Assembly (NCBI RefSeq): GCF_009931435.1
Contig: NZ_CP043414.1
Length of the DNA stretch: 64,000 bases
Source: Escherichia coli
GTDB taxonomy: Bacteria > Pseudomonadota > Gammaproteobacteria > Enterobacterales > Enterobacteriaceae
Reading direction: 5' to 3' (one strand)
Part shown: piece after piece, positions 1 through 64,000 of the stretch
Layout: each line of letters opens with the position of its first letter
Position numbering within the stretch: the first letter of the stretch is position 1
The notes under the pieces: generated by a model
The model's input: the letters and a program-made list of their open reading frames with translations, nothing else
What the model was told of the DNA's origin: nothing
Databases searched by the model: none
Position numbers and translations under genes: made by a program

Positions 1-119
1 TTGAGTAACAGCGAAGGATTGGTGGTGGCATCCTGGGGATGATAATGGCGAATGGATTCAATATCGCCGCTGTCTGCCACGACAGTGGTGAACTGTTTGA
101 TGCCGTCTAACTCGTTCAT
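1..119 (-). CDS. talA: transaldolase A, N-terminal part; gene continues beyond window start
   Basis: Reverse complement of 1-119 translates [26 protein letters not shown]..., a transaldolase N-terminus; ATG at 117-119; divergent from maeB. Confidence 0.8.
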
Positions 120-407
120 AGGAAATACTCCTTGAAAAGTAAAGTGTTAGATGAGTGCGTTAATTCACACTTCTGAGAAATTTCGCTAAACGCATCAAAA
201 AAGCATAGCAGACAGGCATGGTATTGCTGGATTAAGCAGGTAACATCAGTGTTATAGGATTATTACCAAAACATTATGTTAATGGTGAGAGTTTGGACTT
301 GCTCAAAGTCTGTAGACTCCGGCAAGGTAATAATGTGCGCCACGTTGTGGGCAGGGGCTGTTGCCCACACACTTTATTTGTGAACGTTACGTGAAAGGAA
401 CAACCAA

Positions 408-2687
408 ATGGATGACCAGTTAAAACAAAGTGCACTTGATTTCCATGAATTTCCAGTTCCAGGGAAAATCCAGGTTTCTCCAACCAAGCCTCTGGCAACG
501 CAGCGCGATCTGGCGCTGGCCTACTCACCAGGCGTTGCCGCACCTTGTCTTGAAATCGAAAAAGACCCGTTAAAAGCCTACAAATATACCGCTCGTGGTA
601 ACCTGGTGGCGGTGATCTCTAACGGTACGGCGGTGCTGGGGTTAGGCAACATTGGCGCGCTGGCAGGCAAACCGGTGATGGAAGGCAAGGGCGTTCTGTT
701 TAAGAAATTCGCCGGGATTGATGTATTTGACATTGAAGTTGATGAACTTGACCCGGACAAATTTATTGAAGTTGTCGCTGCGCTCGAACCGACCTTCGGC
801 GGCATCAACCTCGAAGACATTAAAGCGCCAGAATGTTTCTATATTGAACAGAAACTGCGCGAGCGGATGAATATTCCAGTATTCCACGACGATCAGCACG
901 GCACGGCAATTATCAGCACTGCAGCCATCCTCAACGGATTGCGCGTGGTGGAGAAAAACATCTCCGACGTGCGGATGGTGGTTTCCGGCGCGGGTGCAGC
1001 AGCAATTGCCTGTATGAACCTGCTGGTGGCGCTGGGGCTGCAAAAACATAACATCGTGGTTTGTGATTCAAAAGGCGTTATCTATCAGGGCCGTGAGCCA
1101 AATATGGCGGAAACCAAAGCCGCATATGCGGTGGTAGATGACGGCAAACGTACCCTCGATGATGTAATTGAAGGCGCGGATATTTTCCTGGGCTGTTCCG
1201 GCCCGAAAGTGCTGACCCAGGAAATGGTTAAGAAAATGGCTCGTGCGCCGATGATCCTGGCGCTTGCGAACCCGGAACCAGAAATTCTGCCGCCGCTGGC
1301 GAAAGAAGTGCGTCCGGATGCCATCATCTGTACCGGCCGTTCCGACTACCCGAACCAGGTTAATAACGTGCTTTGCTTCCCATTCATCTTCCGTGGCGCG
1401 TTGGACGTTGGTGCAACTGCCATCAACGAGGAAATGAAACTGGCGGCGGTACGCGCGATTGCAGAACTGGCCCATGCGGAACAGAGCGAAGTCGTTGCTT
1501 CGGCGTATGGCGATCAAGATCTGAGCTTCGGCCCGGAATACATCATTCCAAAACCGTTTGATCCGCGTTTGATCGTTAAGATCGCTCCTGCGGTCGCTAA
1601 AGCGGCGATGGAGTCGGGTGTGGCGACGCGTCCGATTGCTGATTTCGACGTCTACATCGACAAGCTGACTGAGTTCGTTTACAAAACCAACCTGTTTATG
1701 AAGCCGATTTTCTCCCAGGCCCGCAAAGCGCCGAAGCGCGTTGTTTTACCGGAAGGGGAAGAGGCACGCGTTCTGCATGCTACTCAGGAACTGGTGACTC
1801 TGGGACTGGCGAAACCGATCCTTATCGGTCGTCCGAACGTGATCGAAATGCGCATTCAAAAACTGGGCTTGCAGATCAAAGCGGGCGTTGATTTTGAGAT
1901 CGTCAATAACGAATCCGATCCGCGTTTTAAAGAATACTGGACCGAATACTTCCAGATCATGAAGCGCCGTGGTGTAACTCAGGAGCAGGCGCAGCGGGCA
2001 CTGATCAGTAACCCGACAGTGATCGGCGCGATCATGGTTCAGCGTGGCGAAGCCGATGCAATGATTTGCGGTACGGTGGGCGATTATCATGAACACTTCA
2101 GCGTGGTGAAAAATGTCTTTGGTTATCGCGATGGCGTTCACACCGCAGGCGCAATGAACGCGCTGCTATTGCCGAGTGGTAACACTTTTATTGCCGATAC
2201 CTACGTCAATGACGAGCCAGACGCAGAAGAGTTGGCGGAGATCACCTTGATGGCGGCAGAAACTGTTCGTCGTTTTGGTATTGAGCCGCGTGTGGCTCTG
2301 TTGTCACACTCCAACTTTGGTTCTTCTGACTGCCCGTCGTCGAGCAAAATGCGTCAAGCGCTGGAACTGGTCAGAGAGCGTGCGCCAGAACTGATGATTG
2401 ATGGTGAAATGCACGGCGATGCAGCGCTGGTGGAAGCGATTCGCAGCGATCGTATGCCGGACAGCCCTTTGAAAGGTTCCGCCAATATTCTGGTGATGCC
2501 GAACATGGAAGCTGCCCGTATTAGTTACAACTTACTGCGCGTTTCCAGCTCGGAAGGTGTGACTGTCGGTCCGGTGCTGATGGGTGTGGCGAAACCGGTT
2601 CACGTGTTAACACCAATCGCATCCGTACGTCGTATCGTCAACATGGTGGCGCTGGCCGTGGTTGAAGCGCAAACCCAACCGCTGTAA
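408..2687 (+). CDS. maeB: NADP-dependent malic enzyme with C-terminal phosphotransacetylase-like domain
   Basis: 759 aa ORF; malic enzyme N-terminal domain and PTA-like C-terminal domain recognisable in translation. Confidence 0.93.
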
Positions 2688-2705
2688 TTCATTCTTAACT
2701 CTCAC

Positions 2706-2738
2706 GCTTACCCTGAATATTCAGGGTAAGCGGTTTTA
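2706..2738 (+). terminator. intrinsic terminator downstream of maeB
   Basis: Inverted repeat gcttaccctgaa/tat/tcagggtaagc followed by ggtttt, 19 nt after the maeB stop codon. Confidence 0.6.
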
Positions 2739-2739
2739 C

Positions 2740-2978
2740 TGCAATATATTAGTAAAGCTTATTACTAAGTTTTCGAGTAATAAAAAAGCAGCATATAAAC
2801 TATCTCGATATTATTTTATTTATATTCATGCGTCGCATATGAAAGTTTATTCATAACAGTAAATATCTCTCCATTCTTAGTGATCTATCTCACCTTTTAA
2901 ACGCGCTTGCCGAATTTTGTTATTTACTCTGACGAAAAATTGTCACGATACACGAAAGTTTTTCACAGGCGGCGACTC
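2740..2978 (+). promoter_or_regulatory. AT-rich region upstream of eutS, expected position of main eut operon promoter
   Basis: AT-rich 240 bp between the maeB terminator and eutS start; individual -35/-10 or EutR site not resolved. Confidence 0.3.
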
Positions 2979-3314
2979 ATGGATAAAGAACGCATCATTC
3001 AGGAATTTGTGCCCGGCAAACAGGTCACGCTGGCGCATCTCATCGCGCATCCCGGCGAGGAACTGGCGAAGAAAATCGGCGTTCCGGATGCGGGCGCAAT
3101 CGGCATTATGACGCTAACTCCCGGCGAAACGGCGATGATCGCCGGTGATTTAGCGCTGAAAGCTGCCGATGTGCATATCGGTTTCCTCGACCGTTTTAGC
3201 GGCGCACTGGTGATTTATGGTTCGGTGGGCGCAGTAGAAGAAGCGTTATCACAAACCGTCAGCGGTTTAGGACGCTTATTAAATTATACGCTGTGTGAAA
3301 TGACCAAAAGTTAA
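2979..3314 (+). CDS. eutS: ethanolamine utilisation microcompartment shell protein EutS
   Basis: 111 aa from internal ATG at 2979 ([10 protein letters not shown]...); BMC-domain shell protein; first gene of eut cluster. Confidence 0.88.
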
Positions 3315-3326
3315 TACGAGGCATTC

Positions 3327-3806
3327 ATGAAACGAATTGCGTTTGTGGGTGTCGTCGGGGCAGGAAAAACAACGTTATTTAATGCGTTGCAGGGGAATTA
3401 TACCCTCGCCAGAAAAACACAGGCCGTGGAATTTAATGATAAGGGCGATATTGATACGCCGGGTGAATATTTTAGCCATCCCCGCTGGTATCACGCCTTA
3501 ATTACCACGCTACAGGATGTGGACATGCTGATTTATGTCCACGGCGCGAATGACCCGGAAAGCCGATTGCCTGCCGGGTTGCTGGATATTGGTGCCAGCA
3601 AACGGCAAATCGCCGTCATCAGTAAAACGGACATGCCGGATGCTGACGTCGCAGCAACGCGAAAGTTATTGCTTGAAACTGGTTTTGAAGAGCCGATTTT
3701 CGAGCTAAACAGCCACGACCCGCAAAGCGTGCAGCAACTGGTGAATTATCTGGCATCTCTCACCGAACAGGAGGAAGCAGGTGAAAAAACTCATCACAGC
3801 GAATGA
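3327..3806 (+). CDS. eutP: ethanolamine utilisation GTPase/acetate kinase-like protein EutP
   Basis: 159 aa; P-loop GVVGAGKTT near N-terminus; eut operon position. Confidence 0.88.
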   Translation: MKRIAFVGVVGAGKTTLFNALQGNYTLARKTQAVEFNDKGDIDTPGEYFSHPRWYHALITTLQDVDMLIYVHGANDPESRLPAGLLDIGASKRQIAVISKTDMPDADVAATRKLLLETGFEEPIFELNSHDPQSVQQLVNYLASLTEQEEAGEKTHHSE

Positions 3807-4482
3807 TATTCGTGAAGCACATGCGCGCGGCGAACAGGCAATGTCTGTGGTTCTGCGCGCCAGCATTATTACCCCGGAAGCCCGCGAAGTGGCGGACTTG
3901 CTGGGGTTTACCATCACCGAATGCACTGAATCGACGCCAGTAGCGGCATCTGTTCCCGTCAGCGTGCCTGCCGATAAAACTGAAAGCCAGCGTATCCGCG
4001 AAACCATCATCGCCCAGCTGCCGGAAGGCCAGTTTACCGAAAGCCTGGTCGCGCAGCTGATGGAAAAAGTGATGAAGGAAAAACAGTCGCTGGAGCAGGG
4101 GGCAATGCAGCCGAGTTTTAAATCGGTGACCGGCAAAGGCGGCATCAAAGTTATTGATGGCAGCAGCGTGAAGTTTGGTCGTTTCGATGGCGCGGAACCG
4201 CACTGCGTAGGCTTGACTGATCTCGTGACCGGAGACGACGGCAGCAGCATGGCCGCCGGTTTTATGCAGTGGGAGAACGCCTTCTTCCCGTGGACCCTGA
4301 ACTACGACGAAATCGACATGGTACTGGAAGGGGAGCTTCATGTTCGCCATGAAGGCGAAACCATGATCGCCAAAGCGGGCGACGTGATGTTTATCCCGAA
4401 AGGCTCCAGCATCGAATTTGGTACGACATCCAGCGTGAAATTCCTGTATGTCGCCTGGCCGGCTAACTGGCAATCCCTATGA
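3781..4482 (+). CDS. eutQ: ethanolamine utilisation cupin-domain protein EutQ
   Basis: 233 aa ORF overlapping the eutP 3' end by 26 nt; operon position. Confidence 0.85.
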   Translation: MKKLITANDIREAHARGEQAMSVVLRASIITPEAREVADLLGFTITECTESTPVAASVPVSVPADKTESQRIRETIIAQLPEGQFTESLVAQLMEKVMKEKQSLEQGAMQPSFKSVTGKGGIKVIDGSSVKFGRFDGAEPHCVGLTDLVTGDDGSSMAAGFMQWENAFFPWTLNYDEIDMVLEGELHVRHEGETMIAKAGDVMFIPKGSSIEFGTTSSVKFLYVAWPANWQSL

Positions 4483-5282
4483 AAGATTTCATCACCGAAG
4501 CATGGCTAAGAGCGAACCATACGCTCAGCGAAGGCGCAGAGATCCATCTCCCTGCGGACAGTCGCCTGACGCCCTCTGCCCGGGAGTTACTGGAAAGCCG
4601 CCATCTGCGCATCAAGTTTATTGACGAGCAGGGCCGCCTGTTTGTTGACGATGAACAGCAGCAGCTACAGCCCGTTCACGTGCTGACCAGTAGTGATGAA
4701 CATCCGCAGGCGTGCTGCGAACTGTGTCACCAGCCAGTGGCGAAAAAGCCGGACACGCTGACTCACCTGTCGGCGGAAAAAATGGTCGCCAAAAGCGATC
4801 CGCGCCTGGGTTTTCGCGCTGTTCTCGACAGCACCATTGCGCTGGTAGTGTGGCTGCAAATTGAACTGACAGAACCGTGGCAGCCGTGGCTGGCGGATAT
4901 CCGTTCGCGTCTTGGCAACATTATGCGTGCCGATGTGTTGGGCGAACCGCTGGGCTGCCAGGCGATTGTCGGGTTTTCTGACGAAGATCTGCATCGACTT
5001 TCTCACCAGCCACTACGTTATCTCGACCACGATCATCTGGTGCCGGAAGCCAGCCACGGACGTGATGCGGCGTTGCTGAATCTGCTACGCACCAAAGTGC
5101 GGGAAACCGAAACCGTAGCGGCGCAGGTGTTTATCACCCGCAGTTTTGAAGTATTACGCCCGGACATCTTACAGGCGCTGAACCGCCTTTCCAGCACGGT
5201 CTACGTGATGATGATTTTGAGCGTAACGAAGCAGCCGCTAACGGTGAAACAGATCCAACAACGACTGGGAGAGACGCAATGA
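4479..5282 (+). CDS. eutT: ethanolamine utilisation cob(I)alamin adenosyltransferase EutT
   Basis: 267 aa; 4-nt start/stop overlap with eutQ and eutD; operon position. Confidence 0.88.
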
Positions 5283-6295
5283 TTATTGAACGTTGTCGTG
5301 AACTGGCGTTGCGAGCGCCCGCCAGAGTAGTTTTTCCGGATGCGTTAGATCAACGTGTGCTGAAAGCTGCGCAATATTTACATCAACAAGGTCTGGCAAC
5401 GCCCATTCTGGTCGCCAATCCGTTTGAACTTCGTCAGTTTGCGCTCAGCCACGGCGTGGCGATGGACGGGCTACTGGTGATTGATCCTCATAGCAACCTC
5501 GCAATGCGGGAAGAATTTGCTCATCGCTGGCTGGCCCGCGCGGGCGAAAAAACGCCGCCGGATGCGCTGGAAAAACTTACCGATCCGCTGATGTTCGCCG
5601 CCGCAATGGTCAGCGCCGGTAAAGCGGATGTCTGTATCGCGGGCAACCTCTCTTCCACGGCGAATGTGCTGCGTGCCGGATTACGCATTATCGGCTTGCA
5701 GCAAGGCTGTAAAACGCTCTCCTCCATTTTCCTGATGCTGCCACAGTACAGCGGTCCAGCGTTGGGCTTTGCCGATTGCAGCGTAGTGCCACAGCCGACG
5801 GCGGCACAACTGGCGGATATCGCGCTTGCCAGCGCCGAAACCTGGCGAGCCATCACCGGAGAAGAGCCGCGGGTGGCGATGTTGTCGTTCTCCAGTAACG
5901 GCAGCGCCCGTCACCCCTGCGTTGCCAACGTCCAGCAAGCGACAGAAATCGTCCGTGAGCGCGCACCGCAGCTGGTCGTCGATGGCGAGTTGCAGTTTGA
6001 CGCCGCCTTTGTGCCAGAAGTGGCGGCGCAAAAAGCGCCAGCCAGCCCGCTACAGGGCAAAGCCAATGTGATGGTTTTTCCGTCGCTGGAGGCGGGAAAT
6101 ATTGGCTACAAAATCGCACAACGACTTGGCGGATATCGTGCCGTCGGGCCATTGATACAAGGACTTGCCGCGCCGATGCACGATCTTTCTCGTGGTTGTA
6201 GCGTGCAGGAAATTATCGAGCTGGCGCTGGTGGCAGCTGTGCCGCGTCAGACAAAAGTGAACCGCGAAAGCAGTTTACAAACACTGGTTGAATGA
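5279..6295 (+). CDS. eutD: phosphotransacetylase EutD
   Basis: 338 aa; PTA family sequence; operon position. Confidence 0.9.
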
Positions 6296-6333
6296 ACGGT
6301 CCCGTTCTGGACCCCTATAAAGAGGAAAACACA

Positions 6334-6627
6334 ATGGAAGCATTAGGAATGATCGAAACCCGGGGCCTGGTTGCACTGATTGAGGCTTCTGACGCGATGG
6401 TGAAAGCTGCGCGCGTCAAGCTGGTTGGTGTTAAGCAGATTGGCGGCGGCCTGTGTACTGCCATGGTTCGTGGTGATGTTGCAGCCTGTAAAGCCGCAAC
6501 CGATGCCGGTGCCGCAGCGGCACAGCGTATCGGTGAACTGGTATCCGTACATGTTATTCCGCGTCCGCACGGCGATCTGGAAGAGGTCTTCCCGATCGGC
6601 CTGAAAGGCGATAGCAGCAACCTGTAA
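6334..6627 (+). CDS. eutM: microcompartment shell protein EutM (BMC-H)
   Basis: 97 aa from ATG at 6334 ([26 protein letters not shown]...), canonical BMC domain; RBS agagga at 6321-6326. Confidence 0.9.
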
Positions 6628-6733
6628 TCACCCTGTGTGACGTCGATCCGGGCGTCACGCTCTCTCCTTTTTCAGTTTACCTTCCGCGGAGGGTAGGGGG
6701 AGCTTTTACCTGAAATACGCCACGGAGGCGGGT

Positions 6734-7021
6734 ATGAAACTGGCAGTCGTCACTGGACAAATTGTTTGTACCGTACGCCATCACGGACTGGCGCATGACA
6801 AATTGCTGATGGTGGAAATGATTGATCCACAAGGTAATCCTGACGGGCAATGCGCCGTCGCCATCGACAATATTGGCGCGGGAACCGGGGAGTGGGTGTT
6901 GCTGGTGAGTGGCAGTTCCGCCCGCCAGGCGCATAAAAGCGAAACGTCACCGGTCGATCTGTGCGTAATTGGCATTGTCGATGAGGTGGTCTCTGGCGGT
7001 CAGGTAATTTTCCACAAATAA
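6734..7021 (+). CDS. eutN: microcompartment vertex protein EutN (BMV/pentamer family)
   Basis: 95 aa; EutN/CcmL-like sequence; operon position. Confidence 0.88.
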   Translation: MKLAVVTGQIVCTVRHHGLAHDKLLMVEMIDPQGNPDGQCAVAIDNIGAGTGEWVLLVSGSSARQAHKSETSPVDLCVIGIVDEVVSGGQVIFHK

Positions 7022-7032
7022 GGCAGAACATC

Positions 7033-8436
7033 ATGAATCAACAGGATATTGAACAGGTGGTGAAAGCGGTACTGCTGAAAATGCAAAGCAGTGACACGCC
7101 GCCCGCCGCCGTTCATGAGATGGGCGTTTTTGCTTCCCTGGATGACGCCGTTGCGGCAGCCAAAATTGCCCAGCAAGGGTTAAAGAGCGTGGCAATGCGC
7201 CAGTTAGCCATTGCCGCTATTCGTGAAGCAGGCGAAAAACACGCCAGAGATTTAGCGGAACTTGCCGTCAGTGAAACGGGTATGGGCCGCGTAGAAGATA
7301 AATTTGCCAAAAACGTCGCTCAGGCACGCGGTACGCCAGGCGTTGAGTGCCTCTCTCCACAGGTGCTGACCGGTGACAACGGCCTGACTTTAATTGAAAA
7401 CGCGCCCTGGGGCGTGGTGGCTTCGGTGACGCCTTCCACTAACCCGGCGGCAACCGTAATTAATAACGCCATCAGCCTGATTGCCGCGGGCAACAGCGTC
7501 ATTTTTGCCCCGCATCCGGCGGCGAAAAAAGTCTCTCAACGGGCTATTACGCTGCTCAACCAGGCGATTGTTGCCGCAGGCGGGCCGGAAAACTTACTGG
7601 TTACTGTGGCCAATCCGGATATCGAAACCGCGCAACGTTTGTTCAAGTTCCCGGGTATCGGCCTGCTGGTGGTGACCGGCGGCGAAGCGGTAGTGGAAGC
7701 GGCGCGTAAACACACCAATAAACGTCTGATTGCCGCAGGCGCTGGCAACCCACCGGTAGTGGTGGATGAAACCGCCGACCTCGCCCGTGCCGCTCAGTCT
7801 ATCGTCAAAGGCGCTTCTTTCGATAACAACATCATTTGTGCCGATGAAAAGGTGCTGATTGTTGTTGATAGCGTAGCCGATGAACTAATGCGTCTGATGG
7901 AAGGCCAGCATGCGGTGAAACTGACCGCAGAACAGGCACAGCAGTTACAACCGGTGTTGCTGAAAAATATCGATGAGCGCGGAAAAGGCACCGTCAGCCG
8001 TGACTGGGTGGGTCGCGATGCGGCGAAAATCGCGGCGGCAATCGGCCTGAACGTGCCGCAAGAAACGCGCTTGCTGTTTGTAGAAACCCCCGCAGAACAT
8101 CCGTTTGCCGTGACCGAACTGATGATGCCAGTGCTGCCGGTCGTGCGCGTCGCCAACGTGGCGGATGCCATTGCGCTGGCGGTGAAACTGGAAGGCGGTT
8201 GCCACCACACGGCGGCAATGCACTCGCGCAATATCGAGAACATGAACCAAATGGCGAACGCCATTGATACCAGTATTTTCGTTAAGAACGGACCGTGCAT
8301 TGCCGGGCTGGGGCTGGGCGGGGAAGGCTGGACCACGATGACCATCACCACGCCAACCGGTGAAGGGGTAACCAGCGCGCGTACGTTTGTCCGTCTGCGT
8401 CGCTGTGTATTAGTCGATGCGTTTCGCATTGTTTAA
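7033..8436 (+). CDS. eutE: CoA-acylating acetaldehyde dehydrogenase EutE
   Basis: 467 aa aldehyde dehydrogenase family ORF; operon position. Confidence 0.9.
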   Translation: MNQQDIEQVVKAVLLKMQSSDTPPAAVHEMGVFASLDDAVAAAKIAQQGLKSVAMRQLAIAAIREAGEKHARDLAELAVSETGMGRVEDKFAKNVAQARGTPGVECLSPQVLTGDNGLTLIENAPWGVVASVTPSTNPAATVINNAISLIAAGNSVIFAPHPAAKKVSQRAITLLNQAIVAAGGPENLLVTVANPDIETAQRLFKFPGIGLLVVTGGEAVVEAARKHTNKRLIAAGAGNPPVVVDETADLARAAQSIVKGASFDNNIICADEKVLIVVDSVADELMRLMEGQHAVKLTAEQAQQLQPVLLKNIDERGKGTVSRDWVGRDAAKIAAAIGLNVPQETRLLFVETPAEHPFAVTELMMPVLPVVRVANVADAIALAVKLEGGCHHTAAMHSRNIENMNQMANAIDTSIFVKNGPCIAGLGLGGEGWTTMTITTPTGEGVTSARTFVRLRRCVLVDAFRIV

Positions 8437-8446
8437 GGAGTAACCG

Positions 8447-9283
8447 ATGGCGCACGACGAACAATGGCTTACCCCGCGTCTGCAAACGGCGGCAACGCTG
8501 TGTAACCAGACGCCCGCCACCACGGAGTCTCCGTTGTGGTTAGGGGTGGATCTGGGCACCTGCGATGTGGTGTCGATGGTTGTCGACGGCGACGGTCAGC
8601 CGGTGGCGGTATGCCTCGACTGGGCCGATGTGGTCCGCGACGGCATCGTCTGGGATTTCTTCGGTGCAGTTACGATTGTTCGTCGCCATCTCGATACCCT
8701 CGAGCAGCAATTTGGTCGCCGTTTTAGCCGTGCGGCGACTTCATTTCCACCAGGTACGGATCCGCGTATTTCCATCAATGTGCTGGAGTCTGCCGGGCTG
8801 GAAGTGAGCCATGTGCTGGATGAGCCAACCGCAGTCGCGGATCTACTGCAACTGGACAACGCCGGTGTAGTGGATATTGGCGGCGGCACTACCGGAATTG
8901 CCATCGTGAAAAAGGGCAAGGTGACTTATTCAGCGGATGAAGCGACCGGCGGACATCACATTTCTCTGACTCTCGCCGGAAATCGCCGTATTTCGCTGGA
9001 AGAGGCAGAGCAGTACAAGCGCGGTCACGGTGACGAGATTTGGCCTGCGGTGAAGCCGGTGTACGAAAAAATGGCGGACATTGTTGCCCGGCATATTGAA
9101 GGGCAGGGCATTACTGATTTATGGCTGGCGGGCGGCTCCTGTATGCAACCGGGCGTGGCGGAACTGTTTTGCAAACAATTCCCGGCGTTACAGGTGCATC
9201 TACCGCAGCACAGTTTGTTTATGACCCCGCTGGCGATCGCCAGTAGCGGGCGAGAGAAAGCGGAGGGGATCTATGCAAAATGA
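8447..9283 (+). CDS. eutJ: ethanolamine utilisation chaperone-like protein EutJ (actin/Hsp70 fold)
   Basis: 278 aa; DLGTCDV and DIGGGTTG ATPase motifs. Confidence 0.88.
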   Translation: MAHDEQWLTPRLQTAATLCNQTPATTESPLWLGVDLGTCDVVSMVVDGDGQPVAVCLDWADVVRDGIVWDFFGAVTIVRRHLDTLEQQFGRRFSRAATSFPPGTDPRISINVLESAGLEVSHVLDEPTAVADLLQLDNAGVVDIGGGTTGIAIVKKGKVTYSADEATGGHHISLTLAGNRRISLEEAEQYKRGHGDEIWPAVKPVYEKMADIVARHIEGQGITDLWLAGGSCMQPGVAELFCKQFPALQVHLPQHSLFMTPLAIASSGREKAEGIYAK

Positions 9284-10460
9284 ATTGCAGACCGCGCTCT
9301 TTCAGGCGTTCGATACCCTGAATCTGCAACGGGTAAAAACATTTAGCGTTCCACCGGTGACGCTTTGCGGTCCGGGCGCGGTGAGCAGTTGCGGACAGCA
9401 AGCGCAAACGCGTGGGCTGAAACATCTGTTCGTGATGGCAGACAGCTTTTTGCATCAGGCAGGGATGACCGCCGGGCTGACGCGTAGCCTGGCCGTTAAA
9501 GGTATCGCCATGACGCTCTGGCCATGTCCGGTGGGCGAACCGTGCATCACTGACGTGTGTGCCGCCGTGGCGCAGTTGCGTGAATCAGGCTGTGATGGGG
9601 TGATCGCGTTTGGCGGTGGCTCGGTGCTGGATGCGGCAAAAGCCGTGGCGTTGCTGGTAACGAATCCCGATAGCACGCTGGCAGAAATGTCAGAAACCAG
9701 CGTTCTGCAACCGCGCCTGCCGTTGATTGCCATTCCAACTACCGCCGGAACCGGCTCTGAAACCACCAATGTAACGGTGATTATCGACGCGGTGAGCGGG
9801 CGCAAGCAGGTGTTAGCACATGCCTCGTTGATGCCGGATGTGGCGATTCTCGACGCCGCGCTGACCGAAGGTGTGCCGTCGCATGTCACGGCAATGACCG
9901 GTATCGACGCGTTAACTCATGCCATTGAAGCGTACAGCGCGCTGAACGCTACACCGTTTACAGACAGCCTGGCGATTGGCGCAATTGCGATGATTGGTAA
10001 ATCACTGCCGAAAGCAGTGGGTTACGGTCATGACCTTGCCGCGCGCGAGAGTATGTTGCTGGCTTCATGCATGGCGGGAATGGCATTTTCCAGTGCCGGA
10101 CTTGGGTTATGTCACGCGATGGCGCATCAGCCGGGGGCGGCGCTGCATATTCCGCACGGTCTGGCGAACGCCATGCTGCTGCCCACGGTGATGGAGTTTA
10201 ACCGGATGGTCTGTCGCGAACGGTTTAGTCAGATTGGTCGGGCGCTGCGAACTAAAAAATCCGACGATCGTGACGCTATTAACGCGGTAAGTGAGCTGAT
10301 TGCGGAAGTCGGGATTGGTAAACGACTGGGCGATGTTGGTGCGGCATCTGCGCATTACGGCGCATGGGCGCAGGCCGCGCTGGAAGATATTTGTCTGCGC
10401 AGCAACCCGCGTACCGCCAGCCTGGAGCAGATTGTCGGCTTGTACGCAGCGGCGCAATAA
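9273..10460 (+). CDS. eutG: iron-containing alcohol dehydrogenase EutG
   Basis: 395 aa Fe-ADH family ORF; operon position. Confidence 0.9.
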   Translation: MQNELQTALFQAFDTLNLQRVKTFSVPPVTLCGPGAVSSCGQQAQTRGLKHLFVMADSFLHQAGMTAGLTRSLAVKGIAMTLWPCPVGEPCITDVCAAVAQLRESGCDGVIAFGGGSVLDAAKAVALLVTNPDSTLAEMSETSVLQPRLPLIAIPTTAGTGSETTNVTVIIDAVSGRKQVLAHASLMPDVAILDAALTEGVPSHVTAMTGIDALTHAIEAYSALNATPFTDSLAIGAIAMIGKSLPKAVGYGHDLAARESMLLASCMAGMAFSSAGLGLCHAMAHQPGAALHIPHGLANAMLLPTVMEFNRMVCRERFSQIGRALRTKKSDDRDAINAVSELIAEVGIGKRLGDVGAASAHYGAWAQAALEDICLRSNPRTASLEQIVGLYAAAQ

Positions 10461-10676
<216 letters not shown>

Positions 10677-11903
10677 ATGGGAATTAACGAAATCATCATG
10701 TACATCATGATGTTCTTTATGCTGATAGCTGCCGTAGACAGGATCTTGTCGCAGTTCGGCGGTTCGGCTCGTTTCCTCGGTAAGTTTGGTAAAAGTATCG
10801 AAGGATCGGGCGGCCAGTTCGAAGAAGGCTTTATGGCAATGGGCGCACTGGGCCTGGCGATGGTCGGTATGACCGCACTGGCACCAGTACTGGCCCACGT
10901 ACTTGGGCCGGTGATTATCCCGGTTTACGAAATGCTCGGCGCAAACCCGTCAATGTTCGCTGGAACACTGCTGGCGTGCGACATGGGCGGCTTCTTCCTC
11001 GCGAAAGAGCTGGCGGGCGGCGATGTGGCAGCGTGGCTATACTCTGGGTTAATTCTCGGATCGATGATGGGGCCAACGATTGTGTTTTCCATTCCGGTGG
11101 CGCTCGGCATTATCGAACCTTCTGACCGTCGTTATCTGGCGCTCGGCGTGCTGGCGGGCATTGTGACCATTCCGATTGGCTGTATTGCTGGTGGTCTGGT
11201 GGCTATGTACTCCGGTGTGCAGATCAACGGTCAGCCGGTGGAATTCACCTTTGCCCTGATCCTGATGAACATGATCCCGGTACTTATCGTTGCGGTGCTG
11301 GTGGCGCTGGGGCTGAAATTCATCCCGGAAAAAATGATCAACGGCTTCCAGATCTTCGCCAAATTCCTCGTTGCATTGATCACCCTCGGTCTTGCTGCCG
11401 CGGTAGTGAAATTCCTCCTTGGCTGGGAACTGATCCCCGGTCTGGATCCTATCTTTATGGCCCCTGGCGATAAACCCGGTGAAGTGATGCGCGCCATTGA
11501 AGTTATCGGTTCTATCTCCTGCGTGCTGTTAGGGGCGTATCCGATGGTGCTGCTGCTGACCCGCTGGTTTGAAAAACCGCTGATGAGCGTCGGTAAAGTG
11601 CTGAATATGAACAACATCGCGGCAGCCGGCATGGTGGCAACGCTTGCCAACAACATCCCGATGTTCGGCATGATGAAGCAGATGGATACCCGCGGCAAAG
11701 TGATCAACTGTGCCTTCGCCGTTTCCGCTGCTTTCGCCCTGGGTGACCATTTAGGCTTCGCCGCTGCCAACATGAACGCCATGATCTTCCCGATGATTGT
11801 CGGCAAGTTGATCGGCGGCGTTACGGCGATTGGCGTGGCGATGATGCTGGTGCCAAAAGAAGACGCGACCGCGGCTAAAACCGAAGCGGAGGCACAATCG
11901 TGA
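10677..11903 (+). CDS. eutH: ethanolamine permease EutH
   Basis: 408 aa polytopic membrane protein; operon position. Confidence 0.9.
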   Translation: MGINEIIMYIMMFFMLIAAVDRILSQFGGSARFLGKFGKSIEGSGGQFEEGFMAMGALGLAMVGMTALAPVLAHVLGPVIIPVYEMLGANPSMFAGTLLACDMGGFFLAKELAGGDVAAWLYSGLILGSMMGPTIVFSIPVALGIIEPSDRRYLALGVLAGIVTIPIGCIAGGLVAMYSGVQINGQPVEFTFALILMNMIPVLIVAVLVALGLKFIPEKMINGFQIFAKFLVALITLGLAAAVVKFLLGWELIPGLDPIFMAPGDKPGEVMRAIEVIGSISCVLLGAYPMVLLLTRWFEKPLMSVGKVLNMNNIAAAGMVATLANNIPMFGMMKQMDTRGKVINCAFAVSAAFALGDHLGFAAANMNAMIFPMIVGKLIGGVTAIGVAMMLVPKEDATAAKTEAEAQS

Positions 11904-13303
11904 ACACTCGCCAGCTACTGAGCGTCGGTATCGATATCGGCACTACCACCACCCAGGTGATCTTCTCCCACCTGGAGCTGGTTAACCGTGCGGCGGTGTC
12001 GCAGGTGCCGCGCTACGAATTCATCAAACGCGAAATTAGCTGGCAAAGCCCGGTGTTCTTTACCCCTGTCGATAAACTGGGCGGTTTAAAAGAAGCGGAA
12101 CTGAAAACCTTAATCCTCGAGCAATATCAGGCTGCGGGCATTGCGCCGGAAAGCGTTGATTCTGGTGCCATCATCATCACCGGTGAAAGCGCGAAAACCC
12201 GCAATGCTCGCCCGGCGGTGATGACGCTCTCCCAGTCGCTTGGCGATTTTGTCGTCGCCAGCGCCGGGCCGCATCTCGAATCCGTGATCGCCGGTCACGG
12301 TGCCGGGGCGCAAACCCTTTCTGAACAACGGCTGTGTCGGGTACTGAATATCGATATTGGCGGTGGCACCGCGAACTACGCTTTGTTCGATGCCGGAAAA
12401 ATCAGCGGCACCGCTTGCCTCAACGTCGGCGGTCGCCTGCTGGAAACCGACAGCCAGGGGCGCGTGGTTTACGCTCATAAACCGGGGCAGATGATAGTGG
12501 ATGAGTGCTTCGGTGCAGGCACTGACGCCCGTTCGCTGACCGGCGCGCAGCTGGTGCAGGTTACCCGGCGGATGGCGGAACTGATTGTCGAAGTGATTGA
12601 CGGAACGCTCTCGCCGCTCGCGCAGGCATTGATGCAAACCGGTTTGCTGCCCGCAGGTGTTACGCCCGAAATCATTACGCTTTCTGGCGGCGTGGGCGAA
12701 TGTTATCGCCACCAGCCCGCCGACCCGTTCTGTTTTGCCGATATCGGCCCGCTTCTGGCAACGGCGCTGCATGAGCATCCTCGTCTGCGTGAGATGAACG
12801 TGCAGTTTCCGGCGCAAACCGTACGCGCCACGGTGATTGGCGCGGGTGCACATACCCTTTCGCTCTCTGGCAGCACAATCTGGCTGGAGGGCGTACAACT
12901 GCCGCTGCGCAATTTGCCGGTGGCGATCCCAATTGATGAAACGGATCTGGTGAGTGCCTGGCAACAGGCGCTGATTCAGCTGGATCTTTGCCCCAAAACT
13001 GACGCGTACGTGCTGGCGCTTCCCGCCTCGCTGCCTGTGCGTTACGCCGCGGTACTGACGGTCATCAACGCGCTGGTCGATTTCGTCGCGCGTTTTCCGA
13101 ATCCGCATCCCCTGCTGGTGGTGGCCGGGCAGGATTTTGGTAAAGCTCTGGGCATGTTGTTGCGCCCACAGCTACAACAACTCCCGTTGGCAGTCATTGA
13201 CGAAGTGATTGTCCGCGCGGGGGACTATATCGACATTGGTACGCCTCTTTTTGGCGGATCGGTTGTGCCGGTGACGGTGAAATCACTCGCATTTCCTTCC
13301 TGA
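11900..13303 (+). CDS. eutA: ethanolamine ammonia-lyase reactivase EutA
   Basis: 467 aa; operon position; followed 11 nt later by eutB with no intervening element. Confidence 0.9.
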   Translation: MNTRQLLSVGIDIGTTTTQVIFSHLELVNRAAVSQVPRYEFIKREISWQSPVFFTPVDKLGGLKEAELKTLILEQYQAAGIAPESVDSGAIIITGESAKTRNARPAVMTLSQSLGDFVVASAGPHLESVIAGHGAGAQTLSEQRLCRVLNIDIGGGTANYALFDAGKISGTACLNVGGRLLETDSQGRVVYAHKPGQMIVDECFGAGTDARSLTGAQLVQVTRRMAELIVEVIDGTLSPLAQALMQTGLLPAGVTPEIITLSGGVGECYRHQPADPFCFADIGPLLATALHEHPRLREMNVQFPAQTVRATVIGAGAHTLSLSGSTIWLEGVQLPLRNLPVAIPIDETDLVSAWQQALIQLDLCPKTDAYVLALPASLPVRYAAVLTVINALVDFVARFPNPHPLLVVAGQDFGKALGMLLRPQLQQLPLAVIDEVIVRAGDYIDIGTPLFGGSVVPVTVKSLAFPS

Positions 13304-13314
13304 GGGAACGACTT

Positions 13315-14676
13315 ATGAAACTAAAGACCACATTGTTCGGCAATGTATATCAGTTTAAGGATGTAAAAGAGGTGCTGGCTAAAGCCAACGAACTGCGTTC
13401 GGGGGATGTGCTGGCGGGCGTTGCAGCGGCAAGCTCACAGGAGCGCGTGGCTGCAAAGCAGGTGTTGTCGGAAATGACCGTAGCGGACATCCGCAATAAT
13501 CCGGTGATTGCCTATGAAGATGACTGCGTGACGCGACTGATTCAGGACGACGTTAACGAAACGGCCTACAACCAGATTAAAAACTGGAGCATCAGCGAAC
13601 TGCGTGAGTATGTGCTGAGTGATGAAACCAGCGTTGACGACATTGCTTTTACCCGCAAAGGGCTGACCTCGGAAGTGGTCGCGGCGGTAGCGAAGATTTG
13701 CTCTAACGCGGACCTGATCTACGGCGCGAAGAAAATGCCGGTAATCAAAAAGGCCAATACAACTATTGGTATTCCGGGCACCTTCAGCGCCCGTTTGCAG
13801 CCAAACGATACCCGCGACGACGTGCAAAGTATCGCCGCGCAAATCTACGAAGGGCTTTCTTTCGGGGTGGGCGATGCGGTGATCGGCGTTAACCCGGTGA
13901 CTGACGACGTGGAAAACTTAAGCCGCGTGCTGGATACCATCTATGGCGTGATCGACAAATTCAACATTCCAACCCAGGGCTGCGTGCTGGCGCACGTCAC
14001 CACCCAGATCGAAGCGATTCGTCGCGGTGCGCCGGGCGGGCTGATTTTCCAGAGTATCTGCGGCAGTGAAAAAGGGCTGAAAGAGTTTGGCGTAGAGCTG
14101 GCGATGCTCGATGAAGCACGCGCAGTGGGCGCAGAGTTTAACCGTATCGCCGGGGAAAACTGCCTCTACTTCGAAACCGGGCAGGGTTCTGCGCTATCGG
14201 CGGGCGCTAACTTCGGTGCAGATCAGGTAACGATGGAAGCGCGTAACTACGGGCTGGCACGTCATTACGATCCGTTTATCGTCAACACCGTAGTGGGCTT
14301 TATTGGGCCAGAGTATCTCTACAACGACCGGCAGATTATCCGTGCGGGCTTAGAAGATCACTTTATGGGCAAACTGAGCGGCATTTCTATGGGCTGTGAC
14401 TGCTGCTACACCAACCACGCTAACGCTGACCAGAACCTCAACGAAAACCTGATGATCCTGCTCGCCACCGCAGGCTGCAACTACATCATGGGGATGCCGC
14501 TGGGCGATGACATCATGCTCAACTATCAGACTACGGCCTTCCACGACACCGCCACTGTGCGTCAGTTACTCAACCTGCGCCCGTCACCGGAGTTTGAACG
14601 CTGGCTGGAAAGCATGGGCATTATGGCAAACGGTCGCCTGACCAAACGGGCGGGCGATCCGTCACTGTTCTTCTGA
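13315..14676 (+). CDS. eutB: ethanolamine ammonia-lyase large subunit EutB
   Basis: 453 aa; RBS gaggga upstream; operon position. Confidence 0.92.
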   Translation: MKLKTTLFGNVYQFKDVKEVLAKANELRSGDVLAGVAAASSQERVAAKQVLSEMTVADIRNNPVIAYEDDCVTRLIQDDVNETAYNQIKNWSISELREYVLSDETSVDDIAFTRKGLTSEVVAAVAKICSNADLIYGAKKMPVIKKANTTIGIPGTFSARLQPNDTRDDVQSIAAQIYEGLSFGVGDAVIGVNPVTDDVENLSRVLDTIYGVIDKFNIPTQGCVLAHVTTQIEAIRRGAPGGLIFQSICGSEKGLKEFGVELAMLDEARAVGAEFNRIAGENCLYFETGQGSALSAGANFGADQVTMEARNYGLARHYDPFIVNTVVGFIGPEYLYNDRQIIRAGLEDHFMGKLSGISMGCDCCYTNHANADQNLNENLMILLATAGCNYIMGMPLGDDIMLNYQTTAFHDTATVRQLLNLRPSPEFERWLESMGIMANGRLTKRAGDPSLFF

Positions 14677-14696
14677 TGACGCGGAGATAACACATC

Positions 14697-15584
14697 ATGG
14701 ATCAAAAACAGATTGAAGAAATTGTACGCAGCGTGATGGCGTCAATGGGACAAGCGGCCCCCGCGCCGTCAGAAGCAAAATGCGCCACTACCACCTGTGC
14801 GGCACCGGTGACCTCGGAAAGCTGCGCGCTGGATTTAGGTTCCGCGGAAGCAAAAGCGTGGATTGGCGTTGAAAACCCGCATCGCGCAGACGTATTAACA
14901 GAACTGCGCCGCAGCACCGTGGCTCGCGTCTGTACCGGTCGTGCTGGTCCGCGTCCGCGTACCCAGGCGCTGTTGCGTTTCCTGGCCGATCACTCTCGTT
15001 CGAAAGACACCGTACTGAAAGAAGTGCCGGAAGAGTGGGTGAAAGCGCAGGGCTTGCTGGAAGTCCGCTCTGAAATTAGCGACAAAAATCTCTATCTGAC
15101 TCGCCCGGATATGGGCCGCCGCTTGTGTGCAGAGGCTGTTGAAGCGCTGAAAGCGCAGTGTGTTGCCAATCCGGACGTACAGGTGGTTATTTCCGATGGT
15201 CTGTCTACTGATGCGATCACCGTGAACTATGAAGAGATTCTGCCACCGCTGATGGCGGGCCTGAAACAGGCCGGGTTGAAAGTCGGCACACCGTTCTTTG
15301 TGCGTTACGGTCGCGTGAAGATTGAAGATCAGATTGGCGAACTTCTTGGCGCGAAAGTGGTGATCCTGCTGGTGGGTGAACGTCCGGGGTTGGGGCAGTC
15401 AGAAAGTCTCTCCTGCTACGCCGTTTACTCGCCGCGTATGGCAACCACCGTTGAGGCCGACCGTACCTGTATCTCTAACATTCACCAGGGCGGCACGCCG
15501 CCGGTTGAAGCCGCAGCCGTCATTGTGGATTTGGCGAAACGTATGCTGGAGCAGAAAGCATCCGGCATCAACATGACCCGATAA
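14697..15584 (+). CDS. eutC: ethanolamine ammonia-lyase small subunit EutC
   Basis: 295 aa; operon position. Confidence 0.92.
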
Positions 15585-15593
15585 GGAGGCATC

Positions 15594-16253
15594 ATGCCAG
15601 CTTTAGATTTGATTCGACCGTCGGTAACCGCCATGCGGGTGATTGCCTCTGTTAACGCCGAATTTGCGCGTGAACTGAAATTGCCGCCGCATATTCGTAG
15701 CCTCGGGCTGATTTCTGCTGATTCCGATGACGTCACCTACATTGCGGCTGACGAAGCGACCAAGCAGGCGATGGTTGAAGTCGTGTATGGTCGCTCGCTG
15801 TATGCGGGAGCCGCACACGGCCCGTCACCGACTGCCGGTGAAGTGCTGATTATGCTCGGGGGGCCAAACCCGGCGGAAGTGCGTGCTGGTCTGGATGCGA
15901 TGGTTGCGCATATTGAAAATGGCGCGGCTTTCCAGTGGGCTAACGACGCGCAAGATACGGCATTCCTGGCACATGTAGTTTCGCGTACCGGTTCTTATCT
16001 CTCATCAACCGCCGGGATCACGCTTGGCGATCCGATGGCGTATTTGGTGGCACCGCCGCTGGAAGCGACCTACGGCATTGATGCAGCGTTGAAATCTGCC
16101 GACGTGCAGCTGGTGACCTATGTCCCGCCACCGTCTGAAACCAACTACTCGGCAGCATTTTTAACCGGTAGCCAGGCCGCGTGTAAAGCAGCCTGTAACG
16201 CCTTTACCGATGCAGTGCTGGAAATCGCGCGTAATCCAATCCAGCGTGCGTAA
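15594..16253 (+). CDS. eutL: microcompartment shell protein EutL (tandem BMC)
   Basis: 219 aa; operon position. Confidence 0.9.
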
Positions 16254-16265
16254 CGGAGGTTGCCG

Positions 16266-16766
16266 ATGATCAATGCACTGGGATTGCTGGAAGTGGACGG
16301 CATGGTCGCCGCGATAGATGCAGCTGATGCCATGCTCAAAGCAGCTAACGTTCGTCTGCTCAGTCACGAAGTGCTTGACCCTGGTCGCCTAACGCTGGTG
16401 GTGGAAGGCGATCTGGCGGCGTGTCGTGCGGCGCTGGACGCAGGTTGTGCTGCCGCGATGCGTACCGGGCGTGTCATCAGCCGTAAGGAGATCGGTCGGC
16501 CAGACGATGACACCCAGTGGCTGGTTACTGGCTTTAACCGCCAGCCGAAGCAATCCGTAAAGGAACCCGACGCGCCAGTTATCGTCGCGGAATCTGCTGA
16601 CGAGTTGTTGGCGCTGTTAACATCAGTACGTCAGGGAATGACGGCAGGAGAAGTGGCTGCCCACTTTGGCTGGCCGCTGGAAAAAGCCAGAAATGCGCTC
16701 GAACAGCTCTTTTCTGCCGGGACGTTACGTAAACGCAGTAGTCGTTATCGTCTCAAGCCCCATTAA
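16266..16766 (+). CDS. eutK: microcompartment shell protein EutK (BMC domain plus C-terminal helix-turn-helix-like tail)
   Basis: 166 aa from ATG at 16266 (MINALGLLEVDGMVAAIDAADAM...), RBS ggagg at 16255-16259. Confidence 0.88.
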   Translation: MINALGLLEVDGMVAAIDAADAMLKAANVRLLSHEVLDPGRLTLVVEGDLAACRAALDAGCAAAMRTGRVISRKEIGRPDDDTQWLVTGFNRQPKQSVKEPDAPVIVAESADELLALLTSVRQGMTAGEVAAHFGWPLEKARNALEQLFSAGTLRKRSSRYRLKPH

Positions 16767-16811
16767 CCTGTCGGAGGTGCCGGGTGTCCTACAACACCCG
16801 GCATTAACATC

Positions 16812-17864
16812 ATGAAAAAGACCCGTACAGCCAATTTGCACCATCTTTATCATGAACCCTTACCCGAAAACCTGAAGCTCACGCCGAAGGTCGAAGTGGA
16901 TAATGTTCATCAACGGCAAACAACGGATGTCTATGAACATGCTTTGACGATTACCGCCTGGCAGCAGATTTACGATCAGCTGCATCCGGGCAAGTTTCAT
17001 GGTGAATTTACGGAAATTCTACTCGATGATATTCAGGTTTTTCGTGAATACACCGGTCTGGCGCTGCGTCAGTCGTGCCTGGTCTGGCCGAACTCGTTCT
17101 GGTTTGGCATTCCGGCGACACGCGGTGAGCAGGGATTTATCGGTTCGCAATGTCTGGGAAGCGCAGAAATAGCGACGCGCCCTGGAGGAACCGAGTTTGA
17201 ATTAAGTACGCCGGACGATTACACGATCCTTGGCGTGGTGCTTTCTGAAGATGTCATCACCCGTCAGGCTAACTTTTTGCATAACCCGGAAAGGGTGCTG
17301 CATATGTTACGTAACCAGTCGGCGCTGGAAGTGAAAGAGCAGCATAAAGCCGCGCTGTGGGGCTTTGTCCAACAGGCTCTGGCGACATTTTGCGAGAACC
17401 CGGAAAATCTCCATCAGCCTGCAGTGCGAAAAGTGCTGGGGGATAATTTGCTAATGGCGATGGGGGCGATGCTGGAAGAAGCGCAGCCAATGGTGACGGC
17501 GGAAAGTATCAGCCACCAGAGTTACCGTCGCTTGTTGACCCGCGCGCGTGAATATGTGCTGGAGAATATGTCCGAACCGGTAACCGTGCTGGATTTGTGC
17601 AATCAACTGCATGTCAGCCGCCGCACGCTACAAAACGCGTTTCACGCTCTTTTAGGCATTGGCCCAAACGCGTGGCTGAAACGCATTCGCCTGAACGCCG
17701 TGCGCCGCGAACTGATAAGCCCGTGGTCGCAAAGTACAACGGTCAAAGATGCCGCCATGCAGTGGGGATTCTGGCATCTGGGGCAATTCGCCACGGATTA
17801 CCAGCAACTGTTTGCCGAGAAGCCGTCTCTGACGCTACATCAGCGGATGCAGGAACTGGAGTGA
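16812..17864 (+). CDS. eutR: AraC-family transcriptional activator of the eut operon
   Basis: 350 aa; AraC-type HTH in C-terminal region; last gene of the cluster. Confidence 0.9.
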
Positions 17865-17940
17865 GGGTGAGGGCCGGATGAGGATGGTGTTTGATCCGGT
17901 CCATAGTGAAGTTACAAATTACGTTGAATTGCTATGTATT

Positions 17941-18258
17941 TTATTGCCCAACGGGATAGGCGATAAACAAACCGACAATTGTCAGAATACACGCCAGCAG
18001 GAATACCAACATACAATTTACGCGCTTTCGCGAAATTTTAAATAAATAGCAAAATAGTGTTGTTACCACGATCACTACCGGGATAGTCATAAAATTAATA
18101 ACGATGAGTGCTATCAATCCAAAACTTGCTCCTCCACCGTGGGGAATAAAAATGTGTTCTTCAAAATAAACTTCTATAGCAAATGCCAGCACACATCCCA
18201 GAAAACTCATATCCAGATGAGGGTGCCATTTACTTTCTTTATTTGATGTGTCTGACAT
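17941..18258 (-). CDS. hypothetical small membrane protein (three predicted TM helices), AT-rich
   Basis: 105 aa ORF with three hydrophobic stretches; gggag RBS ~10 nt upstream of ATG; clearly AT-rich by eye against flanking genes; sits in an interval I do not recognise as conserved core. Confidence 0.5.
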   Translation of the reverse strand: MSDTSNKESKWHPHLDMSFLGCVLAFAIEVYFEEHIFIPHGGGASFGLIALIVINFMTIPVVIVVTTLFCYLFKISRKRVNCMLVFLLACILTIVGLFIAYPVGQ

Positions 18259-18298
18259 TCTTAAATGCTCCCGTGAGCAAACTGGCGCAAAATAATTT

Positions 18299-19561
18299 CT
18301 AAGATTGCTGATAAGACGTCGCTGTTGTCCGGCACTCCGGGCAGATAAACGCGTAAATTATCCCTTCGCCATATTGTTCAATATCGGCATAATCCAGTTG
18401 CGCAAGAAACATCATTGTGTGGGAACATTGCGGACAGAGAGGATATTCCGCGTCCTGAATCCAGGTTGGATGCCCGCCAAGTTGCGAGAAAGAGACAGGT
18501 AAAAATGGGTCTGCGGCAAATAACGGTGACCTAAGGTTTCCCTGTCTCATGCTGTTTACAGGGAGTCGACGCCATTCCGATACATCATCCGGCAGCTAGG
18601 CAGGCGGGATATTTTTTGCAGACAAATGAGCGTTACCCTTTGAGTCCATGTAGCCGAAAATGGTGCTGTAGGCGGTGCAACATTCGCAAGTCACGACGCG
18701 AAAACTGCCGTTATCGCTAAGACCCGTTGCCTTCAGGTCAACGTCGAAAAGATTTGTTAGGGGCAATGCGCACTTTGGACAGGTATCGCTGCGTTCATCA
18801 ACAACACGCAAAGCTTCGCAAGACCCGGTGCTTTTCATCTCCAGATGAAAACATTGAGGAAAATAGAGATTACGCCTTTGATCTTCAGCGGTTAACTCCC
18901 AACCGGCCTCATGCGCATATTCTTCTGGCGCGATGTAAAGTGAACTGCGCCACAGCGGCGGGTTATTGCGCCAGTAGGCAAAACGTTCAACAACAACGTC
19001 ATCCCCAATCCATGCCAGACATTGCAGAATACAATTTCTGTTTTCTGCATCATCCTCAACCCGTTCTAACAGCGTATCGCGAACATCCGCTGGGGCGCGG
19101 TGGAAAGGCAGAGGAGAATAAGCGTCTAAATCATCATAAGAGATCCACTCTCGTAAATATGCATCCAGATTTGCCTGGGTAAACGCCGCCAGACAAAGAC
19201 AAATCTCCTGAGCGTGTTCATATTCACCAGACGCAAAGCGTTCTGTGGCGTAATCAGCCATCAGCTGCGCTTGATCGGCGGTCAACTGTTGATACAGGGC
19301 ATCGGTGGGAGCGGGGCAGGGAGTCCAGTCGATTAACGCATCGAATTTCCGTGGCTGGTGAACTAATTTCAGCATGGCAATCGGATCGCTTAGCCCAGCA
19401 AACACATTCACGGTCTTTTTATTTTTCCTGATATATTCATCGTGCTCACGCTGCTGTTGTGCCTGAACGCAGGGCATACAGTATCCGTCAGTACGCGCAG
19501 CGGTTTCCGGAAGAATGGTTGATGTACAAGCGGGGCTTTTACAGGGAATACGGTGAGTCAT
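18299..19561 (-). pseudogene. DUF1963 (YwqG-like) family gene interrupted by one in-frame TAG at 18596-18598
   Basis: 321 aa ORF (19561..18596) and 83 aa ORF (18550..18299) are in the same frame, separated by TAG plus 15 sense codons; downstream part carries GGHPTWIQDAEYPLCPQCSHTMMFLAQLD...GEGIIYAFICPEC, matching the conserved DUF1963 core; strong RBS aaggag before the ATG at 19561, none before the internal ATG. Confidence 0.6.
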
Positions 19562-19698
19562 AGAGGCGCTCCTTGCCTGAGGATATTAAGTCGAAAGAGA
19601 TTATTATTAGATATTAGGGTGTCACTATGGCACACAAATTAAACAGAATTAATTTCAAGCCACAAACATAGGGTTATTTTTCTTTTATTTTCATGATA

Positions 19699-20601
<903 letters not shown>

Positions 20602-21471
20602 TTACCGCTTTCTCGAGTGTGCTTTCTGGTTGTCAAACCAGTGGAAATAACTGATCACGCCTTCGGCAATGGCTGTGGCGATTTTCTGGCGAAATGCCGC
20701 CGTGCCTAACAGCCGCTCTTCTTCCGGGTTGGTGATAAAAGAAGTTTCCACCAGCACCGAAGGAACAGATGGCGATTTCAACACTACAAACGCGGCTTGT
20801 TCGGTGTTGCGACTGTGCAGCTTATGCACCGGCTTAATCTTCTTCAGAATATGTGAGCCGAGCGTCAGGCTGTTTTTAATAGTATCGGTTTGTACCAGAT
20901 CAAACAGCACTTGTTGCAATAGGTGATCCTTGTCAGTCGCTTTTTTACCGGCAACTTCATCAGCGCGGTTTTCGCGTTCAGACAAGTATTTCGCCATTGC
21001 GCTACTTGCGCCGCGGTTCGAGAGAGCAAATACCGAAGCACCGGCAGCTTTCGGGTTAGTAAAGCCGTCGGCGTGAATTGACATAAACAGGTCAGCGCCA
21101 TGTTTATGGGCGATTTCAACGCGATCGTACAGCGGGATAAACGTATCGCCAGAACGCGTTAAACGCGCATCAATGCCATGATTACGCAAAATGGAACGGA
21201 CGTTTTTGGCAATCGCCAGCACCACATGTTTTTCTTTCGATCCATTGCGACCAATCGCTCCGGTATCAATTCCGCCGTGGCCTGGATCGAGAACAACGAC
21301 ACGTTTGCCGCCGCTTTTTTTGGCTTTCGGCTTACTGTGTCCGTTACTGGTTTTTAAAGGTTCTTCTTTGGCGATGGCTTGCGACATTCCTGACAACGTC
21401 AGGGCAGCCAATCCGGCTTTCAGCACCTGGCGGCGCGAAGTGAGTGTTTTTAGTGGTTTAAAAGTGCTCAT
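20602..21471 (-). CDS. amiA: N-acetylmuramoyl-L-alanine amidase AmiA (Tat-exported)
   Basis: 289 aa; twin-arginine signal SRRQVLKAG; amidase_3 domain. Confidence 0.92.
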   Translation of the reverse strand: MSTFKPLKTLTSRRQVLKAGLAALTLSGMSQAIAKEEPLKTSNGHSKPKAKKSGGKRVVVLDPGHGGIDTGAIGRNGSKEKHVVLAIAKNVRSILRNHGIDARLTRSGDTFIPLYDRVEIAHKHGADLFMSIHADGFTNPKAAGASVFALSNRGASSAMAKYLSERENRADEVAGKKATDKDHLLQQVLFDLVQTDTIKNSLTLGSHILKKIKPVHKLHSRNTEQAAFVVLKSPSVPSVLVETSFITNPEEERLLGTAAFRQKIATAIAEGVISYFHWFDNQKAHSRKR

Positions 21472-21684
21472 ACGGCCTGAGTTGTAATAATAAAGTTCCA
21501 GATGTTATATCGTATCGCGTAATCCGTTACGACCGTTTGCTGTTGAGAATTGTTTTACTTTTCATTTCAATAGTTGACAACTCCCCATTATGCCACTTTT
21601 TCAACCGATTTTCGTCAGATATTGGCTAATTCGACCGTTCACGCCATAATCAGCCTTTTAATCCGCAAAAAGGTAACCAATACC

Positions 21685-22110
21685 ATGGAGATACGCGTAT
21701 TTCGCCAGGAAGATTTCGAAGAGGTCATTACCCTTTGGGAGCGTTGCGACTTGCTGCGTCCGTGGAACGATCCGGAAATGGACATCGAGCGCAAAATGAA
21801 CCATGACGTCAGTCTGTTTCTGATCGCTGAGGTGAACGGTGAAGTGGTCGGAACGGTGATGGGCGGTTATGACGGGCATCGCGGATCCGCTTATTATCTT
21901 GGCGTGCATCCTGAGTTTCGTGGGCGTGGCATTGCCAATGCGTTGCTTAATCGGCTGGAGAAAAAACTGATTGCTCGCGGCTGTCCGAAAATTCAGATCA
22001 ATGTGCCGGAAGATAACGACATGGTGCTCGGAATGTATGAACGCCTTGGATATGAACACGCCGACGTGCTGAGTCTGGGCAAGCGTTTGATTGAAGATGA
22101 AGAGTACTGA
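21685..22110 (+). CDS. ypeA: GNAT family N-acetyltransferase YpeA
   Basis: 141 aa from ATG at 21685 ([14 protein letters not shown]...); GNAT motifs. Confidence 0.85.
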
Positions 22111-22546
22111 GTTTCATCCTGCCCATTATGATGCGCACGGACGCCTGCGTTTACCTTTTCTCTTCTGGCTTGTGCTGTTGCTTCAGGCGCGAACCTGGGT
22201 GCTGTTTGTCATTGCCGGTGCGTCGCGCGAGCAGGGTACTGCGCTGCTAAATCTGTTTTATCCCGATCACGATAATTTCTGGCTGGGGTTGATTCCCGGT
22301 ATTCCGGCGGTGCTGGCGTTTTTGCTGAGTGGTCGGCGGGCTTCATTTCCCCGTATCTGGCATGTACTCTATTTTCTGTTGCTGTTGGCGCAGCTTGTTT
22401 TGCTTTGCTGGCAACCGTGGCTGTGGCTGAACGGTGAATCCGTTAGCGGTATCGGTCTGGCGCTGGTAGTGGCGGATATTGTGGCGTTAATCTGGCTGCT
22501 GACCAATCGACGTTTACGCGCTTGTTTTAATGAAGAAAAAGAATAA
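22097..22546 (+). CDS. yfeZ: inner membrane protein YfeZ
   Basis: 149 aa hydrophobic ORF overlapping the ypeA 3' end. Confidence 0.8.
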
Positions 22547-22606
22547 CGGCACTTTTTGGTGAATTTGCACTCCAAGCAACGTTATTGAATAACCAAAGGA
22601 AGTGAC

Positions 22607-23182
22607 ATGAAATCGCTGCGTTTAATGTTATGCGCTATGCCGTTGATGCTGACCGGCTGTTCAACGATGTCGTCAGTTAACTGGTCTGCCGCTAATCCGT
22701 GGAACTGGTTTGGGTCGTCCACCAAAGTGAGCGAGCAGGGCGTGGGTGAATTAACGGCGTCCACACCACTGCAAGAACAAGCTATTGCCGATGCGCTTGA
22801 TGGTGATTATCGCCTGCGCAGCGGAATGAAAACCGCGAACGGCAACGTGGTGCGCTTTTTTGAAGTGATGAAAGGCGACAACGTGGCGATGATAATTAAC
22901 GGCGATCAGGGCACGATCAGCCGCATTGATGTGCTGGATAGCGATATTCCTGCTGACACCGGTGTTAAAATCGGTACACCGTTTAGCGACCTTTACAGCA
23001 AAGCATTTGGCAATTGCCAAAAAGCTGATGGTGATGATAATCGTGCCGTCGAATGTAAAGCTGAAGGCAGTCAACATATTAGCTACCAGTTCAGCGGGGA
23101 ATGGAGTGGTCCTGAAGGGTTAATGCCTTCGGACGATACCTTGAAAAACTGGAAAGTCAGTAAAATTATCTGGCGGCGTTAA
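22607..23182 (+). CDS. yfeY: lipoprotein YfeY
   Basis: 191 aa; lipobox LTGC in signal peptide. Confidence 0.85.
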   Translation: MKSLRLMLCAMPLMLTGCSTMSSVNWSAANPWNWFGSSTKVSEQGVGELTASTPLQEQAIADALDGDYRLRSGMKTANGNVVRFFEVMKGDNVAMIINGDQGTISRIDVLDSDIPADTGVKIGTPFSDLYSKAFGNCQKADGDDNRAVECKAEGSQHISYQFSGEWSGPEGLMPSDDTLKNWKVSKIIWRR

Positions 23183-23193
23183 TTTGCGTCTGA

Positions 23194-24177
<984 letters not shown>

Positions 24178-24234
24178 GCGCTTCTGATTCGATGATTAAA
24201 GGCCAGCCAGTAACACAACTGGCTGGCCTTTTTA

Positions 24235-25539
24235 TTACTTCTGCTTTAACGCCGCATACACCTGATCCACCACCCAACCATAAGTTGCAATCGGTAACTG
24301 ACCGCTTTCGAACATATTGGGATTTTTTTGTGGATCGGCAACTGGCGAATGTGGCTTGTTGCTTAACATCACAATCGCCATATGATTCACCGGATCGATA
24401 ACGGTCACCGTCCCGGTCCAGCCAGTGTGACCGTAGGTTTGCGGGCTTGCCAACGTGCCAAACGTCGGCGTCATGATGGCATTACCATTCACGCGCCAGC
24501 CGAGGCCAAAAGTGGCGTCTTCCTTTGAGCTGGTGGTGAACATCTTAACCGTTTCCGCACTGAACAGCGTCACATCACCATAGCCGCCGCCGTTCAGCAT
24601 CGTTTGCATTAACACCGCAATATCACCGGTATTGGAAAACAAACCTGCGTGCCCGGAAACGCCGCCCATCGAATAGAATGCTTTTTCATCGTGCACCTGA
24701 CCCCAGAGAGTGGAGGTGCGGATATTCGGGAAGTGAATCACGCCATCGCGGGTATTGCCGTTCAGTTCCGTGGCGGCAATTTGCTGTGGTTTAAAGCCTT
24801 TCAGCAGCGGATTAAACACCGTATGCGTCAGGCCGAGCGGGCGATAAATCGACTCTTCAACATAGCGGTCAAGCGGCTGACCGGTGACCGACTCGACGAT
24901 AAATCCAAGCAGCATATAATCGACATCGCTGTAGATATGCTTGCTGCCGGGCTGATACTCCAGCGGCGTGCGCTTGATCATCTCCAGCGTCTGGCCTTTA
25001 TCCTGGGAATATAACGCGCCCGCGACCGCTTTATTCGGATATTGCGGATCTGCCGGGAAACCGCCGCTGTGATGCAGCAGATCAGAAATCCGCAGCGTGT
25101 TTTTGCCTTTGATCGCATCGTTCGGGCTGTCGGCAAACCCTGGGATATATTTCGCAATCAGATCGTCAGGATGTAGTTTGCCTTCGCTCATCAGCTTTTG
25201 CAGGGCGAAGTTAGTGGCGTACATCTTGGTGTTTGAGGCCAGATCATACAGCGTCCCGGTGGTGGCTTTTAACGGCTGCGCCATTAACGCGCTGCCATCG
25301 TACTTTTTCGCCGCGCCCCAGGCTTTGCGATAAACAATCTGATTATCTTTTATAATCAGCAGGTTTACGCCGGGATAACCATCATCAACTTGCTGGCTAA
25401 TCCAGCGATCCATCTGATTAAGCCGTTCGACGTTAAACCCTGCTTTCTCTGGCGAACTTTCTGTCAGAACAGGGTATTTTGCGGCGCTGACGCTACAGCT
25501 GACAGCCAGCAGAGAAAAATAGAGCATTGTCCGTTTCAT
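24235..25539 (-). CDS. yfeW: penicillin-binding protein 4B-like beta-lactamase-fold protein
   Basis: 434 aa; signal peptide; class C beta-lactamase / PBP fold sequence. Confidence 0.85.
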   Translation of the reverse strand: MKRTMLYFSLLAVSCSVSAAKYPVLTESSPEKAGFNVERLNQMDRWISQQVDDGYPGVNLLIIKDNQIVYRKAWGAAKKYDGSALMAQPLKATTGTLYDLASNTKMYATNFALQKLMSEGKLHPDDLIAKYIPGFADSPNDAIKGKNTLRISDLLHHSGGFPADPQYPNKAVAGALYSQDKGQTLEMIKRTPLEYQPGSKHIYSDVDYMLLGFIVESVTGQPLDRYVEESIYRPLGLTHTVFNPLLKGFKPQQIAATELNGNTRDGVIHFPNIRTSTLWGQVHDEKAFYSMGGVSGHAGLFSNTGDIAVLMQTMLNGGGYGDVTLFSAETVKMFTTSSKEDATFGLGWRVNGNAIMTPTFGTLASPQTYGHTGWTGTVTVIDPVNHMAIVMLSNKPHSPVADPQKNPNMFESGQLPIATYGWVVDQVYAALKQK

Positions 25540-25541
25540 AA

Positions 25542-26966
<1,425 letters not shown>

Positions 26967-26969
26967 GGG

Positions 26970-27866
26970 TTATTCCTTGTCTAAAACCTGACGAATAAAG
27001 CCGCCGTGTTGATCCAGGCGTTTTTTTGCTTCTGCGGCATCGAGATTTTTCAGCACCATCACAATGGCCGTTTTACAGTTGCGCTCGCAAGCAATTAACG
27101 CCGCTTCCGCTTGTTCGGCGTTACATCCGGTGGCGTTTTTAACGATATTGACCTGGCGCACATGCAATTTTTCGTTGGTGGCGACCACATCGACCATCAG
27201 GTTGCCGAACACTTTGCCGGATTTAATCATCAGCCCGGTAGAGAGCATATTGAGCACCAGTTTCTGCGCTGTGCCTGCTTTCATTCGCGAAGAACCGGTA
27301 ACCACTTCGGCACCAACCACCGGAGTAATAGCAAACTCAGCGGTGGTTGAAACGGCGCTCCCCGGATTACAGGAAATGCCCACTGTGCGGCAACCGAGTT
27401 GGCGTGCGTATTCCAGCCCGGCAATCACATACGGTGTGCGACCGCTGGCAGCAATACCAACCACCACATCCTGTGCGGTTAAGCCGATATTTTTTAGATC
27501 GTTAACGCCACCTTCCCGGCTATCTTCTGCGCCTTCCACCGCGTGCTGAATGGCATATTCACCGCCAGCAATCAAACCAACCACCAGGCCCGGTTTGACG
27601 CCGTAGGTCGGCGGACATTCGCTGGCATCAAGAATACCCAGACGACCGGAAGTCCCCGCACCGATGTAAATCAGTCGACCGCCGCCGCTTACCTGGGCGT
27701 GGATAACATCGATCGCTGCGGCGATATCCGGCAGTACACGCTCAACGGCAAGTGGTACGGTTTTATCTTCATTGTTGATAATCCGGCACATTTCCAGCGT
27801 TGATACGCGGTCAATTTCAGCCGAAGCGGCATTCGAGCCTTCGGTAATCATCTTTTCAAGTTGCAT
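26970..27866 (-). CDS. murQ: N-acetylmuramic acid 6-phosphate etherase
   Basis: 298 aa SIS-domain protein directly upstream of murP. Confidence 0.9.
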
Positions 27867-28029
27867 CGGTGGTGACCTTACTATTTACGATCAAATAATT
27901 GCAGATGGATGGAATCATATATCCCGAATTGACAGACTTAAAGGAATCATTGAGTCTACACTCGCAGAGTGTGAAGAGCGTCATAAGAACTTAAGCGGAA
28001 TTTTTGCTGCCAGCCCAGGAGAGTGGAAG

Positions 28030-28887
28030 ATGTTGTACCTGACGAAAATACGCAATGCAGAAAGTGAATTTACCGAGAACGAGCAAAAAATAGCTGACTT
28101 TCTGCAGGCTAAAGTGAGTGAGCTGAAATCCGTCTCTTCGCGCAAGATGGCGAAACAGCTCGGCATCAGCCAGTCGAGTATTGTGAAGTTTGCCCAGAAG
28201 CTCGGCGCGCAAGGATTTACTGAATTGCGTATGGCGTTAATTGGCGAATACAGTGCCAGCCGGGAGAAAACGAATGCCACGGCGCTGCACTTGCACAGTT
28301 CGATTACCAGTGACGATTCGCTGGAAGTGATTGCCCGCAAACTGAATCGCGAAAAAGAGCTGGCACTGGAGCAAACCTGCGCCTTACTCGATTACGCGCG
28401 GCTGCAAAAAATCATTGAGGTCATCAGTAAAGCGCCGTTTATCCAGATAACAGGCCTGGGCGGGTCGGCGCTGGTGGGGCGCGATCTTTCATTCAAACTG
28501 ATGAAAATTGGTTATCGCGTGGCCTGTGAAGCCGACACGCACGTACAAGCTACCGTTTCCCAGGCGTTGAAAAAAGGTGATGTACAAATCGCTATCTCTT
28601 ACAGCGGCAGTAAAAAAGAGATTTTGCTATGCGCCGAGGCAGCGCGAAAGCAGGGGGCAACGGTGATTGCCATTACTTCACTGACTGACTCTCCGCTGCG
28701 GCGGTTGGCACATTTCACCCTCGATACCGTTTCTGGTGAAACCGAATGGCGTAGCTCGTCGATGTCCACCCGCACGGCGCAAAATTCGGTTACCGATTTA
28801 CTGTTTGTTGGGCTGGTACAACTTAATGATGTCGAGTCATTGAAAATGATTGAGCGCAGCAGTGAGCTAACACAACGCCTGAAATGA
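28030..28887 (+). CDS. murR: RpiR-family transcriptional repressor MurR
   Basis: 285 aa from ATG at 28030 ([14 protein letters not shown]...); HTH plus SIS domain; divergent from murQP. Confidence 0.88.
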
Positions 28888-29015
28888 TGCATAAAGCAGC
28901 GACTGGATTGAGATTTTCCTGAATTAGTGAGCTGATCCGCAGCAATATTTTGTTTATCCTGTATTTTCAGAGGGAATGGAGTGTAACGCTCTGTATTAAC
29001 AAGGAGAGCATTAAA

Positions 29016-29807
29016 ATGGGTAAACTCACGGGCAAGACAGCACTGATTACGGGCGCATTGCAGGGAATTGGCGAAGGAATTGCCAGAACTTTTGCGCGTC
29101 ATGGCGCAAACCTAATCTTGCTGGATATCTCCCCTGAGATCGAAAAGCTGGCGGACGAACTGTGTGGTCGTGGTCATCGCTGTACGGCGGTTGTCGCCGA
29201 TGTGCGTGACCCGGCATCGGTAGCCGCAGCTATCAAGCGCGCAAAGGAAAAAGAAGGGCGCATTGATATCCTGGTGAATAACGCAGGCGTTTGTCGTCTG
29301 GGCAGTTTCCTCGATATGAGCGATGAAGATCGCGATTTCCATATTGATATCAATATAAAAGGCGTATGGAACGTCACAAAGGCGGTGCTGCCGGAGATGA
29401 TTGCCCGCAAAGATGGTCGCATTGTGATGATGTCTTCGGTCACTGGCGATATGGTGGCCGATCCGGGCGAAACGGCGTATGCCTTAACGAAAGCGGCGAT
29501 TGTTGGCCTGACTAAATCGCTGGCGGTGGAGTACGCGCAGTCTGGTATTCGCGTTAACGCCATCTGCCCAGGATATGTTCGCACGCCAATGGCGGAAAGC
29601 ATCGCGCGTCAGTCGAACCCGGAGGATCCGGAATCGGTGCTGACTGAAATGGCGAAAGCAATCCCGTTGCGTCGCCTCGCCGATCCGCTGGAAGTTGGCG
29701 AACTGGCGGCCTTCCTCGCATCCGATGAATCCAGCTATTTAACCGGTACACAGAATGTGATTGATGGCGGCAGCACACTGCCGGAGACGGTTAGCGTCGG
29801 CATCTGA
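29016..29807 (+). CDS. ucpA: short-chain dehydrogenase/reductase UcpA
   Basis: 263 aa from ATG at 29016 (MGKLTGKTALITGALQGIG...), Rossmann TGxxxGxG motif. Confidence 0.88.
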   Translation: MGKLTGKTALITGALQGIGEGIARTFARHGANLILLDISPEIEKLADELCGRGHRCTAVVADVRDPASVAAAIKRAKEKEGRIDILVNNAGVCRLGSFLDMSDEDRDFHIDINIKGVWNVTKAVLPEMIARKDGRIVMMSSVTGDMVADPGETAYALTKAAIVGLTKSLAVEYAQSGIRVNAICPGYVRTPMAESIARQSNPEDPESVLTEMAKAIPLRRLADPLEVGELAAFLASDESSYLTGTQNVIDGGSTLPETVSVGI

Positions 29808-29819
29808 TTCACCTCTGTT

Positions 29820-29852
29820 TCCTCCCTGCATGTGTGGGGAGGATTTCGTCTT
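29820..29852 (+). terminator. putative intrinsic terminator after ucpA
   Basis: tcctccc / tgcatgtgt / ggggagga hairpin followed by U-rich tract, 13 nt after the ucpA stop. Confidence 0.4.
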
Positions 29853-29899
29853 GAACTAAGTTCACCAGGCTATTTTATTTGTCATTTTGGCCCCGGGCA

Positions 29900-30110
29900 G
29901 TGCTCGAAATCCTCACGTACTATGTGTACGCTCCGGTTTCTCCGCGCTGTTCGTGTCCAAACTGACTGCAACAATTACGCCTGTTGAACCAAGTTCTTAT
30001 TCCCTTTTCAACTTCCAAATCACCAAACGGTATATAAAACCGTTACTCCTTTCACGTCCGTTATAAATATGATGACTAATAGAAAGTCATTTAATTAATA
30101 AGGGTGCGCA
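29900..30110 (+). promoter_or_regulatory. cysP promoter region (expected CysB-dependent); exact sites not resolved
   Basis: AT-rich 200 bp upstream of cysP; by established knowledge the cysPUWAM promoter is CysB-activated. Confidence 0.3.
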
Positions 30111-31127
30111 ATGGCCGTTAACTTACTGAAAAAGAACTCACTCGCGCTGGTCGCTTCTCTGCTGCTGGCGGGCCATGTACAGGCAACGGAACTGCTGAAC
30201 AGTTCTTATGACGTCTCCCGCGAGCTGTTTGCTGCCCTGAATCCGCCGTTTGAGCAACAATGGGCCAAAGACAACGGCGGCGATAAACTGACGATAAAAC
30301 AATCTCATGCCGGGTCATCAAAACAGGCGCTGGCGATTTTGCAGGGCTTAAAAGCGGACGTTGTCACTTATAACCAGGTGACCGACGTACAAATCCTGCA
30401 TGATAAAGGCAAGCTGATCCCGGCTGACTGGCAGTCGCGCCTGCCGAATAACAGCTCGCCGTTTTACTCCACCATGGGCTTCCTGGTGCGTAAGGGCAAC
30501 CCGAAGAATATCCATGACTGGAACGATCTGGTGCGCTCCGACGTGAAGCTGATTTTCCCGAACCCAAAAACCTCCGGTAACGCGCGTTATACCTATCTGG
30601 CGGCATGGGGCGCAGCGGATAAAGCTGACGGTGGCGATAAAGCCAAAACCGAACAGTTTATGACCCAGTTCCTGAAAAACGTGGAAGTGTTCGATACCGG
30701 CGGTCGTGGCGCAACTACCACCTTTGCCGAGCGCGGGCTGGGCGATGTGCTGATTAGCTTCGAATCGGAAGTGAACAACATCCGCAAGCAGTATGAAGCG
30801 CAGGGCTTTGAAGTGGTGATTCCGAAAACCAACATTCTGGCGGAATTCCCGGTGGCGTGGGTCGATAAAAACGTGCAGGCCAACGGCACGGAAAAAGCGG
30901 CAAAAGCTTACCTGAACTGGCTCTACAGCCCACAGGCGCAAACGATCATTACCGATTATTACTACCGCGTGAATAACCCGGAAGTCATGGACAAACTGAA
31001 AGACAAATTCCCGCAGACCGAGCTGTTTCGCGTGGAAGATAAATTTGGCTCCTGGCCGGAAGTGATGAAAACCCACTTCAACAGCGGCGGCGAGTTAGAC
31101 AAGCTGTTAGCGGCGGGGCGTAACTAA
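30111..31127 (+). CDS. cysP: thiosulfate/sulfate-binding periplasmic protein
   Basis: 338 aa; signal peptide; sulfate-binding protein family. Confidence 0.92.
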
Positions 31128-31960
31128 TGTTTGCAGTTTCTTCCAGACGCGTGCTGCCGGGCTTTACCTTAAGCCTCGGCACCAGTCTGCTGTTTGTGTG
31201 CCTGATTTTGCTGCTGCCGCTCTCCGCGCTGGTGATGCAACTGGCTCAGATGAGCTGGGCGCAGTACTGGGAGGTGATCACCAACCCGCAGGTGGTCGCG
31301 GCCTATAAAGTGACGCTGCTGTCGGCGTTTGTGGCATCGATTTTTAACGGCGTTTTCGGCCTGCTGATGGCGTGGATTTTAACCCGCTATCGCTTTCCGG
31401 GCCGCACGCTGCTTGATGCGCTGATGGATTTACCGTTTGCGCTACCAACGGCGGTAGCAGGTTTAACGCTGGCCTCGCTCTTTTCCGTGAACGGTTTTTA
31501 CGGTGAATGGCTGGCGAAGTTTGATATCAAAGTCACCTATACGTGGCTTGGAATCGCGGTGGCGATGGCCTTTACCAGCATTCCATTTGTGGTGCGTACC
31601 GTTCAGCCGGTGCTGGAAGAGTTAGGCCCGGAATATGAAGAAGCGGCGGAAACGCTCGGCGCAACGCGCTGGCAGAGTTTCTGCAAAGTGGTGCTGCCGG
31701 AGCTTTCTCCGGCGCTGGTGGCGGGCGTGGCGCTGTCGTTTACCCGTAGTCTCGGTGAGTTTGGTGCGGTGATTTTTATCGCCGGGAACATCGCCTGGAA
31801 GACGGAAGTGACGTCGCTGATGATTTTTGTTCGCTTACAGGAGTTTGATTACCCGGCGGCGAGCGCAATTGCTTCGGTGATACTCGCGGCATCACTGCTG
31901 CTGCTGTTCTCAATTAACACTCTGCAAAGTCGCTTTGGTCGGCGTGTGGTAGGTCATTAA
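31127..31960 (+). CDS. cysU: sulfate/thiosulfate ABC transporter permease CysU (CysT)
   Basis: 277 aa ABC permease; stop/start overlap with cysP. Confidence 0.92.
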   Translation: MFAVSSRRVLPGFTLSLGTSLLFVCLILLLPLSALVMQLAQMSWAQYWEVITNPQVVAAYKVTLLSAFVASIFNGVFGLLMAWILTRYRFPGRTLLDALMDLPFALPTAVAGLTLASLFSVNGFYGEWLAKFDIKVTYTWLGIAVAMAFTSIPFVVRTVQPVLEELGPEYEEAAETLGATRWQSFCKVVLPELSPALVAGVALSFTRSLGEFGAVIFIAGNIAWKTEVTSLMIFVRLQEFDYPAASAIASVILAASLLLLFSINTLQSRFGRRVVGH

Positions 31961-32835
31961 TGGCGGAAGTGACACAGTTGAAGCGTTATGACGCGCGCCC
32001 GATTAACTGGGGCAAATGGTTTCTGATTGGCATCGGGATGCTGGTTTCGGCGTTCATCCTGCTGGTGCCGATGATTTACATCTTCGTGCAGGCATTCAGC
32101 AAAGGGCTGATGCCGGTGTTACAGAATCTTGCTGACCCGGACATGCTGCACGCTATTTGGCTGACGGTGATGATCGCGCTGATTGCCGTCCCGGTAAACC
32201 TGGTGTTCGGGATTCTGCTGGCGTGGCTGGTGACGCGCTTTAACTTCCCCGGACGCCAGTTATTGCTGACGCTGCTGGACATTCCGTTTGCCGTGTCGCC
32301 GGTGGTTGCCGGTCTGGTCTATCTGCTGTTCTACGGCTCTAATGGCCCGCTCGGCGGCTGGCTGGATGAACATAATCTGCAAATTATGTTCTCCTGGCCG
32401 GGAATGGTGCTGGTCACCATCTTCGTGACCTGTCCGTTTGTGGTGCGCGAGCTGGTGCCAGTGATGTTAAGCCAGGGCAGCCAGGAAGACGAAGCGGCGA
32501 TTTTGCTTGGCGCGTCTGGCTGGCAGATGTTCCGCCGCGTCACGCTGCCGAACATCCGCTGGGCGCTGCTTTATGGCGTGGTGCTGACCAACGCCCGCGC
32601 GATTGGCGAGTTTGGCGCGGTGTCGGTGGTTTCCGGCTCGATTCGCGGTGAAACACTTTCGCTGCCGTTACAGATTGAATTGCTGGAGCAGGACTACAAC
32701 ACCGTCGGCTCCTTTACCGCCGCGGCGCTGTTGACGCTGATGGCGATTATCACCCTGTTTTTAAAGAGTATGTTGCAGTGGCGCCTGGAGAATCAGGAAA
32801 AACGCGCGCAACAGGAGGAACATCATGAGCATTGA
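31960..32835 (+). CDS. cysW: sulfate/thiosulfate ABC transporter permease CysW
   Basis: 291 aa ABC permease. Confidence 0.92.
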
Positions 32836-33922
32836 GATTGCCAATATTAAGAAGTCGTTTGGTCGCACCCAGGTGCTGAACGATATCTCACTGGATATTC
32901 CTTCTGGTCAGATGGTCGCGTTGCTGGGGCCGTCCGGTTCCGGGAAAACCACGCTGCTGCGGATTATCGCCGGGCTGGAGCATCAAACCAGCGGGCATAT
33001 TCGTTTCCACGGCACCGACGTCAGCCGCCTGCATGCACGCGATCGCAAAGTCGGTTTTGTGTTCCAGCACTATGCGCTGTTCCGCCATATGACGGTATTC
33101 GACAATATCGCCTTCGGCCTGACGGTGCTGTCGCGTCGCGAGCGCCCGAATGCCGCAGCCATCAAAGCGAAAGTGACAAAATTGCTGGAAATGGTGCAGC
33201 TTGCGCATCTGGCGGATCGTTATCCGGCCCAGCTTTCCGGCGGGCAGAAACAGCGTGTGGCACTGGCGCGCGCGCTGGCTGTGGAACCGCAAATTCTGCT
33301 GCTTGATGAACCGTTTGGTGCGCTGGATGCGCAGGTGCGTAAAGAGCTGCGTCGCTGGCTGCGTCAACTCCATGAAGAGCTGAAATTCACCAGCGTGTTC
33401 GTGACCCATGACCAGGAAGAAGCGATGGAAGTCGCCAACCGCGTGGTGGTCATGAGCCAGGGCAATATCGAACAGGCCGATGAACCGGATCAGGTTTGGC
33501 GCGAGCCGGCGACCCGTTTTGTGCTGGAGTTTATGGGCGAAGTGAACCGCTTGCAGGGAACGATTCGCGGTGGGCAGTTCCACGTTGGTGCGCACCGCTG
33601 GCCGCTGGGATACACCCCTGCGTATCAGGGGCCGGTGGATCTCTTCCTGCGCCCGTGGGAAGTGGATATCAGCCGCCGCACAAGCCTCGATTCGCCGCTG
33701 CCGGTGCAGGTGCTGGAAGCCAGCCCGAAAGGTCACTACACCCAATTAGTCGTGCAGCCGCTGGGGTGGTATGAAGATCCGCTCACCGTAGTAATGCGTG
33801 GTGATGATGCGCCGGTGCGCGGCGATCGTTTGTTCGTCGGGCTACAACATGCTCGACTGTATAACGGCGACGAGCGTATTGAAACACGCGATGAGGAACT
33901 TGCTCTCGCACAAAGCGCCTGA
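32825..33922 (+). CDS. cysA: sulfate/thiosulfate ABC transporter ATP-binding protein CysA
   Basis: 365 aa; Walker [18 protein letters not shown] signature. Confidence 0.93.
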
Positions 33923-33943
33923 TAGGTTGAGTTAATGTTAAAC

Positions 33944-33977
33944 GCCCGGAGGCGCTTCCCGCGATCCGGGCTTTTTA
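33944..33977 (+). terminator. intrinsic terminator after cysA
   Basis: gcccggaggcgcttcccgcgatccgggc hairpin followed by ttttt. Confidence 0.55.
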
Positions 33978-33997
33978 ATGGCAAGGTTTTGTAACCT

Positions 33998-34034
33998 GTA
34001 GGCCTGATAAGACGCGTAAACGTCGCATCAGGCA
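33998..34034. repeat. REP element between cysA and cysM
   Basis: gtaggcctgataagacgcg...cgtcgcatcaggc palindromic REP. Confidence 0.75.
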
Positions 34035-34056
34035 ACACCACGTATGGACAGAGATC

Positions 34057-34968
34057 GTGAGTACATTAGAACAAACAATAGGCAATACGCCTCTGGTGAA
34101 ATTACAACGAATGGGGCCGGATAACGGCAGTGAAGTGTGGTTAAAGCTGGAAGGCAATAATCCGGCCGGTTCGGTGAAAGATCGTGCGGCGCTTTCGATG
34201 ATCGTCGAGGCGGAAAAGCGCGGGGAAATTAAACCGGGTGATGTGTTAATCGAAGCCACCAGTGGTAACACCGGGATTGCGCTGGCAATGATTGCCGCGC
34301 TAAAAGGCTATCGCATGAAATTGCTGATGCCCGATAACATGAGCCAGGAGCGTCGCGCGGCGATGCGTGCCTACGGTGCGGAGCTGATTCTGGTCACCAA
34401 AGAGCAGGGCATGGAAGGTGCGCGCGATCTGGCGCTGGAGATGGCGAATCGTGGCGAAGGCAAGCTGCTCGATCAGTTTAATAATCCCGATAATCCTTAT
34501 GCGCATTACACCACCACCGGGCCGGAAATCTGGCAGCAAACCGGCGGTCGCATTACCCATTTTGTCTCCAGCATGGGGACGACCGGTACGATTACCGGCG
34601 TGTCGCGCTTTATGCGCGAGCAATCCAAACTGGTGACCATTGTTGGTCTGCAGCCGGAAGAGGGCAGCAGCATTCCCGGCATTCGTCGCTGGCCTGAGGA
34701 ATATCTGCCAGGCATCTTCAACGCTTCGCTGGTGGATGAGGTGCTGGATATTCATCAGCGTGATGCGGAAAACACCATGCGCGAACTGGCAGTGCGGGAA
34801 GGGATTTTCTGCGGTGTAAGTTCCGGTGGCGCGGTTGCCGGAGCACTGCGGGTGGCAAAAGCCAACCCCGGCGCTGTAGTGGTGGCGATCATCTGCGATC
34901 GCGGCGATCGCTACCTTTCTACCGGGGTGTTTGGGGAAGAGCACTTTAGTCAGGGGGCGGGGATTTAA
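34057..34968 (+). CDS. cysM: cysteine synthase B (O-acetylserine sulfhydrylase B)
   Basis: 303 aa; PLP-enzyme motifs SVKDR, GNTG. Confidence 0.93.
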   Translation: MSTLEQTIGNTPLVKLQRMGPDNGSEVWLKLEGNNPAGSVKDRAALSMIVEAEKRGEIKPGDVLIEATSGNTGIALAMIAALKGYRMKLLMPDNMSQERRAAMRAYGAELILVTKEQGMEGARDLALEMANRGEGKLLDQFNNPDNPYAHYTTTGPEIWQQTGGRITHFVSSMGTTGTITGVSRFMREQSKLVTIVGLQPEEGSSIPGIRRWPEEYLPGIFNASLVDEVLDIHQRDAENTMRELAVREGIFCGVSSGGAVAGALRVAKANPGAVVVAIICDRGDRYLSTGVFGEEHFSQGAGI

Positions 34969-34970
34969 GA

Positions 34971-35363
<393 letters not shown>

Positions 35364-35364
35364 G

Positions 35365-35406
<42 letters not shown>

Positions 35407-35442
35407 GATGCGATGAGGATCATCGGCAAGGAGAAAAATTAA

Positions 35443-36294
35443 ATGAGTAGTTTGTTGTTGTTTAACGATAAGAGCAGAGCGTTGCAGGCGGATGTTGTCG
35501 CGGTGCAGTCGCAGGTGGTGTATGGCAGCGTAGGCAACAGCATCGCCGTGCCTGCTATTAAACAGAACGGCCTGAATGTCTTTGCCGTGCCGACCGTGTT
35601 GCTGAGCAATACGCCGCATTATCACACGTTCTACGGTGGTGCGATTCCGGACGAATGGTTTAGCGGCTATTTGCGTGCGCTTCAGGAGCGTGATGCGCTG
35701 CGCCAGCTGCGCGCTGTCACCACGGGCTATATGGGAACGGCATCGCAAATCAAAATCCTTGCCGAGTGGCTGACTGCGCTACGCAAAGACCATCCTGACT
35801 TATTGATTATGGTCGATCCGGTGATTGGCGATATTGATAGCGGAATTTATGTCAAACCTGACCTTCCTGAGGCATACCGACAATATTTACTGCCTCTGGC
35901 GCAGGGTATTACGCCTAATATCTTTGAGCTGGAAATCCTGACCGGTAAAGATTGCCGCGATCTCGACAGTGCCATTGCCGCAGCAAAAAGTTTGCTTTCA
36001 GACACCTTAAAATGGGTGGTCATTACCAGCGCCTCCGGTAACGAAGAAAATCAGGAGATGCAGGTGGTGGTGGTCAGTGCCGACAGCGTGAATGTCATTT
36101 CCCATTCCCGGGTTAAAACTGACCTGAAAGGGACTGGCGACCTGTTTTGTGCTCAGCTTATCAGTGGTTTGCTGAAAGGGAAGGCGTTAACCGATGCGGT
36201 GCACCGCGCGGGGTTGCGCGTACTGGAAGTGATGCGCTATACCCAGCAGCATGAGAGCGATGAATTGATTTTGCCGCCGCTGGCTGAAGCATAA
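35443..36294 (+). CDS. pdxK: pyridoxal/pyridoxine/pyridoxamine kinase
   Basis: 283 aa ribokinase-fold PdxK sequence. Confidence 0.9.
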
Positions 36295-36325
36295 AAAAAT
36301 GGCGCCGATGGGCGCCATTTTTCTC
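36294..36325. terminator. bidirectional intrinsic terminator shared by pdxK (+) and crr (-)
   Basis: aaaaaaa-tggcgcc-gatg-ggcgcca-ttttt: perfect hairpin flanked by A-tract and T-tract between convergent genes. Confidence 0.7.
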
Positions 36326-36336
36326 TGCGGCAAGAA

Positions 36337-36846
36337 TTACTTCTTGATGCGGATAACCGGGGTTTCACCCACAGTCACGCTACCGGACAGTTTGATCAGT
36401 TCTTTGATTTCGTCCATGTTGGAGATAACAACCGGAGTCAGGGTAGACTTGGCTTTCTCTTCCAGCAGCGGCAGATCGAATTCAATCACGGTATCACCAA
36501 CTTTCACGCGCTGACCTTCTTCAGCAATACGCTTGAAGCCTTCGCCTTTCAGTTCAACGGTGTCGATACCGAAGTGGACGAACAGTTCAACGCCGCTATC
36601 AGATTCGATAGAGAACGCGTGGTTGGTCTCAAAGATTTTACCAATGGTGCCGTCTACAGGCGCGACCATTTTGTTTCCAGTTGGTTTGATAGCAATGCCA
36701 TCACCAACGATTTTTTCCGCAAAAACGACATCCGGCACGTCTTCGATATTGACGATCTCGCCAGAGAGCGGAGCAATGATCTCAATAGTTCCGGTATCCT
36801 TCTTGTCGTCGGAAACCAGAGATTTCAGTTTATCGAACAAACCCAT
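36337..36846 (-). CDS. crr: PTS glucose-specific EIIA (EIIA-Glc)
   Basis: 169 aa; EIIA-Glc sequence. Confidence 0.95.
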
Positions 36847-36886
36847 GATCTTCTCCTAAGCAGTAAATTGGGCCGCATCTCGTGGA

Positions 36887-38614
36887 TTAGCAGATTGTTT
36901 TTTCTTCAATGAACTTGTTAACCAGCGTCATTAACTCGTCCGTTGTCGGTTGAGCAAGAGCCTGCTCTGCTAACACCTTCGCATCTTCGAAGTTCGTGTT
37001 ACGGATAATCTTCTTAATGCGCGGGATAGAAATGGCGCTCATAGAGAATTCGTCCAGACCCATCCCCAGCAACAGAAGTGTAGCACGTTCATCGCCAGCA
37101 AGCTCACCACACATGCCAGTCCATTTGCCTTCAGCATGAGAAGCATCAATAACTTGCTTGATCAAGTTCAGCACGGACGGTGACATTGGCTGGTAAAGGT
37201 GTGAAATCATATCATTACCACGGTCAACTGCCAGAGTGTACTGCGTTAAATCATTGGTGCCGATACTAAAGAAATCAACTTCTTTGGCTAAATGACGTGC
37301 AATTGTTGCGGCAGCCGGTGTTTCCACCATTACGCCGATTTCAATTGACTCGTCAAACGCTTTACCTTCGTCGCGCAGTTCCTGTTTGTAGATTTCGATC
37401 TCTTTGCGCAGTGCACGCACTTCTTCAACAGAGATGATCATCGGGAACATGATGCGCAATTTACCGAAAGCAGAGGCACGCAGGATAGCGCGGAGCTGAT
37501 CGCGCAGGATCTCTTTACGATCCATCGCGATACGGATAGCGCGCCAGCCGAGGAACGGGTTCTCTTCTTTCGGGAAGTTCATGTATGGCAGCTCTTTGTC
37601 GCCGCCGATGTCCATGGTACGAACGATAACCGCCTGAGAGCCACACGCTTCAGCTACTGCTTTGTAAGCAGCAAACTGTTCTTCTTCAGTGGGCAGCGTG
37701 TCGCGGTCCATGAACAGGAACTCAGTACGATAAAGACCAACGCCTTCAGCGCCGTTACGCTCAGCACCTTCAACGTCACGAACCGTACCGATGTTAGCGC
37801 ACACTTCTACCTGGTGACCGTCCAGCGTAATAGCTGGCAGATCTTTCAGTTTAGCAAGCTCTGCTTTTTCAGAAGCTACTTGCTCCTGAACAGCGCGCAT
37901 TTTATCAATAACTTCGTTGGTTGGATTGACGTAAACCTGATTATTTACGGCATCCAGAATCAGATAGTCGTCATTTTTCACCTGAGAGGTGACGCTACCG
38001 GTACCCACGATAGCAGGCAGTTCCAGAGAACGCGCCATGATAGAGGTGTGGGAAGTACGGCCACCCGCGTCGGTGATGAAACCCAGCACCTTCTTCAGGT
38101 TCAGCTGTGCGGTTTCGGACGGCGTCAGGTCAGCGGCAACCAGAATGACTTCATCCTGAATAGCGCTCAGGTCGATAATCTTCAGGCCCAGGATGTTGCG
38201 CAGCAGGCGCTTACCGATATCACGTACGTCAGCCGCACGCTCTTTCAGGTATTCATCATCCAGCTCTTCCAGGGCAGAAGCCTGACCTTCGATAACTTCA
38301 TGAGCAGCTGCGTCAGCTGTCATGTGCTTATCTTTAATCAGGGCTATGATTTCCTGCTCCAGCTCCTCATCTTCGAGCAGCATAATATGCCCTTCAAAGA
38401 TGGCTTCTTTTTCTTCACCGAACGTTTCACCAGCTTTCGTTTTGATCGTTTCCAGCTGGGCTGATGCCTTGGCACGACCGCTCAGAAAACGTTCAACTTC
38501 CTGATCAACCTGGTCGGCAGAAATTTTTTTCCGGTCAATGACAATTTCGTCTTCTTTCAGAAGCAGAGCTTTACCGAAAGCGATACCCGGGGATGCTAAA
38601 ATGCCTGAAATCAT
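36887..38614 (-). CDS. ptsI: PTS enzyme I
   Basis: 575 aa; PEP-utilising enzyme family. Confidence 0.95.
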
Positions 38615-38658
38615 AACCCTACCTTACTTGTGACTGATTTTTAAAAGAACCCGGGAAA

Positions 38659-38916
38659 TTACTCGAGTTCCGCCATCAGTTTAACCAGATGTTCAACCGC
38701 TTTCTGTTCGTCTTCGCCTTCTGCGGAGATAGTCACAACGGTACCTTGAGTCAGGCCCAGAGTCTGCAGTTTAAACAGGCTTTTCGCGCTGGCGCTTTTG
38801 CCGTTGGAAGTCACAGTAATTTCAGAAGTGAAGCCCTTAGCTTCTTTTACAAACTGGGCAGCAGGGCGGGTGTGCAGACCGTTCGGAGCGGTAATGGTAA
38901 CTTCTTGCTGGAACAT
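38659..38916 (-). CDS. ptsH: PTS phosphocarrier protein HPr
   Basis: 85 aa [23 protein letters not shown]... with active-site His15. Confidence 0.95.
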
Positions 38917-39249
38917 TGTATTTCCCCAACTTATAGGTTTAGTGTTGTGGAACTAAAGTCTAGCCTGGCGGTTCGACTTTAGCCTGTATTGTTAGCGCCA
39001 GTTTTTAACAGACGCGACGCACGAAGAGCGCAATACAGTCCTTTGCTGGCGGGTGTTGACCGCTGACGTTTCGTACGTCATTAAACATTATGCCGCTAAA
39101 GGAAGAATTGAACCAAATCATAAAATCGATTCAGCTATGGCTTTTCCTGTAACGATTAATTTCGCGCATCAAAATAATTAGTCTGGTTAAATACCAGTTC
39201 CGACAGGCTGAATCAATGCCAGGAGGGGCGAAAGTTTGAAGCAGGCCAC
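38917..39249 (-). promoter_or_regulatory. ptsH-ptsI-crr promoter region; sites not individually resolved
   Basis: 330 bp noncoding region upstream of ptsH; by established knowledge it contains CRP- and Mlc-controlled promoters. Confidence 0.3.
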
Positions 39250-39278
39250 AAAAAAGCACCTGAAAAGGTGCTTTTTTA
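39250..39278 (-). terminator. intrinsic terminator after cysK
   Basis: aaaaagcacc-tgaaaa-ggtgctttttt hairpin 22 nt downstream of the cysK stop on the minus strand. Confidence 0.65.
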
Positions 39279-39299
39279 CGCATTTTTAACAAGCTGGCA

Positions 39300-40271
39300 T
39301 TACTGTTGCAATTCTTTCTCAGTGAAGAGATCGGCAAACAATGCGGTGCTTAAATAACGCTCACCCGATGACGGTAGAATAACCACAATATTCTTGTTGG
39401 TAAAGCTTTCATCTTCTTGTAGTTTCAACGCTGCAGCAACAGCTGCTCCAGAAGAGATACCTGCAAGAATACCTTCCTCTTCCATCAGACGACGCGCGGT
39501 AGAAATAGCTTCTTCATTGGTGATGCCAATGACTTTATCGACCAGCTTGAGATCAAGGTTAGCCGGGATAAAACCAGCGCCAATCCCCTGAATTTTATGC
39601 GGGCCAGGTTTAATCTCTTCACCTGCCAGCGCCTGGGCGATAACCGGAGAATCGGTTGGCTCCACGGCGACAGAGATGAGATCAGTCTTGCCTTTGGTGC
39701 CTTTAATGTAGCGGCTGACGCCGGTCAGCGTACCGCCAGTCCCAACACCAGCAATAAATACATCAACCTGACCGTCGGTATCTTCCCAGATCTCCGGACC
39801 GGTGGTTTTTTCGTGAATTTCAGGGTTTGCCGGATTGCTGAATTGTTGCAGCAGTAGGTATTTCTCTGGATTGCTGGCGACAATTTCTTCTGCTTTTTGG
39901 ATTGCGCCTTTCATGCCTTTAGCACCTTCGGTCAGCACCAGGTTTGCACCTAACGCTTTCAGCAGCTTGCGGCGTTCAATACTCATGGTTTCTGGCATGG
40001 TCAGGGTGAGTTTGTAACCGCGAGCGGCAGCCACATAGGCCAGTGCAATCCCGGTATTACCGCTGGTTGGTTCAACCAGTTCAACGCCTGGTTTCAGCAC
40101 GCCGCGCTTTTCGGCATCCCAAATCATATTGGCACCGATACGGCACTTAACGCTGAAGCTGGGGTTACGAGATTCCACCTTCGCCAGAATGCGTCCGTTA
40201 CCGATGCGATTCAGGCGAACCAGCGGTGTGTGACCGATAGTCAGCGAGTTATCTTCAAAAATCTTACTCAT
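39300..40271 (-). CDS. cysK: cysteine synthase A (O-acetylserine sulfhydrylase A)
   Basis: 323 aa; PLP-enzyme sequence. Confidence 0.95.
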
Positions 40272-40455
40272 GGCCTGTCCTTAACTGTATGAAATTGGGA
40301 TACAACAGGTAGCATACCCGCTCAGAGAATATGCGGAAGTAAGGATTTAGCATATCTATATGCAGAAGGGAAATAATGACATGCAAGATGGAATAAGGGG
40401 TGGCATAAGCCACCCCTGTTTCACACAAACGGTTTACAAAATAACCGGTAGATTG

Positions 40456-41217
40456 TTACCGCCACATCGCGTGTTTATCGCGATAGCAATCGACCCACAT
40501 CGCCGTCGCGCCACAAACGGCAACGGGCATAATGAACAGATTAAGCAGCGGGATCATCGTAAACAGGCTGGTTAAAGCACCAAACTGCATATTGGTGATT
40601 TTGCGTGTGCGCAGGGCGGTGCGCATCTCTTTAAACGGCACTTTGTGGTTATCGAAGGGGTAATCGCAATACTGGATGGCTAACATCCAGGCACTAAACA
40701 GGAACCACAGTACCGGCGCGACGGTTTGCCCAATGCCAGGGATGAAGTAAAGAATTAGCAATACAATCGCCCGTGGCAGATACCAGGCAAATTTTTGCCA
40801 TTCGCGTTTCATGATTCGCGGCACATCTTTCATGATACCGAAAATTCCGGTATCTGGCGGTGTAGCGCCAGTCAGTCTTGCTTCCAGTTGTTCAGCCAAT
40901 AAGCCGTTGAACGGAGCAGCAATCCAGTTAGCAATCGTTGAGAAGAAATAGCCAAACACTAACAGCACAGAGATGACAGCCAGGGGCCACAACAGATAGC
41001 TCAGCCATTGTAACCAGTCCGGAACATAACTCATGAGAGTCGGGATCCAGACATCGAGTTGCGTAAAGAGCCACCAGAATGCGCCCCCCATCAACAAAAT
41101 ATTGACCAACAGCGGTAAAATAACAAAACGCCGAATCCCAGGTTGCGAGACGAGCTTCCAGCCTTGCGCAAAATAGTAAAAACCGCTGCGTGGGGCAGAT
41201 GTGAATGATGAAACCAT
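40456..41217 (-). CDS. cysZ: sulfate transporter CysZ
   Basis: 253 aa polytopic membrane protein. Confidence 0.9.
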
Positions 41218-41446
41218 AATCAGGATGAGCTCCTTTTGACCAATCCCAGGAAAATTCTGCGTATTTTACCGGGTAATTGCGCAATGGACAGTTAGGATAT
41301 GTTCGAAAAAACAGCAAAAAGCACGATTTCATCTATCTTTGTGCTGTGAAAGTTAATAGTGCACTTGCACTTGAGGTAATCGGCAAATACTCTTAGTGAG
41401 TAAATGTTTGCCGTGGTGGCAAGGTGTTAGAACAACAGAGAATATA

Positions 41447-42445
41447 ATGATGCAGGATTTGCGTCTGATATTAATCATTGTTGGCGCGATCGCCATAATC
41501 GCTTTACTGGTACATGGTTTCTGGACCAGCCGTAAAGAACGATCTTCTATGTTCCGCGATCGGCCATTAAAACGAATGAAGTCAAAACGTGACGACGATT
41601 CTTATGACGAGGATGTCGAAGATGATGAGGGCGTTGGTGAGGTTCGTGTTCACCGCGTGAATCATGCCCCGGCTAACGCCCAGGAGCATGAGGCTGCTCG
41701 TCCGTCGCCGCAACACCAGTACCAACCGCCTTATGCGTCTGCGCAGCCGCGTCAACCGGTCCAGCAGCCGCCTGAAGCGCAGGTACCGCCGCAACATGCT
41801 CCGCGTCCAACGCAGCCGGTGCAGCAACCCGTGCAGCAGCCTGCCTATCAGCCTCAGCCTGAACAGCCGTTGCAGCAGCCAGTTTCGCCACAGGTCGCGT
41901 CAGCGCCGCAGCCAGTGCATTCAGCACCGCAACCGGCACAACAGGCTTTCCAGCCTGCAGAACCTGTAGCGGCACCACAGCCTGAGCCTGTAGCGGAACC
42001 GGCTCCAGTTATGGATAAACCGAAGCGCAAAGAAGCGGTGATTATCATGAACGTCGCGGCGCATCACGGTAGCGAGTTAAACGGTGAACTGCTTCTTAAC
42101 AGCATTCAACAAGCGGGCTTCATTTTTGGCGATATGAACATTTACCATCGTCATCTTAGCCCGGATGGCAGCGGCCCGGCGTTATTCAGCCTGGCGAATA
42201 TGGTGAAACCGGGAACCTTCGATCCTGAAATGAAGGATTTCACTACTCCGGGTGTCACTATCTTTATGCAGGTACCGTCTTACGGTGACGAGCTGCAGAA
42301 CTTTAAGCTGATGCTGCAATCTGCGCAGCATATTGCCGATGAAGTGGGCGGTGTAGTGCTTGACGATCAGCGCCGTATGATGACTCCGCAGAAATTGCGC
42401 GAGTACCAGGACATCATCCGCGAAGTCAAAGACGCCAACGCCTGA
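41447..42445 (+). CDS. zipA: cell division protein ZipA
   Basis: 332 aa from ATG at 41447 ([26 protein letters not shown]...): N-terminal TM anchor, long P/Q-rich linker, C-terminal FtsZ-binding domain. Confidence 0.9.
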
Positions 42446-42506
42446 TACACTTAAGGCAAATTAACTCCTCTTCGAACCCCCGCTTGTCGGGGGTTTTTAG
42501 CATTGA

Positions 42507-44531
<2,025 letters not shown>

Positions 44532-44532
44532 G

Positions 44533-44751
44533 ATGGAAAAAGAGCAGCTGATTGAAATAGCCAATACGATAATGCCGTTTGGCAAATACAAAGGGCGTCG
44601 CTTAATCGACCTGCCGGAGGAGTATCTTCTGTGGTTTGCCCGCAAAGATGAGTTCCCGGCAGGGAAGCTCGGTGAGCTAATGCAAATCACGCTGCTGATT
44701 AAAACCGAGGGGCTGACGCAACTGGTCCAGCCCCTGAAACGCCCACTTTAA
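44533..44751 (+). CDS. ypeB: small protein YpeB (DUF3820-like)
   Basis: 72 aa from ATG at 44533 immediately after the ligA stop (MEKEQLIEIANTIMPFGKYKGRRL...). Confidence 0.75.
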   Translation: MEKEQLIEIANTIMPFGKYKGRRLIDLPEEYLLWFARKDEFPAGKLGELMQITLLIKTEGLTQLVQPLKRPL

Positions 44752-45746
44752 GCTTTATCGGCGCTGCTTTCCTGCTGCGCCTGTAACTGTTCGGTCTGGC
44801 GTTTGTATCGACGCGCCAGCACCGCACAGACCATCAATTGGATCTGATGGAAAATCATCAGAGGCAGCACCATCATACCGATCACCGATGTGGGGAACAG
44901 AATGTTTGCCATCGGGATGCCATTTGCCAGACTCTTTTTCGAACCACAAAAGACGATAGTAATTTCATCTGCCTTATTGAAGCCCAGTCGGCGTGCCATA
45001 AAGACGTTAACTACAATCACGATAGCCAGAAGAACGCAGCTAACCACCACGATAAATAGCAATGATCCCCAGCCAACTTTATGCCAGATGCCGTTAACGA
45101 CGGCTTCGCTGAACGCAGTATAAACCACCAACAGAATGGACGTCTGGTCAGTTTTCGCAATCCATTTTTTATTTCGTGACACCCAGTTGCCAATCCAAGG
45201 GCGAGAAAGATGTCCCAGCACAAACGGCAGCAGCAGTTGCAGCATTATCTTACCTACCTGCTCAAGGCTGCCCCCTGCACCGTGAACATTCATCACCAGG
45301 CCAACCAGCAACGGTGAAAGGAAAATCCCCAGTAGGCTGGATGCTGACGCAGAACAAACCGCCGCCGCGACGTTACCGCCCGCCATTGACGTGAAGGCGA
45401 TTGCAGACTGCACGGTCGCGGGGAGAATGCACAAGTAGAGAAAACCGGAGTAGAGCATCGGGTCGACATTTACCGGTTTCCACCAGGCAAACAGCACGCC
45501 CAGAATTGGAAACAGCACGAAGGTGCTGCACATTACCCACAAATGCAGTCGCCAGTGACCACCGCCAGCAATAATCGCCTCACGCGACAACTTCGCGCCG
45601 TGCATAAAGAACAGCAGAGCAATAGCTGCGGTAGTCAGATTTTCAAAGAAGGGAACGAAATCGCCCCTGGCCGGAAAGAAAGAGGCCAGCAACACCACCG
45701 TGATCAGGGTTAAGGTGAAAGGATCGAGGATACGAAAAAGTTTCAT
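44748..45746 (-). CDS. yfeH: bile acid:sodium symporter family membrane protein YfeH
   Basis: 332 aa polytopic membrane protein. Confidence 0.88.
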   Translation of the reverse strand: MKLFRILDPFTLTLITVVLLASFFPARGDFVPFFENLTTAAIALLFFMHGAKLSREAIIAGGGHWRLHLWVMCSTFVLFPILGVLFAWWKPVNVDPMLYSGFLYLCILPATVQSAIAFTSMAGGNVAAAVCSASASSLLGIFLSPLLVGLVMNVHGAGGSLEQVGKIMLQLLLPFVLGHLSRPWIGNWVSRNKKWIAKTDQTSILLVVYTAFSEAVVNGIWHKVGWGSLLFIVVVSCVLLAIVIVVNVFMARRLGFNKADEITIVFCGSKKSLANGIPMANILFPTSVIGMMVLPLMIFHQIQLMVCAVLARRYKRQTEQLQAQQESSADKA

Positions 45747-45984
45747 AAAGACTCCAGATGAACGATGCTTTCATTGTGCGTTCTTCTGATTGATAAATAA
45801 AACTGAATTGCTTAACAATTTGTGCGCGATAATGGAGAGTGAGTGGGGGCTCGCTTCGACTGGCGGGCTGAGTTGGGCAAGCAAATCCGAACGAATCAAA
45901 TAAGGGCGGTCAATGAGTGCGCTTGATGACCGCTGTAATATTATTGCTGACGACCGTAGCCGTTTTAGTGTTATCAACGCAGGC

Positions 45985-46752
45985 TTAGAACTGATATTTT
46001 ATTGAATAAATAATGCCATCCTGGAGGAAGGCTTCACCCAGTTTATTATCTGCGTAGCGATATTGAATCCCTGCCGTAAAATGCGGTGTCGCATTCCACC
46101 AAAACGCTACTGCTCCGTTTATACCTTCTTTTCCGCCATTACCTGCTGCATATGTAGCGTCGCGGTCAAATTCGTATTCATTCCAGTTAGTCAGGCTGAA
46201 TTTTTCGCTACCAAGCGTGAAACTGTATCCGGCAACCCAGCCCAAAACATAGCCATTGTCACCGGTATAATAGGTTTGATCGGTGTAACGTTTCGCGAAG
46301 AATGGCTTAAACCAGTAACCATTTCCCGTAAAATTGTATCCAAGCCCGTAAAGGAATGTATCATCATAGAAGTTAACACGTTCAGGTGAACCGTAAGTCC
46401 CGTAAGCGTGAAGATAAAGATTCAGTCCTGTATCACCAAGATAAATGCGGTTGGTACTTTTAAAAGTATAACGTTGTTCACTGCCAGATTTTGAATGTCG
46501 GCCATTATAGAAGTTCTCCCAATCGAAGAACCCGTACATTTCTCCCCAACTAAAGTTAGCACCACCTTCTAATTCCAGATAGCCAAAATCATCTTTATGG
46601 GACTTATTACTGGTTTTCTCTGTCGTGCGGGATGTCCAGTCAAGATAATGCAGACCAATGTCAGCAAAGCCCCCTTTAAACTCGGCATAAGACATTTGCG
46701 GAAAAGCCATGGGAACCAGACCAAGGCTTAATGCAAGAAGCTGTTTTTTCAT
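45985..46752 (-). CDS. yfeN: Tsx-family outer membrane nucleoside channel-like protein YfeN
   Basis: ATG at 46752 (MKKQLLALSLGLVPMAFPQMSYA signal peptide), Tyr/Gly-rich beta-barrel sequence ending ...YQF. Confidence 0.85.
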   Translation of the reverse strand: MKKQLLALSLGLVPMAFPQMSYAEFKGGFADIGLHYLDWTSRTTEKTSNKSHKDDFGYLELEGGANFSWGEMYGFFDWENFYNGRHSKSGSEQRYTFKSTNRIYLGDTGLNLYLHAYGTYGSPERVNFYDDTFLYGLGYNFTGNGYWFKPFFAKRYTDQTYYTGDNGYVLGWVAGYSFTLGSEKFSLTNWNEYEFDRDATYAAGNGGKEGINGAVAFWWNATPHFTAGIQYRYADNKLGEAFLQDGIIYSIKYQF

Positions 46753-47005
46753 AGTATGTTCCACTTAAGTAATAAATTTAATGAATGTGATATGCTTACA
46801 TATTTATGCTGTAATTATTTGGCATGTCTATTTTATTAGATTTATGACAGCTCTAACCAATACATAATTATCACGTAATGATAGGGTGTCGATCTGAATG
46901 TCTTCAGGATTGATATCAAATTGCAATTGATATCCGTGGTAAAAAGTATTGGTAAATGTGATGAATTTCCGGTTATTTAAAGGGGGCTCAAAGTCGAAGG
47001 AGAAG

Positions 47006-48262
47006 ATGGTGAATCTAAAACTACAATTAAAAGTACTTTCATTTCTGCAATTCTTTTTGTGGGGAAGTTGGCTCAATACATTCGGTTCCTATATGTTTAT
47101 CACGCTGCGTTTTAAAGGCGAGGATATTGGTGCAGTCTATAGTACCTTGGGTATTGCAGCATTAATAACATCAACGTTATTTGGTATCGTGGCCGATAAA
47201 TGGATTAGTGCTAAATGGATATATGCCGCTTGTCATTTATTTGGCGCGATAACATTATTTGTCGCTGCATCGGTTACCACGCCTTCGGCAATGTTCATTG
47301 TCATTTTACTTAACTCTCTCGTGTATATGCCAACGCTCGGTTTGAGTAATACAATTTCCTATTACCGCATACAAACTGCGGGGATGGATATTGTGACAGA
47401 ATTTCCACCAATCCGTATTTGGGGCACGATTGGATTTATTGTCGCGATGTGGGCGGTGAGTTTGGCAGGTTTTGAATTAAGTCATATGCAATTGTATATC
47501 GGCGCGGCAGCTTCGTTAGGCTTGAGCCTGTTCACGTTGACATTACCGACTGTACCAGTGGCGAAATCTAACCAGGCGCAAGGAATGATAGACGTGCTCG
47601 GACTGCGTGCATTTGCACTGTTTAAGAACAGCAAAATGGCGATTTTCTTTATCTTTGCCATGCTGCTCGGGGCAGAACTACAAATTACCGGGATGTTTGG
47701 TAATACATTTCTCCACAGTTTTGAGAGTGTTCCAGAGTTTGCCAATAGCGTTGTTGTAACTCATGCTTCTATTTTGTTATCAATTTCTCAGATATCCGAA
47801 GTCTGCTTCATTCTTGCCATTCCCTTTTTCCTGAAAAAATACGGTATCAAAAATGTCATGCTGATGAGCATGGTGGCCTGGACGCTGCGTTTTGGTTTAT
47901 TCGCTTATGGCGATCCTTCATTCGGCGGTACCATTCTGTTAATTCTTTCGATGATTGTTTATGGCTGTGCTTTTGACTTCTTCAATATATCTGGCTCGGT
48001 ATTTGTTGAACAAGAAGTTGATCCATCGATTCGTAACAGCGCTCAGGGCGTTTTCCTGATGATGGCCAATGGTTTTGGTTGTATTCTGGGCGGTTTTATC
48101 AGTGGTAAAGTCGTCGATTATTTAACAACGGATGGCAATCCACAGTGGTCAACCATTTGGCTGGTATTTGCCGGATATTCACTGGTTCTGGCTCTCGCAT
48201 TTATGGTGTTGTTTAAATATAAACACAACAGTAACCCGACAACATCCGGTCATTTCGCCTGA
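47006..48262 (+). CDS. nucleoside:H+ symporter (NHS) family MFS transporter, NupG-like paralog additional to xapB
   Basis: 418 aa from ATG at 47006 with RBS aaggag at 46997-47002; MVNLKLQLKVLSFLQFFLWGSW... and conserved MIVYGCAFDFFNISGSVFVEQEV block shared with NupG/XapB; AT-rich by eye. Confidence 0.8.
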   Translation: MVNLKLQLKVLSFLQFFLWGSWLNTFGSYMFITLRFKGEDIGAVYSTLGIAALITSTLFGIVADKWISAKWIYAACHLFGAITLFVAASVTTPSAMFIVILLNSLVYMPTLGLSNTISYYRIQTAGMDIVTEFPPIRIWGTIGFIVAMWAVSLAGFELSHMQLYIGAAASLGLSLFTLTLPTVPVAKSNQAQGMIDVLGLRAFALFKNSKMAIFFIFAMLLGAELQITGMFGNTFLHSFESVPEFANSVVVTHASILLSISQISEVCFILAIPFFLKKYGIKNVMLMSMVAWTLRFGLFAYGDPSFGGTILLILSMIVYGCAFDFFNISGSVFVEQEVDPSIRNSAQGVFLMMANGFGCILGGFISGKVVDYLTTDGNPQWSTIWLVFAGYSLVLALAFMVLFKYKHNSNPTTSGHFA

Positions 48263-48316
48263 TACGGAATTTATCAAAATTAATAATGTTTTATAGGATT
48301 AGCAAAGGAGGATATT

Positions 48317-49246
48317 ATGGCAAATCAATTGTATAACCAGTGTCGGGTTTATTGTGCACCCTGGCGATTAGATGCTTTGAATTTAAATGATATCATTGAT
48401 CAATGGATTGACGAGGGGCTGTTGCCGCCCCTGATCCATACTTTTCTTCCATATCGTGATGATGCCGGTGCCTCCAGTGAAGAAGAGATTTTTGTTAATG
48501 ATGTCGCGAATATGGACAATAGTGTTGGGGTTATCGGTTATTTCGATGGTGGAACCTATGATTCCGGTTGTGCATGGGAAGTAGGCTATGCATGGGCTTT
48601 AGGGATGCCTGTTCACTTGGTAACGACAGACTTTCTTATATGGGCAGCGGGGAATTCTTCAGAGTTTTACCCTATAAGTAAGCTGATGAATTATGTGGCA
48701 AAAGTGGTTTCGGTGTCAGATTCCGATGCTAGCATCAGCAACTATCGTGAACAAACCAACGATATCATCAAGCGTGCGTTGCAAATTCTTCAACAAAATT
48801 TAATCGCCGACTTCGGCACGACGATTACTCCCGCTGTACCGATTACGCCATTTCCGATTGAGTATGACTATTATCTTGATCCTAACTTTATGTATACCGA
48901 ACCCTCTCGGGGCTTACTGGAGAAAATCAAAGATGCGATCATTAGTGCAGGTAAGACTTTCATCGTTGGCGACAATATGAATGATATTGCGACTGATATT
49001 GATAACTTAAGAAAATCCAGACAGGCCATCTTTTATTCCGATACCTTTGAGCCGAATGTCGACACCGGTATTATGAATGGTATTGCCTATGCATTAGGAC
49101 AGCAATCGATAGTTTATTGTAGCAAGCAACAAAAGTATCAATCTGCGCTCGCGACAGATTATTTGAATTTAATGATTACCTGGTCGTCAACGGTGGCGCA
49201 TTCATTTGCGGAGCTTGAAACATTGATTGGTAACACAGAAAAATAA
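48317..49246 (+). CDS. hypothetical protein with two tandem nucleoside 2-deoxyribosyltransferase (NDT/Rcl)-like domains
   Basis: 309 aa; domain 1 has GYFDGGTYDSGCAWEVGYAWALGMPV (NDT/Rcl-like ExGYAxALGxP core with the Glu), domain 2 has DTGIMNGIAYALGQQ (same core, Asn in place of Glu); RBS aaggagg upstream; AT-rich by eye. Confidence 0.6.
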   Translation: MANQLYNQCRVYCAPWRLDALNLNDIIDQWIDEGLLPPLIHTFLPYRDDAGASSEEEIFVNDVANMDNSVGVIGYFDGGTYDSGCAWEVGYAWALGMPVHLVTTDFLIWAAGNSSEFYPISKLMNYVAKVVSVSDSDASISNYREQTNDIIKRALQILQQNLIADFGTTITPAVPITPFPIEYDYYLDPNFMYTEPSRGLLEKIKDAIISAGKTFIVGDNMNDIATDIDNLRKSRQAIFYSDTFEPNVDTGIMNGIAYALGQQSIVYCSKQQKYQSALATDYLNLMITWSSTVAHSFAELETLIGNTEK

Positions 49247-49258
49247 TAGTTAATTTTA

Positions 49259-49298
49259 CTGATTATCAGGTGAGTGATTGCCTGATAATCAGCTTTTG
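49259..49298 (+). terminator. intrinsic terminator closing the permease/NDT-like gene pair, upstream of xapA
   Basis: ctgattatcagg / 10-nt loop / cctgataatcag perfect 12-bp stem followed by cttttgg. Confidence 0.65.
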
Positions 49299-49474
49299 GT
49301 TAACCTCCAAAGATAATTATACGGCCGTTATATTTCTCTGCTGGGGAACGATATGATCGATTTCATAATCATATTGAATATCACAGAAAAATGTATTGGT
49401 CACTCGCGACTTTTTCTAGTTATAAAAAGATGCGACTCATATCTTACGAATAATGCATATTATAAGGACTTTCC

Positions 49475-50308
49475 ATGACCCAACCTCATTTTTCACAAAA
49501 CCCGTGGTATTGCGCAGATATCATTCGTCGACATAAACCAGATTTTACCCCACGCGTGGTGTTTATTTTGGGATCGGGGCTGGGAGCGTTAGCTGAACAA
49601 ATAGAAGATGCTGTTGCCATTTCTTATAGCGATTTGCCGGGGTTTCCGGTGAGCACCGTACATGGCCATGCAGGAGAGTTGGTCCTCGGAGTGCTCTCTG
49701 GTGTGCCTGTAGCCTGCATGAAAGGTCGCGGTCATTTTTATGAGGGCCGGGGAATGACAGTCATGACTGATGCTATTCGCACGTTCAAGTTGTTGGGCTG
49801 TGAATTGTTGTTCTGCACCAACGCTGCAGGTTCGCTTCGTCCAGAAGTCGGTGCGGGTAGTCTGGTTGCGCTGAAAGATCACATTAATACGATGCCAGGC
49901 ACACCGATGACAGGCCTTAATGATGAGCGTTTTGGCGAACGCTTTTTTTCATTAGCGAATGCTTACGATGCTGATTACCGCGCCGTTTTACAAACCGTCG
50001 CGCAGGAAGAAGGTTTTCCGCTGACAGAAGGGGTTTTTGTTTCTTATCCGGGCCCGAACTTCGAAACGGCGGCAGAAATTCGCATGATGCAGCTGATTGG
50101 TGGCGATGTTGTGGGTATGTCTGTAGTGCCTGAAGTGATTAGCGCACGTCATTGCGAAATGAAAGTCGTTGCCGTGTCCGCAATAACCAATATGGCAGAA
50201 GGCTTAAGTGATGTGAAATTGTCGCATGCCCAAACCCTGGCTGCAGCAGAGTTATCACGGCAAAACTTTATTAATCTGATTTGCGGATTCTTACGCAAAA
50301 TCGCCTGA
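49475..50308 (+). CDS. xapA: purine nucleoside phosphorylase II (xanthosine phosphorylase)
   Basis: 277 aa PNP family sequence (GSGLGALAEQIE..., GHAGELVLG...). Confidence 0.9.
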   Translation: MTQPHFSQNPWYCADIIRRHKPDFTPRVVFILGSGLGALAEQIEDAVAISYSDLPGFPVSTVHGHAGELVLGVLSGVPVACMKGRGHFYEGRGMTVMTDAIRTFKLLGCELLFCTNAAGSLRPEVGAGSLVALKDHINTMPGTPMTGLNDERFGERFFSLANAYDADYRAVLQTVAQEEGFPLTEGVFVSYPGPNFETAAEIRMMQLIGGDVVGMSVVPEVISARHCEMKVVAVSAITNMAEGLSDVKLSHAQTLAAAELSRQNFINLICGFLRKIA

Positions 50309-50365
50309 AAACAATAAAAATGGCCTCGCGGATGGGGCCATCTCACTGCGATAAGGAAATAAAAC

Positions 50366-51622
50366 ATGAATATCGCAACGCGTTTAAAGGTAATGTCTTT
50401 CTTACAATACTTTATCTGGGGGAGTTGGTTAGTTACCCTCGGCTCTTACATGATTAACACCTTACATTTTACCGGGGCTGATGTCGGTATGGCATACAGT
50501 TCTAAAGGTATTGCGGCCATTATTATGCCAGCCGTTATGGGCATTATTGCCGATAAATGGTTACGGGCTGAACGTACCTATATGCTGTGTCACTTAATTT
50601 GTGCCGGGGTGCTTTTTTATGCCGCCTCTGTAACTGAACCGAATATGATGTTCTGGGTGATGTTGCTTAACGCGATGGCTTTCATGCCCACGATTGCGTT
50701 ATCCAACAGTGTTTCCTATTCGTGTTTGGCGCAGGCCGGATTAGATCCGGTCACCAGTTTTCCGCCAATCCGTGTTTATGGTACCGTGGGATTTATTGTC
50801 GCAATGTGGCTGGTGAGTTTATTGCATCTGGAGTTAAGCAGTGTGCAATTGTATATCGCCTCCGGAGCATCTCTAGTGCTAGCGGTCTATGCGTTAACGT
50901 TACCGAAAATTCCAGTGGCGGAACATAAGGCCAGTACGACGCTTTCCAGTAAATTAGGTCTGGATGCGTTTGTGTTATTTAAAAATCCACGTATGGCGAT
51001 TTTCTTTTTATTTGCCATGTTATTAGGGGCGGTCCTGCAAATTACTAACGTTTTTGGTAATCCTTTTCTGCATGATTTTGCCCGCAACCCTGAGTTTGCT
51101 GATAGCTTCGTGGTGAAATATCCTTCCATTCTGCTCTCGGTATCACAAATGGCGGAAGTCGGCTTCATTCTGACTATTCCTTTCTTTCTGAAGCGTTTTG
51201 GCATCAAAACCGTCATGTTGATGAGTATGGTAGCGTGGACATTACGTTTTGGATTCTTTGCTTTTGGAGATCCGTCACCAGGTGGCTTTGTATTATTGCT
51301 GCTGTCGATGATTGTGTATGGCTGCGCGTTCGACTTTTTCAATATTTCCGGTTCAGTGTTTGTCGAGCAAGAAGTGGACTCCAGGATTCGCGCCAGCGCC
51401 CAGGGATTATTTATGACCATGGTCAATGGCGTTGGGGCGTGGGTTGGTTCTCTTCTGAGTGGCATGGCGGTTGACTATTTCACGGTTGATGGTGTTAAAG
51501 ACTGGCAAACCATCTGGCTGGTATTTGCTGCGTATGCACTGGCCTTGGCGGTGATTTTTGCCCTGTTCTTCCGTTATAAACATGAACCTGAAAAAATGGC
51601 ACAGAAATCATTGGCTCACTGA
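50366..51622 (+). CDS. xapB: xanthosine permease (NHS family MFS)
   Basis: 418 aa MNIATRLKVMSFLQYFIWGSWLVTLGSYMINTLHFTGA...; follows xapA. Confidence 0.9.
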   Translation: MNIATRLKVMSFLQYFIWGSWLVTLGSYMINTLHFTGADVGMAYSSKGIAAIIMPAVMGIIADKWLRAERTYMLCHLICAGVLFYAASVTEPNMMFWVMLLNAMAFMPTIALSNSVSYSCLAQAGLDPVTSFPPIRVYGTVGFIVAMWLVSLLHLELSSVQLYIASGASLVLAVYALTLPKIPVAEHKASTTLSSKLGLDAFVLFKNPRMAIFFLFAMLLGAVLQITNVFGNPFLHDFARNPEFADSFVVKYPSILLSVSQMAEVGFILTIPFFLKRFGIKTVMLMSMVAWTLRFGFFAFGDPSPGGFVLLLLSMIVYGCAFDFFNISGSVFVEQEVDSRIRASAQGLFMTMVNGVGAWVGSLLSGMAVDYFTVDGVKDWQTIWLVFAAYALALAVIFALFFRYKHEPEKMAQKSLAH

Positions 51623-51696
51623 TGTAAACAGGGTTTTCCTTGATTGCAATGTGCTAAGTTTGCAGCCTTACCCATACCGTATGGAGCGCAATAATT

Positions 51697-52581
51697 ATGG
51701 AAAGTACACATCGTATTGATCTCAAGTTATTGCGCTATTTTCTTGCGGTCGCAGAAGAACTTCACTTTGGGCGGGCCGCTGCGCGGCTGAATATGTCGCA
51801 ACCGCCATTAAGTATTCATATCAAAGATCTGGAACAACAGTTGGGCACTTTGCTGTTCGTTCGGCATTCGCGCAGTGTGGCGCTCACTCATGCAGGAAAA
51901 ATTTTATTGGAAGAGTCACGTCGATTGCTGGCTAACGCCAGCCAGGCGCTGGCTCGAGTAGAACAGATTGGTCGTGGTGAAGCAGGGCGTATTGAGCTGG
52001 GCGTGGTGGGAACCGCGATGTGGGGGCGAATGCGTCCGGCAATGCGGCGGTTTTTGAAAGAGTGCCCTAATGTTCATGTCTCATTTCGTGAAAAATCCCC
52101 AGGGATGCAAATGGCGTTGCTTGAGCGGCGGGAACTGGACGCTGGTATCTGGCGGATGGCGATTGAACCAACAGTAGGATTTACCAGCCTGCGATTACAC
52201 GAATCATCGTTTCTGGTAGCAATACCGGAAGATCATTATCTGGCTTGCGAAAACGCTATCCCGTTAATGGCATTACGCAATGAATACTTTGTGACGCTGC
52301 CATCGGTCCATTCCGACTGGGCGTTTTTACAGCGTGTCTGTCAGCAGGCGGGGTTTTCACCGATGATCGTCCGCGAGGCCGTAGAGCCGCAAACCGTACT
52401 GGCGATGATCAGTATGGGGCTGGGTGTAACATTAATGGCAGATAGCTATGCCCAAATGAGCTGGCCGGGGGTGGTATTTCGTCCACTCGAGGAACGTATT
52501 CCAGCAGACTTGTATATTGTTTATGAACAGCAACAGGCAACACCAGCGCTGGAGAGATTAGTTAATGCTTTGATAGCATGA
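51697..52581 (+). CDS. xapR: LysR-family transcriptional activator of xapAB
   Basis: 294 aa; LysR HTH LKLLRYFLAVAEELHFGRAAARLNMSQPPLS. Confidence 0.88.
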   Translation: MESTHRIDLKLLRYFLAVAEELHFGRAAARLNMSQPPLSIHIKDLEQQLGTLLFVRHSRSVALTHAGKILLEESRRLLANASQALARVEQIGRGEAGRIELGVVGTAMWGRMRPAMRRFLKECPNVHVSFREKSPGMQMALLERRELDAGIWRMAIEPTVGFTSLRLHESSFLVAIPEDHYLACENAIPLMALRNEYFVTLPSVHSDWAFLQRVCQQAGFSPMIVREAVEPQTVLAMISMGLGVTLMADSYAQMSWPGVVFRPLEERIPADLYIVYEQQQATPALERLVNALIA

Positions 52582-52601
52582 AAGAAAATATCGCAGATAG
52601 C

Positions 52602-52628
52602 AAAAAAGCGCCTTTAGGGCGCTTTTTT
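52602..52628. terminator. bidirectional intrinsic terminator between xapR (+) and lysV (-)
   Basis: aaaaaagcgcc-ttta-gggcgctttttt hairpin with A- and T-tracts. Confidence 0.65.
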
Positions 52629-52631
52629 ACA

Positions 52632-52707
52632 TTGGTGGGTCGTGCAGGATTCGAACCTGCGACCAATTGATTAAAAGTCAACTGCTCTACCAACTGAGCT
52701 AACGACC
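52632..52707 (-). tRNA. lysV: tRNA-Lys (anticodon UUU)
   Basis: Reverse complement gives 76-nt tRNA GGGTCGTTAGCTCAGTTGGTAGAGCAGTTGACTTTTAATCAATTGGTCGCAGGTTCGAATCCTGCACGACCCACCA. Confidence 0.95.
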
Positions 52708-52711
52708 CGAA

Positions 52712-52787
52712 GTGGTGGGTGATGACGGGATCGAACCGCCGACCCCCTCCTTGTAAGGGAGGTGCTCTCCCAGCTGAGCTAATCACC
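52712..52787 (-). tRNA. valY: tRNA-Val (anticodon UAC)
   Basis: Reverse complement gives GGGTGATTAGCTCAGCTGGGAGAGCACCTCCCTTACAAGGAGGGGGTCGGCGGTTCGATCCCGTCATCACCCACCA. Confidence 0.95.
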
Positions 52788-52833
52788 CACTTCGGTACTT
52801 CACATTGTTACAAGAAATCTAGCTGGCGAGAAA

Positions 52834-52909
52834 GTGGTGGGTGATGACGGGATCGAACCGCCGACCCCCTCCTTGTAAGGGAGGTGCTCTCCCAGCTGAG
52901 CTAATCACC
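52834..52909 (-). tRNA. valX: tRNA-Val (anticodon UAC)
   Basis: Identical 76-nt tRNA-Val copy on the minus strand. Confidence 0.95.
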
Positions 52910-52952
52910 CACTTCTCAATTTCTTGCTACACGGCGGAGACTACATAAGTAG

Positions 52953-53028
52953 TTGGTGGGTGATGACGGGATCGAACCGCCGACCCCCTCCTTGTAAGGG
53001 AGGTGCTCTCCCAGCTGAGCTAATCACC
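52953..53028 (-). tRNA. valU: tRNA-Val (anticodon UAC)
   Basis: Identical 76-nt tRNA-Val copy on the minus strand; first gene of the operon. Confidence 0.95.
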
Positions 53029-53287
53029 CCCGCTGTGTGGAGTCGCATTATAGGGAGAGTTCAAAATGAGTCAACGCATTTTCTAAAGAAATTGTTCGTT
53101 CGTCGTAAATTTAAGCAAGATGATCGCAAAACAGACCGTGTTGCGCAATTTGTCAACGAAAACAATAATGCGTAAGGTTGCAACCCGAACTACATTGAGG
53201 AATCAGGCGGGAGTGATAGAATATCGCCCACTCAATTTTTCCAGGATTTGCCGGTTGTCGGCATCTTTCTAAACGTAAGGCCATTTC

Positions 53288-54703
53288 ATGAAAATCAAAA
53301 CTCGCTTCGCGCCAAGCCCAACAGGCTATCTACACGTTGGCGGCGCGCGTACTGCTCTTTACTCCTGGCTTTTTGCACGTAACCACGGCGGTGAGTTCGT
53401 GCTGCGTATTGAAGACACCGATCTTGAGCGTTCCACGCCGGAAGCTATCGAAGCCATTATGGATGGCATGAACTGGCTGAGTCTGGAGTGGGATGAAGGT
53501 CCGTACTACCAGACCAAACGTTTTGATCGCTACAACGCGGTGATCGATCAGATGCTGGAAGAGGGCACAGCTTATAAATGCTATTGCTCTAAAGAGCGCC
53601 TGGAAGCGCTGCGCGAAGAGCAAATGGCGAAAGGTGAGAAGCCGCGTTATGACGGTCGCTGCCGCCACAGTCATGAGCATCACGCTGATGATGAGCCGTG
53701 TGTCGTACGTTTTGCTAACCCGCAGGAAGGTTCTGTTGTTTTTGACGATCAGATCCGTGGTCCGATCGAGTTCAGCAACCAGGAGCTTGATGATCTGATT
53801 ATCCGTCGTACCGATGGTTCCCCGACCTATAACTTCTGTGTGGTTGTCGATGACTGGGATATGGAAATCACCCACGTTATCCGTGGCGAAGACCATATCA
53901 ACAACACGCCACGCCAGATCAACATTCTTAAAGCCCTGAAAGCGCCGGTACCGGTTTACGCGCACGTTTCTATGATCAACGGCGATGACGGTAAAAAACT
54001 GTCCAAACGTCACGGGGCGGTCAGCGTAATGCAGTATCGTGATGACGGTTATCTGCCAGAAGCACTGCTGAACTATCTGGTGCGTCTGGGCTGGTCCCAC
54101 GGCGATCAGGAAATCTTCACTCGTGAAGAGATGATCAAATACTTCACTCTGAATGCCGTCAGCAAATCTGCCAGTGCGTTCAACACCGACAAGCTGCTGT
54201 GGCTGAACCATCACTACATTAACGCGTTGCCGCCGGAGTATGTTGCTACTCATTTACAGTGGCACATTGAGCAGGAAAATATCGATACCCGTAACGGCCC
54301 GCAGCTGGCTGATCTGGTGAAACTGCTAGGCGAACGCTGCAAGACGCTGAAAGAGATGGCACAGAGCTGCCGTTATTTCTACGAAGATTTTGCTGAGTTC
54401 GATGCTGACGCCGCGAAAAAACATCTGCGTCCGGTTGCGCGTCAGCCGCTGGAAGTGGTTCGTGACAAACTGACTGCGATTACTGACTGGACCGCTGAAA
54501 ACGTTCATCACGCTATTCAGGCGACGGCGGATGAGCTGGAAGTGGGTATGGGTAAAGTTGGTATGCCGCTGCGTGTCGCCGTAACCGGTGCGGGGCAGTC
54601 TCCGGCGCTGGATGTTACCGTTCACGCAATCGGTAAGACCCGCAGTATCGAGCGTATCAACAAAGCGCTGGCTTTTATTGCTGAACGCGAAAATCAGCAG
54701 TAA
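53288..54703 (+). CDS. gltX: glutamyl-tRNA synthetase
   Basis: 471 aa; class I HIGH-type motif ([14 protein letters not shown]) and KMSKS-type motif (KLSKR). Confidence 0.95.
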
Positions 54704-54721
54704 TTAGCGCATAAAAGATAA

Positions 54722-54752
54722 ACGGCAGGAGAGATCCCCCTGCCGTTTTTTA
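54722..54752. terminator. intrinsic terminator after gltX, probably also serving convergent yfeD
   Basis: acggcagg-agagatccc-cctgccgt hairpin followed by tttttt. Confidence 0.7.
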
Positions 54753-54753
54753 T

Positions 54754-55146
54754 TTATTCTGATTCATCTATGTCGAGACGAGCAAGGAAATGACGAATTC
54801 CTTCACGTGACAAAAATTGCGCAACTTTTTCCTGCTCACTGTGAGTCATGTTGTCTATTGCGCTGATGATTTGCCGATAAGCGGGAGTGCGAATCCCCGG
54901 TGCGTATTCGGCAAGGGGTTCTTCGGCTTCCAGAAGCATCGGCGTGTTATGGAAGGCTGGCGTGTTCTGAATAAACTCGCAAACTTGCGTATCGACCAGA
55001 ATAAGTCTGGCGCGACCGCCTTTCACCCCGGGAAATTTTTCCGTTTTCCAGCCTTTCTCTCTGATCCAACGGTTAACAGTTTGTTTAGCCACACCGAGGC
55101 ATTCCGCCAGTTCTTCGGTGGTCATTTTATTGCGTAATCTTTTCAT
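54754..55146 (-). CDS. yfeD: putative DNA-binding protein YfeD (HTH)
   Basis: 130 aa; N-terminal HTH MTTEELAECLGVAKQTVNRWIREKGW. Confidence 0.82.
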   Translation of the reverse strand: MKRLRNKMTTEELAECLGVAKQTVNRWIREKGWKTEKFPGVKGGRARLILVDTQVCEFIQNTPAFHNTPMLLEAEEPLAEYAPGIRTPAYRQIISAIDNMTHSEQEKVAQFLSREGIRHFLARLDIDESE

Positions 55147-55147
55147 A

Positions 55148-55507
55148 TTATTTGCTATCGCGAATCCCTAAGCGTTGTAATAACCCGATAATCCCTTCCC
55201 GCAGAAGCAAGGATGTAAACTGTTTTTGTTCAACTGGCGTCATCTCTTTCGCCAGTGTCACCAGTAACACTTCAAGCGGCGTATCACCAGACAGGGCAGG
55301 TGCTTCTCCCTGACCTTCCGGACGCTCTGCATTCCGAATATATTCACGAACCTGTTCATTGACGTGAACCAGTCTGGCTTTGCCACCCTGGACGCCTGGT
55401 TTTGGTGATGTCGTCCAGCCTTCCTTGCGTACCCATTTATTAATGGTCTGACGGCTATAACCGGTCAGTCTGGCAAGTTCATCTGGCGTCATCCTCTCCT
55501 TGAACAT
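55148..55507 (-). CDS. yfeC: putative DNA-binding protein YfeC (HTH), paralog of YfeD
   Basis: 119 aa; N-terminal HTH MTPDELARLTGYSRQTINKWVRKEGW. Confidence 0.82.
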   Translation of the reverse strand: MFKERMTPDELARLTGYSRQTINKWVRKEGWTTSPKPGVQGGKARLVHVNEQVREYIRNAERPEGQGEAPALSGDTPLEVLLVTLAKEMTPVEQKQFTSLLLREGIIGLLQRLGIRDSK

Positions 55508-55727
55508 AACAATTCCCTGAATGTATGTAGGTCTATTAGCGGTTCATTTTATAACACCACTTTACAGGAAACCGTGACATGAATAACTACTGAATGCGAG
55601 CGGTTTTCCAAAATTGTTCATTTGCCTGATTTTTCAGCGATTGAAACTACACGCTGCAATTTGCCGTTGACACATTCGGGCGGAATTCATATGATGCCGC
55701 CCGTCAACTCGACAAGCTTTACGTGAT

Positions 55728-55803
<76 letters not shown>

Positions 55804-55842
55804 AATTTTGCACCCAGCAAATTTGGTACGTAAACGACTCGT

Positions 55843-55918
<76 letters not shown>

Positions 55919-55924
55919 AATTTC

Positions 55925-55954
55925 AAACCCTCGCTGCAAAGCGGGGGTTTTTTG
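55925..55954 (+). terminator. intrinsic terminator after the tRNA-Ala pair
   Basis: ccctcgct-gcaa-agcggggg hairpin followed by tttttt. Confidence 0.65.
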
Positions 55955-56124
55955 TCTCTGCCTTTTGCCGCTTTTGTAATACAGTCTACATCCTGGCAGT
56001 GCCGTGTGGTGAATGCATCACTGACTGAAAAAACAGCAACAGGCTGGCCCCTGTTTGCTTCGCGATGCGAATAAACTTATTATTTGTGTGCCTGAAAACC
56101 CCGATCAGTGAGAGTAGTGTACTC

Positions 56125-58323
56125 ATGTTTGTGGAGCATAACCTGATAAAAAATATCAAGATATTCACACTAGCGTTTACGCTCACCGTGGTACTTATTC
56201 AGCTATCCCGTTTTATTTCGCCACTTGCCATTATCCATTCCAGTTATATCTTTCTGGCGTGGATGCCACTGTGCGTAATGCTGTCAATCTTGTTTATCTT
56301 TGGCTGGCGCGGTGTCGTTCCCGTTTTATGCGGGATGTTTTGCACCAATCTGTGGAACTTTCATCTCTCTTTTTTACAGACCGCGGTCATGCTCGGCAGC
56401 CAGACGTTTGTGGTGTTGTGTGCCTGCGCAATATTACGCTGGCAGCTGGGGACGCGTTGGCGTTATGGATTGACCAGCCGATACGTCTGGCAACGTCTGT
56501 TCTGGCTTGGTTTGGTGGCGCCGATTGGCATCAAATGCAGCATGTATCTTGTGGGAAATTTCTTTGATTTTCCGCTAAAGATATCTACCTTTTTCGGCGA
56601 TGCGGATGCCATTTTCACGGTCGTTGATTTGCTAAGCCTTTTCACCGCAGTGCTGATTTACAACATGCTTTTTTACTATCTCACCCGCATGATTGTAAGT
56701 CCCCACTTTGCACAGATATTGTGGCGTAGGGATATCGCTCCGTCGTTGAGCAAAGAGAAACGCGCATTTACCTTAAGCTGGCTGGCAGCTCTTAGCGTGC
56801 TGCTACTTCTGATGTGCACACCGTATGAAAATGACTTTATTGCCGGTTACCTGGTACCTGTTTTCTTTATCATCTTTACCCTCGGGGTCGGTAAGCTTCG
56901 CTATCCGTTTTTAAATCTCACCTGGGCTGTTTCAACGCTTTGCCTTCTGAATTACAACCAGAACTTTTTGCAAGGGGTACTAACCGAATATTCGCTGGCA
57001 TTTATTCTCGCGGTGCTGATTTCCTTTAGTGTTTGCCTGCTCTATATGGTGCGCATTTATCATCGTAGTGAATGGCTTAACCGACGCTGGCATTTGCAGG
57101 CGCTGACCGATCCGTTAACGCTCTTACCCAACTTTCGCGCGTTGGAACAAGCACCAGAGCAAGAGGCTGGCAAGAGTTTTTGCTGCCTGCGTATTGATAA
57201 CCTTGAGTTTATGAGTCGTCATTACGGGTTAATGATGCGCGTTCACTGTATCCGCTCAATTTACCGTACGTTAATGCCGCTGATGCAGGAAAACGAAAAG
57301 TTGTATCAATTGCCGGGGAGTGAACTGCTGTTAGTGCTGAGCGGGCCGGAAACGGAAGGGCGACTCCAGCATATGGTTAACATCCTGAATAGTCGGCAAA
57401 TTCACTGGAACAATACCGGGCTGGATATGGGCTATGGTGCTGCCTGGGGGCATTTCGATGGAAATCAGGAAACCCTGCAACCAATGCTCGGGCAGTTAAG
57501 CTGGCTGGCGGAACAATCCTGCGCACATCATCATGTGCTGGCGCTGGATAGCAGAGAGGAGATGGTTTCCGGGCAAACCACTAAACAGGTGCTATTGCTG
57601 AATACCATTCGCACGGCGTTAGATCAGGGTGATTTGCTGCTCTACGCCCAGCCAATTCGCAACAAAGAGGGTGAAGGTTATGATGAGATCCTCGCGCGAC
57701 TGAAGTATGACGGCGGCATTATGACCCCGGATAAGTTTCTGCCCCTTATTGCTCAGTTTAACCTTAGCGCGCGTTTTGATTTGCAAGTGCTGGAATCCTT
57801 GTTGAAGTGGCTGGCAACACACCCTTGCGACAAAAAAGGTCCGCGCTTTTCAGTCAATTTAATGCCGCTCACGCTGCTGCAAAAAAATATCGCCGGGCGG
57901 ATTATTCGTCTGTTTAAGCGTTATCACATCTCCCCGCAGGCGGTCATTCTTGAGATCACCGAGGAACAGGCGTTTTCTAACGCAGAAAGCAGTATGTACA
58001 ACATCGAGCAGCTGCATAAGTTTGGTTTCCGGATTGCGATTGATGATTTTGGCACCGGCTATGCCAACTACGAACGGCTAAAGCGTTTGCAGGCTGATAT
58101 CATCAAAATTGATGGCGTCTTTGTGAAAGATATCGTCACGAACACGCTGGATGCGATGATTGTGAGATCAATTACCGATCTGGCGAAAGCGAAGTCATTG
58201 AGTGTGGTCGCGGAGTTTGTCGAAACGCCACAGCAGCAGGCGCTATTGCATAAGCTCGGGGTGCAATATCTGCAAGGGTATTTGATTGGTCGCCCTCAGC
58301 CATTAACTGATGAACAGGCGTAA
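56125..58323 (+). CDS. yfeA: membrane-anchored GGDEF-like/EAL domain protein (putative c-di-GMP phosphodiesterase)
   Basis: ATG at 56125 (MFVEHNLIKNIKIF...); multi-TM N-terminal region; C-terminal EAL-type domain (...IAIDDFGTGYANYERLKRLQADIIKIDG...). Confidence 0.85.
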   Translation: MFVEHNLIKNIKIFTLAFTLTVVLIQLSRFISPLAIIHSSYIFLAWMPLCVMLSILFIFGWRGVVPVLCGMFCTNLWNFHLSFLQTAVMLGSQTFVVLCACAILRWQLGTRWRYGLTSRYVWQRLFWLGLVAPIGIKCSMYLVGNFFDFPLKISTFFGDADAIFTVVDLLSLFTAVLIYNMLFYYLTRMIVSPHFAQILWRRDIAPSLSKEKRAFTLSWLAALSVLLLLMCTPYENDFIAGYLVPVFFIIFTLGVGKLRYPFLNLTWAVSTLCLLNYNQNFLQGVLTEYSLAFILAVLISFSVCLLYMVRIYHRSEWLNRRWHLQALTDPLTLLPNFRALEQAPEQEAGKSFCCLRIDNLEFMSRHYGLMMRVHCIRSIYRTLMPLMQENEKLYQLPGSELLLVLSGPETEGRLQHMVNILNSRQIHWNNTGLDMGYGAAWGHFDGNQETLQPMLGQLSWLAEQSCAHHHVLALDSREEMVSGQTTKQVLLLNTIRTALDQGDLLLYAQPIRNKEGEGYDEILARLKYDGGIMTPDKFLPLIAQFNLSARFDLQVLESLLKWLATHPCDKKGPRFSVNLMPLTLLQKNIAGRIIRLFKRYHISPQAVILEITEEQAFSNAESSMYNIEQLHKFGFRIAIDDFGTGYANYERLKRLQADIIKIDGVFVKDIVTNTLDAMIVRSITDLAKAKSLSVVAEFVETPQQQALLHKLGVQYLQGYLIGRPQPLTDEQA

Positions 58324-58451
58324 AAAAAGCAGGGAATTATCCCCGGCTTTTGTGGCTGATGACAAACAGAAAAATGCCTGATGCGCTACGCTTATCAGGC
58401 CTACATGGAATTGAAGCCGGGGAATTATCCCCGGCTTTTTTATGTATGGTT
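58324..58451. repeat. yfeA-nupC intergenic: REP element flanked by two copies of a GC-rich terminator hairpin
   Basis: REP gcctgatgcgctacgcttatcaggcctac (58376-58404); hairpin gccggggaattatccccggc + T-tract at 58416-58442; related copy agcagggaattatccccggcttttg at 58329-58351. Confidence 0.7.
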
Positions 58452-59654
58452 TTACAGCACCAGTGCTGCGATTGACGCAGACAGCACACTCACCAGAGTA
58501 GAGCCGTAAACCAGTTTCAGACCGAAGCGAGAAACCACGTTACCTTGCTCTTCATTCAGGCCTTTAACCGCACCGGCGATAATCCCGATAGAAGAGAAGT
58601 TAGCGAAGGAAACCAGGAACACGGAGATGATGCCTTCAGCACGCGGAGAGAGCGTGGAAGCGATTTTCTGCAGATCCATCATCGCAACGAACTCGTTGGA
58701 AACCAGTTTGGTCGCCATAATACTGCCCACCTGCAGTGCTTCACTGGAAGGAACACCCATCACCCAAGCAACCGGATAGAAGATGTAGCCCAGGATGCCC
58801 TGGAAGGAGATGCTGTAGCCAAACCAGCCAGTCACAGTGGCAAACAGTGCGTTCAGCGCAGCGATCAGGGCGATAAAGCCGATCAGCATCGCGGCAACGA
58901 TAATAGCAACTTTGAAACCTGCCAGAATGTATTCACCCAGCATTTCGAAGAAGCTCTGACCTTCGTGCAGGTTGGACATCTGAATATTTTCTTCACTGGC
59001 ATCAACACGGTAAGGGTTGATCAGCGACAGCACGATAAAGGTGCTGAACATGTTCAGTACCAGCGCCGCAACGACGTATTTCGGCTCCAGCATCGTCATG
59101 TATGCACCAACGATGGACATCGACACGGTGGACATCGCCGTAGCTGCCATGGTGTACATACGATTGCGGGAGATTTTGCCGAGGATATCTTTATAGGCAA
59201 TAAAGTTTTCAGACTGACCCAGAATCAGAGAGCTGACGGCGTTGAAGGATTCCAGTTTGCCCATACCGTTGACTTTGGAGAGCAGGAAACCAATTGCGCG
59301 GATAATCACCGGCAACACGCGAATGTGCTGGAGAATACCAATCAGCGCAGAGATAAAGACGATTGGGCACAGCACTTTCAGGAAGAAGAATGCCAGGCCT
59401 TGATCATTCATGCTACCAAAGACGAAGTTAGTCCCTTCGTTGGCAAATCCGAGCAGTTTCTCAAACATTTCGGAGAAGCCTTTCACGAAGCCCAAACCAA
59501 CGTCGGAGTTCAGGAAGAACCACGCCAGTAACACTTCGATAACAAGCAGTTGAATAACATAACGGATACGAATTTTTTTGCGGTCGCTGCTTACCAGCAG
59601 TGCGAGAATCGCAACAACGGCAAGTGCCAGTACAAAATGAAGGACGCGGTCCAT
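58452..59654 (-). CDS. nupC: concentrative nucleoside transporter (CNT family)
   Basis: 400 aa from ATG at 59654 ([21 protein letters not shown]...). Confidence 0.9.
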
Positions 59655-59920
59655 ATTTGCTCCAAATATGAGGCAGGTTAAATTTCCGTGCACATTCTAT
59701 GTAACATGGTTAAGGAAAACGAGATCTGACACACACTATAATGACGTCCTGTGACAAGCTTCAAAAATAGTGAGCTGTCATACATTTCTGCTATGTTGTG
59801 TATGGAAGCTGAAAGTTATGTAAATGTGCTAACATTAAACATAATCACAACATTCAAGTCATCAATCTTTTCGTCGTCATAATTCTGGTCTATCAAAGAA
59901 ATCATCACAATCCACTTAAA

Positions 59921-59939
59921 TGAATTTGATAATCATTCT
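59921..59939 (+). promoter_or_regulatory. putative Fur box in mntH promoter
   Basis: tgaatttgataatcattctc resembles Fur consensus GATAATGATAATCATTATC; mntH is Fur-regulated by established knowledge. Confidence 0.45.
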
Positions 59940-59955
59940 CGTTTGACATAGCATG

Positions 59956-59977
59956 AAACATAGCAAAGGCTATGTTT
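59956..59977 (+). promoter_or_regulatory. MntR operator palindrome upstream of mntH
   Basis: Perfect inverted repeat aaacatagc-aaag-gctatgttt 13 nt upstream of the mntH ATG. Confidence 0.65.
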
Positions 59978-59980
59978 TAG

Positions 59981-61228
<1,248 letters not shown>

Positions 61229-61255
61229 CTGAATGAGCGTCGCATTTGGTACCAT

Positions 61256-61344
<89 letters not shown>

Positions 61345-61368
61345 ATTGTGCTCCATTGGCGAATGTGT

Positions 61369-61695
61369 TTAATGGCGGTGTCCATGTCCGCGGCCTTTTC
61401 CGCGATGATCGTCACGATCGCGCCAGCCTTCACGATAGCCACGCTCATAAGCTTTACGCTTATCCCAGCCACGGTGGTAGCCATTATCATGACGCCACCA
61501 GCGGTTTTTACGCCATTCATAATTGCGATGCCAGTAGTCACGGTCGCGCCAGTGACCACCGTCCCAGTAATTACCGTAATGATCGCGATCGCCAATTTGT
61601 AATTTGATTGATGGCAGTAGGGTGATTTCACCTGCGTTTGCCACAAGTGGGGTAAATGCCATCAGGGCGGCCGCCAGAAACAGTGACCTGAACAT
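61369..61695 (-). CDS. ypeC: secreted His/Arg/Trp-rich small protein YpeC
   Basis: 108 aa with signal peptide and repetitive R/D/W/H-rich mature part. Confidence 0.8.
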
Positions 61696-61809
61696 TGTTA
61701 TTCTCCTTCACGATCGAAGCCGTCAGCGGCCTGTTAACGCAATATTACGGGGAGGTAAAGCCCCGTATCATCGCCATAACTCTTAAATCATAAAGGAGAG
61801 CATTTTTTG

Positions 61810-63066
61810 CTAAATGTTATCGTGAGGTGGCTGTTGCTTCGGACGATTGACCATCATCATCGGCTTACCGGCTAATAACAGCCATGCAGGAAGCATGACG
61901 ATACAGAGCAGCGGTAGCAATGTGGTGTTAGGGACAACAACCGCAGCCATAAATAGACTTAACCAGCCATCGCGTGTTACCACCAGCACGATGCCGAGAA
62001 TAGCGCAGGAAACGGTTATTGCCGCTGGAACGGCGGGAACGTGCTCATGCAGCATCAATCCTAATGCCACGCCGACAAACACTGCCGGGAATATTCGCCC
62101 ACCGCGAAAGCCGCTGGCGGCAGCAACCACGAGAGCGGCAAGTTTAATCACTGCCAGCAAAAAGTAATCGCTGGTGCTGAAAGCCTGATTTGCCACCATC
62201 TGCTGCATCTCATCCAGCCCTTTAAATAGCGAAACCGGTCCAGCAATAACCCCCAGAATACCGAGAATAAATCCGCCAACTCCCAGCATTAGCACCGGAT
62301 TTTTAATCTGATGCATCATCGCGTGCAACCGTGGCAGACACCATACGGCAACCATCCCTGCTGCGATGGCAATAGCCGCCACAATTGCACCGCTGAGAAT
62401 ATCGGTCATCTCCATCTGCCCATAATGCGCAATGGGCAGTGAAAAATGAGGATGGAAAAATAATCCGGTAGTAAGTGCACCAGCTGCTGCCGCCATTAAC
62501 GGCGCAAAGAGACGGTCCCATAGCGGAACCTCATTACTGCCATTTAAGGTTTGCGAAAATATCAACGCCGCCGCAACAGGTGTGCCAAACAGCGCGCCGA
62601 TGGTTCCGGCAGAGGCTAAAATAGTCCATTCCATCCGGTTGACGCGTGGTAACAGACGAGCGCCTATCGCAACCGCAAGGGCGATATTGACGGTCATGAT
62701 CGGATGTTCCGGCCCGAGACTGACGCCGCCAGCAAGACCAAGAATTAATGCTACGATAAGTCCTGGTAGCGCAGAGGGCGGAACGGGTGCGCCGATCAGC
62801 GGTTCACAGGCGGGGTCTGGCCCGGCATGCCCCTGGCTGAAACGGATAACCAACCCCACCGCAATACCTGTTAGCGTTAATATGGCGATGATCCAGAAAG
62901 GTGAATCCTGGGCTATCCCCAGAGTTCCCGGCAGTCGTTGCCAGAGCAGAGTCTGTAATACCGAGGCGATTTTCATCACCACAATCAGAATAAGACTGGA
63001 CGCAATCCCAATTGCCACGGCGGGGAGTGATAATAACAACATGGTTCTGGCTCGCGGATGGAGCAT
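61810..63066 (-). CDS. yfeO: ClC-family-like putative ion channel protein YfeO
   Basis: 418 aa polytopic membrane protein. Confidence 0.85.
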
Positions 63067-63269
63067 GGTCTATTCCTTATGCGGGGTCAGATACTTAGTT
63101 TGCCCAGCTTGCAAAAAGGCATCGCTGCAATTGGTGCTGAAACGATAAAGTAATTGTGTGACCCAGATCGATATTTACAGGGAGCCTGCCTTTCCGGCGT
63201 TGTTGTTATGCCCCCAGGTATTTACAGTGTGAGAAAGAATTATTTTGACTTTAGCGGAGCAGTTGAAGA

Positions 63270-64000
63270 ATGACAAAGTATGCATTAGTCGGTGATGTGG
63301 GCGGCACCAACGCACGTCTTGCTCTGTGTGATATTGCCAGTGGTGAAATCTCGCAGGCTAAGACCTATTCAGGGCTTGATTACCCGAGCCTCGAAGCGGT
63401 TATTCGCGTTTATCTTGAAGAACATAATGTCGAGGTGCAAGACGGCTGTATCGCCATCGCGTGCCCAATTACCGGTGACTGGGTGGCAATGACCAACCAT
63501 ACCTGGGCGTTCTCAATTGCCGAAATGAAAAAGAATCTCGGTTTTAGCCATCTGGAAATTATTAACGATTTTACCGCTGTATCGATGGCGATCCCGATGC
63601 TGAAAAAAGAGCATCTGATTCAGTTTGGTGGCGCAGAACCGGTCGAAGGTAAGCCTATTGCGGTTTACGGTGCCGGAACGGGGCTTGGGGTTGCGCATTT
63701 GGTCCATGTCGATAAGCGTTGGGTAAGCTTGCCAGGCGAAGGTGGTCACGTTGATTTTGCGCCGAATAGTGAAGAAGAGGCCATTATCCTCGAAATACTG
63801 CGTGCAGAAATTGGTCATGTTTCGGCAGAGCGCGTGCTTTCTGGTCCTGGGCTGGTGAATTTGTATCGCGCGATTGTGAAAGCCGACAACCGCCTGCCAG
63901 AAAATCTCAAGCCAAAAGATATTACCGAACGTGCGCTGGCTGACAGCTGCACCGATTGCCGCCGCGCGTTGTCGCTGTTTTGCGTCATTATGGGCCGTTT
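63270..64000 (+). CDS. glk: glucokinase, N-terminal ~243 codons; gene continues beyond window end
   Basis: ATG at 63270; [21 protein letters not shown]... ROK/glucokinase ATP-binding N-terminus; open to end of window. Confidence 0.88.

Follow-up and report, generated by a model that had tools for sequence, protein, structure and literature searches.

Short gene overlaps are the classical setting of translational coupling by termination-reinitiation. Described systems with an ATGA or GTGA junction include trpB-trpA and E. coli hyfHI, astDB and menDH, and in reporter tests four of five native E. coli ATGA pairs were coupled by termination-reinitiation (PMC6728339). A Shine-Dalgarno motif (SD) inside the upstream gene is typical of such pairs, and removing it lowered reinitiation in four of the five E. 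coli pairs tested (PMC6728339). A distance of -8 to +6 nt has been taken as indicative of the mechanism, and genes for heteromeric complexes are enriched among coupled pairs (PMC10666635). For the coat and lysis genes of phage fr, which overlap by 34 nt, reinitiation by back-scanning was proposed, at least as the work is cited in PMC10666635. For the eut operon, best compared with the EUT1 locus of Salmonella enterica LT2 and E. coli K-12, a literature search found no paper treating translational coupling or mapping eutQ initiation sites, and no experiment on the translation of any eut junction.

The window, by which we mean the whole 64,000-nt stretch of DNA analysed, comes from an Escherichia strain and holds a complete eut operon of 17 genes at 2979-17864 on the plus strand, with maeB upstream. 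Open reading frames, junctions and RefSeq annotation agree on the EUT1-type order eutS-P-Q-T-D-M-N-E-J-G-H-A-B-C-L-K-R, all on one strand; LT2 and K-12 have the same genes in the same order, with the boundaries of the RefSeq E. coli annotation. The segment at 3300-5300 has matches in 5,411 of 5,426 complete E. coli genomes, and in the closest of these (99.0% identical) the RefSeq gene boundaries are those of the initial annotation of this DNA. Salmonella subspecies share the junctions of the window except at eutP/eutQ, where the distance is -23 instead of -26 nt; some K-12 strains carry a prophage insertion downstream of eutA (PMC11334477 supplement) that the window lacks, and we saw no other difference. 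The expected Pfam domains are present in EutP (PF10662, PduV-EutP, E = 4e-29), EutQ (PF06249, E = 2e-69) and EutT (PF01923, E = 5e-13). Neither the operon with its gene boundaries nor the eutP/eutQ overlap is new: both are in public annotation and the literature. The genes that take part in overlaps are as follows.

3327-3806, plus strand: eutP, 159 aa; PduV-EutP domain at residues 1-143, the last 16 residues being a non-domain tail
3781-4482, plus strand: eutQ, 233 aa, GTG start; N-terminal shell/cargo-linker region, then cupin domain PF06249 at residues 85-232
4479-5282, plus strand: eutT, 267 aa, adenosyltransferase; Cob_adeno_trans PF01923 at residues 95-246
5279-6295, plus strand: eutD, pta-type phosphotransacetylase
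8447-9283, plus strand: eutJ, 278 aa, upstream member of the 11-nt overlap
9273-10460, plus strand: eutG, 395 aa, downstream member of the 11-nt overlap
10677-11903, plus strand: eutH, 408 aa, upstream member of the GTGA overlap
11900-13303, plus strand: eutA, 467 aa, GTG start, downstream member of the GTGA overlap

The 16 junctions of the operon have these distances (negative values are overlaps).

eutS to eutP: +12 nt
eutP to eutQ: -26 nt, overlap at 3781-3806, plus strand, GTGAAAAAACTCATCACAGCGAATGA; eutQ codons 1-9 over the eutP tail codons that end in GEKTHHSE and the stop
eutQ to eutT: -4 nt, ATGA at 4479-4482, plus strand; no SD in the preceding 20 nt (CCGGCTAACTGGCAATCCCT)
eutT to eutD: -4 nt, ATGA at 5279-5282, plus strand; SD-like GGGAGAG at 5267-5273
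eutD to eutM: +38 nt
eutM to eutN: +106 nt
eutN to eutE: +11 nt
eutE to eutJ: +10 nt
eutJ to eutG: -11 nt, overlap at 9273-9283, plus strand, ATGCAAAATGA; SD GGAGGGG at 9262-9268
eutG to eutH: +216 nt
eutH to eutA: -4 nt, GTGA at 11900-11903, plus strand; SD GGAGG at 11888-11892
eutA to eutB: +11 nt
eutB to eutC: +20 nt
eutC to eutL: +9 nt
eutL to eutK: +12 nt
eutK to eutR: +45 nt

All five overlaps that the initial annotation had listed (26, 4, 4, 11 and 4 nt) are present at verified coordinates; its description of the 4-nt junctions as ATGA-type holds for eutQ/eutT and eutT/eutD but not for eutH/eutA, where the junction is GTGA. These three pairs share the canonical 4-nt overlap of the coupled systems described above, and four of the five overlapped eut starts likewise have an SD inside the upstream gene, the exception being eutT. 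At eutP/eutQ and eutJ/eutG the start precedes the upstream stop, as in phage fr as cited in PMC10666635. The 216-nt spacer between eutG and eutH contains REP/BIME-type repeats and matches Rfam naRNA4.

Overlaps are no more frequent in the eut operon than in the E. coli background. Among co-directional E. coli pairs, 707 of 2,987 (24%) lie at -8 to +6 nt, the commonest single distance being -4 (PMC10666635), and the eut operon has three of its 16 junctions in this class (eutQ/eutT, eutT/eutD and eutH/eutA, all at -4), for a binomial P(>=3) of 0.77 against the E. coli rate; eutP/eutQ (-26) and eutJ/eutG (-11) fall outside it. Six of the 16 junctions lie at +9 to +12 nt, compared with 6.8% of co-directional E. 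coli pairs (nominal P = 4e-4), an enrichment that is overstated because the background mixes in pairs from different operons and makes the comparison generous. The operon is more notable for this E. coli-typical class, in which the SD sits in a minimal spacer, than for its overlaps.

We consider it probable that these are normal annotated eut junctions, with eutQ starting at GTG 3781 and initiated directly, eutT translated by termination-reinitiation, and eutD, eutG and eutA reached by either route. The overlapped starts of eutQ, eutD, eutG and eutA have an SD with a duplex dG of -7.3 to -10.3 kcal/mol, against -1.7 for eutT. Predicted opening energies (dG_open) of the five overlapped start regions, computed on 160-nt fragments, were 8.7-10.9 kcal/mol, at the 12th to 31st percentile of 300 random operon positions. 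Since all five are more accessible than the operon average, we rejected RNA structure that hides overlapped starts until the upstream gene is translated. The start region of eutR, which has no SD, is predicted to be the most occluded of the operon.

For comparison, we used loci from 55 species genomes that include Escherichia, Salmonella, Citrobacter, Klebsiella, Buttiauxella, Morganella, Serratia, Pseudomonas and Xenophilus. Four loci are left out of the counts over 53: L045 from C. koseri, which is frameshifted, L055 and L056, both distant hits, and L001, a near-duplicate from E. coli. Tallies of junctions further omit L014 and the partial locus L054.

The overlaps had been read initially as suggesting translational coupling, a suggestion that we keep for eutQ/eutT, with its ATGA and missing SD, and give up for eutP/eutQ, where the downstream gene has a strong SD of its own and EutQ is about 14 times as abundant as EutP. 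The eutQ/eutT junction is the best candidate for real coupling and the sole one that fits the sequence signature of coupling. Across the 21 loci with an ATGA-type eutQ/eutT junction, the median SD dG was -1.5, with one outlier at -6.9, while all 27 loci with a gap of +4 to +12 nt have an SD-like GAGG, AAGG or GGAG (dG -5.2 to -9.2); the Citrobacter-type junction, for example, has a 13-nt spacer with an SD (TAAGGCGGATGT). The link between SD loss and ATGA may stem from a single evolutionary (deletion) event and so carries little statistical weight. EutT has been detected by proteomics with 206-fold induction, and is absent from the listed abundant Eut proteins, of which the lowest scores 7 (PMC11334477). 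A protein that is made, yet at a low level, fits low-yield reinitiation from a heavily translated eutQ, in which ribosomes terminating on eutQ would reinitiate one base upstream. A further-reaching version, to which we would give slightly less than an even chance, is that the eutT of Escherichia, Salmonella and Klebsiella, having no SD, relies wholly on eutQ-terminating ribosomes, with the AUGA acting as a step-down and EutT possibly tethered to the shell like EutQ.

The strongest competing account is that the overlaps are functionless, neutral by-products of stop and start drift in a compact operon in which every gene, eutT included, initiates independently. Junction types do differ by lineage while the proteins are conserved, four of the five overlapped starts are preceded by a strong SD in an accessible region, and E. 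coli bioBF overlaps but initiates de novo (PMC6728339). What makes this account rather unlikely is eutT, which has no recognisable SD in all ATGA lineages but one and whose protein is nonetheless made; the gap lineages all have a eutT SD, and initiation at the Escherichia-type eutT is hard to picture without ribosomes delivered by eutQ.

EutT also resembles EutQ at its N-terminus. Residues 1-41 of the two proteins align in register from Met1 (BLASTP E = 8e-5; profile-profile probability 74%, E = 2.7e-5), and the shared module of about 40 residues is, in EutQ, the shell-binding H1/H2 region. By this similarity, EutT may, like EutQ, be tethered to the shell of the microcompartment. An EutQ-type N-terminal module also heads phosphotransacetylase-domain proteins whose genes take the place of eutQ in eut-like loci from metagenomes (P0051 in L059; P0105). 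Fusions of the eutQ N-terminus to eutD (L057) and of eutP to eutQ (L058) were each seen on one contig and are probably mutations or assembly errors.

For eutD, eutG and eutA, reinitiation and direct initiation may both operate: with a short overlap and a good SD, each could use the two routes side by side. The eutT/eutD distance is -4 or -11 nt among relatives and is well conserved (SD dG -7.3), eutJ/eutG is at -11 in 29 of 37 loci (SD dG -10.0) and eutH/eutA at -4 in 34 of 42 (SD dG -9.5). All three start regions are predicted to be accessible, at the 12th to 27th percentile of operon positions.

Conservation of these three junctions across most Enterobacterales, together with the preference for short overlaps in termination-reinitiation and the reporter results for E. 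coli ATGA pairs, could be taken to mean that all five overlaps couple translation tightly and thereby hold adjacent Eut proteins at set ratios. We regard this as improbable. On ethanolamine, E. coli K-12 had EutQ as its most abundant Eut protein, with an iBAQ value of 100 against 7 for EutP, 10 for EutD and 7 for EutG (PMC11334477). EutQ thus exceeds EutP about 14-fold and EutD about 10-fold, and EutT ranks below the listed proteins, so that overlapped partners do not have comparable output, although abundance reflects stability and mass-spectrometry detectability as well as translation. Levels span about 100-fold within this one operon (PMC11334477), which argues that translation is set largely gene by gene. 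The eutP/eutQ and eutJ/eutG junctions lie beyond the -8 to +6 window, the eutP/eutQ and eutQ/eutT junction types differ between genera, and the frequency of overlaps equals the genome background. Unlike the ATGA- and GTGA-coupled systems, to which the eut junctions are likened here on sequence grounds, the overlapped eut pairs differ at least tenfold in abundance and to our knowledge none is a known heteromeric complex. EutB and EutC, which we take to be the operon's one complex pair, are encoded by genes 20 nt apart.

Our preferred reading of eutQ is direct initiation. The roughly 14-fold excess of EutQ over EutP implies that the eutQ product does not come mainly from ribosomes that finished eutP, and we infer that eutQ is probably initiated on its own, without stoichiometric coupling to eutP. 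Its start region has a predicted dG_open of 10.9 kcal/mol (31st percentile). Translation would proceed mainly from the strong SD inside eutP, and ribosomes finishing eutP would not feed eutQ. At eutP/eutQ and eutJ/eutG, a terminating ribosome would need to go back to reach the start codon, as proposed for phage fr in the work cited by PMC10666635; given the strong SDs of eutQ and eutG and a level of EutQ far above that of EutP, such back-scanning is unneeded for expression.

The initial annotation had also raised a downstream in-frame codon as the possible eutQ start, which we rejected on SD strength, conservation and periodicity. As judged from the comparative sequence evidence, the annotated GTG at 3781 is correct. 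The features that bear on the choice are these.

3769-3774, plus strand: eutQ SD AGGAGG, lying in eutP, with a spacing of 6 nt to GTG 3781; anti-SD duplex dG -10.3 kcal/mol
3841-3849, plus strand: rejected eutQ starts, ATG at codon 21 (3841) and GTG at codon 23 (3847); SD dG -2.1 and -2.6

An upstream extension is impossible, since the frame is closed by a stop at 3742 and offers no start codon ahead of 3781; between that stop and codon 21, GTG 3781 is the sole ATG, GTG or TTG in the frame. The codon aligned to it is a start in all 53 usable loci (GTG in 30, ATG in 23), and most related loci have a GGAGG/GAGGA-type motif at the SD position, weaker in some distant ones. Three-base periodic conservation, with free third positions, begins precisely at codon 1, whereas upstream of it the eutQ frame of related loci has no periodicity and contains stops. 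The conserved EutQ N-terminus (MKKLITANDIR through IITPEAR, helices H1/H2) starts at the annotated start: among the 53 loci K2, L4 and A7 are invariant and I5, T6 and R11 almost so, residues 2-11 are conserved, and residues 1-20 as a whole are among the most conserved of the N-terminal region. When a profile of EutQ residues 1-48 was compared with 1.84 billion cluster representatives, 126 of the 150 best had the module in register at residues 1-5. For Salmonella LT2, the authors themselves state that eutQ codons 1-9 overlap eutP, and a chromosomal deletion of codons 9-21 (helix H1) in Salmonella separates shell from cargo (PMC12487888); this deletion also takes out Met21, and so is supportive but by itself not decisive between the starts.

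That eutQ begins instead at ATG 3841 or GTG 3847, making the eutP/eutQ overlap an annotation artefact, is therefore very hard to sustain. The two in-frame codons exist, and overlaps annotated at more than 60 nt often turn out to be misannotated (Palleja 2008, as cited in PMC10666635), but this overlap is merely 26 nt and neither codon has a preceding SD. Residues 1-20, which a downstream start would discard, are strongly conserved and show a pattern of synonymous substitutions in the eutQ frame, and the homologous module opens EutT from its first residue and lies at residues 1-5 of 126 of the 150 distant representatives. Codon 21 encodes Met in 18 of 53 loci, Leu in 21 and Ile in 12, so that Leu or Ile occupies most of the 35 non-Met loci.

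With the start placed at GTG 3781, variation in the overlap itself can be traced to the eutP end. Distances between eutP and eutQ among relatives were -26 (Escherichia, C. sedlakii, Yokenella, Entomohabitans), -23 (Salmonella, Klebsiella, most Citrobacter), -4 with ATGA (Buttiauxella, Pseudomonas, Xenophilus), or +4, +11, +12 and +15, with gaps of +4 to +15 in Morganella, Pluralibacter, Serratia and Intestinirhabdus. For Morganella-type eutP, the gaps of -753 to -795 given by automatic models are false, and the reading frame that ends nearest the eutQ start gives +12. Inspection of the codons showed that the eutP stop is set by eutQ: GCG-AAT-GAT (A-N-D) gives TGA and a distance of -26, and GCT-AAC-GAT gives TAA one codon earlier and -23, so that this difference arises from synonymous codon choice in eutQ. 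The EutP tail beyond the domain varies in length and sequence and is not conserved. In the lineage of Escherichia, Salmonella, Klebsiella and Citrobacter, eutP would thus read past the eutQ start as a short non-conserved tail whose sequence and stop would follow from the codons that encode the conserved N-terminus of EutQ. Being non-conserved, outside the domain and stopped by eutQ codons, the tail would be a passenger on eutQ, whose 5' end is constrained. Very hard to credit, with next to no probability in our view, is a programmed frameshift or slippage at the A6 run in the overlap (GTGAAAAAAC) that would yield an EutP-EutQ fusion. The eutQ frame is indeed +1 to that of eutP, and in one assembly the two are encoded as a single protein of 381 aa (P0018/L058), but the run is not conserved (AAGAAA or AAGAAG in Klebsiella, Morganella and Pseudomonas), many genera have no eutP/eutQ overlap or one of only 4 nt, and the fused frame comes from one contig of one sample.

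These junctions are of little importance in themselves, short overlaps being routine in E. coli, and the eutT coupling proposed here is a small addition, not a discovery. In re-annotation, the eutQ N-terminus should not be trimmed, because a functional shell-binding helix is encoded there, and any deletion designed for eutP or eutQ has to take account of the 26-nt overlap and of the SD that eutP contains, as was done in the Salmonella work. The eutT gene offers a clean test of SD-independent termination-reinitiation in a natural setting. If the further-reaching version is true, the AUGA junction would pass a small fixed fraction of EutQ output to EutT.

Over their first ~41 residues, EutQ and EutT resemble each other in the same register from Met1 onward, and both carry the pattern M-x-x-L/F-I-T...R...I/L-T-P-x-A-R-E. 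The similar regions, identified by BLASTP (14/37 identities, E 8e-5) and by profile-profile comparison (probability 74%, E 2.7e-5), are:

Window 3781-3903, + strand: N-terminal region of EutQ
Window 4479-4601, + strand: N-terminal region of EutT

No Pfam model covers the N-terminal ~41 residues of either protein.

Proteins P0051 and P0105, from divergent metagenomic eut-like loci, also carry an N-terminal region of EutQ type, in their case joined to a phosphotransacetylase (PTA_PTB) domain. The P0051 gene has a GTG start, overlaps the directly upstream eutP by 4 nt and is followed downstream by a BMC shell gene. From these fusions, the EutQ N-terminal linker looks like a portable module whose start always lies at residue 1. 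Two further fusions, found in Escherichia-type operons, were each seen on one contig from one sample, which makes mutation or misassembly the probable explanation for either one; the first joins eutQ codons ~1-89 in frame to eutD, without eutT and the eutQ cupin domain.

Locus L059, 1325-2779: P0051, EutQ-type N-terminus fused to PTA_PTB
Locus L057, 4001-5284: eutQ-eutD in-frame fusion
Locus L058, 803-1948: eutP-eutQ fusion ORF, 381 aa

Elsewhere in the operon:

Window 10461-10676, + strand: eutG-eutH spacer, 216 nt
Window 13303-13315, + strand: eutA-eutB junction, gap of just 11 nt
Window 16790-16820, + strand: region around the eutR start (16812)

The spacer, the widest gap within the operon, contains paired REP/BIME-like repeats and a match to Rfam naRNA4 (RF02564; 10515-10596, 73 bits), and its predicted fold is very stable (-103 kcal/mol, z = -5.5). 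Before eutR, the operon's regulator gene, there is no Shine-Dalgarno motif (dG -1.7), and the start region has the highest predicted occlusion in the operon (dG_open 20 kcal/mol, 96th percentile), which fits a regulator that is translated at a very low level. Identity of 99% to window segment 3300-5300 is reached by only 9 E. coli genomes, and ~2,200 are 90-95% identical; the window's source is therefore a less common Escherichia lineage. The prophage that some E. coli K-12 strains carry downstream of eutA (PMC11334477 supplement) is missing from the window.

The region of Salmonella EutQ corresponding to the shared N-terminus is the shell-binding H1/H2 (PMC12487888), and thus, judging from sequence similarity, EutT may likewise be tethered to the shell through the module it has in common with EutQ.

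Follow-up and report, generated by a model that had tools for sequence, protein, structure and literature searches.

The eut operon and the eutM-eutN junction

The window, i.e., the whole stretch of 64,000 nucleotides that was analyzed, carries a complete Escherichia eut operon on its + strand, with maeB followed by eutS-P-Q-T-D-M-N-E-J-G-H-A-B-C-L-K-R. The genes are tightly packed: 12 of the 16 eut junctions are overlaps or gaps of at most 20 nt, and an earlier note on this DNA, which held that most eut genes overlap or lie less than 25 nt apart, is right about these 12, with eutD-eutM (38 nt), eutK-eutR (45 nt), eutM-eutN (106 nt) and eutG-eutH (216 nt) as the exceptions. The eutG-eutH gap is a REP cluster with a 73-bit Rfam match to naRNA4. 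The eutM-eutN gap is the second largest in the operon; the 106-bp spacer that the note placed at 6628-6733 is delimited precisely by the eutM stop codon (TAA, 6625-6627) and the eutN ATG at 6734, and the same 106-nt gap separates the two genes in the RefSeq annotation of a K-12-type genome. The features of the region are collected in Table 1. The longest open reading frame of eutM begins at 6292, upstream of the true ATG at 6334.

The spacer alone is found as a full-length copy in 5406 of 5426 complete E. coli genomes, at 95-99% identity and at a median of one place per genome, and the annotation under these matches is "none". The 730 bases around the spacer also find a match in 5406 of the 5426 genomes (95-99% identity), and the eutE-eutG segment of the window reaches no more than 98.3% identity with any of them, which marks the source as a somewhat divergent Escherichia lineage. 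The spacer is out of frame with eutN; Salmonella differs, and the annotation of S. Typhi has treated both genes as one ORF.

Table 1. Features of the eutM-eutN region, in positions of the 64,000-nt window
Feature	Position	Strand	Description
eutM CDS	6334-6627	+	97 aa, BMC-H major shell protein; translation agrees with RefSeq EutM
eutM-eutN intercistronic spacer	6628-6733	+	106 nt, single-copy
Hairpin 1	6635-6660	+	Predicted stem 6635-6644/6651-6660, loop 6645-6650 (GAUCCG), dG -16.2 kcal/mol
Pyrimidine/U tract UCUCUCCUUUUU	6661-6672	+	Directly 3' of hairpin 1; tail score 2.0
Hairpin 2, composite	6662-6702	+	Predicted dG about -16.5 to -19 kcal/mol
UUUU tail of hairpin 2, then conserved single-stranded segment ACCUGAAAUA	6704-6717	+	
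eutN translation-initiation region	6718-6733	+	SD GGAGG at 6724-6728, within small predicted hairpin GCC-ACGGA-GGC (6719-6729)
eutN CDS	6734-7021	+	95 aa, pentameric vertex protein, EutN_CcmL family, PF03319
eutN internal segment, codons 11-20	6766-6793	+	Predicted pairing with eutN SD/start codon (6718-6736), probabilities 0.7-0.87
eutR gene	16812-17864		At operon end

Two predicted hairpins in the spacer

The inverted repeat gtgacg-tcgatccggg-cgtcac, on which the earlier note based its interest in the spacer, is present at 6637-6658 as the core of a longer hairpin, and the RNA secondary-structure prediction that the note proposed yields two hairpins, the second of which it had not mentioned. 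Hairpin 1 begins 7 nt past the eutM stop codon and has a 10-bp stem, with six G-C and two G-U pairs, that contains a conserved 8-bp core, GUGACGYC/GRCGUCAC, at 6637-6644/6651-6658. Hairpin 2 is assembled from an outer helix, CUCUCCU/GGGGGAG (6662-6668/6696-6702), and an inner helix, UACCUUC/GAGGGUA (6678-6684/6689-6695), which is capped by a CGCG loop (6685-6688); a U-rich internal loop of 9 nt (6669-6677) lies on the 5' side. The two hairpins share sequence: CUCUCCU (6662-6668), within the UCUCUCCUUUUU tract that trails hairpin 1, doubles as the 5' strand of the outer helix of hairpin 2. UUUUACCUGAAAUA follows on the 3' side of hairpin 2 and leads to the eutN Shine-Dalgarno (SD) sequence, GGAGG, and UACCUGAA keeps a fixed distance of about 29-30 nt to the eutN ATG.

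By local folding energy, hairpin 1 is among the top 0.1% of 30-nt windows on the + strand, a set of 15 sites in 64 kb that includes several gene-end terminator-like hairpins or REPs and others that lie within coding sequence. The window contains a single occurrence of the motif GTGACGYC-N(3-30)-GRCGTCAC, where 0 would be expected. Given its composition, the region as a whole folds with unexceptional energy (z = -1.24 relative to dinucleotide shuffles, -2.1 relative to mononucleotide ones), and conservation and covariation are therefore the stronger evidence. An Rfam cmscan of positions 2500-18500 at E <= 1 gave no match in the spacer, only the REP-derived naRNA4 between eutG and eutH and a chance 5.8S match; the class-A spacers (defined below) of loci L006 and L036 also gave no match in an Rfam scan.

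Two other readings of the spacer are rejected. An internal promoter is contradicted by a consensus scan, which found none in the spacer on either strand, and by RNA levels in strain LF82, which fall, not rise, across it. A small ORF or a read-through extension of EutM is contradicted by the only frame at hand, 19 codons starting with GTG and lacking an SD, and by loop indels in Citrobacter that break any frame.

Distribution of spacer types

A scan for EutN in one genome per species produced 48 loci, to which eight further lineages were added through EutN homologues. In all 52 (44 + 8) proteobacterial junctions examined, with eutM and eutN adjacent, the genes are at least 50 nt apart, and these spacers are mostly more folded than their shuffles (median z -2.4). 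Class A spacers carry the GUGACGYC-loop-GRCGUCAC hairpin, one per locus and invariably at the eutM-eutN junction, where it starts 5-9 nt past the eutM stop. They are found in Escherichia species, the C. freundii complex, other Citrobacter, K. spallanzanii, Phytobacter, Buttiauxella, Entomohabitans, Yokenella and one further lineage; Yokenella has a compensatory variant, AUGACGCC/GGCGUCAU, in which a G-C pair is changed to A-U and which lies outside the exact-pattern search. Class B spacers have a canonical REP/BIME at the junction, with sub-threshold Rfam naRNA4 matches in L017, L028 and L035, and are found in Salmonella, K. pneumoniae, K. oxytoca, K. michiganensis, K. grimontii, C. koseri, C. 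amalonaticus, C. sedlakii, Pseudocitrobacter and Pluralibacter. Other G+C-rich hairpins occupy the junction in Intestinirhabdus, ESL0689, Pseudomonas and Rhodocyclaceae.

A covariance model, trained on 15 sequences from Escherichia, Citrobacter, Klebsiella and Phytobacter, found full-length matches at the eutM-eutN junction only, with E values of 5e-10 to 3e-6 in Buttiauxella, 3e-7 in Entomohabitans, 1e-5 in L059 and 5e-3 in L060; the remaining low-E matches are on the reverse strand over the same spacers, and the model has no match elsewhere in the 64-kb window. In L059-L061, where EutN is 69-75% identical, the stem sequences differ (e.g., GGGGAUUUUUUUACCC in L061) and the architecture is kept: hairpin 1, here GCGUGGYG/CRCCACGC, comes first; a CUCCC/GGGAG outer helix then encloses a U-rich internal loop and an apical hairpin, the inner helix of hairpin 2 being GCCGCC/GGCGGC, and a U-run comes last.

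The idea that the element is a dispersed repeat is rejected: it is single-copy in E. coli genomes and its motif is unique in the window. Nor is a structured gap past the major shell gene a general rule, since pduA and pduB overlap by 4 nt in Salmonella-type pdu loci.

Conservation and covariation

Across the compared loci, which are phylogenetically non-independent, the spacer changes more slowly than synonymous positions of its neighbors. Within Escherichia species, identity is 97-98% in the class-A spacer vs. 82-83% at the 4-fold degenerate sites of eutM, eutN and eutE; between Escherichia and Citrobacter or K. spallanzanii, the respective values are 79-85% and 53-61%. With the sequences aligned by MAFFT, pairing in the two-hairpin structure holds for 91% of cells, compared to 45-59% in slid controls, double-sided changes are seen in 11 pairs, compared to two, and the covariation score is 0.211, compared to 0.055-0.107. 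An alignment fitted to the model has 97% of cells paired and double changes in 16 of 21 pairs, values to be read with its bias towards the structure and its inclusion of one weak reverse-strand match.

The two hairpins differ in how they are conserved. Hairpin 2 has compensatory changes in four of its seven inner and four of its seven outer pairs. The hairpin 1 core is paired in 22/22 sequences, with seven of the eight core pairs invariant across six genera, and its loop is anything between 6 and about 22 nt long, with the longest in Citrobacter. Single-stranded parts are also constrained: CTCTCTCC and TTTT are near-invariant in A1/A3, as are CUCUCUCC, AGGGGGAG and UUUUACCUGAAAUA within class A, and the 6704-6717 segment is invariant in Escherichia, Citrobacter, K. 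spallanzanii and Phytobacter. TACCTGAA is present in three of four Buttiauxella and in Entomohabitans too, and the counterpart of the conserved segment is UUUUACCUGAAAU in L059 and UUUUUUUACCC in L061.

Two tertiary or long-range contacts were considered. Pairing of UUACCUGA (6706-6713) with UCAGGUAA near the 3' end of eutN is rejected: the partner is also found in class B and is missing in some class A loci. A candidate pseudoknot, UUUCA/UGAAA, is paired in 79% vs. 21-50% in slid controls and consists of only five A/U-rich pairs.

Judged by these comparisons, the spacer forms a genuine RNA (or single-strand) structure under selection, which is single-copy and has no Rfam match. The near-invariance of the hairpin 1 core from Escherichia to Buttiauxella and Entomohabitans exceeds what a simple structural hairpin should need, which hints at a factor that recognizes the folded stem; the constraint is not absolute, given that more distant lineages use another stem sequence.

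Intrinsic-terminator features

Each hairpin has the G+C-rich stem-loop of an intrinsic terminator (Table 1), and each is followed by a short U-rich tail. The UCUCUCCUUUUU tail of hairpin 1, with 4 U in the first 8 nt, scores 2.0, against 2.9-3.9 for the clear terminators in the window; the hairpin 2 tail, UUUUACC, scores 3.2 and lies behind a stem interrupted by the 9-nt internal loop. The d'Aubenton-Carafa terminator score is negative for both hairpins, but it is poorly calibrated with modern energies, because a hairpin just 3' of the maeB stop has the same tail score (2.0) as hairpin 1; tails were therefore compared within the window. Among orthologues, GUUUUU follows hairpin 1 in L059, and seven U (UUUUUUU) follow hairpin 2 in L061. 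One E. coli Term-seq data set, from media in which eut was presumably uninduced, lists no sense-strand 3' end in the spacer. The same data set has a weak antisense transcript end inside eutM. With such tails, the two hairpins would be leaky terminators at best.

RNA and protein levels across the junction

The only per-gene RNA-seq table found is that of strain LF82, and its numbers are to be read with its low read depth and unverified strandedness. RPKM values in minimal medium/bile salts are 108/357 for eutD, 55/177 for eutM, 5/62 for eutN, 14/149 for eutE, 13/147 for eutJ, 35/168 for eutG and 106/514 for eutH (PMC6379400). RNA falls from eutM to eutN, the step-down over the spacer being 4-11-fold uninduced and 1.2-2.9-fold induced (PMC6379400), and climbs again only past the REP-filled eutG-eutH gap. 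Such a profile is the signature expected of partial termination and/or of a stabilized upstream fragment. Past the spacer, eutE RNA is two to three times eutN RNA, and segment-specific decay of a poorly translated cistron fits this better than simple termination does.

Protein levels diverge further. In proteomics of E. coli K-12 on ethanolamine, with EutQ set to 100, EutD is at 10, EutM at 96, EutN at 1 and EutE at 27 (PMC11334477). EutE is thus about 27 times as abundant as EutN, even though eutE lies just downstream of eutN. Since eutE also exceeds eutN at the RNA level, attenuation alone cannot explain low EutN, and a low level that is specific to the vertex protein therefore needs a translational component.

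The eutN translation-initiation region

The predicted probability that the eutN SD region is unpaired, 0.09, is the lowest among the 17 eut genes of the window; opening costs least at the eutM initiation region (5.7 kcal/mol). Over 40 loci, the median predicted opening cost is 14.6 kcal/mol for eutN, 7.4 for eutM and 8.1 for eutE; the cost for eutN exceeds that for eutM in 40/40 loci and that for eutE in 39/40, with both spacer classes represented. Predicted accessibility in the window follows protein abundance, with Spearman coefficients of 0.61 and -0.66 (n = 12). The predicted pairing of the SD and AUG with codons 11-20 of eutN (Table 1) was not recovered across taxa by RNAalifold, and invariant columns account for most of its apparent conservation.

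The SD context, CACGGAGG, fits the CANGGANG consensus of CsrA, with most of the match being the SD itself; ACGGA is in the loop of the SD hairpin GCC-ACGGA-GGC, and a second GGA is at 6689-6691. The CANGGANG-type match is missing in Buttiauxella, Yokenella and Entomohabitans, and no link of CsrA to this site was found in the literature.

Relation to known intercistronic elements

REP/BIME intercistronic elements, e.g., those of malE-malF and hisJ-hisQ, are textbook stabilizers of the mRNA upstream of them, which are thought to block 3'-5' exonucleases and, in part, to attenuate transcription; the work is said to go back to Newbury and Higgins in 1987-88 and Espeli in 2001. The eutM-eutN element resembles them in placing stable stem-loops in a gap just 3' of the more highly expressed cistron, and REP/BIMEs occupy this exact junction in Salmonella, most Klebsiella, several Citrobacter, Pseudocitrobacter and Pluralibacter. 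The window element differs in that it has no REP consensus (of the GCCGGATG...CTTATCCGGCCTAC type) and no naRNA4/REP match, whereas the consensus is present in class-B spacers; it is also single-copy, with a two-hairpin architecture of its own, whereas REPs come in many dispersed copies.

In the rplL-rpoB intercistronic attenuator of E. coli, a terminator-like hairpin in a long gap lowers distal transcription, so that unequal products share a promoter. The eutM-eutN junction has the same long gap and terminator-like hairpin, but it has two hairpins in tandem, its U-tracts are weaker than those of the clear terminators in the window, and termination here is putative. The 'decay terminator' hairpins of the puf operon of Rhodobacter capsulatus and the 3' stem-loop of papA in the pap pilus operon offer another parallel, with a hairpin directly past the gene of the most abundant structural subunit and more abundant upstream mRNA. 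The structural feature shared by stabilizers of the mal, puf and pap type, a stable conserved stem-loop directly 3' of the more abundant cistron, is present here. The parallel with puf and papA has a limit: eutD RNA is at least as abundant as eutM RNA, and the stabilized unit would therefore be eutS-eutM, not eutM alone.

Cis-RNA control with two hairpins and terminators is also a property of Firmicute eut clusters, i.e., the ANTAR (EutV) dual-hairpin terminators and the B12 riboswitch/EutX RNA. The ANTAR target reportedly defined by Ramesh et al. in 2012 has two hairpins, each with a hexaloop in which A occupies position 1 and G position 4; the second hairpin overlaps a terminator, and a cognate EutV/EutW system belongs to it. 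The window element does not follow the hexaloop rule: loop 1 is GAUCCG (and grows to ~22 nt in Citrobacter) and loop 2 is the 4-nt CGCG. The operon is controlled by EutR rather than EutVW, and no Rfam family matches. No paper describing the eutM-eutN spacer was found in the literature, and the element is apparently undescribed, a new member of the well-known class of intra-operon RNA hairpins.

A combined model and its alternatives

The reading favored here, with middling confidence, is that the two-hairpin spacer combines a tandem leaky terminator with a 3'-end stabilizer and, in addition, uncouples eutN translation from eutM. At the hairpins, transcription would in part terminate intrinsically and 3'-to-5' exonucleases would be held up; RNAs or decay intermediates that end just past eutM would accumulate relative to eutN and the distal genes, and the eutS-eutM message would be raised relative to the distal genes. 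REP/BIME elements would fill the same role at the junction in Salmonella, Klebsiella and several Citrobacter. The long folded gap would part eutN from the heavy ribosome traffic on eutM and would stop ribosomes leaving eutM from melting the eutN structure and re-initiating; separated in this way, eutN would rely on initiation at its own start, a region with unusually strong predicted occlusion, and the occlusion would keep the vertex pentamer ~100-fold below the hexamer. We infer that termination or decay protection may occur at the hairpins and that the spacer may uncouple eutN translation, which would account for the gap being present throughout, in an operon whose other genes mostly overlap. 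The earlier note had proposed an internal attenuator or RNA-processing site that lowers the vertex protein relative to the major shell protein. Its proposal survives in part: a structured and selected element, the U-rich tails, the RNA drop in LF82 and the REP/BIME at the orthologous site agree with it, whereas the weak U-tracts do not, and the ~27-fold excess of EutE over EutN makes attenuation insufficient on its own for EutN.

The nearest alternatives are the two halves of the combined model, each taken alone. If the folded gap were a purely translational device, it would break coupling and keep the eutN ribosome-binding site occluded, perhaps with CsrA bound, and the RNA drop would follow from exposure to RNase E. 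The least accessible initiation region of the 17 eut genes, costlier to open than that of eutM in 40/40 loci and of eutE in 39/40, eutN RNA below that of both neighbors, and a gap of at least 50 nt kept at every examined eutM-eutN junction in an operon where most other genes overlap or nearly abut all speak for this; it would leave unexplained two specific U-tailed hairpins conserved right past the eutM stop, and the REPs that substitute for them. SD occlusion comes from energy predictions and has a weak consensus across taxa, and the CsrA part meets a CANGGANG match that is largely SD and is missing in Buttiauxella, Yokenella and Entomohabitans, with no CsrA data found; as a complete account, a translational device is rather doubtful. 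The converse, in which one or both hairpins are leaky Rho-independent terminators and set the lower level of eutN and the downstream genes through reduced read-through alone, is unlikely. The terminator-like shape, U-rich tails conserved past both hairpins, including in L059 and L061, the RNA drop in LF82 and a hairpin 1 tail that scores as high as that of the maeB-stop hairpin (2.0) are what it would predict, but EutE is 27 times EutN and eutE RNA two to three times eutN RNA with both genes downstream of the spacer, under induction the drop as far as eutE is no more than about 1.2-fold, and neither the weak U-tracts nor the large internal loop of hairpin 2 speaks for termination.

More elaborate and simpler readings are less probable still. 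The spacer could be a dedicated RNA 'stoichiometry valve', in which read-through past two weak terminators is coupled to eutM translation, perhaps with a factor on the core stem, and the hexamer:pentamer ratio is actively tuned; ribosome coupling enters this reading because hairpin 1 starts 5-9 nt past the stop, inside the footprint of the terminating ribosome, and the reading as a whole is quite improbable. A sequence-specific trans-acting factor that recognizes GUGACGYC/GRCGUCAC, be it a protein or RNase on the RNA stem or a protein on the DNA palindrome, would account for seven of eight core pairs being invariant in 22 sequences from six genera at which synonymous sites are near saturation, and a fixed stem around a loop of 6 to ~22 nt favors recognition of the folded RNA over that of two DNA half-sites. 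Distant lineages, however, keep the hairpin with another sequence, Yokenella has its compensatory G-C to A-U change, the rest of the window, the eutS promoter region included, lacks the motif, and no candidate factor was found, making such a factor very unlikely as the main explanation. That the spacer has no function at all, being a tolerated remnant, e.g., of an old insertion, at a site where hairpins and REPs accumulate, is already disfavored and has the smallest probability of any reading considered: REPs do colonize many intergenic gaps, including eutG-eutH, and the folding energy of the whole region is not extreme, but purifying selection is strong relative to synonymous sites, compensatory changes are seen in both hairpins and the architecture is retained where EutN is only 69-75% identical.

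Implications for shell stoichiometry

Microcompartment shells are built from thousands of hexamers and only about 60 pentamer subunits, and either too much or too little EutN alters the shape of the compartment. To our knowledge, how a ~100:1 ratio arises from adjacent genes under one promoter has had no explanation for Eut. A conserved cis-RNA element at the eutM-eutN junction offers a concrete, mutable handle on shell stoichiometry, and its replacement by unrelated REP hairpins in sister genera strengthens the case that the junction itself matters. Published synthetic Eut shell designs usually recombine ORFs and drop the native spacer, the loss of which calls for practical caution in such designs. 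The principle is otherwise a familiar one, intra-operon hairpins setting differential expression, and the finding is chiefly of interest for research on, and engineering of, microcompartment stoichiometry.

Divergence of the window and structure of its eutM-eutN spacer

Among 5426 complete E. coli genomes, the best identity to eutE-eutG of the window is 98.3%, and in 1141 records it lies at 90-95%. The eutM-eutN spacer, unlike eutE-eutG, holds at 95-99% in all those E. coli records. Judged by its sequence, the window's DNA looks like that of a divergent Escherichia lineage. Within the spacer, a candidate tertiary pairing would connect the internal loop of hairpin 2 with the conserved ACCUGAAA segment; 79% of cells are paired vs 21-50% in slid controls, the pairing being short and A/U-rich.

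In K-12, the junction is also touched by transcription from the opposite strand. For MG1655, published Term-seq data include a weak 3' end on the strand opposite eutM (2572217, + strand; Adams et al. 2021, PMC7815308, supplementary file 1), which indicates that an antisense transcript spans the eutM-eutN spacer region in K-12. A consensus scan for an antisense promoter found none.

Other spacers of the operon

Features of the eut operon in window coordinates
Feature	Position	Strand	Description
Antisense 3' end inside eutM	about 6560-6567	minus	Term-seq, PMC7815308
Candidate tertiary pairing UUUCA/UGAAA	6670-6674 with 6711-6715		5 bp
eutE-eutG	7033-10460		
eutG-eutH spacer	10461-10676		216 nt, packed with REP/BIME elements
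Rfam naRNA4 match	10515-10596		73 bits
eutK-eutR spacer	16767-16811		
Hairpin UGCCGGGUGU-CCUACA-ACACCCGGCA in eutK-eutR spacer	about 16776-16803		dG -21 to -23, very stable
eutR ATG	16812		

The eutG-eutH spacer carries additional, weaker copies of naRNA4. In published LF82 RNA-seq (minimal medium/bile salts), RNA levels show a renewed increase from eutG (35/168 RPKM) to eutH (106/514 RPKM; PMC6379400), which suggests that a promoter lies inside the operon or that the downstream segment is stabilised. The eutK-eutR hairpin stops 8 nt upstream of the eutR start codon, where an obvious Shine-Dalgarno sequence is absent, and the predicted cost of opening the initiation region is the highest in the operon at eutR (20.6 kcal/mol). 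This arrangement looks as if it gates the regulator gene, at the level of either translation or transcription.

Apparent replacement at the eutM-eutN junction

The eutM-eutN arrangement was rejected as a general shell-gene rule: in Salmonella-type pdu loci (L050-L053), the end of pduA and the start of pduB share 4 nt (3282-3285), leaving a Pdu microcompartment operon without a structured gap behind its first shell gene. At the eutM-eutN junction itself, the Salmonella spacer (L026, L034) is 111-112 nt long and contains a REP. In S. Typhi CT18 and Ty2 a single 690-bp eutM-eutN ORF is annotated across the spacer (PMC3548604), whereas the 106-nt spacer of the window is out of frame. K. oxytoca, K. 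michiganensis and K. grimontii (L028-L030) carry a BIME, apparently homologous to that of Salmonella, whereas K. spallanzanii (L042), from the same species complex, retains the class-A two-hairpin spacer. The presence of both types among such close relatives suggests that the spacer was replaced at this site via recombination or transfer.

Follow-up and report, generated by a model that had tools for sequence, protein, structure and literature searches.

The window (the whole 64,000-nucleotide stretch of Escherichia coli DNA analysed here) almost certainly carries at 2979-17864 a complete, uninterrupted EUT1-type ethanolamine-utilisation operon of a divergent E. coli lineage, in which the prophage site between eutA and eutB is empty and for which ethanolamine use is predicted. 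Gene content, intactness, junction sequence, absence of the prophage, prevalence and outgroup state are direct observations. As such, this is the usual uninterrupted eut operon with an empty, documented prophage hot spot, and it is already known. By-products of the analysis are the prevalence of the site's states (empty in 91.4% and interrupted in about 8.5% of 5,426 complete E. coli genomes), the exact attB, and the position of this attB within the most conserved stretch of 7363-18000.

Organization of the eut operon

The complete 17-gene set is flanked by maeB and hemF and lies on the plus strand in the order eutSPQTDMNEJGHABCLKR, with eutR last and maeB adjacent; order and spacing are those of MG1655 except for the prophage. 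Contiguity of the 17 genes over 2979-17864, claimed by an earlier sequence-only reading, was confirmed. All of them are equal in length to their MG1655 counterparts and contain zero internal stops. Amino-acid identity to MG1655 ranges from 96.2 to 100% (66 differences in total over the 17 Eut proteins) and DNA identity per gene from 94.0 to 99.0%.

The operon is preceded by the maeB-eutS intergenic region (2688-2978; 291 nt versus 292 nt in MG1655), which by its position we take to contain the principal eut promoter region (PI of Salmonella), its function being assumed from Salmonella and E. coli literature. Its final ~115 nt upstream of eutS are almost identical to MG1655, and its upstream half differs at several positions. 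The proximal genes are eutS (2979-3314; shell protein, 111 aa, same length and 100% amino-acid identity to MG1655), eutP (3327-3806; 159 aa, 96.2%), eutQ (3781-4482; 233 aa, 97.9%), eutT (4479-5282; corrinoid adenosyltransferase, 267 aa, 97.4%), eutD (5279-6295; phosphotransacetylase, 338 aa, 98.5%), eutM (6334-6627; shell protein, 97 aa, 100%, the mechanical ORF reaching up to 6292), eutN (6734-7021; shell vertex protein, 95 aa, 100%) and eutE (7033-8436; acetaldehyde dehydrogenase, 467 aa, 98.9%; NCBIfam NF011927, 738.7 bits). They are followed by eutJ (8447-9283; NF011660, 278 aa) and eutG (9273-10460; alcohol dehydrogenase, NF011998, 889 bits, 395 aa). The eutG-eutH spacer (10461-10676) contains two REP/BIME-like palindromic units in tandem, each about 100 nt long, and is near-identical in MG1655, where it also measures 216 nt. 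In one genome, E. coli WS3294A, this spacer is 100 nt shorter.

The distal part comprises eutH (10677-11903; ethanolamine permease, NF011665, 873 bits, 408 aa), eutA (11900-13303; ethanolamine ammonia-lyase reactivase, 98.1% amino-acid identity to MG1655), eutB (13315-14676; lyase large subunit, 453 aa, one residue different from MG1655), eutC (14697-15584; lyase small subunit, 295 aa, 99.3%), eutL (15594-16253; shell protein, NF011934, 219 aa), eutK (16266-16766; shell protein, NF012010, 166 aa) and eutR (16812-17864; AraC-family activator, NF007522, 782 bits, 350 aa). EutA, EutB, EutC, EutH, EutL, EutK, EutR, EutG, EutJ and EutE are named by NCBIfam equivalog models. The lyase pair is thus present (EutB: NF011649, 664.5 bits, cut-off 554; EutC: NF003971, 339.5 bits, cut-off 230), directly preceded at a gap of 11 nt by the reactivase EutA (NF007991, 1068.8 bits over 1-467/467, cut-off 799). 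All five shell proteins are found as well: EutL and EutK score over NCBIfam cut-offs, and EutS, EutM and EutN are identical to the MG1655 proteins.

The same 17 genes in the same order constitute the intact EUT1 loci of E. coli Nissle 1917, UPEC, EHEC and a eut+ W3110 stock. Gene set and order also agree with the 17-gene operon of Salmonella enterica LT2, with AraC-type EutR last (Kofoid et al. 1999, cited in PMC7617246). Outside the conserved block described below, eut DNA of the window is 94-96% identical to K-12 and about 83-88% to Salmonella. Between eutR and hemF, the window has two genes on a 1.8-kb insert that is lacking in K-12. Among the 5,426 complete E. coli genomes, just two reach about 99% identity with the window, and K-12 is not one of them. 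The claim that the source is not K-12 MG1655 holds more strongly than it was argued, DNA identity of the genes being only 94-99%.

The eutA/eutB junction is an empty attachment site

Gene eutA starts with GTG and ends with TGA at 13301-13303, and the ATG of eutB is at 13315; the ORF list agrees with the ends read previously. The spacer GGGAACGACTT (13304-13314, plus strand) is 11 nt long and identical in 39 of 41 outgroup loci; in the two others, both distant, it reads GGGAACGATTT. The same 11-nt spacer occurs in S. enterica locus L041 (eutA 2001-3404, eutB from 3416). A Shine-Dalgarno-like GAGGG for eutB (13302-13306, plus strand) is located 8 nt before the ATG and does not vary across all 41 outgroup loci. 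A ribosome-binding site had been placed between the two genes: the site is present, but it overlaps the eutA stop and hence is not strictly intergenic.

This junction is an unoccupied attB used by IntZ-type tyrosine-integrase islands, including CPZ-55. K-12 strains MG1655 and BW25113 possess 17 eut genes of identical length, and their eutA 3' end and spacer are identical to the window; in K-12, CPZ-55 (intZ, yffL to yffS), antisense to the operon, separates the eutA stop from the spacer, whereas the window has nothing there. In MG1655 the prophage spans 6,790 bp (2558691-2565480) between eutB (b2441) and eutA (b2451), at exactly the point where it was expected. It is inserted immediately after the eutA stop, with CTTCCTGA duplicated on both flanks. 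An 8-bp target duplication, TCAGGAAG, has been reported (PMC6379469), and the site was termed a "prophage insertion hot spot" (PMC6652756).

In the window, the core CTTCCTGA is found at 13296-13303 as a single copy made up of the last eutA codons and stop, and it is directly followed by the spacer; no second copy bracketing kilobases of foreign DNA is present. CPZ-55 DNA and its nine proteins, IntZ included, gave no match to the 64-kb window (proteins by tblastn, E <= 1e-3). Likewise, no integrase or phage genes, which would have spoken against an intact operon, are found in 13303-13315, the two genes being just 11 nt apart.

IntZ-family islands (P4-type, with DUF4102 arm-binding domain) of other E. 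coli use the very site that is empty in the window. One and the same nucleotide is the insertion point of three different islands (MG1655, 6.8 kb; PCP06102, 11.1 kb; WS3294A, 10.3 kb). All three are flanked on both sides by CTTCCTGA, and their int gene adjoins eutB in antisense to the eut operon. Cargo varies: the WS3294A island has gadC, murI and a decarboxylase pseudogene. The window attB includes a stretch of about 21 nt resembling the island arm, whereas integrase and cargo are absent. ARAGORN found neither tRNA nor tmRNA at the junction, so a tRNA-type att target was rejected. Search for IntZ relatives in viral contigs returned none, and the nearest phage integrases are only ~43% identical to IntZ. 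Literature searches for studies of intZ/eutA integration returned nothing relevant.

Prevalence and ancestral state of the junction

The relevant yardstick for an uninterrupted junction is its frequency among genomes rather than chance. A contiguous eutA/eutB junction was found in 4,961 of 5,426 complete E. coli genomes (91.4%). It is the ordinary, already documented state of the species. The site is interrupted in about 8.5%, mostly by IntZ-type islands, of which there are at least three. Full CPZ-55 occurs in 213 genomes, essentially K-12 laboratory derivatives; some 200 further genomes contain a stretch of DNA that matches intZ at 82-89% identity, and those that were examined have different cargo.

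Outgroups display the same arrangement. In 34 of 35 GTDB species representatives (Citrobacter, Klebsiella, Salmonella arizonae, Yokenella, Pluralibacter, Intestinirhabdus, Pseudocitrobacter and Escherichia spp.) eutA ends 11 nt before eutB, and in 33 of these 34 the junction is identical base for base. C. koseri is an exception in reading frame, the junction DNA being the same with a 1-nt insertion upstream. Six additional loci, picked via EutA and hence independently of the junction, all share the 11-nt geometry. Pooled, 40 of the 41 loci, spread over at least eight genera of enterobacteria, possess the 11-nt junction, supporting the earlier proposal that the uninterrupted configuration is ancestral.

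Expected function and alternative histories

Because nothing is inserted at the junction, transcription from upstream of eutS could run through eutA into eutBCLKR. Since the eutB ribosome-binding site overlaps the eutA stop, translation of eutB may be coupled to that of eutA. With an uninterrupted operon and such coupling, the strain is predicted to produce ammonia-lyase, the reactivase of this enzyme and microcompartments, and to use ethanolamine with vitamin B12, at least as nitrogen source. E. coli does not synthesize B12 de novo and the phenotype depends on supplied corrinoid. As judged from sequence, ordinary ethanolamine utilisation would be expected, a trait that has been associated with the fitness of E. 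coli in gut and urinary tract. The description of the operon as presumably functional is supported by the intact ORFs, the K-12-like promoter-proximal region and published work on BW25113. In that strain, which contains the prophage, eutB is not induced and microcompartments are absent (PMC7617246); it is unable to use ethanolamine until the prophage is removed, and scarless removal restores use as nitrogen source (PMC11334477).

An operon intact in appearance might still be silent or defective through missense or regulatory change. Any of the 66 amino-acid differences from MG1655 could be disabling, EutP, EutA and EutR carry 6, 9 and 8 substitutions, respectively, and the upstream half of the maeB-eutS spacer departs from MG1655. 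We nevertheless regard a silent operon as very unlikely on sequence grounds, given that all 17 ORFs are full-length and stop-free, that the promoter-proximal 115 nt are conserved and that substitutions are overwhelmingly synonymous (DNA 94-96% versus protein 96-100% identity to MG1655), a signature of continuing purifying selection on the eut genes. A different history is also conceivable, in which this lineage at one time acquired an IntZ-type island and later lost it by precise excision, regenerating attB. Site-specific recombination restores attB exactly, and an empty attB cannot be told apart by sequence from one so restored; a scar is not expected, which means that the sequence could not support this scenario. 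The site is recurrently used, as evidenced by its occupation in part of E. coli by several islands, and it is polymorphic within the K-12 lineage itself, a laboratory W3110 stock being reported as eut+ and BW25113 as carrying the insertion (PMC11334477). Against excision, the junction is likewise contiguous in the two closest genomes (2020CK-00188 and, by synteny, R32_14_1F), and parsimony with 40 of 41 outgroup loci favours a site that was never occupied. Past occupation thus appears improbable, and the never-interrupted operon is preferred.

A conserved block spans the junction

The attB lies within a near-invariant nucleotide block (13223-13412) composed of the last 26 eutA codons, the spacer and the first ~33 eutB codons. 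The block is sharply bounded: within it, Escherichia, Klebsiella, Citrobacter and Salmonella share 98-100% identity (1-3 differences per 180 block positions between these genera and the window), whereas flanking eut DNA is ~82% (80-85%) identical. Synonymous variation affects 17 of 57 codons inside the block versus 568 of 654 outside (Fisher p = 3.5e-20), and no other stretch of the sampled operon part (7363-18000) is equally conserved. Its deepest core, ~13265-13345, is invariant even in distant lineages. GC3 of the block (0.50-0.53) is below that of the flanks (0.66-0.68). The few variable sites track taxonomy (at 13347, for example, most Escherichia have A and the majority of other genera T), and divergence grows gradually with distance. 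A sampling artefact, suspected because the degenerate search pattern consisted of the first 50 eutB nucleotides, was rejected: without that stretch p = 7e-18, and the signal persists in loci chosen through EutA.

Known signals were searched for in and around the block. Rfam 15 cmscan of 12700-13900 (E <= 10) yielded no relevant match, only one chance snoRNA match outside the block. A sigma-70 promoter scan of both strands of 12900-13700 gave 0 sites; the same region contains two weak terminator-like hairpins on the minus strand, within chance expectation. Literature searches for an internal promoter at eutA/eutB returned nothing relevant. Folded as a single sequence, the block scores z = -0.2 (sense strand) and -1.8 (antisense strand). 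No covariation emerged from RNAalifold with 36 or with 26 sequences (term -0.17, 2 of 55 pairs with double change), the sequences varying too little for covariation to weigh much. A small ORF on the antisense strand (from 13343 or 13291 to 13194) was rejected because stops interrupt it in L042, L044 and L045.

We tentatively suggest that the block may be an undescribed cis-acting element, conserved as nucleotide sequence, that would control eutB expression, for instance by coupling, by processing of the mRNA or by binding of a factor. It is also possible, though less likely than not, that the block is an extended translation-initiation and translational-coupling region of eutB, in which the eutB Shine-Dalgarno sequence and AUG would pair with the eutA end (UUCCUUC/GAGGGAA or UGAG/CUUA) and the ribosome finishing eutA would open the eutB start, fixing codon choice on both sides. 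The block is indeed centred on the eutB start, with a core invariant in distant lineages and a Shine-Dalgarno sequence overlapping the eutA stop; predicted folds contain local hairpins with the Shine-Dalgarno sequence or AUG, and synonymous changes are reduced at other eut gene starts too (a 50-nt run at the eutH start; similarly at the eutB end/eutC start). However, 190 nt far exceeds a ribosome footprint, and compared with 400 synonymous recodings the natural sequence exhibits neither excess structure nor raised Shine-Dalgarno/AUG accessibility (z = 0.2 to 0.8), in line with the sense-strand fold and the absence of covariation. Identity across genera might instead stem from repeated overwriting by a promiscuous mobile element carrying the block, that is, from gene conversion or from att homology on a mobile element, of the kind seen for e14 at the icd 3' end, and not from purifying selection. 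The sharp edges common to all genera, the position of an att core at the centre of the block and the lowered GC3 would fit such a process. It is nonetheless highly improbable, since homology of the three examined islands to the block is limited to ~21 nt and imperfect, the variable sites follow taxonomy, and divergence rises with distance. Moreover, phage records, plasmids and IMG/VR contigs lack the block except in host eut fragments: one 4.9-kb "phage" record is such a fragment, plasmid matches are mislabelled chromosomes or megaplasmids with the whole eut operon, and the single contig from the exact IMG/VR scan is plain host eutA-eutB DNA.

If the block is a cis-acting element, this would explain why IntZ-type islands use one invariant attB across hosts, and CPZ-55 in K-12 would interrupt not only an operon but also a functional element. 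A regulatory role would give this well-studied operon a further, post-transcriptional level of control and provide a rationale for integration-site choice. Known synonymous-constraint elements inside bacterial coding regions, for example translational operators or the coupling structures found where genes of an operon meet, similarly display frozen synonymous sites across a junction, centred on a start codon. Unlike them, the block revealed no supporting structure, covariation or Rfam family; at ~190 nt it is longer than the other eut junctions and comes closer to complete invariance.

Organization of the eut operon

The eutA gene (11900-13303, GTG start, TGA stop at 13301-13303) and eutB (13315-14676) are separated only by an 11-nt spacer, GGGAACGACTT, with no phage or integrase genes at 13303-13315. 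This is in agreement with the sequence-only reading, which had described the two genes as contiguous with precisely these ends. A ribosome-binding site placed between them by the same reading is partly supported: Shine-Dalgarno-like GAGGG is present at 13302-13306, but it overlaps the eutA stop codon and is thus not wholly intergenic. Gene-by-gene comparison with K-12 MG1655 revealed that all 17 eut genes (eutSPQTDMNEJGHABCLKR) are indeed contiguous over 2979-17864, each of the same length as in MG1655 and free of internal stops. Proteins are 96.2-100% identical to those of MG1655. EutA matches its NCBIfam equivalog model over the complete 467-residue profile (1068.8 bits), and EutB, EutC, EutH, EutL, EutK, EutR, EutG, EutJ and the EutE-type aldehyde dehydrogenase match NCBIfam equivalog models far over curated cut-offs.

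The eutG-eutH spacer (10461-10676) is made up of a tandem pair of REP/BIME-like palindromic units, each about 100 nt long, as in MG1655. The same spacer is 100 nt shorter in E. coli WS3294A, so the copy number of these units is variable.

According to the model from the Salmonella literature, EutR acts with ethanolamine and adenosylcobalamin to switch on the promoter ahead of eutS, and transcripts then extend through to eutR. Divergence between the window and K-12 eut genes is overwhelmingly synonymous, and the 115 nt ahead of eutS are close to identical. The operon is therefore presumably functional, as had been proposed. Published experiments point the same way: in prophage-bearing BW25113, eutB is not induced and microcompartments are absent (PMC7617246), and scarless removal of the prophage gives growth on ethanolamine as nitrogen source like that of a eut+ strain, leading the authors to conclude that the operon must be uninterrupted (PMC11334477).

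CPZ-55 and related islands at the eutA/eutB junction

The claim that MG1655 carries CPZ-55 between eutA and eutB was borne out by annotation and by junction alignment. This annotated cryptic prophage (2558691-2565480, 6,790 bp, intZ and yffL to yffS) lies between eutB (b2441) and eutA (b2451), antisense to the operon. Its insertion point is directly after the eutA stop, with CTTCCTGA duplicated on both sides; on the eutB side, the repeat leads into the 11-nt spacer and ATG that the window also has. An 8-bp target duplication published for this site (PMC6379469) agrees with our alignment. Neither CPZ-55 DNA nor CPZ-55 proteins gave any match in the 64-kb window. Together with eut DNA identity of only 94.0-99.0%, this confirms that the source genome is not MG1655.

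Different islands occupy the identical nucleotide in two other E. coli genomes, PCP06102 (11.1 kb) and WS3294A (10.3 kb). In both, an IntZ homologue adjoins eutB and the island arm is similar to the last ~21 nt of eutA. Since the islands of MG1655, PCP06102 and WS3294A share their insertion nucleotide, positions 13296-13303 of the window are an empty attB.

The IntZ-type island of WS3294A (11082-21374 of the fetched locus L039) carries gadC, murI, a decarboxylase pseudogene and IS1. Downstream of it, eutC (22768-23655 of L039) has an internal stop, consistent with operon decay following interruption. CPZ-55 yffO (12112-12528 of the MG1655 locus L001) is annotated as terminase small subunit-like in some genomes, and genes for an HNH endonuclease and for a large protein of 728 aa are present in related islands (L038). 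No close IntZ was found in sequenced phages (identity at most 43%). Speculatively, CPZ-55-type islands might be phage satellites rather than decayed phages.

Frequency and ancestry of the empty site

Of 5,426 complete E. coli genomes compared with a 311-nt probe across the junction, 4,961 have it in one piece and about 461 (8.5%) have it split. The 213 genomes with full-length CPZ-55 at 100% identity are essentially laboratory derivatives of K-12; some 200 more share just an intZ-like segment (82-89% identical), and those examined have other cargo. Published surveys agree: CPZ-55 was reported at this locus in 8% of 638 strains (PMC6379469), and the site has been depicted as a "prophage insertion hot spot", with a novel prophage in 1 of 47 UPEC strains (PMC6652756).

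A search for eutB codons 1-17, written as a degenerate pattern, retrieved 35 GTDB species representatives, among them Citrobacter, Klebsiella, Salmonella arizonae, Yokenella, Pluralibacter, Intestinirhabdus, Pseudocitrobacter and four Escherichia species. The 11-nt distance between the end of eutA and eutB is shared by 34 of these, and the 28-nt junction CATTTCCTTCCTGAGGGAACGACTTATG is the same as in the window in 33. Escherichia whittamii differs by a single substitution; Citrobacter koseri NCTC10786 has identical junction DNA and a 1-nt insertion upstream. The latter is an extra G about 50 nt ahead of the eutA stop (GGATCGGGTTGTG vs GGATCGGTTGTG; locus L022) that causes a frameshift close to the 3' end of eutA; this eutA is a pseudogene unless the extra base is a sequencing error. 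Six further loci, picked through EutA homologues and thus independently of the junction, include S. enterica subsp. enterica; all six display the 11-nt geometry, even in lineages with only 77-87% EutA identity. Because outgroups share this junction, the uninterrupted arrangement is ancestral, as had been suggested. Precise re-excision of an island in the window's own lineage would likewise leave an empty site and is compatible with the sequence. The uninterrupted operon is the normal, ancestral and already documented state of the locus.

A near-invariant block spans the junction

Outgroup alignment revealed a block of about 190 nt (~13223-13412) with sharp edges, in which synonymous positions are fixed too. 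It is 98-100% identical among Escherichia, Salmonella, Citrobacter and Klebsiella, with flanking eut DNA at ~82%. Only 1-3 of 180 positions separate the window from Klebsiella pneumoniae, most Citrobacter species and both Salmonella loci, with the remaining aligned eut DNA at 80-85% identity. Counting only codons whose amino acid is invariant and has synonymous alternatives, 17 of 57 vary synonymously inside the block vs 568 of 654 outside (Fisher p = 3.5e-20; p = 7e-18 after dropping 50 nt of search pattern). GC3 is below that of the flanks. The block is the most conserved stretch of 7363-18000, followed by a 50-nt run at the eutH start. Conservation of the protein is not the explanation, as other eutB stretches whose protein sequence is fully conserved vary normally at synonymous positions. 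Identity of the block falls to 87-92% in more distant lineages, vs 73-85% for flanks (deepest core ~13265-13345); the constraint is therefore strong yet not absolute.

The few variable sites track taxonomy, which argues for vertical descent with purifying selection and not for recent transfer. No phage, plasmid or viral contig was found to carry the block as separate att homology. IMGVR_UViG_2554235304_000010 (L040) and phage record OR850921.1 each consist of ~5 kb of host eutA-eutB DNA, apparently pieces of host genome classed as viral. Searches at the block found no Rfam family, tRNA or sigma-70-like promoter. Covariation was absent, predicted stability showed no gain over shuffled or synonymously recoded sequence, and SD/AUG accessibility was not above that of recoded sequence. 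An antisense ORF was rejected, as it is broken in three lineages. Our best guess, a tentative one, is that the block could be an extended translation-initiation and coupling region of eutB. The eutB SD and AUG can pair with the end of eutA, and this dyad, TTCCTTC-CTG-AGGGAA, includes the integrase crossover core and may for that reason underlie integrase recognition. Whatever its function, the invariance of the block offers IntZ-type islands an identical target across many hosts. No publication on the block was found in the literature searched, coverage of which was incomplete.

Relatives of the window and other loci

Only 2 of the 5,426 complete genomes are close to the window, namely 2020CK-00188 (human rectal swab) and R32_14_1F (goat), at 98-99.3% identity; all others are at ~95-96.6%. 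This fits an E. coli lineage that is rare and divergent, and whose position may be like that of cryptic clade I. Full coverage of 44001-64000 is likewise found in only two genomes.

The gap between eutR and hemF (17865-19698) holds a 1.8-kb two-gene insert (ORFs 17941-18258 and 18299-19561, minus strand); MG1655 lacks it, and there eutR and hemF are separated by 5 nt. The DUF1963-family gene of the insert, coding for 420 aa in 2020CK-00188, has a premature stop in the window (TGG to TAG, 18596-18598) and is therefore probably a pseudogene. Between yfeH and xapA (45985-49246) lies an accessory cluster of three genes, coding for an OmpK/Tsx-like outer-membrane protein, a nucleoside permease and a nucleoside 2-deoxyribosyltransferase. 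On either side of gltX is a tRNA cluster, Val-Val-Val-Lys at 52633-53029 (minus strand) and two tRNA-Ala(GGC) at 55728-55918 (plus strand), which is the usual layout of this chromosomal region.

What the first reader, a model, noticed from the sequence alone, without database searches (positions are those of the whole stretch)
17865..19698. About 1.8 kb accessory segment between eutR and hemF with a DUF1963-like gene and an AT-rich membrane protein gene
eutR (+) and hemF (-) are convergent and, as I recall, adjacent in the K-12 reference. Here they are separated by two minus-strand genes with their own AT-rich promoter region (19562-19698) and good RBSs. DUF1963/YwqG-like proteins are functionally uncharacterised, and a small polytopic membrane partner is reminiscent of toxin/immunity or stress modules. 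The membrane-protein gene is clearly AT-rich by eye against its neighbours (not computed), suggesting horizontal acquisition.
Basis: partly seen in the sequence, partly recalled or inferred. Interest (0 to 1): 0.7.

Follow-up and report, generated by a model that had tools for sequence, protein, structure and literature searches.

The report
Old hemF-linked gene pair, one broken
The 1.8 kb between eutR and hemF holds an old enterobacterial gene pair of unknown function, a zinc-binding DUF1963 (TYPP-domain) protein and a small membrane protein YpfK, that most E. coli have deleted; in this genome a stop codon has broken the DUF1963 gene, so the locus is ordinary and decaying rather than a fresh toxin or defence island.

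Summary
Compared with K-12, where the eutR and hemF stop codons lie 5 nt apart, window 17868-19698 (1831 bp) is extra DNA. It carries two minus-strand genes. One is a 420-codon DUF1963 gene (18299-19561), cut by a single amber codon (W322*, 18596-18598). The other is a 105-aa, three-helix membrane protein gene (17941-18258; GC 38%, GC3 0.36), which belongs to Pfam YpfK. Only 28 of 5426 complete E. coli genomes carry the segment.

hemF followed by the DUF1963 gene is found at this position in Escherichia, Salmonella, Citrobacter, Klebsiella, Kluyvera, Yokenella and Superficieibacter, and in enterobacterial metagenome contigs. Its synonymous divergence is of the same order as hemF's. There are no mobility genes, tRNA genes or junction repeats. 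It therefore looks like an ancestral locus lost from most E. coli, not a recent island.

Each gene occurs without the other, and neither matches a toxin, antitoxin or defence profile, so a toxin/immunity pair is not supported.

The parts
17868..19698 (.). Segment absent from K-12 and from about 99.5% of complete E. coli genomes (1831 bp)
   Evidence: BLAST breakpoints against K-12 derivative L005; junction sequences; 28 of 5426 genomes carry it
17941..18258 (-). ypfK-family gene: intact 105-aa small membrane protein with three predicted helices (13-32, 43-73, 77-100)
   Evidence: ORF. The exact protein is in the same 90% cluster as P0124, which carries Pfam PF26378 YpfK. Hydropathy gives 3 TM segments. 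AF2 gives 3 helices at pLDDT 59. dN/dS is 0.16-0.29. GC 38%, GC3 0.36.
18299..19561 (-). DUF1963/TYPP-family gene, a 420-codon reading frame, here a pseudogene
   Evidence: 97.4% aa identity to the intact WP_000149701.1; Pfam DUF1963; full-length homologues in many bacteria
18596..18598 (-). Amber stop replacing Trp322 (TGG to TAG; changed base at 18597)
   Evidence: DNA alignment with MFDS1022581: the only difference in 451 columns
18599..19561 (-). Truncated 321-aa product. It keeps the zinc ribbon (residues 1-31), the HEAT-like helical domain (about 50-220) and the first TYPP repeat with C261/C264/C292/C295.
   Evidence: ORF list; AF2 model of the intact protein; invariant columns
18299..18595 (-). 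Region after the stop codon. It encodes the second TYPP repeat, including the invariant SQxGGxPxWxQ motif (residues 359-369) and C376/C379/C407/C410. The residual 83-aa ORF (18299-18550) has no evident RBS.
   Evidence: Alignment A2; the Pfam match lies at residues 359-406; sequence read
19562..19698 (-). AT-rich (33% GC) hemF-DUF1963 intergenic region with an AAGGAG RBS. No consensus promoter or terminator was detected. It is not conserved between genera, and in other strains it is a slot where extra genes are inserted.
   Evidence: insertions of TacAT, an SNF2 helicase plus a hypothetical gene and an ankyrin gene
18259..18298 (-). 40-nt spacer between the DUF1963 gene and ypfK (15-19 nt in Kluyvera and a related metagenome contig), compatible with co-transcription
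16812..17864 (+). eutR, the left flank, convergent with the pair
   Evidence: ORF; RefSeq annotation of the homologous locus
19699..20598 (-). hemF, the right flank, on the same strand as the pair and upstream of it
   Evidence: ORF; RefSeq annotation

Best explanation
**What it is (shown).** The segment is an old enterobacterial two-gene locus placed directly downstream of hemF on the same strand. Most E. coli have deleted it cleanly. A minority of Escherichia lineages keep it, including the divergent lineage this window comes from.

**Gene 1.** It encodes a cytoplasmic protein of about 420 aa, built from three parts:
- an N-terminal four-cysteine zinc ribbon;
- a HEAT-like helical repeat domain;
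- a two-repeat TYPP (DUF1963/YwqG/PDCD2-type) beta domain that carries two further four-cysteine sites and the family's GGxP and Gln motifs.

In this window the gene is dead. An amber codon at Trp322 removes the second, most conserved TYPP repeat.

**Gene 2.** ypfK encodes an intact small membrane protein with three helices. The family is restricted to Enterobacteriaceae.

**How it works (inferred).** The intact gene-1 product is most likely a non-enzymatic protein-binding adaptor or dedicated chaperone. It would hold an extended segment of a client protein in the TYPP pocket, with the HEAT and zinc-ribbon modules adding contacts. This follows the eukaryotic TYPP proteins PDCD2 and Tsr4, which chaperone ribosomal protein uS5. 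The bacterial client is unknown.

YpfK is a lineage-specific neighbour. It is probably co-transcribed in Escherichia, but it is not an obligate partner.

The pair is not a toxin-antitoxin, toxin-immunity or known defence module, and the locus is under weak selection and decaying.
For: **Position and rarity**
- Breakpoints against K-12.
- 28 of 5426 complete E. coli genomes carry the segment.

**Ancestral synteny**
- hemF then DUF1963 (then YpfK) in E. albertii, Klebsiella, Kluyvera and an enterobacterial metagenome contig.
- hemF, YpfK, DUF1963 in Salmonella Paratyphi A.
- hemF then DUF1963 without YpfK in Yokenella, Superficieibacter and the UBA3516 MAG, and hemF, ankyrin gene, DUF1963 in Citrobacter.
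- YpfK proteins are also recorded from E. fergusonii and a cryptic Escherichia species.

**Vertical signal**
- dS of the DUF1963 gene is of the same order as dS of hemF (0.57 vs 0.55 for E. albertii; 0.97 vs 1.50 for Citrobacter).
- dN/dS is 0.15-0.30 for both genes against 0.04-0.07 for hemF, meaning real genes under weaker constraint.
- There are no junction repeats, tRNA genes or mobility genes.

**Pseudogene and decay**
- A single TGG to TAG change lies upstream of the invariant motif at residues 359-369 and of the third zinc site.
- Decay appears elsewhere too: an internally deleted remnant in a second Salmonella-type contig (L020), and truncated or frameshifted Escherichia variants P0014, P0016, P0017 and P0019.

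**Structure**
- AF2 mean pLDDT 93, pTM 0.88.
- Twelve invariant cysteines form three Cys4 groups, and G362, G363, P365 and Q369 are invariant.
- Pfam DUF1963 matches.

**Functional analogy**
- The TYPP superfamily and its proposed chaperone-like protein-binding role: PMC4275035.
- PDCD2 and Tsr4 as dedicated uS5 chaperones: PMC7736825 and bioRxiv 10.1101/559146 (titles and abstracts).

**No obligate partner**
- Among 80 loci from species-representative genomes, no neighbouring gene family occurs in more than 17 loci. None has a small polytopic membrane ORF just downstream, and only two have one just upstream.
- A YpfK profile finds only 8 representatives among 1.84 billion proteins.
Against: - The mechanism rests on analogy. 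No bacterial TYPP protein has a tested function, and bacterial uS5 lacks the eukaryotic N-terminal extension that PDCD2/Tsr4 bind (my own knowledge, not tested here). The client cannot be inferred.
- The Pfam match is weak and covers only about a quarter of the model. No sequence-level hit to any solved structure was found.
- Faster evolution, patchy distribution, repeated loss, and a position next to a slot that receives TacAT, an SNF2 helicase, ankyrin genes, and Tli3/TPR genes would also fit a conflict-related role such as an immunity protein.
- Both genes have lower GC3 than hemF in every genus examined. The family is commonest in Firmicutes. An ancient transfer into Enterobacteriaceae is therefore plausible.
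- Re-acquisition of the segment in some E. coli by recombination from other Escherichia is not excluded.
- The conserved association of YpfK with the DUF1963 gene, even where gene order differs (Salmonella), leaves room for a functional link.
Confidence: 0.6

Rival explanations
1. The DUF1963 protein is an orphan immunity or anti-effector protein. It would bind and neutralise an incoming interbacterial toxin, and the region downstream of hemF would be a small 'immunity/defence slot'. YpfK could be a second, membrane-level immunity factor.
For: - Other strains hold conflict-type genes in the same interval: a Tli3-family T6SS immunity gene plus TPR genes in WL297, TacAT in E7-1N7, a ZorD/DpdE-like SNF2 helicase in E2348/69, and an ankyrin-repeat gene in Citrobacter.
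- The gene evolves faster than its neighbour (55-57% aa identity where hemF keeps about 86%; dN/dS 0.15-0.3), is patchily distributed and is repeatedly lost.
- HEAT and TYPP are protein-binding modules.
- Orphan immunity genes can persist or decay without harm to the cell (my own knowledge), which fits the independent presence and absence of the two genes.
Against: - No cognate toxin gene is next to it in any of roughly 100 loci examined.
- There is no match to PADLOC or NCBIfam immunity or defence models.
- Among the 80 best loci of the species-representative scan the family is mostly a single-copy, stand-alone gene in Paenibacillus species, which is unlike typical variable immunity cassettes.
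- Three structural zinc sites and 37-60% identity over the full length across phyla indicate a conserved cellular function.
- The neighbouring conflict genes are strain-specific insertions, not conserved partners.
Confidence: 0.12
2. One reading: a recently acquired two-gene toxin/immunity, toxin-antitoxin or phage-defence module made of the DUF1963 protein and a membrane partner.
For: - Two co-oriented genes with a short spacer (40 nt; 15-19 nt in Kluyvera and a related metagenome contig).
- Rare in E. coli.
- ypfK is compositionally atypical (GC3 0.36).
- The pair stays together despite a swapped gene order in Salmonella.
Against: - Each gene is found without the other, in both directions, which is incompatible with an addictive toxin/antidote pair.
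- Here the large gene is knocked out while ypfK is intact, and in the Salmonella-type contig L020 the same is true.
- There are no toxin, antitoxin or defence profile hits.
- Synteny across several genera, dS of the same order as hemF's, and the absence of mobility signatures argue against recent acquisition.
Confidence: 0.05
3. The two proteins work together. YpfK would be the membrane anchor or the client of the TYPP protein, for example a dedicated chaperone or insertion helper for a small membrane protein, or a membrane-tethered sensor. The enterobacterial DUF1963 genes lacking YpfK would have lost or replaced the partner.
For: - Every YpfK gene found lies next to a DUF1963 gene or its remnant, beside hemF.
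- The association survives a gene-order swap.
- Spacers are short.
- Both genes show similar dN/dS.
- YpfK exists nowhere else.
Against: - YpfK stays intact where the DUF1963 gene is only a remnant (the Salmonella-type contig L020) or carries a stop codon (this window).
- The DUF1963 gene is intact without YpfK in four enterobacterial genera or MAGs and in all non-enterobacterial taxa examined.
- Co-location may only reflect shared vertical inheritance at one locus.
- No interaction test was possible with these tools.
Confidence: 0.15

Closest known systems
Bacillus subtilis YwqG (PDB 1PV5) and Pfam DUF1963 (PF09234)
   Different: - This family adds an N-terminal Cys4 zinc ribbon and a HEAT-like domain of about 170 residues.
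- YwqG's own function is also unknown.
Bacterial TYPP 'family two' of Burroughs and Aravind 2014 (PMC4275035)
   Same: The paper describes family-two members as TYPP domains fused to an uncharacterised N-terminal alpha-helical domain, several with an additional N-terminal C4 zinc finger. This is the architecture seen here. A Salmonella enterica protein served as a full-length seed in that paper.
   Different: - Membership could not be checked, because the stored supplement is cut before the TYPP lists.
- The paper assigns the finger to the DksA/TraR type, and no such Pfam match was obtained here.
- In the passages read, the paper does not mention the hemF linkage, YpfK or gene decay.
Eukaryotic PDCD2 / PDCD2L / Tsr4, dedicated chaperones of ribosomal protein uS5
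   Same: They belong to the same TYPP domain superfamily (PMC4275035). They give the only experimentally supported mode of action for the fold, which is binding and escorting a specific client protein (PMC7736825 and 10.1101/559146).
   Different: - There is no detectable direct sequence match.
- PDCD2 has a MYND insertion instead of the zinc ribbon plus HEAT domain.
- The 2014 analysis found no contextual evidence that the bacterial versions act in ribosome biogenesis.
- The genes here are dispensable and decaying, unlike the essential eukaryotic ones.
Two-gene toxin-antitoxin or toxin-immunity cassettes, for example the TacAT pair inserted beside this locus in strain E7-1N7
   Same: Two small co-oriented genes in a variable chromosomal slot, rare within the species.
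   Different: - The genes occur independently of each other.
- There are no toxin, antitoxin or defence profile matches.
- The chromosomal position is conserved across genera.

Membership tests
Pfam DUF1963 / TYPP domain superfamily | Match to the Pfam PF09234 profile | tested here: met
   E 5.8e-5, 24.0 bits, residues 359-406 against model positions 1-51 of 216. All 33 family members match at E<=0.1 and 18 at E<=0.001. The match is weak and partial but consistent.
Pfam DUF1963 / TYPP domain superfamily | GGxP motif and highly conserved Gln (PMC4275035) | tested here: met
   G362, G363, P365 and Q369 are invariant in 33 sequences spanning Proteobacteria and Firmicutes.
Pfam DUF1963 / TYPP domain superfamily | Pair of CxxC motifs in each of the two repeats (present in a subset of the family) | tested here: met
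   C261/C264/C292/C295 and C376/C379/C407/C410 are invariant.
Pfam DUF1963 / TYPP domain superfamily | Two-repeat all-beta fold as in YwqG (1PV5) | tested here: met
   [not shown]
Pfam DUF1963 / TYPP domain superfamily | Complete domain encoded in this window | tested here: not met
   The amber codon at residue 322 precedes the second repeat and the GGxP/Gln motif. The window copy is a pseudogene of a family member.
TYPP 'family two' (Burroughs and Aravind 2014) | N-terminal alpha-helical domain plus a C4 zinc finger ahead of the TYPP domain | tested here: inconclusive
   The architecture is present: C7/C12/C28/C31 are invariant and helices span residues 60-220. The paper's member lists were not readable, and no DksA/TraR finger profile matched.
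Pfam YpfK (PF26378) | Match to the family profile | tested here: met
   The exact window protein (P0140) sits in the 90% cluster of P0124, which has a precomputed PF26378.1 hit, as do 18 of the 19 homologue clusters. The Pfam copy used by profile_search returned no YpfK match.
Pfam YpfK (PF26378) | Small polytopic membrane protein | tested here: met
   Three hydrophobic segments by Kyte-Doolittle scan. Three helices (13-32, 43-73, 77-100) in a low-confidence AF2 model.
Toxin-antitoxin / toxin-immunity two-gene module | The two genes are co-dependent, so one is not found without the other | tested here: not met
   YpfK occurs with only a DUF1963 remnant or with a nonsense allele (this window). 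DUF1963 occurs without YpfK.
Toxin-antitoxin / toxin-immunity two-gene module | Similarity to a known toxin, antitoxin, immunity or defence family | tested here: not met
   No PADLOC or NCBIfam hits for either protein at E<=0.1, apart from two sub-threshold zinc-ribbon and homeobox fragments.
Toxin-antitoxin / toxin-immunity two-gene module | Toxicity of one product that is neutralised by the other | not testable with these tools
   This needs expression experiments.
Recently acquired genomic island / mobile element | Integrase or transposase, tRNA or att site, flanking repeats | tested here: not met
   Only two genes are present, neither mobility-related. There is no tRNA gene within 10 kb. 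No junction repeats beyond chance-level short matches were found.
Recently acquired genomic island / mobile element | Absent from the same site in related genera, and divergence out of step with the flanking core genes | tested here: not met
   The same site is occupied in several enterobacterial genera. dS is of the same order as for hemF. Both genes do have lower GC3 than hemF, so an ancient transfer remains possible.

The most novel reading that the evidence does not exclude
The zinc-ribbon, HEAT and TYPP protein, possibly together with YpfK, would be a bacterial dedicated chaperone or adaptor for a specific client. Alternatively it would be an anti-effector or immunity factor whose repeated loss in Enterobacteriaceae reflects a changing conflict. 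Either outcome would give the first experimentally approachable function for the widespread bacterial DUF1963/TYPP proteins, using natural knock-outs such as this amber allele alongside intact alleles in EPEC E2348/69.
Probability: 0.12. Interest if true: 0.55.

Novelty: already known. Interest (0 to 1): 0.22.

Why it matters
It matters little for this window. Both genes are already in RefSeq, as 'DUF1963 domain-containing protein' WP_000149701.1 and 'hypothetical protein' WP_001285748.1. Both belong to Pfam families, and the domain superfamily and this architecture were described computationally in 2014.

The modest value of the work is threefold:
- It corrects the reading. This is an ancestral locus being lost, not a newly gained toxin or defence module.
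- It documents natural null alleles (W322* here, a deletion remnant in a Salmonella-type contig) next to intact alleles in tractable strains. These could help anyone trying to find what bacterial TYPP proteins do.
- It flags the hemF-eutR interval as a small variable slot in Enterobacteriaceae.

Tried and rejected
- **Known defence, toxin or antitoxin families:** PADLOC and NCBIfam scans of both proteins gave nothing.
- **Sequence match to solved structures:** a profile of 33 homologues gave only chance-level hits, E 0.45 or worse. The fold-level comparison was needed.
- **Conserved operon partner outside Enterobacteriaceae:** clustering of all ORFs within 2.5 kb of 80 loci found no family in more than 17 loci, and essentially no small membrane ORFs nearby.
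- **Remote YpfK homologues:** a profile search of 1.84 billion representatives found 8 proteins, all of the same narrow family.
- **Own promoter, terminator or RNA element in the intergenic regions:** the consensus scan, Rfam and folding all gave nothing significant. An alignment of the hemF-DUF1963 spacer across genera shows no conserved motif.
- **Mobile-element signatures:** none found.
- **Literature:** searches for ypfK, STM2452 and STM2453 gave only irrelevant hits. Searches for DUF1963 and YwqG gave only the 2014 domain paper and incidental mentions.
- **Source of the nonsense allele:** the exact truncated 321-aa product is not in the 15-billion-protein collection.
- **Tool failures:** Foldseek searches of the model against AFDB and PDB could not be run, through remote failures and later loss of the model.
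- **Idea not pursued:** an AF2 test of a DUF1963-YpfK contact was considered and dropped, because the tool reports no inter-residue confidence.
- **Family-two member lists:** the supplement of PMC4275035 is truncated in the library.
Full report
**1. What is in the sequence**

Between eutR (16812-17864, + strand) and hemF (19699-20598, - strand) lie three minus-strand ORFs: 321 aa (18596-19561), 83 aa (18299-18550) and 105 aa (17941-18258).

BLAST against a K-12 derivative shows that homology stops at 17867 and resumes at 19699. In K-12 the eutR and hemF stop codons are 5 nt apart.

The 321-aa and 83-aa ORFs are one gene. In E. coli MFDS1022581 the same DNA encodes a 420-aa 'DUF1963 domain-containing protein' (WP_000149701.1). 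Over the 451 bases aligned around the break, the only difference is TGG to TAG at codon 322, window 18596-18598.

The 105-aa protein is identical to the product of the RefSeq gene annotated there as 'hypothetical protein'.

Composition:

| Region | GC | GC3 |
|---|---|---|
| Membrane gene (ypfK) | 38.4% | 0.36 |
| DUF1963 gene | 49.8% | 0.48 |
| hemF-DUF1963 spacer (19562-19698) | 32.8% | n/a |
| Whole window | 51.6% | 0.58 +/- 0.07 (46 long ORFs) |

Both genes have recognisable Shine-Dalgarno sequences. I found none of the following:
- a consensus promoter on the minus strand of the upstream spacer;
- a significant hairpin after hemF or after ypfK;
- an Rfam match;
- a tRNA gene;
- junction repeats beyond chance-level matches.

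**2. Distribution in E. coli**

Only 28 of 5426 complete E. coli genomes contain the segment. All are chromosomal copies, and every copy whose context was examined lies at this locus. The remaining genomes match only the two flanks.

A core stretch of the window (ligA-cysK) is about 97% identical to most E. coli and 99% or more to only five genomes. The window therefore comes from a divergent E. coli lineage.

The flanks next to the indel are only about 92-93% identical to 'empty' genomes but 98.7% identical to the closest 'filled' genome, MFDS1022581. This suggests two old haplotypes.

Other filled strains show that the interval is a variable slot:

| Strain | Content of the interval |
|---|---|
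| EPEC E2348/69 | hemF, hypothetical gene, SNF2 helicase (ZorD/DpdE-like), DUF1963, ypfK, eutR |
| E7-1N7 | TacA antitoxin and GNAT toxin pair between hemF and the DUF1963 gene |
| WL297 | ypfK replaced by two TPR genes, a Tli3-family immunity gene and a hypothetical gene |

**3. Distribution beyond E. coli**

Full-length homologues of about 420 aa occur in other Enterobacteriaceae at 55-82% identity, and in Chitinimonas and many Paenibacillus at about 37-54% identity.

A scan of one genome per species returned mostly Paenibacillus, with Clostridium, Lysinibacillus, Sporosarcina, Neobacillus and Cohnella. A few Proteobacteria, Verrucomicrobia and Planctomycetes were also hit.

In Enterobacteriaceae the gene lies downstream of hemF on the same strand, immediately so except where one gene intervenes:

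| Taxon | Gene order |
|---|---|
| E. albertii, a Klebsiella sp., Kluyvera, a metagenome contig | hemF, DUF1963, YpfK |
| Citrobacter sp. | hemF, ankyrin gene, DUF1963, eutR |
| Yokenella, Superficieibacter, UBA3516 MAG | hemF, DUF1963, maeB (no YpfK) |
| Salmonella Paratyphi A | hemF, YpfK, DUF1963 (order swapped) |
| A second Salmonella-type contig (L020) | hemF, YpfK, internally deleted DUF1963 remnant, eutR |

YpfK proteins are also recorded from E. fergusonii and a cryptic Escherichia species.

**4. Evolutionary signal**

Synonymous divergence of the DUF1963 gene is of the same order as that of hemF:

| Comparison with the window | dS, DUF1963 | dS, hemF |
|---|---|---|
| E. albertii | 0.57 | 0.55 |
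| Citrobacter | 0.97 | 1.50 |

dN/dS is 0.15-0.30 for the DUF1963 gene and 0.16-0.29 for ypfK, against 0.04-0.07 for hemF. Both are therefore real coding genes under purifying but weaker selection.

Several Escherichia-derived database entries are N-terminally truncated or frameshifted. Together with the Salmonella-type remnant and the amber allele here, this points to recurrent decay.

Both genes have lower GC3 than hemF in every genus tested. Given the predominance of the family in Firmicutes, an ancient transfer into the enterobacterial ancestor is possible. The E. coli polymorphism itself is best explained by deletion.

**5. The DUF1963 protein**

Alignment of 33 diverse members shows 12 invariant cysteines in three Cys4 groups: 7/12/28/31, 261/264/292/295 and 376/379/407/410. 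An invariant S-Q-x-G-G-x-P-x-W-x-Q block spans residues 359-369.

AlphaFold2 with this alignment gives a confident model with mean pLDDT 93 and pTM 0.88. It has three parts:
- a zinc ribbon and a long helix (residues 1-47);
- a helical repeat domain (about 60-220);
- a beta-rich domain (221-420).

The Pfam DUF1963 match is weak and covers only residues 359-406. No sequence-level match to any PDB chain exists.

Burroughs and Aravind (PMC4275035) unified DUF1963/YwqG with eukaryotic TSR4, PDCD2 and PDCD2L as the TYPP domain. They defined it by the GGxP motif, a conserved Gln and optional CxxC pairs, and proposed a chaperone-like protein-protein interaction role. They also noted a bacterial 'family two' fused to an N-terminal alpha-helical domain and a C4 zinc finger. 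That architecture matches this protein, although I could not read their member lists.

PDCD2 and Tsr4 have since been reported as dedicated chaperones of ribosomal protein uS5 (PMC7736825; 10.1101/559146).

The W322* stop removes the whole second repeat, including the hallmark motif and the third zinc site. The window copy is therefore very probably non-functional.

**6. YpfK**

The protein has three hydrophobic helices and conserved WHPHL and FIPxGGG motifs.

Homologue clusters carry the Pfam PF26378 'YpfK' label. The Pfam copy available to profile_search returned no YpfK match.

The family is tiny. It has 19 clusters at 90% identity and 8 representatives among 1.84 billion proteins. All are enterobacterial, and every member whose context was examined lies beside hemF.

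**7. Are the two genes a functional pair?**

For:
- they are always neighbours;
- spacers are short (40 nt here; 15-19 nt in Kluyvera and a related metagenome contig);
- the association survives a gene-order swap in Salmonella.

Against:
- YpfK persists where the DUF1963 gene is dead;
- the DUF1963 gene persists without YpfK in four enterobacterial genera or MAGs, in E. coli WL297 and in all 77 non-enterobacterial loci of the genome scan;
- in those 80 loci no neighbouring family is conserved (maximum 17 of 80) and essentially no small membrane ORF sits alongside.

This pattern excludes an addictive toxin/antidote relationship in either direction. Neither protein matches PADLOC or NCBIfam toxin, antitoxin or defence models. 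A looser functional link remains possible.

**8. Verdict**

Recent horizontal acquisition is not supported, and neither is a toxin/immunity module.

The best explanation is an ancestral, hemF-linked enterobacterial gene pair that is being lost. Its large gene encodes a zinc-ribbon, HEAT and TYPP protein. By fold and by analogy, that protein most likely acts as a protein-binding adaptor or chaperone for an unknown client.
- Confidence in the 'what it is' part: about 0.8.
- Confidence in the mechanism: about 0.35.

The most interesting reading not excluded is a conflict-related or client-specific chaperone function that the natural null and intact alleles could make testable. I put this at roughly 0.12 probability.

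Both genes and both families are already catalogued, so novelty is low and interest is about 0.2.

Noticed in passing
window 19562-19698 and 17865-17940; loci L002/L103, L003, L004, L006: The short intervals around the pair act as a variable slot in different strains. E2348/69 has a hypothetical gene plus a 1149-aa SNF2 helicase (best PADLOC hits ZorD and DpdE) between hemF and the DUF1963 gene. E7-1N7 has a TacA/GNAT toxin-antitoxin pair there. Citrobacter sp. S2-9 has an ankyrin-repeat gene there. WL297 has two TPR genes, a Tli3-family T6SS immunity gene and a 221-aa hypothetical gene in place of ypfK.
   Followed up: partly
window 40000-46000 and 14700-22900: Core genes of the window are only about 97% identical to most complete E. 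coli genomes, with 99% or more in just five (the best listed is goat isolate R32_14_1F). hemF differs from K-12 hemF with dS 0.24. The window therefore comes from a divergent Escherichia coli lineage, possibly one of the cryptic clades. The organism was not identified.
   Followed up: partly
L016 (Salmonella Paratyphi A) and L020 (a second Salmonella-type contig): In Salmonella the order of the two genes is swapped (hemF, ypfK, DUF1963). In L020, whose ypfK protein represents a cluster of 308 sequences, the DUF1963 gene is reduced to a remnant of about 450 bp with internal deletions, while ypfK stays intact.
   Followed up: yes
window 17941-18258; L010, L012, L016, L017, L101: ypfK and the DUF1963 gene have lower GC3 than the adjacent hemF in every genus examined, for example 0.36 and 0.48 against 0.58 here. 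The cause is not established: an ancient foreign origin, weak expression, or origin of ypfK from AT-rich spacer DNA.
   Followed up: partly
protein P0103 (Paenibacillus sp., 667 aa): One Paenibacillus homologue is fused to a DUF2625 (PF10946) domain. This could hint at a partner or pathway but was not examined.
   Followed up: no
window 17872-17903: An imperfect inverted repeat (GGCCGGAT, 14 nt, ATCCGGTCC) lies between the convergent ends of eutR and ypfK. It has no T-run and folds no better than shuffled sequence (z -1.5), so it is at most a weak shared terminator.
   Followed up: yes
window 4 kb upstream in related locus L002 (E2348/69), positions 1276-1713: In E2348/69 the RefSeq annotation shows eutC as a partial pseudogene, with helix-turn-helix genes upstream. 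The eut operon is therefore interrupted in that strain. This does not concern the window itself.
   Followed up: no

What the first reader, a model, noticed from the sequence alone, without database searches (positions are those of the whole stretch)
17941..18258. Orphan AT-rich gene for a 105-aa three-helix membrane protein
The ORF has a credible RBS and three hydrophobic helices, and is clearly AT-rich by eye against its neighbours. I cannot assign it to any family from the sequence. Its position directly downstream of the DUF1963-like gene, 40 nt apart on the same strand, suggests co-transcription and a functional pairing.
Basis: seen in the sequence. Interest (0 to 1): 0.5.

Follow-up and report, generated by a model that had tools for sequence, protein, structure and literature searches.

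The report
Small YpfK-family membrane protein gene
The ORF is a real, conserved gene for a small three-helix inner-membrane protein of the uncharacterised YpfK family, already in the databases as a hypothetical protein; it sits next to a DUF1963 gene that is broken in this strain, so the finding is ordinary.

Summary
An ATG ORF of 105 codons lies on the minus strand at 18258..17941. It has a GGGAG Shine-Dalgarno 9 nt upstream, three hydrophobic segments and 38% GC against 52% for the window. It starts 40 nt after the DUF1963 reading frame.

It is not an orphan. The exact protein is already in RefSeq as a hypothetical protein. All its relatives carry the recent Pfam family PF26378 "YpfK", whose function is unknown. 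The family is tiny and confined to Enterobacteriaceae (Escherichia, Salmonella, Kluyvera-like lineages). It evolves under purifying selection (dN/dS 0.12-0.36), so it is a real gene.

The 1.8-kb DUF1963-ypfK segment sits between hemF and eutR. It is ancestral and was deleted from about 99.5% of complete E. coli genomes.

The pairing idea is only partly supported. The two genes are neighbours in three genera, and in Salmonella their order is reversed. But each gene also persists without the other. The 420-aa DUF1963 family is much wider and stands alone in Paenibacillus and Chitinimonas. In this window the DUF1963 gene is itself a pseudogene (W322 TGG to TAG).

My best guess, by inference only, is that YpfK is the membrane partner or client of the HEAT-plus-TYPP scaffold protein. 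Interest is low.

The parts
17941..18258 (-). ypfK-family CDS, 105 aa. Predicted inner-membrane protein with three transmembrane helices, N-terminus in the cytoplasm and C-terminus in the periplasm.
   Evidence: - ORF and hydropathy.
- AF2 model with three helices, low confidence.
- K+R bias across 19 homologues: N-tail 2.7 and loop 2 2.6, against loop 1 0.4 and C-end 0.6.
- Homologues all carry PF26378 YpfK.
- dN/dS 0.12-0.36.
- Identical to WP_001285748.1 of strain MFDS1022581.
18268..18272 (-). Shine-Dalgarno-like GGGAG, 9 nt upstream of the ypfK ATG
   Evidence: Read directly from the sequence.
18259..18298 (-). 40-nt spacer between the DUF1963 stop codon and the ypfK start codon
   Evidence: No promoter-like or terminator-like site was found here.
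18299..19561 (-). Pseudogene of the 420-aa DUF1963 protein (N-terminal Zn ribbon, HEAT-like repeats, C-terminal YwqG/TYPP domain). It is broken by an in-frame amber codon.
   Evidence: - The 321-aa and 83-aa ORFs are in the same frame.
- The intact 420-aa CDS WP_000149701.1 is present in strain MFDS1022581.
- Pfam DUF1963 scores 28.8 bits against a cut-off of 23 on the 83-aa piece.
- AF2 model of the intact orthologue has pLDDT 94.2.
18596..18598 (-). Nonsense codon TAG at codon 322 of the DUF1963 gene. It is TGG (Trp) in the eight other full-length Escherichia copies compared.
19562..19698 (-). 137-nt AT-rich spacer between the hemF stop and the DUF1963 start. AAGGAG lies 8 nt before the DUF1963 ATG.
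   Evidence: No consensus promoter or terminator was detected.
17865..17940 (.). 76-nt spacer between the convergent eutR and ypfK stop codons, containing a weak CCGGAU/AUCCGG hairpin with no U-tract
   Evidence: RNA fold: -10.7 kcal/mol, z-score -1.6.
17875..19698 (.). About 1.82 kb that is missing from K-12-type E. coli, where the eutR and hemF stop codons are 5 nt apart
   Evidence: Junction comparison with strain C600. Only 25-28 of 5426 complete genomes hold the segment.

Best explanation
**Shown**
- The ORF is a genuine protein-coding gene of the narrow, uncharacterised YpfK family (Pfam PF26378).
- It encodes a protein of about 105 aa with three hydrophobic helices.
- Invariant residues include a Glu in helix 1 (E29), an Asn and a Pro in helix 2 (N55, P60), Arg77 in the basic loop between helices 2 and 3, and residues within the conserved stretches IFIPHGGGASFG (loop 1) and LFIAYPVG (C-terminus).
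- Together with a 420-aa DUF1963 gene it forms a two-gene block on the 3' side of amiA-hemF.
- Kluyvera, Salmonella, E. albertii and a minority of E. coli hold the block at this same site. It is therefore ancestral here and was deleted from about 99.5% of complete E. coli genomes.
- It is not a recently imported island. It is absent from plasmid and phage records.

**Inferred**
- Topology is N-terminus in the cytoplasm and C-terminus in the periplasm, based on the positive-inside rule across the family.
- ypfK is transcribed with the upstream genes as the distal cistron.
- YpfK acts as the membrane-embedded partner (anchor or client) of the cytoplasmic DUF1963 protein. That protein is a non-enzymatic protein-binding scaffold: a Zn ribbon, HEAT-like repeats and a YwqG/TYPP domain. 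Eukaryotic relatives of the TYPP domain are dedicated chaperones.
- In this strain the scaffold is inactivated by W322amber. YpfK therefore either works alone or is the surviving half of a decaying module.

The biochemical role is unknown.
For: **Real gene**
- Intact orthologues with dN/dS 0.12-0.36 at saturated dS.
- 24 invariant columns in 19 sequences.
- Exact protein seen on 102 contigs.

**Family**
- All homologues carry PF26378 YpfK.
- Only 7 hits among 1.84 billion representative proteins and 32 clusters by profile search. Every named hit and every locus examined is enterobacterial.

**Topology**
- Hydropathy, AF2 helices and K+R bias.

**Ancestral block**
- Same site next to hemF in Kluyvera, Salmonella and E. 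albertii.
- Clean absence in K-12-type strains.
- 25-28 of 5426 E. coli genomes hold it.
- No tblastn match in plasmids or phages.

**Partnership**
- Adjacency on the same strand in three genera and in both gene orders.
- Similar nonsynonymous divergence of the two genes, dN about 0.26-0.36 against 0.05-0.09 for hemF.
- The DUF1963 protein is a HEAT plus YwqG-fold scaffold.
- Some YwqG-family proteins are fused to TM regions, and a chaperone-like, protein-binding role has been proposed for the domain (PMC4275035).
- PDCD2 is described as a dedicated chaperone of uS5 (PMC7736825, title and abstract).
Against: **Against an obligatory partnership**
- ypfK stays intact where DUF1963 is decayed or deleted (L006/L007, L025, L018, and this window).
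- DUF1963 stays intact where ypfK is absent or frameshifted (Yokenella, WL297, E. albertii).
- The 420-aa family reaches Paenibacillus and Chitinimonas, where no co-directional small membrane gene follows it.
- These are the only two genes in the hemF-eutR/maeB interval, so adjacency in either order could be inherited synteny alone.

**Missing evidence**
- No expression, localisation or interaction data exist. I found no paper on ypfK.
- The YpfK structure model is of low confidence.
Confidence: 0.5

Rival explanations
1. YpfK is an independent small inner-membrane protein. Its adjacency to DUF1963 is inherited synteny at the hemF 3' flank with no functional link. It may instead belong with the amiA-hemF transcription unit, which it follows by 20 nt in Salmonella.
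For: - Each gene survives without the other.
- In L006, L007 and L025 ypfK starts 20 nt after hemF.
- The DUF1963 family is far broader than YpfK and stands alone elsewhere.
- ypfK is intact in this window although DUF1963 is knocked out.
Against: - The pair stays together in three genera despite a change of gene order.
- The single-gene states look like recent decay: remnants of DUF1963 remain in L007, L025 and L018.
- dN/dS in the DUF1963-less pair L007/L025 is higher, at 0.45.
Confidence: 0.35
2. YpfK is an orphan immunity-type or defence-type membrane protein kept in a variable chromosomal hot spot. It could protect against a membrane-targeting bacteriocin or T6SS effector, or act as the membrane effector of a two-gene anti-phage system with DUF1963 as the sensor.
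For: - Size and three-TM layout resemble E1-type pore-forming colicin immunity proteins (my own recollection, not tested).
- The gene is AT-rich.
- The eutR/hemF gap carries variable cargo in other strains, including a Tli3-family T6SS immunity gene, a TacA/GNAT toxin-antitoxin pair and an SNF2-related helicase.
Against: - No hit in PADLOC, PHROGs, or any Pfam or NCBIfam immunity family at E up to 1.
- No toxin or bacteriocin gene lies next to it.
- It is absent from plasmids and phages.
- It has been held at one chromosomal site across genera with saturated dS. This looks like vertical descent, unlike the rapid turnover typical of defence and immunity cargo.
Confidence: 0.1
3. The ORF is a chance open frame in AT-rich DNA and is not a gene.
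For: - ORFs of at least 105 aa arise in 0.5-1.6% of shuffles of this stretch.
- There is no experimental evidence of expression.
Against: - Intact orthologues in Escherichia, Salmonella and Kluyvera-like lineages with dN/dS well below 1.
- 24 invariant residues.
- A Shine-Dalgarno sequence at the correct spacing.
Confidence: 0.02

Closest known systems
Pfam PF26378 'YpfK' (uncharacterised small enterobacterial membrane proteins; RefSeq WP_001285748.1 and relatives)
   Same: - Identical or 44-97% identical sequences.
- Same length, 105-109 aa.
- Same three hydrophobic helices and motifs.
- Same chromosomal position next to hemF.
   Different: Nothing: this is a member. The family has no known function, and I found no publication on it.
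YwqG / DUF1963 (TYPP domain) proteins, which is the family of the neighbouring gene, not of the ORF itself
   Same: - The neighbour's C-terminal domain matches Pfam DUF1963 above its cut-off.
- It has the GGxP motif and paired CxxC motifs described for the superfamily (PMC4275035).
- Some YwqG-family members are fused to TM regions, which parallels a separate TM partner.
   Different: - This protein carries an N-terminal Zn ribbon and a HEAT-like domain.
- YpfK shows no homology to the TM regions of those fusions (not tested).
- In this window the gene is a pseudogene.
E1-type pore-forming colicin immunity proteins and class I holins (small three-TM proteins of about 100-115 aa)
   Same: Similar size, three TM helices and AT-rich genes. 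This rests on my own knowledge and is a lead only.
   Different: - No sequence-family match.
- No adjacent bacteriocin or endolysin gene.
- Not found on plasmids or phages.
- YpfK ends three residues after helix 3, so it lacks the charged C-terminal tail of holins.

Membership tests
Pfam PF26378 YpfK | Match to the family HMM | tested here: met
   This was tested indirectly.
- The precomputed Pfam hit PF26378.1 is recorded for 18 of 19 homologues. These include P0004, the representative of the 90% cluster that contains the exact window protein.
- The name YpfK is shown.
- The model is missing from the local Pfam copy, so a direct scan returned nothing.
Pfam PF26378 YpfK | Length of about 105-109 aa with three hydrophobic helices and the conserved motifs (E29, IFIPHGGGASFG, VIN, LFIAYPVG) | tested here: met
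   Alignment A1 has 24 invariant columns, all present in the window protein.
Pfam PF26378 YpfK | Conserved position on the 3' side of hemF | tested here: met
   Every locus examined has this position: Escherichia, Salmonella and Kluyvera-like lineages. This is my own observation, not a Pfam criterion.
DUF1963 / YwqG / TYPP (neighbouring gene) | HMM match above the gathering score, and the YwqG fold | tested here: met
   - PF09234 scores 28.8 bits on the 83-aa piece and 25.2 bits on the intact orthologue, against a cut-off of 23.
DUF1963 / YwqG / TYPP (neighbouring gene) | Intact reading frame covering both TYPP repeats | tested here: not met
   The window copy has TAG at codon 322. This removes the last 99 residues, which hold the invariant G362/G363/P365 of the GGHP motif and Q388.
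Pore-forming colicin or microcin immunity proteins | Sequence-family match, and linkage to a bacteriocin gene on a plasmid or island | tested here: not met
   - No such Pfam or NCBIfam hit at E up to 1.
- No plasmid match.
- The neighbours are hemF, DUF1963 and eutR.
Class I holins | Three TM helices plus a charged C-terminal tail, in a phage lysis cassette | tested here: not met
   - The protein ends at residue 105, three residues after helix 3.
- PHROGs gave no significant hit; the best was an unnamed family of unknown function at E 0.21.
- No phage match.
Known anti-phage defence systems (PADLOC 2.0) | Match of any component to a PADLOC model | tested here: not met
   There were no hits for YpfK or for either the split or the intact DUF1963 protein.

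The most novel reading that the evidence does not exclude
DUF1963 and YpfK form an undescribed two-protein module. A bacterial TYPP-domain scaffold, related to the eukaryotic uS5 chaperones PDCD2 and Tsr4, would escort or regulate a dedicated small inner-membrane protein. The module would be expressed from the amiA-hemF transcription unit and so be tied to envelope or haem physiology. This would give the first functional handle on bacterial YwqG-family proteins.
Probability: 0.2. Interest if true: 0.4.

Novelty: already known. Interest (0 to 1): 0.2.

Why it matters
It matters little for this window.
- The gene is an already catalogued hypothetical protein from a named but uncharacterised Pfam family.
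- The useful outcome is a corrected annotation: ypfK-family gene, DUF1963 pseudogene, and an ancestral block lost from most E. coli.
- There is also a modest, testable lead. A small membrane protein recurs next to a HEAT plus TYPP scaffold protein, and no bacterial TYPP/YwqG protein has a known function.

Tried and rejected
**Family scans.** NCBIfam, the local Pfam copy, PADLOC and PHROGs gave only noise for YpfK. A profile search of PDB sequences gave nothing.

**Homologue searches.**
- An exhaustive phmmer search of 1.84 billion representatives and a profile search found no relatives outside the family. No remote homology could be used.

**Structure.**
- The AF2 model of YpfK was too uncertain (pLDDT 58.8) to justify a fold search, so none was run.

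**Species-level survey.**
- Two scans of the species-representative genome collection found no ypfK.
- The DNA pattern matches every locus I hold, so the planned survey failed.
- I replaced it with twelve contig look-ups.

**Literature.** Searches for ypfK, STM2452/STM2453 and PF26378 found nothing relevant.

**Explanations for the gene-order swap.** A decayed second ypfK copy on the other side of DUF1963 would have explained it. I looked for one and found none.

**Other readings ruled out.**
- Mobile-element origin: no flanking repeats and no plasmid or phage match.
- An RNA element: no Rfam hit and only a weak hairpin after ypfK.
- A lipoprotein reading of 'FLGC': there is no signal-peptide-like hydrophobic N-terminus.

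Full report
**Setting.** The window is E. coli chromosome. The eut operon (eutA to eutR, plus strand) converges on hemF-amiA (minus strand), followed by ypeA, yfeZ, yfeY and yfeX. The 12 kb beyond hemF is 95-99% identical to nearly all complete E. coli genomes, and the best match is 99.2%.

A 1.83-kb stretch lies between the eutR stop (17864) and the hemF stop (19699). K-12-type strains lack it; in strain C600 the two stop codons are 5 nt apart. Only 25 of 5426 complete E. coli genomes carry at least 80% of the stretch, among them EPEC E2348/69. Three more carry only its DUF1963 part.

**The observation.** The ORF is as described.
- It runs from ATG at 18258 to a stop ending at 17941 on the minus strand, 105 aa.
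- GGGAG lies 9 nt upstream.
- Hydrophobic segments fall at about 17-33, 44-73 and 82-103.
- GC is 38.4% with GC3 35.8%, against 51.6% for the window.
- There is a 40-nt gap after the upstream frame on the same strand.
- An ORF this long arises in 0.5-1.6% of shuffles of the local AT-rich DNA. Length alone is therefore weak evidence.

**Is it a gene?** Yes.
- Homologues exist in E. coli, E. fergusonii, E. albertii, Salmonella enterica, Kluyvera georgiana and two further Kluyvera-like lineages.
- Pairwise dN/dS is 0.12-0.36, while dS between genera is 0.8 to saturation.
- 24 columns are invariant in an alignment of 19 sequences. They include E29 in helix 1, N55 and P60 in helix 2, R77 in the basic loop, and residues within the conserved IFIPHGGGASFG and LFIAYPVG stretches.
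- The exact window protein is already in public collections on 102 contigs as a 'MULTISPECIES hypothetical protein [Escherichia]'. It is annotated as WP_001285748.1 in strain MFDS1022581.

**Family.** All homologues carry a precomputed Pfam hit to PF26378, named YpfK. That model is newer than the local Pfam copy, which explains why my direct scan was empty.

The family is very small. There are 7 hits among 1.84 billion representative proteins and 32 clusters by profile search. Every named hit and every locus I examined is from Enterobacteriaceae. Nothing significant turned up in NCBIfam, PADLOC, PHROGs or PDB sequences, and tblastn found no match in plasmid or phage records. I found no paper on it. 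So it is not an orphan, but its function is unknown.

**Topology.** AlphaFold2 on the 19-sequence alignment gives three helices (14-35, 43-73, 77-100) at low confidence, mean pLDDT 58.8. Across the family, Lys+Arg average 2.7 in the N-tail and 2.6 in loop 2. The averages are 0.4 in loop 1 and 0.6 at the C-end. By the positive-inside rule this predicts N-in/C-out, with the conserved acidic IFIPHGGG loop facing the periplasm. This is inference.

**The neighbour.** In other E. coli strains the upstream gene is one 420-aa CDS annotated 'DUF1963 domain-containing protein'. In the window, codon 322 is TAG where all eight other full-length Escherichia copies have TGG. The gene here is therefore a pseudogene, or at best a truncated product that lacks the second half of its C-terminal domain.
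- An AlphaFold2 model of the intact orthologue is confident, with pLDDT 94.2.
- The protein is thus a Zn ribbon, HEAT-like repeats and a YwqG/TYPP domain.
- Burroughs and Aravind proposed a protein-binding, chaperone-like role for TYPP domains. They noted that some YwqG-family members are fused to TM regions (PMC4275035).
- Eukaryotic PDCD2 is described as a dedicated chaperone of uS5 (PMC7736825).

**Co-occurrence survey.** The arrangements I found are listed below.

| Lineage or strain | Arrangement |
|---|---|
| Window and most island-bearing E. coli | hemF>DUF1963>ypfK<eutR |
| E2348/69 and A37 | A 223-aa hypothetical gene and an SNF2-related gene lie between hemF and DUF1963 |
| E7-1N7 | A TacA/GNAT toxin-antitoxin pair is inserted after hemF |
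| WL297 | ypfK is replaced by a 221-aa hypothetical gene, a Tli3-family T6SS immunity gene and two TPR genes |
| Three Kluyvera-like lineages | hemF>DUF1963>ypfK<maeB |
| Yokenella | hemF>DUF1963<maeB, no ypfK |
| E. albertii | DUF1963 intact, ypfK frameshifted |
| Salmonella locus L027 (Paratyphi A) | hemF>ypfK>DUF1963, intact at 425-430 aa, so the order is reversed |
| Other Salmonella (L006, L007) and L025 | ypfK intact 20 nt after hemF, with only decayed C-terminal remnants of DUF1963 behind it |
| L018 | A 55-residue N-terminal remnant of DUF1963 lies in front of ypfK |

The 420-aa family itself is much wider, reaching Citrobacter, Phytobacter, Chitinimonas, Paenibacillus and many metagenomic sequences. 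In Paenibacillus and Chitinimonas no co-directional small membrane gene follows it.

**Reading of the survey.**
- The block is old and resident at this site. It was lost from most E. coli by a clean deletion with no flanking repeats.
- It is not a recent AT-rich import.
- The two genes travel together in three genera and survive a change of order, which favours a functional link.
- Both also evolve several-fold faster than hemF at nonsynonymous sites.
- However, each gene can be lost while the other stays intact. They are also the only two genes in the interval, so adjacency is weak evidence.
- I rate the partnership at roughly even odds.

**Mechanism.** I commit to the following.
- YpfK is a small N-in/C-out inner-membrane protein made as the last cistron after hemF and DUF1963.
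- It most likely serves as the membrane partner or client of the HEAT plus TYPP scaffold.
- In this strain the scaffold is knocked out.

Only the gene, its family, its hydrophobic layout and its genomic history are shown. Expression, topology and the partnership are inferred.

**Rivals.** The rivals are an independent membrane protein (0.35), an immunity or defence-type gene in a variable hot spot (0.1) and a chance ORF (0.02). The scans that bear on each are cited above.

**Unexplained.**
- The species-representative genome scans found no ypfK, although the pattern is valid.
- ypfK of Salmonella L007 and of L025 differ by dS 0.19, while the adjacent hemF genes differ by dS 1.45. This suggests the segment was exchanged between genera.
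- I could not reconstruct how the gene order was swapped.

**Verdict.** The gene is an already catalogued member of an uncharacterised family. Interest is low.

Noticed in passing
window 18299-19561 (-), nonsense codon at 18596-18598: The DUF1963 gene of this strain is a pseudogene. Codon 322 is TAG where eight other full-length Escherichia copies have TGG. The intact protein models confidently (pLDDT 94) as a Zn ribbon, HEAT-like repeats and a YwqG/TYPP domain.
   Followed up: yes
eutR/hemF gap in other E. coli: L008/L020 (E2348/69), L014 (A37), L009 (WL297), L010 (E7-1N7), L011 (C600): The eutR-hemF gap is a variable spot.
- It is empty in K-12-type strains.
- E2348/69 and A37 hold an SNF2-related 1149-aa gene plus a 223-aa hypothetical gene.
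- WL297 holds a Tli3-family T6SS immunity gene, two TPR genes and a 221-aa hypothetical gene.
- E7-1N7 holds a TacA/GNAT toxin-antitoxin pair.
- The 221-aa and 223-aa proteins are 62% identical and match no Pfam or PADLOC family.
   Followed up: partly
L027 137-1872; L007 4579-5190; L025 3001-3486: In Salmonella the gene order is reversed to hemF>ypfK>DUF1963. Several lineages keep ypfK intact while DUF1963 has decayed to C-terminal remnants. I found no trace of a second ypfK copy that would explain the swap.
   Followed up: partly
L007 4579-4908 vs L025 3001-3330, and the adjacent hemF genes: ypfK differs by dS 0.19 between these two genomes, while the neighbouring hemF differs by dS 1.45. 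This points to exchange of the ypfK segment between genera.
   Followed up: no
L019 6001-6317 (E. albertii); P0017 (Salmonella serovar Havana): The E. albertii ypfK carries a frameshift. One Salmonella allele has a 12-residue deletion inside helix 2 but keeps a span long enough for one TM helix.
   Followed up: no
L011 943-1995 (E. coli C600): eutR is annotated as a pseudogene with an internal stop in strain C600.
   Followed up: no
I do not know the cause.
   Followed up: partly

Follow-up and report, generated by a model that had tools for sequence, protein, structure and literature searches.

The TYPP superfamily unites TSR4, YwqG, PDCD2L and PDCD2 and includes the YwqG/DUF1963 proteins; its hallmarks are two homologous strand-swapped beta repeats, a GGxP motif, a conserved glutamine and optional CxxC pairs, and for the domain a role as a chaperone-like module for protein interaction has been proposed (PMC4275035). 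In "prokaryotic family 2" of this superfamily, an uncharacterized alpha-helical domain is found at the N-terminus, and several members carry an added C4 zinc finger of the DksA/TraR type (PMC4275035). Eukaryotic PDCD2 and Tsr4 are reported to be dedicated chaperones of the ribosomal protein uS5 (PMC7736825); for the bacterial versions, Burroughs and Aravind (2014) reported no evidence of a role in ribosome biogenesis (PMC4275035). The stretch of Escherichia coli DNA analysed here (64 kb, referred to as the window) carries on its minus strand a gene of this superfamily (18299..19561; 420 codons and a terminal TAG) which is interrupted at codon 322 by an amber codon.

Judged from an AlphaFold model based on a 47-sequence family alignment (pLDDT 93.8, pTM 0.88), the intact product of this gene would begin with a C4 zinc ribbon, followed by a helical domain of HEAT-like type and by a TYPP/YwqG beta domain built of two repeats. 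Such an architecture fits the description of prokaryotic family 2: a C4 motif (C7, C12, C28 and C31) is followed by an all-helical domain and then by TYPP, and the fusion of an N-terminal alpha-helical domain to TYPP that marks this family is present. The four cysteines are invariant in the 47-sequence alignment and fit a C4 zinc ribbon; Pfam reports no DksA/TraR match for this protein. Compared with YwqG of Bacillus subtilis (PDB 1PV5), to which it is ~11% identical in sequence, the present protein has ~220 extra N-terminal residues (the zinc ribbon and the HEAT-like solenoid) that YwqG lacks, and sequence searches of the PDB and Foldseek with the present protein returned no matches. In the predicted structure, the two homologous all-beta repeats form one domain with the 1PV5 fold, and at the sequence level the first repeat can be aligned with the second (residues 260-305 with 375-420, E 3.4e-4). 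The initial annotation had called the protein "DUF1963-like", which is loosely right: the Pfam DUF1963 (PF09234) match is rated faint or weak in precomputed annotations and restricted to 48 residues (359-406; i-Evalue 5.8e-5, 24 bits, model positions 1-51 of 216), whereas fold comparison with the model assigns the entire C-terminal 200 residues to the YwqG/TYPP fold. The protein shares with PDCD2/Tsr4 its superfamily and the proposed chaperone-like or protein-protein-interaction role; the present gene adjoins hemF and the small membrane-protein gene ypfK, and is not placed among ribosomal genes.

In the list of open reading frames, the minus strand contains a 321-aa ORF (19561..18596) that stops with TAG (CTA at 18596-18598 on the plus strand) and, further downstream, an 83-codon ORF (18299..18550) with an ATG start. 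When 19561..18299 is translated in one frame, the 321 codons are followed by one stop, by LPDDVSEWRRLPVNS and by the 83-codon ORF (M...QQS*), and the joined reading comprises 420 codons and a terminal stop with a single internal stop. This translation bears out the earlier proposal that an in-frame amber codon splits one gene, that the 15 codons between the TAG and the internal ATG are all sense codons, and that the intact length is about 420 aa, which is also the length annotated for the intact E. coli copies that were inspected. The premature TAG (codon 322, 18596..18598, minus strand) divides the gene into a 5' part (codons 1-321, 18599..19561), the sole product expected under normal termination, and a 3' part (codons 323-420 and the stop, 18299..18595) that contains the 83-codon ORF. 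The true start, the ATG at 19561, is preceded by the Shine-Dalgarno sequence AAGGAG (19569..19574, minus strand) at a distance of 7 nt; the bases before the internal ATG at 18550 (CTCCCTGTAAACAGC) contain no Shine-Dalgarno-like purine run, as the initial annotation had remarked. The two ORFs are not juxtaposed by chance, because the joined reading matches intact proteins and genes: it is identical at 409 of 420 residues to the annotated intact E. coli protein WP_000149701 and at 1262 of 1263 nt to the copies of the gene in GCA_036246705.1 and CP057959.1.

A database search retrieved about 145 homologues (E ≤ 0.001), hosted by Escherichia, including E. albertii, and by Citrobacter, Kluyvera, Salmonella, Klebsiella-like bacteria, Chitinimonas and Paenibacillus. 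The 120 homologues listed are single proteins, almost all of 394-452 aa, and nearly all cover 100% of the query; none of these 120 ends near residue 321 with a separate downstream gene, the arrangement (with a ribosome-binding site for the downstream gene) that had been named beforehand as incompatible with a single interrupted gene. Four shorter Escherichia entries were inspected: three lack the N-terminus or diverge C-terminally, yet read through the W322 position, and the fourth (P0030) has a small deletion directly before it. Among 5,426 complete E. coli genomes, DNA matching the gene is present in 28 and the gene is missing from ~99.5%. The match is annotated as "DUF1963 domain-containing protein" in all 28 carriers, and in each of the seven that were inspected a 420-aa CDS runs without interruption, placed either between eutR and hemF or at the corresponding site. 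At the position of the window's TAG, every allele compared has TGG (Trp322), both in a DNA alignment of three intact alleles and in a codon comparison of six. On the strength of these alignments the ancestral codon 322 is TGG, one of the candidates (CAG, TGG or TAC) put forward by the initial annotation. In the wider family this position is usually a tyrosine (consensus PxYLPxD in the 47-sequence alignment), and position 322 is therefore an aromatic residue in a linker. The intact orthologues share the eutR-ypfK-gene-hemF locus, and a single base change turns the sense codon into the stop. The dN/dS ratios of intact alleles range from 0.2 to 0.44; the gene is therefore under purifying selection where it is present. 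Besides codon 322, ten differences separate the window protein from WP_000149701, all within residues 1-110 and none past the stop. In a separate comparison with strain MFDS1022581, 19 codons differ among codons 1-110 (19232-19561; dS 0.16) and none among codons 111-420 apart from the stop, a distribution which suggests that the allele is a mosaic with a recombination breakpoint inside the gene.

The initial annotation had also placed the most conserved block downstream of the TAG, and the alignment agrees. Of its 31 invariant columns, 12 lie within the last 62 residues (S359, G362, G363, P365, W367, Y373, P374, C376, M383, Q388, G400 and C407), and the Pfam DUF1963 match falls in the same region. 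The GGxP motif (SQLGGHP in this protein) is invariant at G362, G363 and P365 in the 47 sequences and lies downstream of the amber codon in the window; the CxxC pairs are likewise invariant, and of the conserved glutamines Q388 shows no variation, whereas Q369 is kept in more than 90% of the sequences. To the 5' part belong the C4 zinc ribbon, the HEAT-like helical domain (residues ~60-220) and TYPP repeat 1, whose CxxC pair is C261/C264 and C292/C295. TYPP repeat 2 lies in the 3' part and carries the invariant SQxGGxP, Q388 and a CxxC pair of its own (C376/C379 and C407/C410). Codon 322 is located in the modelled loop between the two repeats, and the 321-residue product retains TYPP repeat 1 and is devoid of repeat 2 and of all superfamily signature residues. 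Normal termination by RF1 would yield a 321-residue fragment that comprises the zinc ribbon and the HEAT-like domain and breaks off halfway through TYPP; with the second repeat, the invariant GGxP, the conserved glutamine and a zinc-binding CxxC pair would be lost. Because a single strand-swapped beta domain is made up of both repeats jointly, this fragment is expected to be non-functional, and structure and conservation indicate that the amber allele is most likely null, a nascent pseudogene.

Two near-clonal relatives were retrieved through the exact EutR protein of the window: GCA_036246705.1 and the 5.2-Mb chromosome CP057959.1 (GCA_013900085.1). Both have TGG and an intact 420-aa gene. 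Over 9,053 bases, GCA_036246705.1 differs from the window at three positions and CP057959.1 at two, including position 18597 in both cases. The window segment 37,009-58,262 is 100.000% identical to 1560883-1582136 of CP057959.1 over 21,254 bases, and in total this chromosome shows 2 differences in 30,307 compared bases (the stop and position 14422); according to these alignments, the source strain of the window is almost clonal with GCA_013900085.1. The intact form of the window's own allele is found on 21 public contigs. An exact look-up in a collection of 15 billion proteins found neither the 321-aa nor the 83-aa product, an exact scan with a TAG-spanning 34-mer gave 0 matches in the GTDB representative genomes and 0 in JGI metagenome contigs, and in a megablast search of the 5,426 complete E. 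coli genomes an 81-mer containing the amber codon was matched at no more than 80 of its 81 positions. The amber allele is therefore private. Each of the 49 other reference genes that were tested in the first 50 kb of the window is full-length and free of gaps, frameshifts and stops, and the lesion is isolated, single-base and young.

Some additional features of this genomic background can be mentioned. In the RefSeq collection of complete E. coli genomes, which does not include CP057959.1, the best matches to the window reach only 98-99.4% (R32_14_1F from goat; 2020CK-00188). The substitution at 14422 results in EutB D370N relative to GCA_036246705.1, CP057959.1 and two further relatives, and is outside any Dcm motif; another substitution, at 3352, results in EutP A9V inside the GxxGxGKT P-loop relative to three near-identical relatives (loci L021-L023). 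These two changes and the amber are all G:C-to-A:T and all protein-altering, three cases being too few for statistics. The idea of a mutagenised or mutator lineage was considered and dropped, since CP057959.1 is 100% identical to the window over the further 21,254 bases and two or three SNPs carry no statistical weight.

The sequence context of the mutated base recalls a classical situation. The inner C of Dcm sites is a textbook hot spot for real C-to-T mutation by deamination of 5-methylcytosine; Coulondre et al. reportedly located amber hot spots of lacI at such sites in 1978, and the work of Lieb in 1991 is said to be linked to these deamination hot spots and to Vsr very-short-patch repair. 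In the window, the plus strand reads CTAGG at 18596..18600 in place of the CCAGG of the near-clonal relatives (CAGCTAGGC in the window, CAGCCAGGC in the relatives), and the changed base (18597; T on the plus strand, A on the coding strand, C in the near-clonal relatives) is the inner, methylated C of this Dcm site. The event would thus be a G-to-A change on the coding strand (C-to-T at plus-strand base 18597), converting Trp322 from TGG to TAG. As at the lacI-type hot spots, a C-to-T change at the inner C of CCAGG yields an amber codon; unlike there, the amber arises from TGG via the opposite strand and not from CAG, and the deamination is deduced from the context. Given the position of the changed base within the Dcm motif, deamination of 5-methylcytosine to thymine at CCAGG is the most likely origin, and the resulting mismatch would have escaped Vsr very-short-patch repair, which corrects the T:G mismatches arising from deamination of C5meCWGG (CTWGG/CCWGG context; PMC2715241). 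Only three codons of the gene (Q129, W322 and W367) can be converted to amber through deamination at a Dcm site. The tetramer CTAG is strongly depleted in the window, with 10 occurrences in 64 kb, of which two are CTAGG and none CCTAG, compared with 153 sites of the CCWGG type. One of the two CTAGG pentamers was generated by the amber mutation.

We consider it probable that the TAG is a real and very recent nonsense mutation (Trp322 TGG to amber) in an otherwise intact accessory Escherichia gene. An error of sequencing or consensus building, with the isolate truly carrying TGG and the T at 18597 arising from miscalling of a Dcm-methylated cytosine or from polishing, is unlikely. In its favour, the change is private to the window sequence and sits exactly on the methylated C of CCAGG, and with default basecallers ~70% of nanopore consensus errors have been found in Dcm motifs (PMC6591954). 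A systematic miscalling of Dcm sites is nevertheless contradicted by the comparison with CP057959.1, in which 64 of the 65 CCWGG sites within the 30.3 kb shared are unchanged and the only one altered is the amber site. The absence of frameshifts and stops from the 49 other genes checked indicates a consensus of high quality, the window has at least one other private substitution (14422) that is unrelated to Dcm motifs, and a real C-to-T change is precisely what this textbook hot spot would be expected to produce.

It is highly improbable that the gene remains functional despite the TAG, be it by amber suppression, by leaky termination, or because the 321-aa and 83-aa pieces reassemble or act independently. 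The stop does lie in the linker between the TYPP repeats, where a split could in principle be tolerated, and it is followed by C; owing to fourth-base effects, TAG-C terminates translation comparatively weakly in E. coli, and trace read-through is possible. The perfect preservation of the sequence downstream of the TAG could also be read in favour of continued function, but a very young mutation would equally leave this sequence perfect. The TAG, moreover, is absent from every relative, including the near-clonal ones and all 28 carrier genomes, and no naturally split homologue was found. The internal ATG lacks a Shine-Dalgarno sequence and its methionine is not conserved (LNSIQLG in homologue P0028). 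No suppressor tRNA occurs among the six tRNA genes of the 64-kb window, all of which have wild-type anticodons, and TAG ends other window genes in the normal way. Less probable still is the split-protein variant in which the 321-residue fragment would be stable and would keep or change its activity, alone or complemented non-covalently by an 83-residue C-terminal piece from low-level reinitiation. A gene that depends on programmed read-through or suppression, or one that is naturally split, is not supported by the sequences compared. Of the three options left by the initial annotation, the recent nonsense mutation is favoured and the base-call error is retained behind it; the suppression-dependent gene is not supported, the stop being absent from every relative examined.

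The real nonsense mutation favoured here affects a gene with a close downstream neighbour, and its consequences may extend to the latter. The window has the gene order maeB, eut operon, eutR, two accessory genes, hemF, amiA ... cysPUWAM, ptsHI-crr, ligA, gltX and mntH. In the ORF list, the other accessory gene (17941..18258, minus strand) is 40 nt downstream of the disrupted gene and encodes a 105-aa membrane protein homologous to YpfK (PF26378). A Pfam scan of this neighbour matched no family; its identity is based on an identical protein already labelled PF26378 and on 50% identity to the YpfK encoded beside the Klebsiella-like homologue. A terminator scan between the two genes revealed no terminator-like site. 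The disrupted gene and the ypfK-like gene are probably co-transcribed; the ypfK-like gene would therefore be exposed to polarity from the premature stop.

In Klebsiella-like bacteria, and with the order swapped in Salmonella, hemF is likewise linked to the TYPP gene and ypfK. In view of this conservation across genera, the TYPP/ypfK pair looks like an ancestral enterobacterial feature that most E. coli have lost, rather than a recent island. The order is hemF, ypfK, TYPP gene in Salmonella Paratyphi A and hemF, TYPP gene, ypfK in the Klebsiella-like genome and in Escherichia (loci compared: L009 137-1872 and L010 6001-7694); in the Klebsiella-like genome, the pair is found between hemF and maeB, without the eut operon. 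The eutR-hemF interval (window 17865-19698) is a variable spot, as seen at the compared loci L008 6646-10253, L007 2958-3750 and L003 4461-7346. For instance, strain WL297 also has two TPR proteins, a T6SS immunity gene of the Tli3 family and another hypothetical gene at this spot, a TacA/GNAT toxin-antitoxin pair is inserted in E7-1N7, and in E2348/69 the TYPP gene is adjoined by an SNF2-related gene and not by hemF. A role in defence or immunity, as might be suggested by the neighbourhood, was discarded: the Paenibacillus and Chitinimonas homologues have no conserved neighbours, and only the enterobacterial hemF/ypfK linkage is kept.

Two other regions of the window attracted our attention. 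An accessory cluster upstream of xapA (45985-49246) encodes a Tsx/OmpK-like channel, a second nucleoside permease, 61% identical to the product of the adjacent xapB-like gene, and a nucleoside 2-deoxyribosyltransferase; the 8 kb around this cluster are at least 80% covered in only 4,031 of the 5,426 genomes. The 752-aa ORF at 56065-58323 (plus strand) corresponds to a MASE1-EAL protein for which relatives have calls of 729 or 732 aa. No 752-aa version of this protein is on record, and the true start is therefore probably downstream of the first in-frame start codon.

The disrupted TYPP gene, which belongs to a known but uncharacterized family, is best regarded as an ordinary nonsense allele private to this strain, with a base-call error as the less probable reading. 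For annotation, the two ORFs are to be merged into one disrupted gene, with an internal stop and an ancestral Trp322, and not listed as two hypothetical proteins. The locus is a natural illustration of amber mutation within a Dcm motif, and Dcm motifs merit checking at the level of the reads before pseudogenes are called. If the mutation is real, the isolate is a natural knockout of this gene on a background nearly identical to that of the intact strain CP057959.1.
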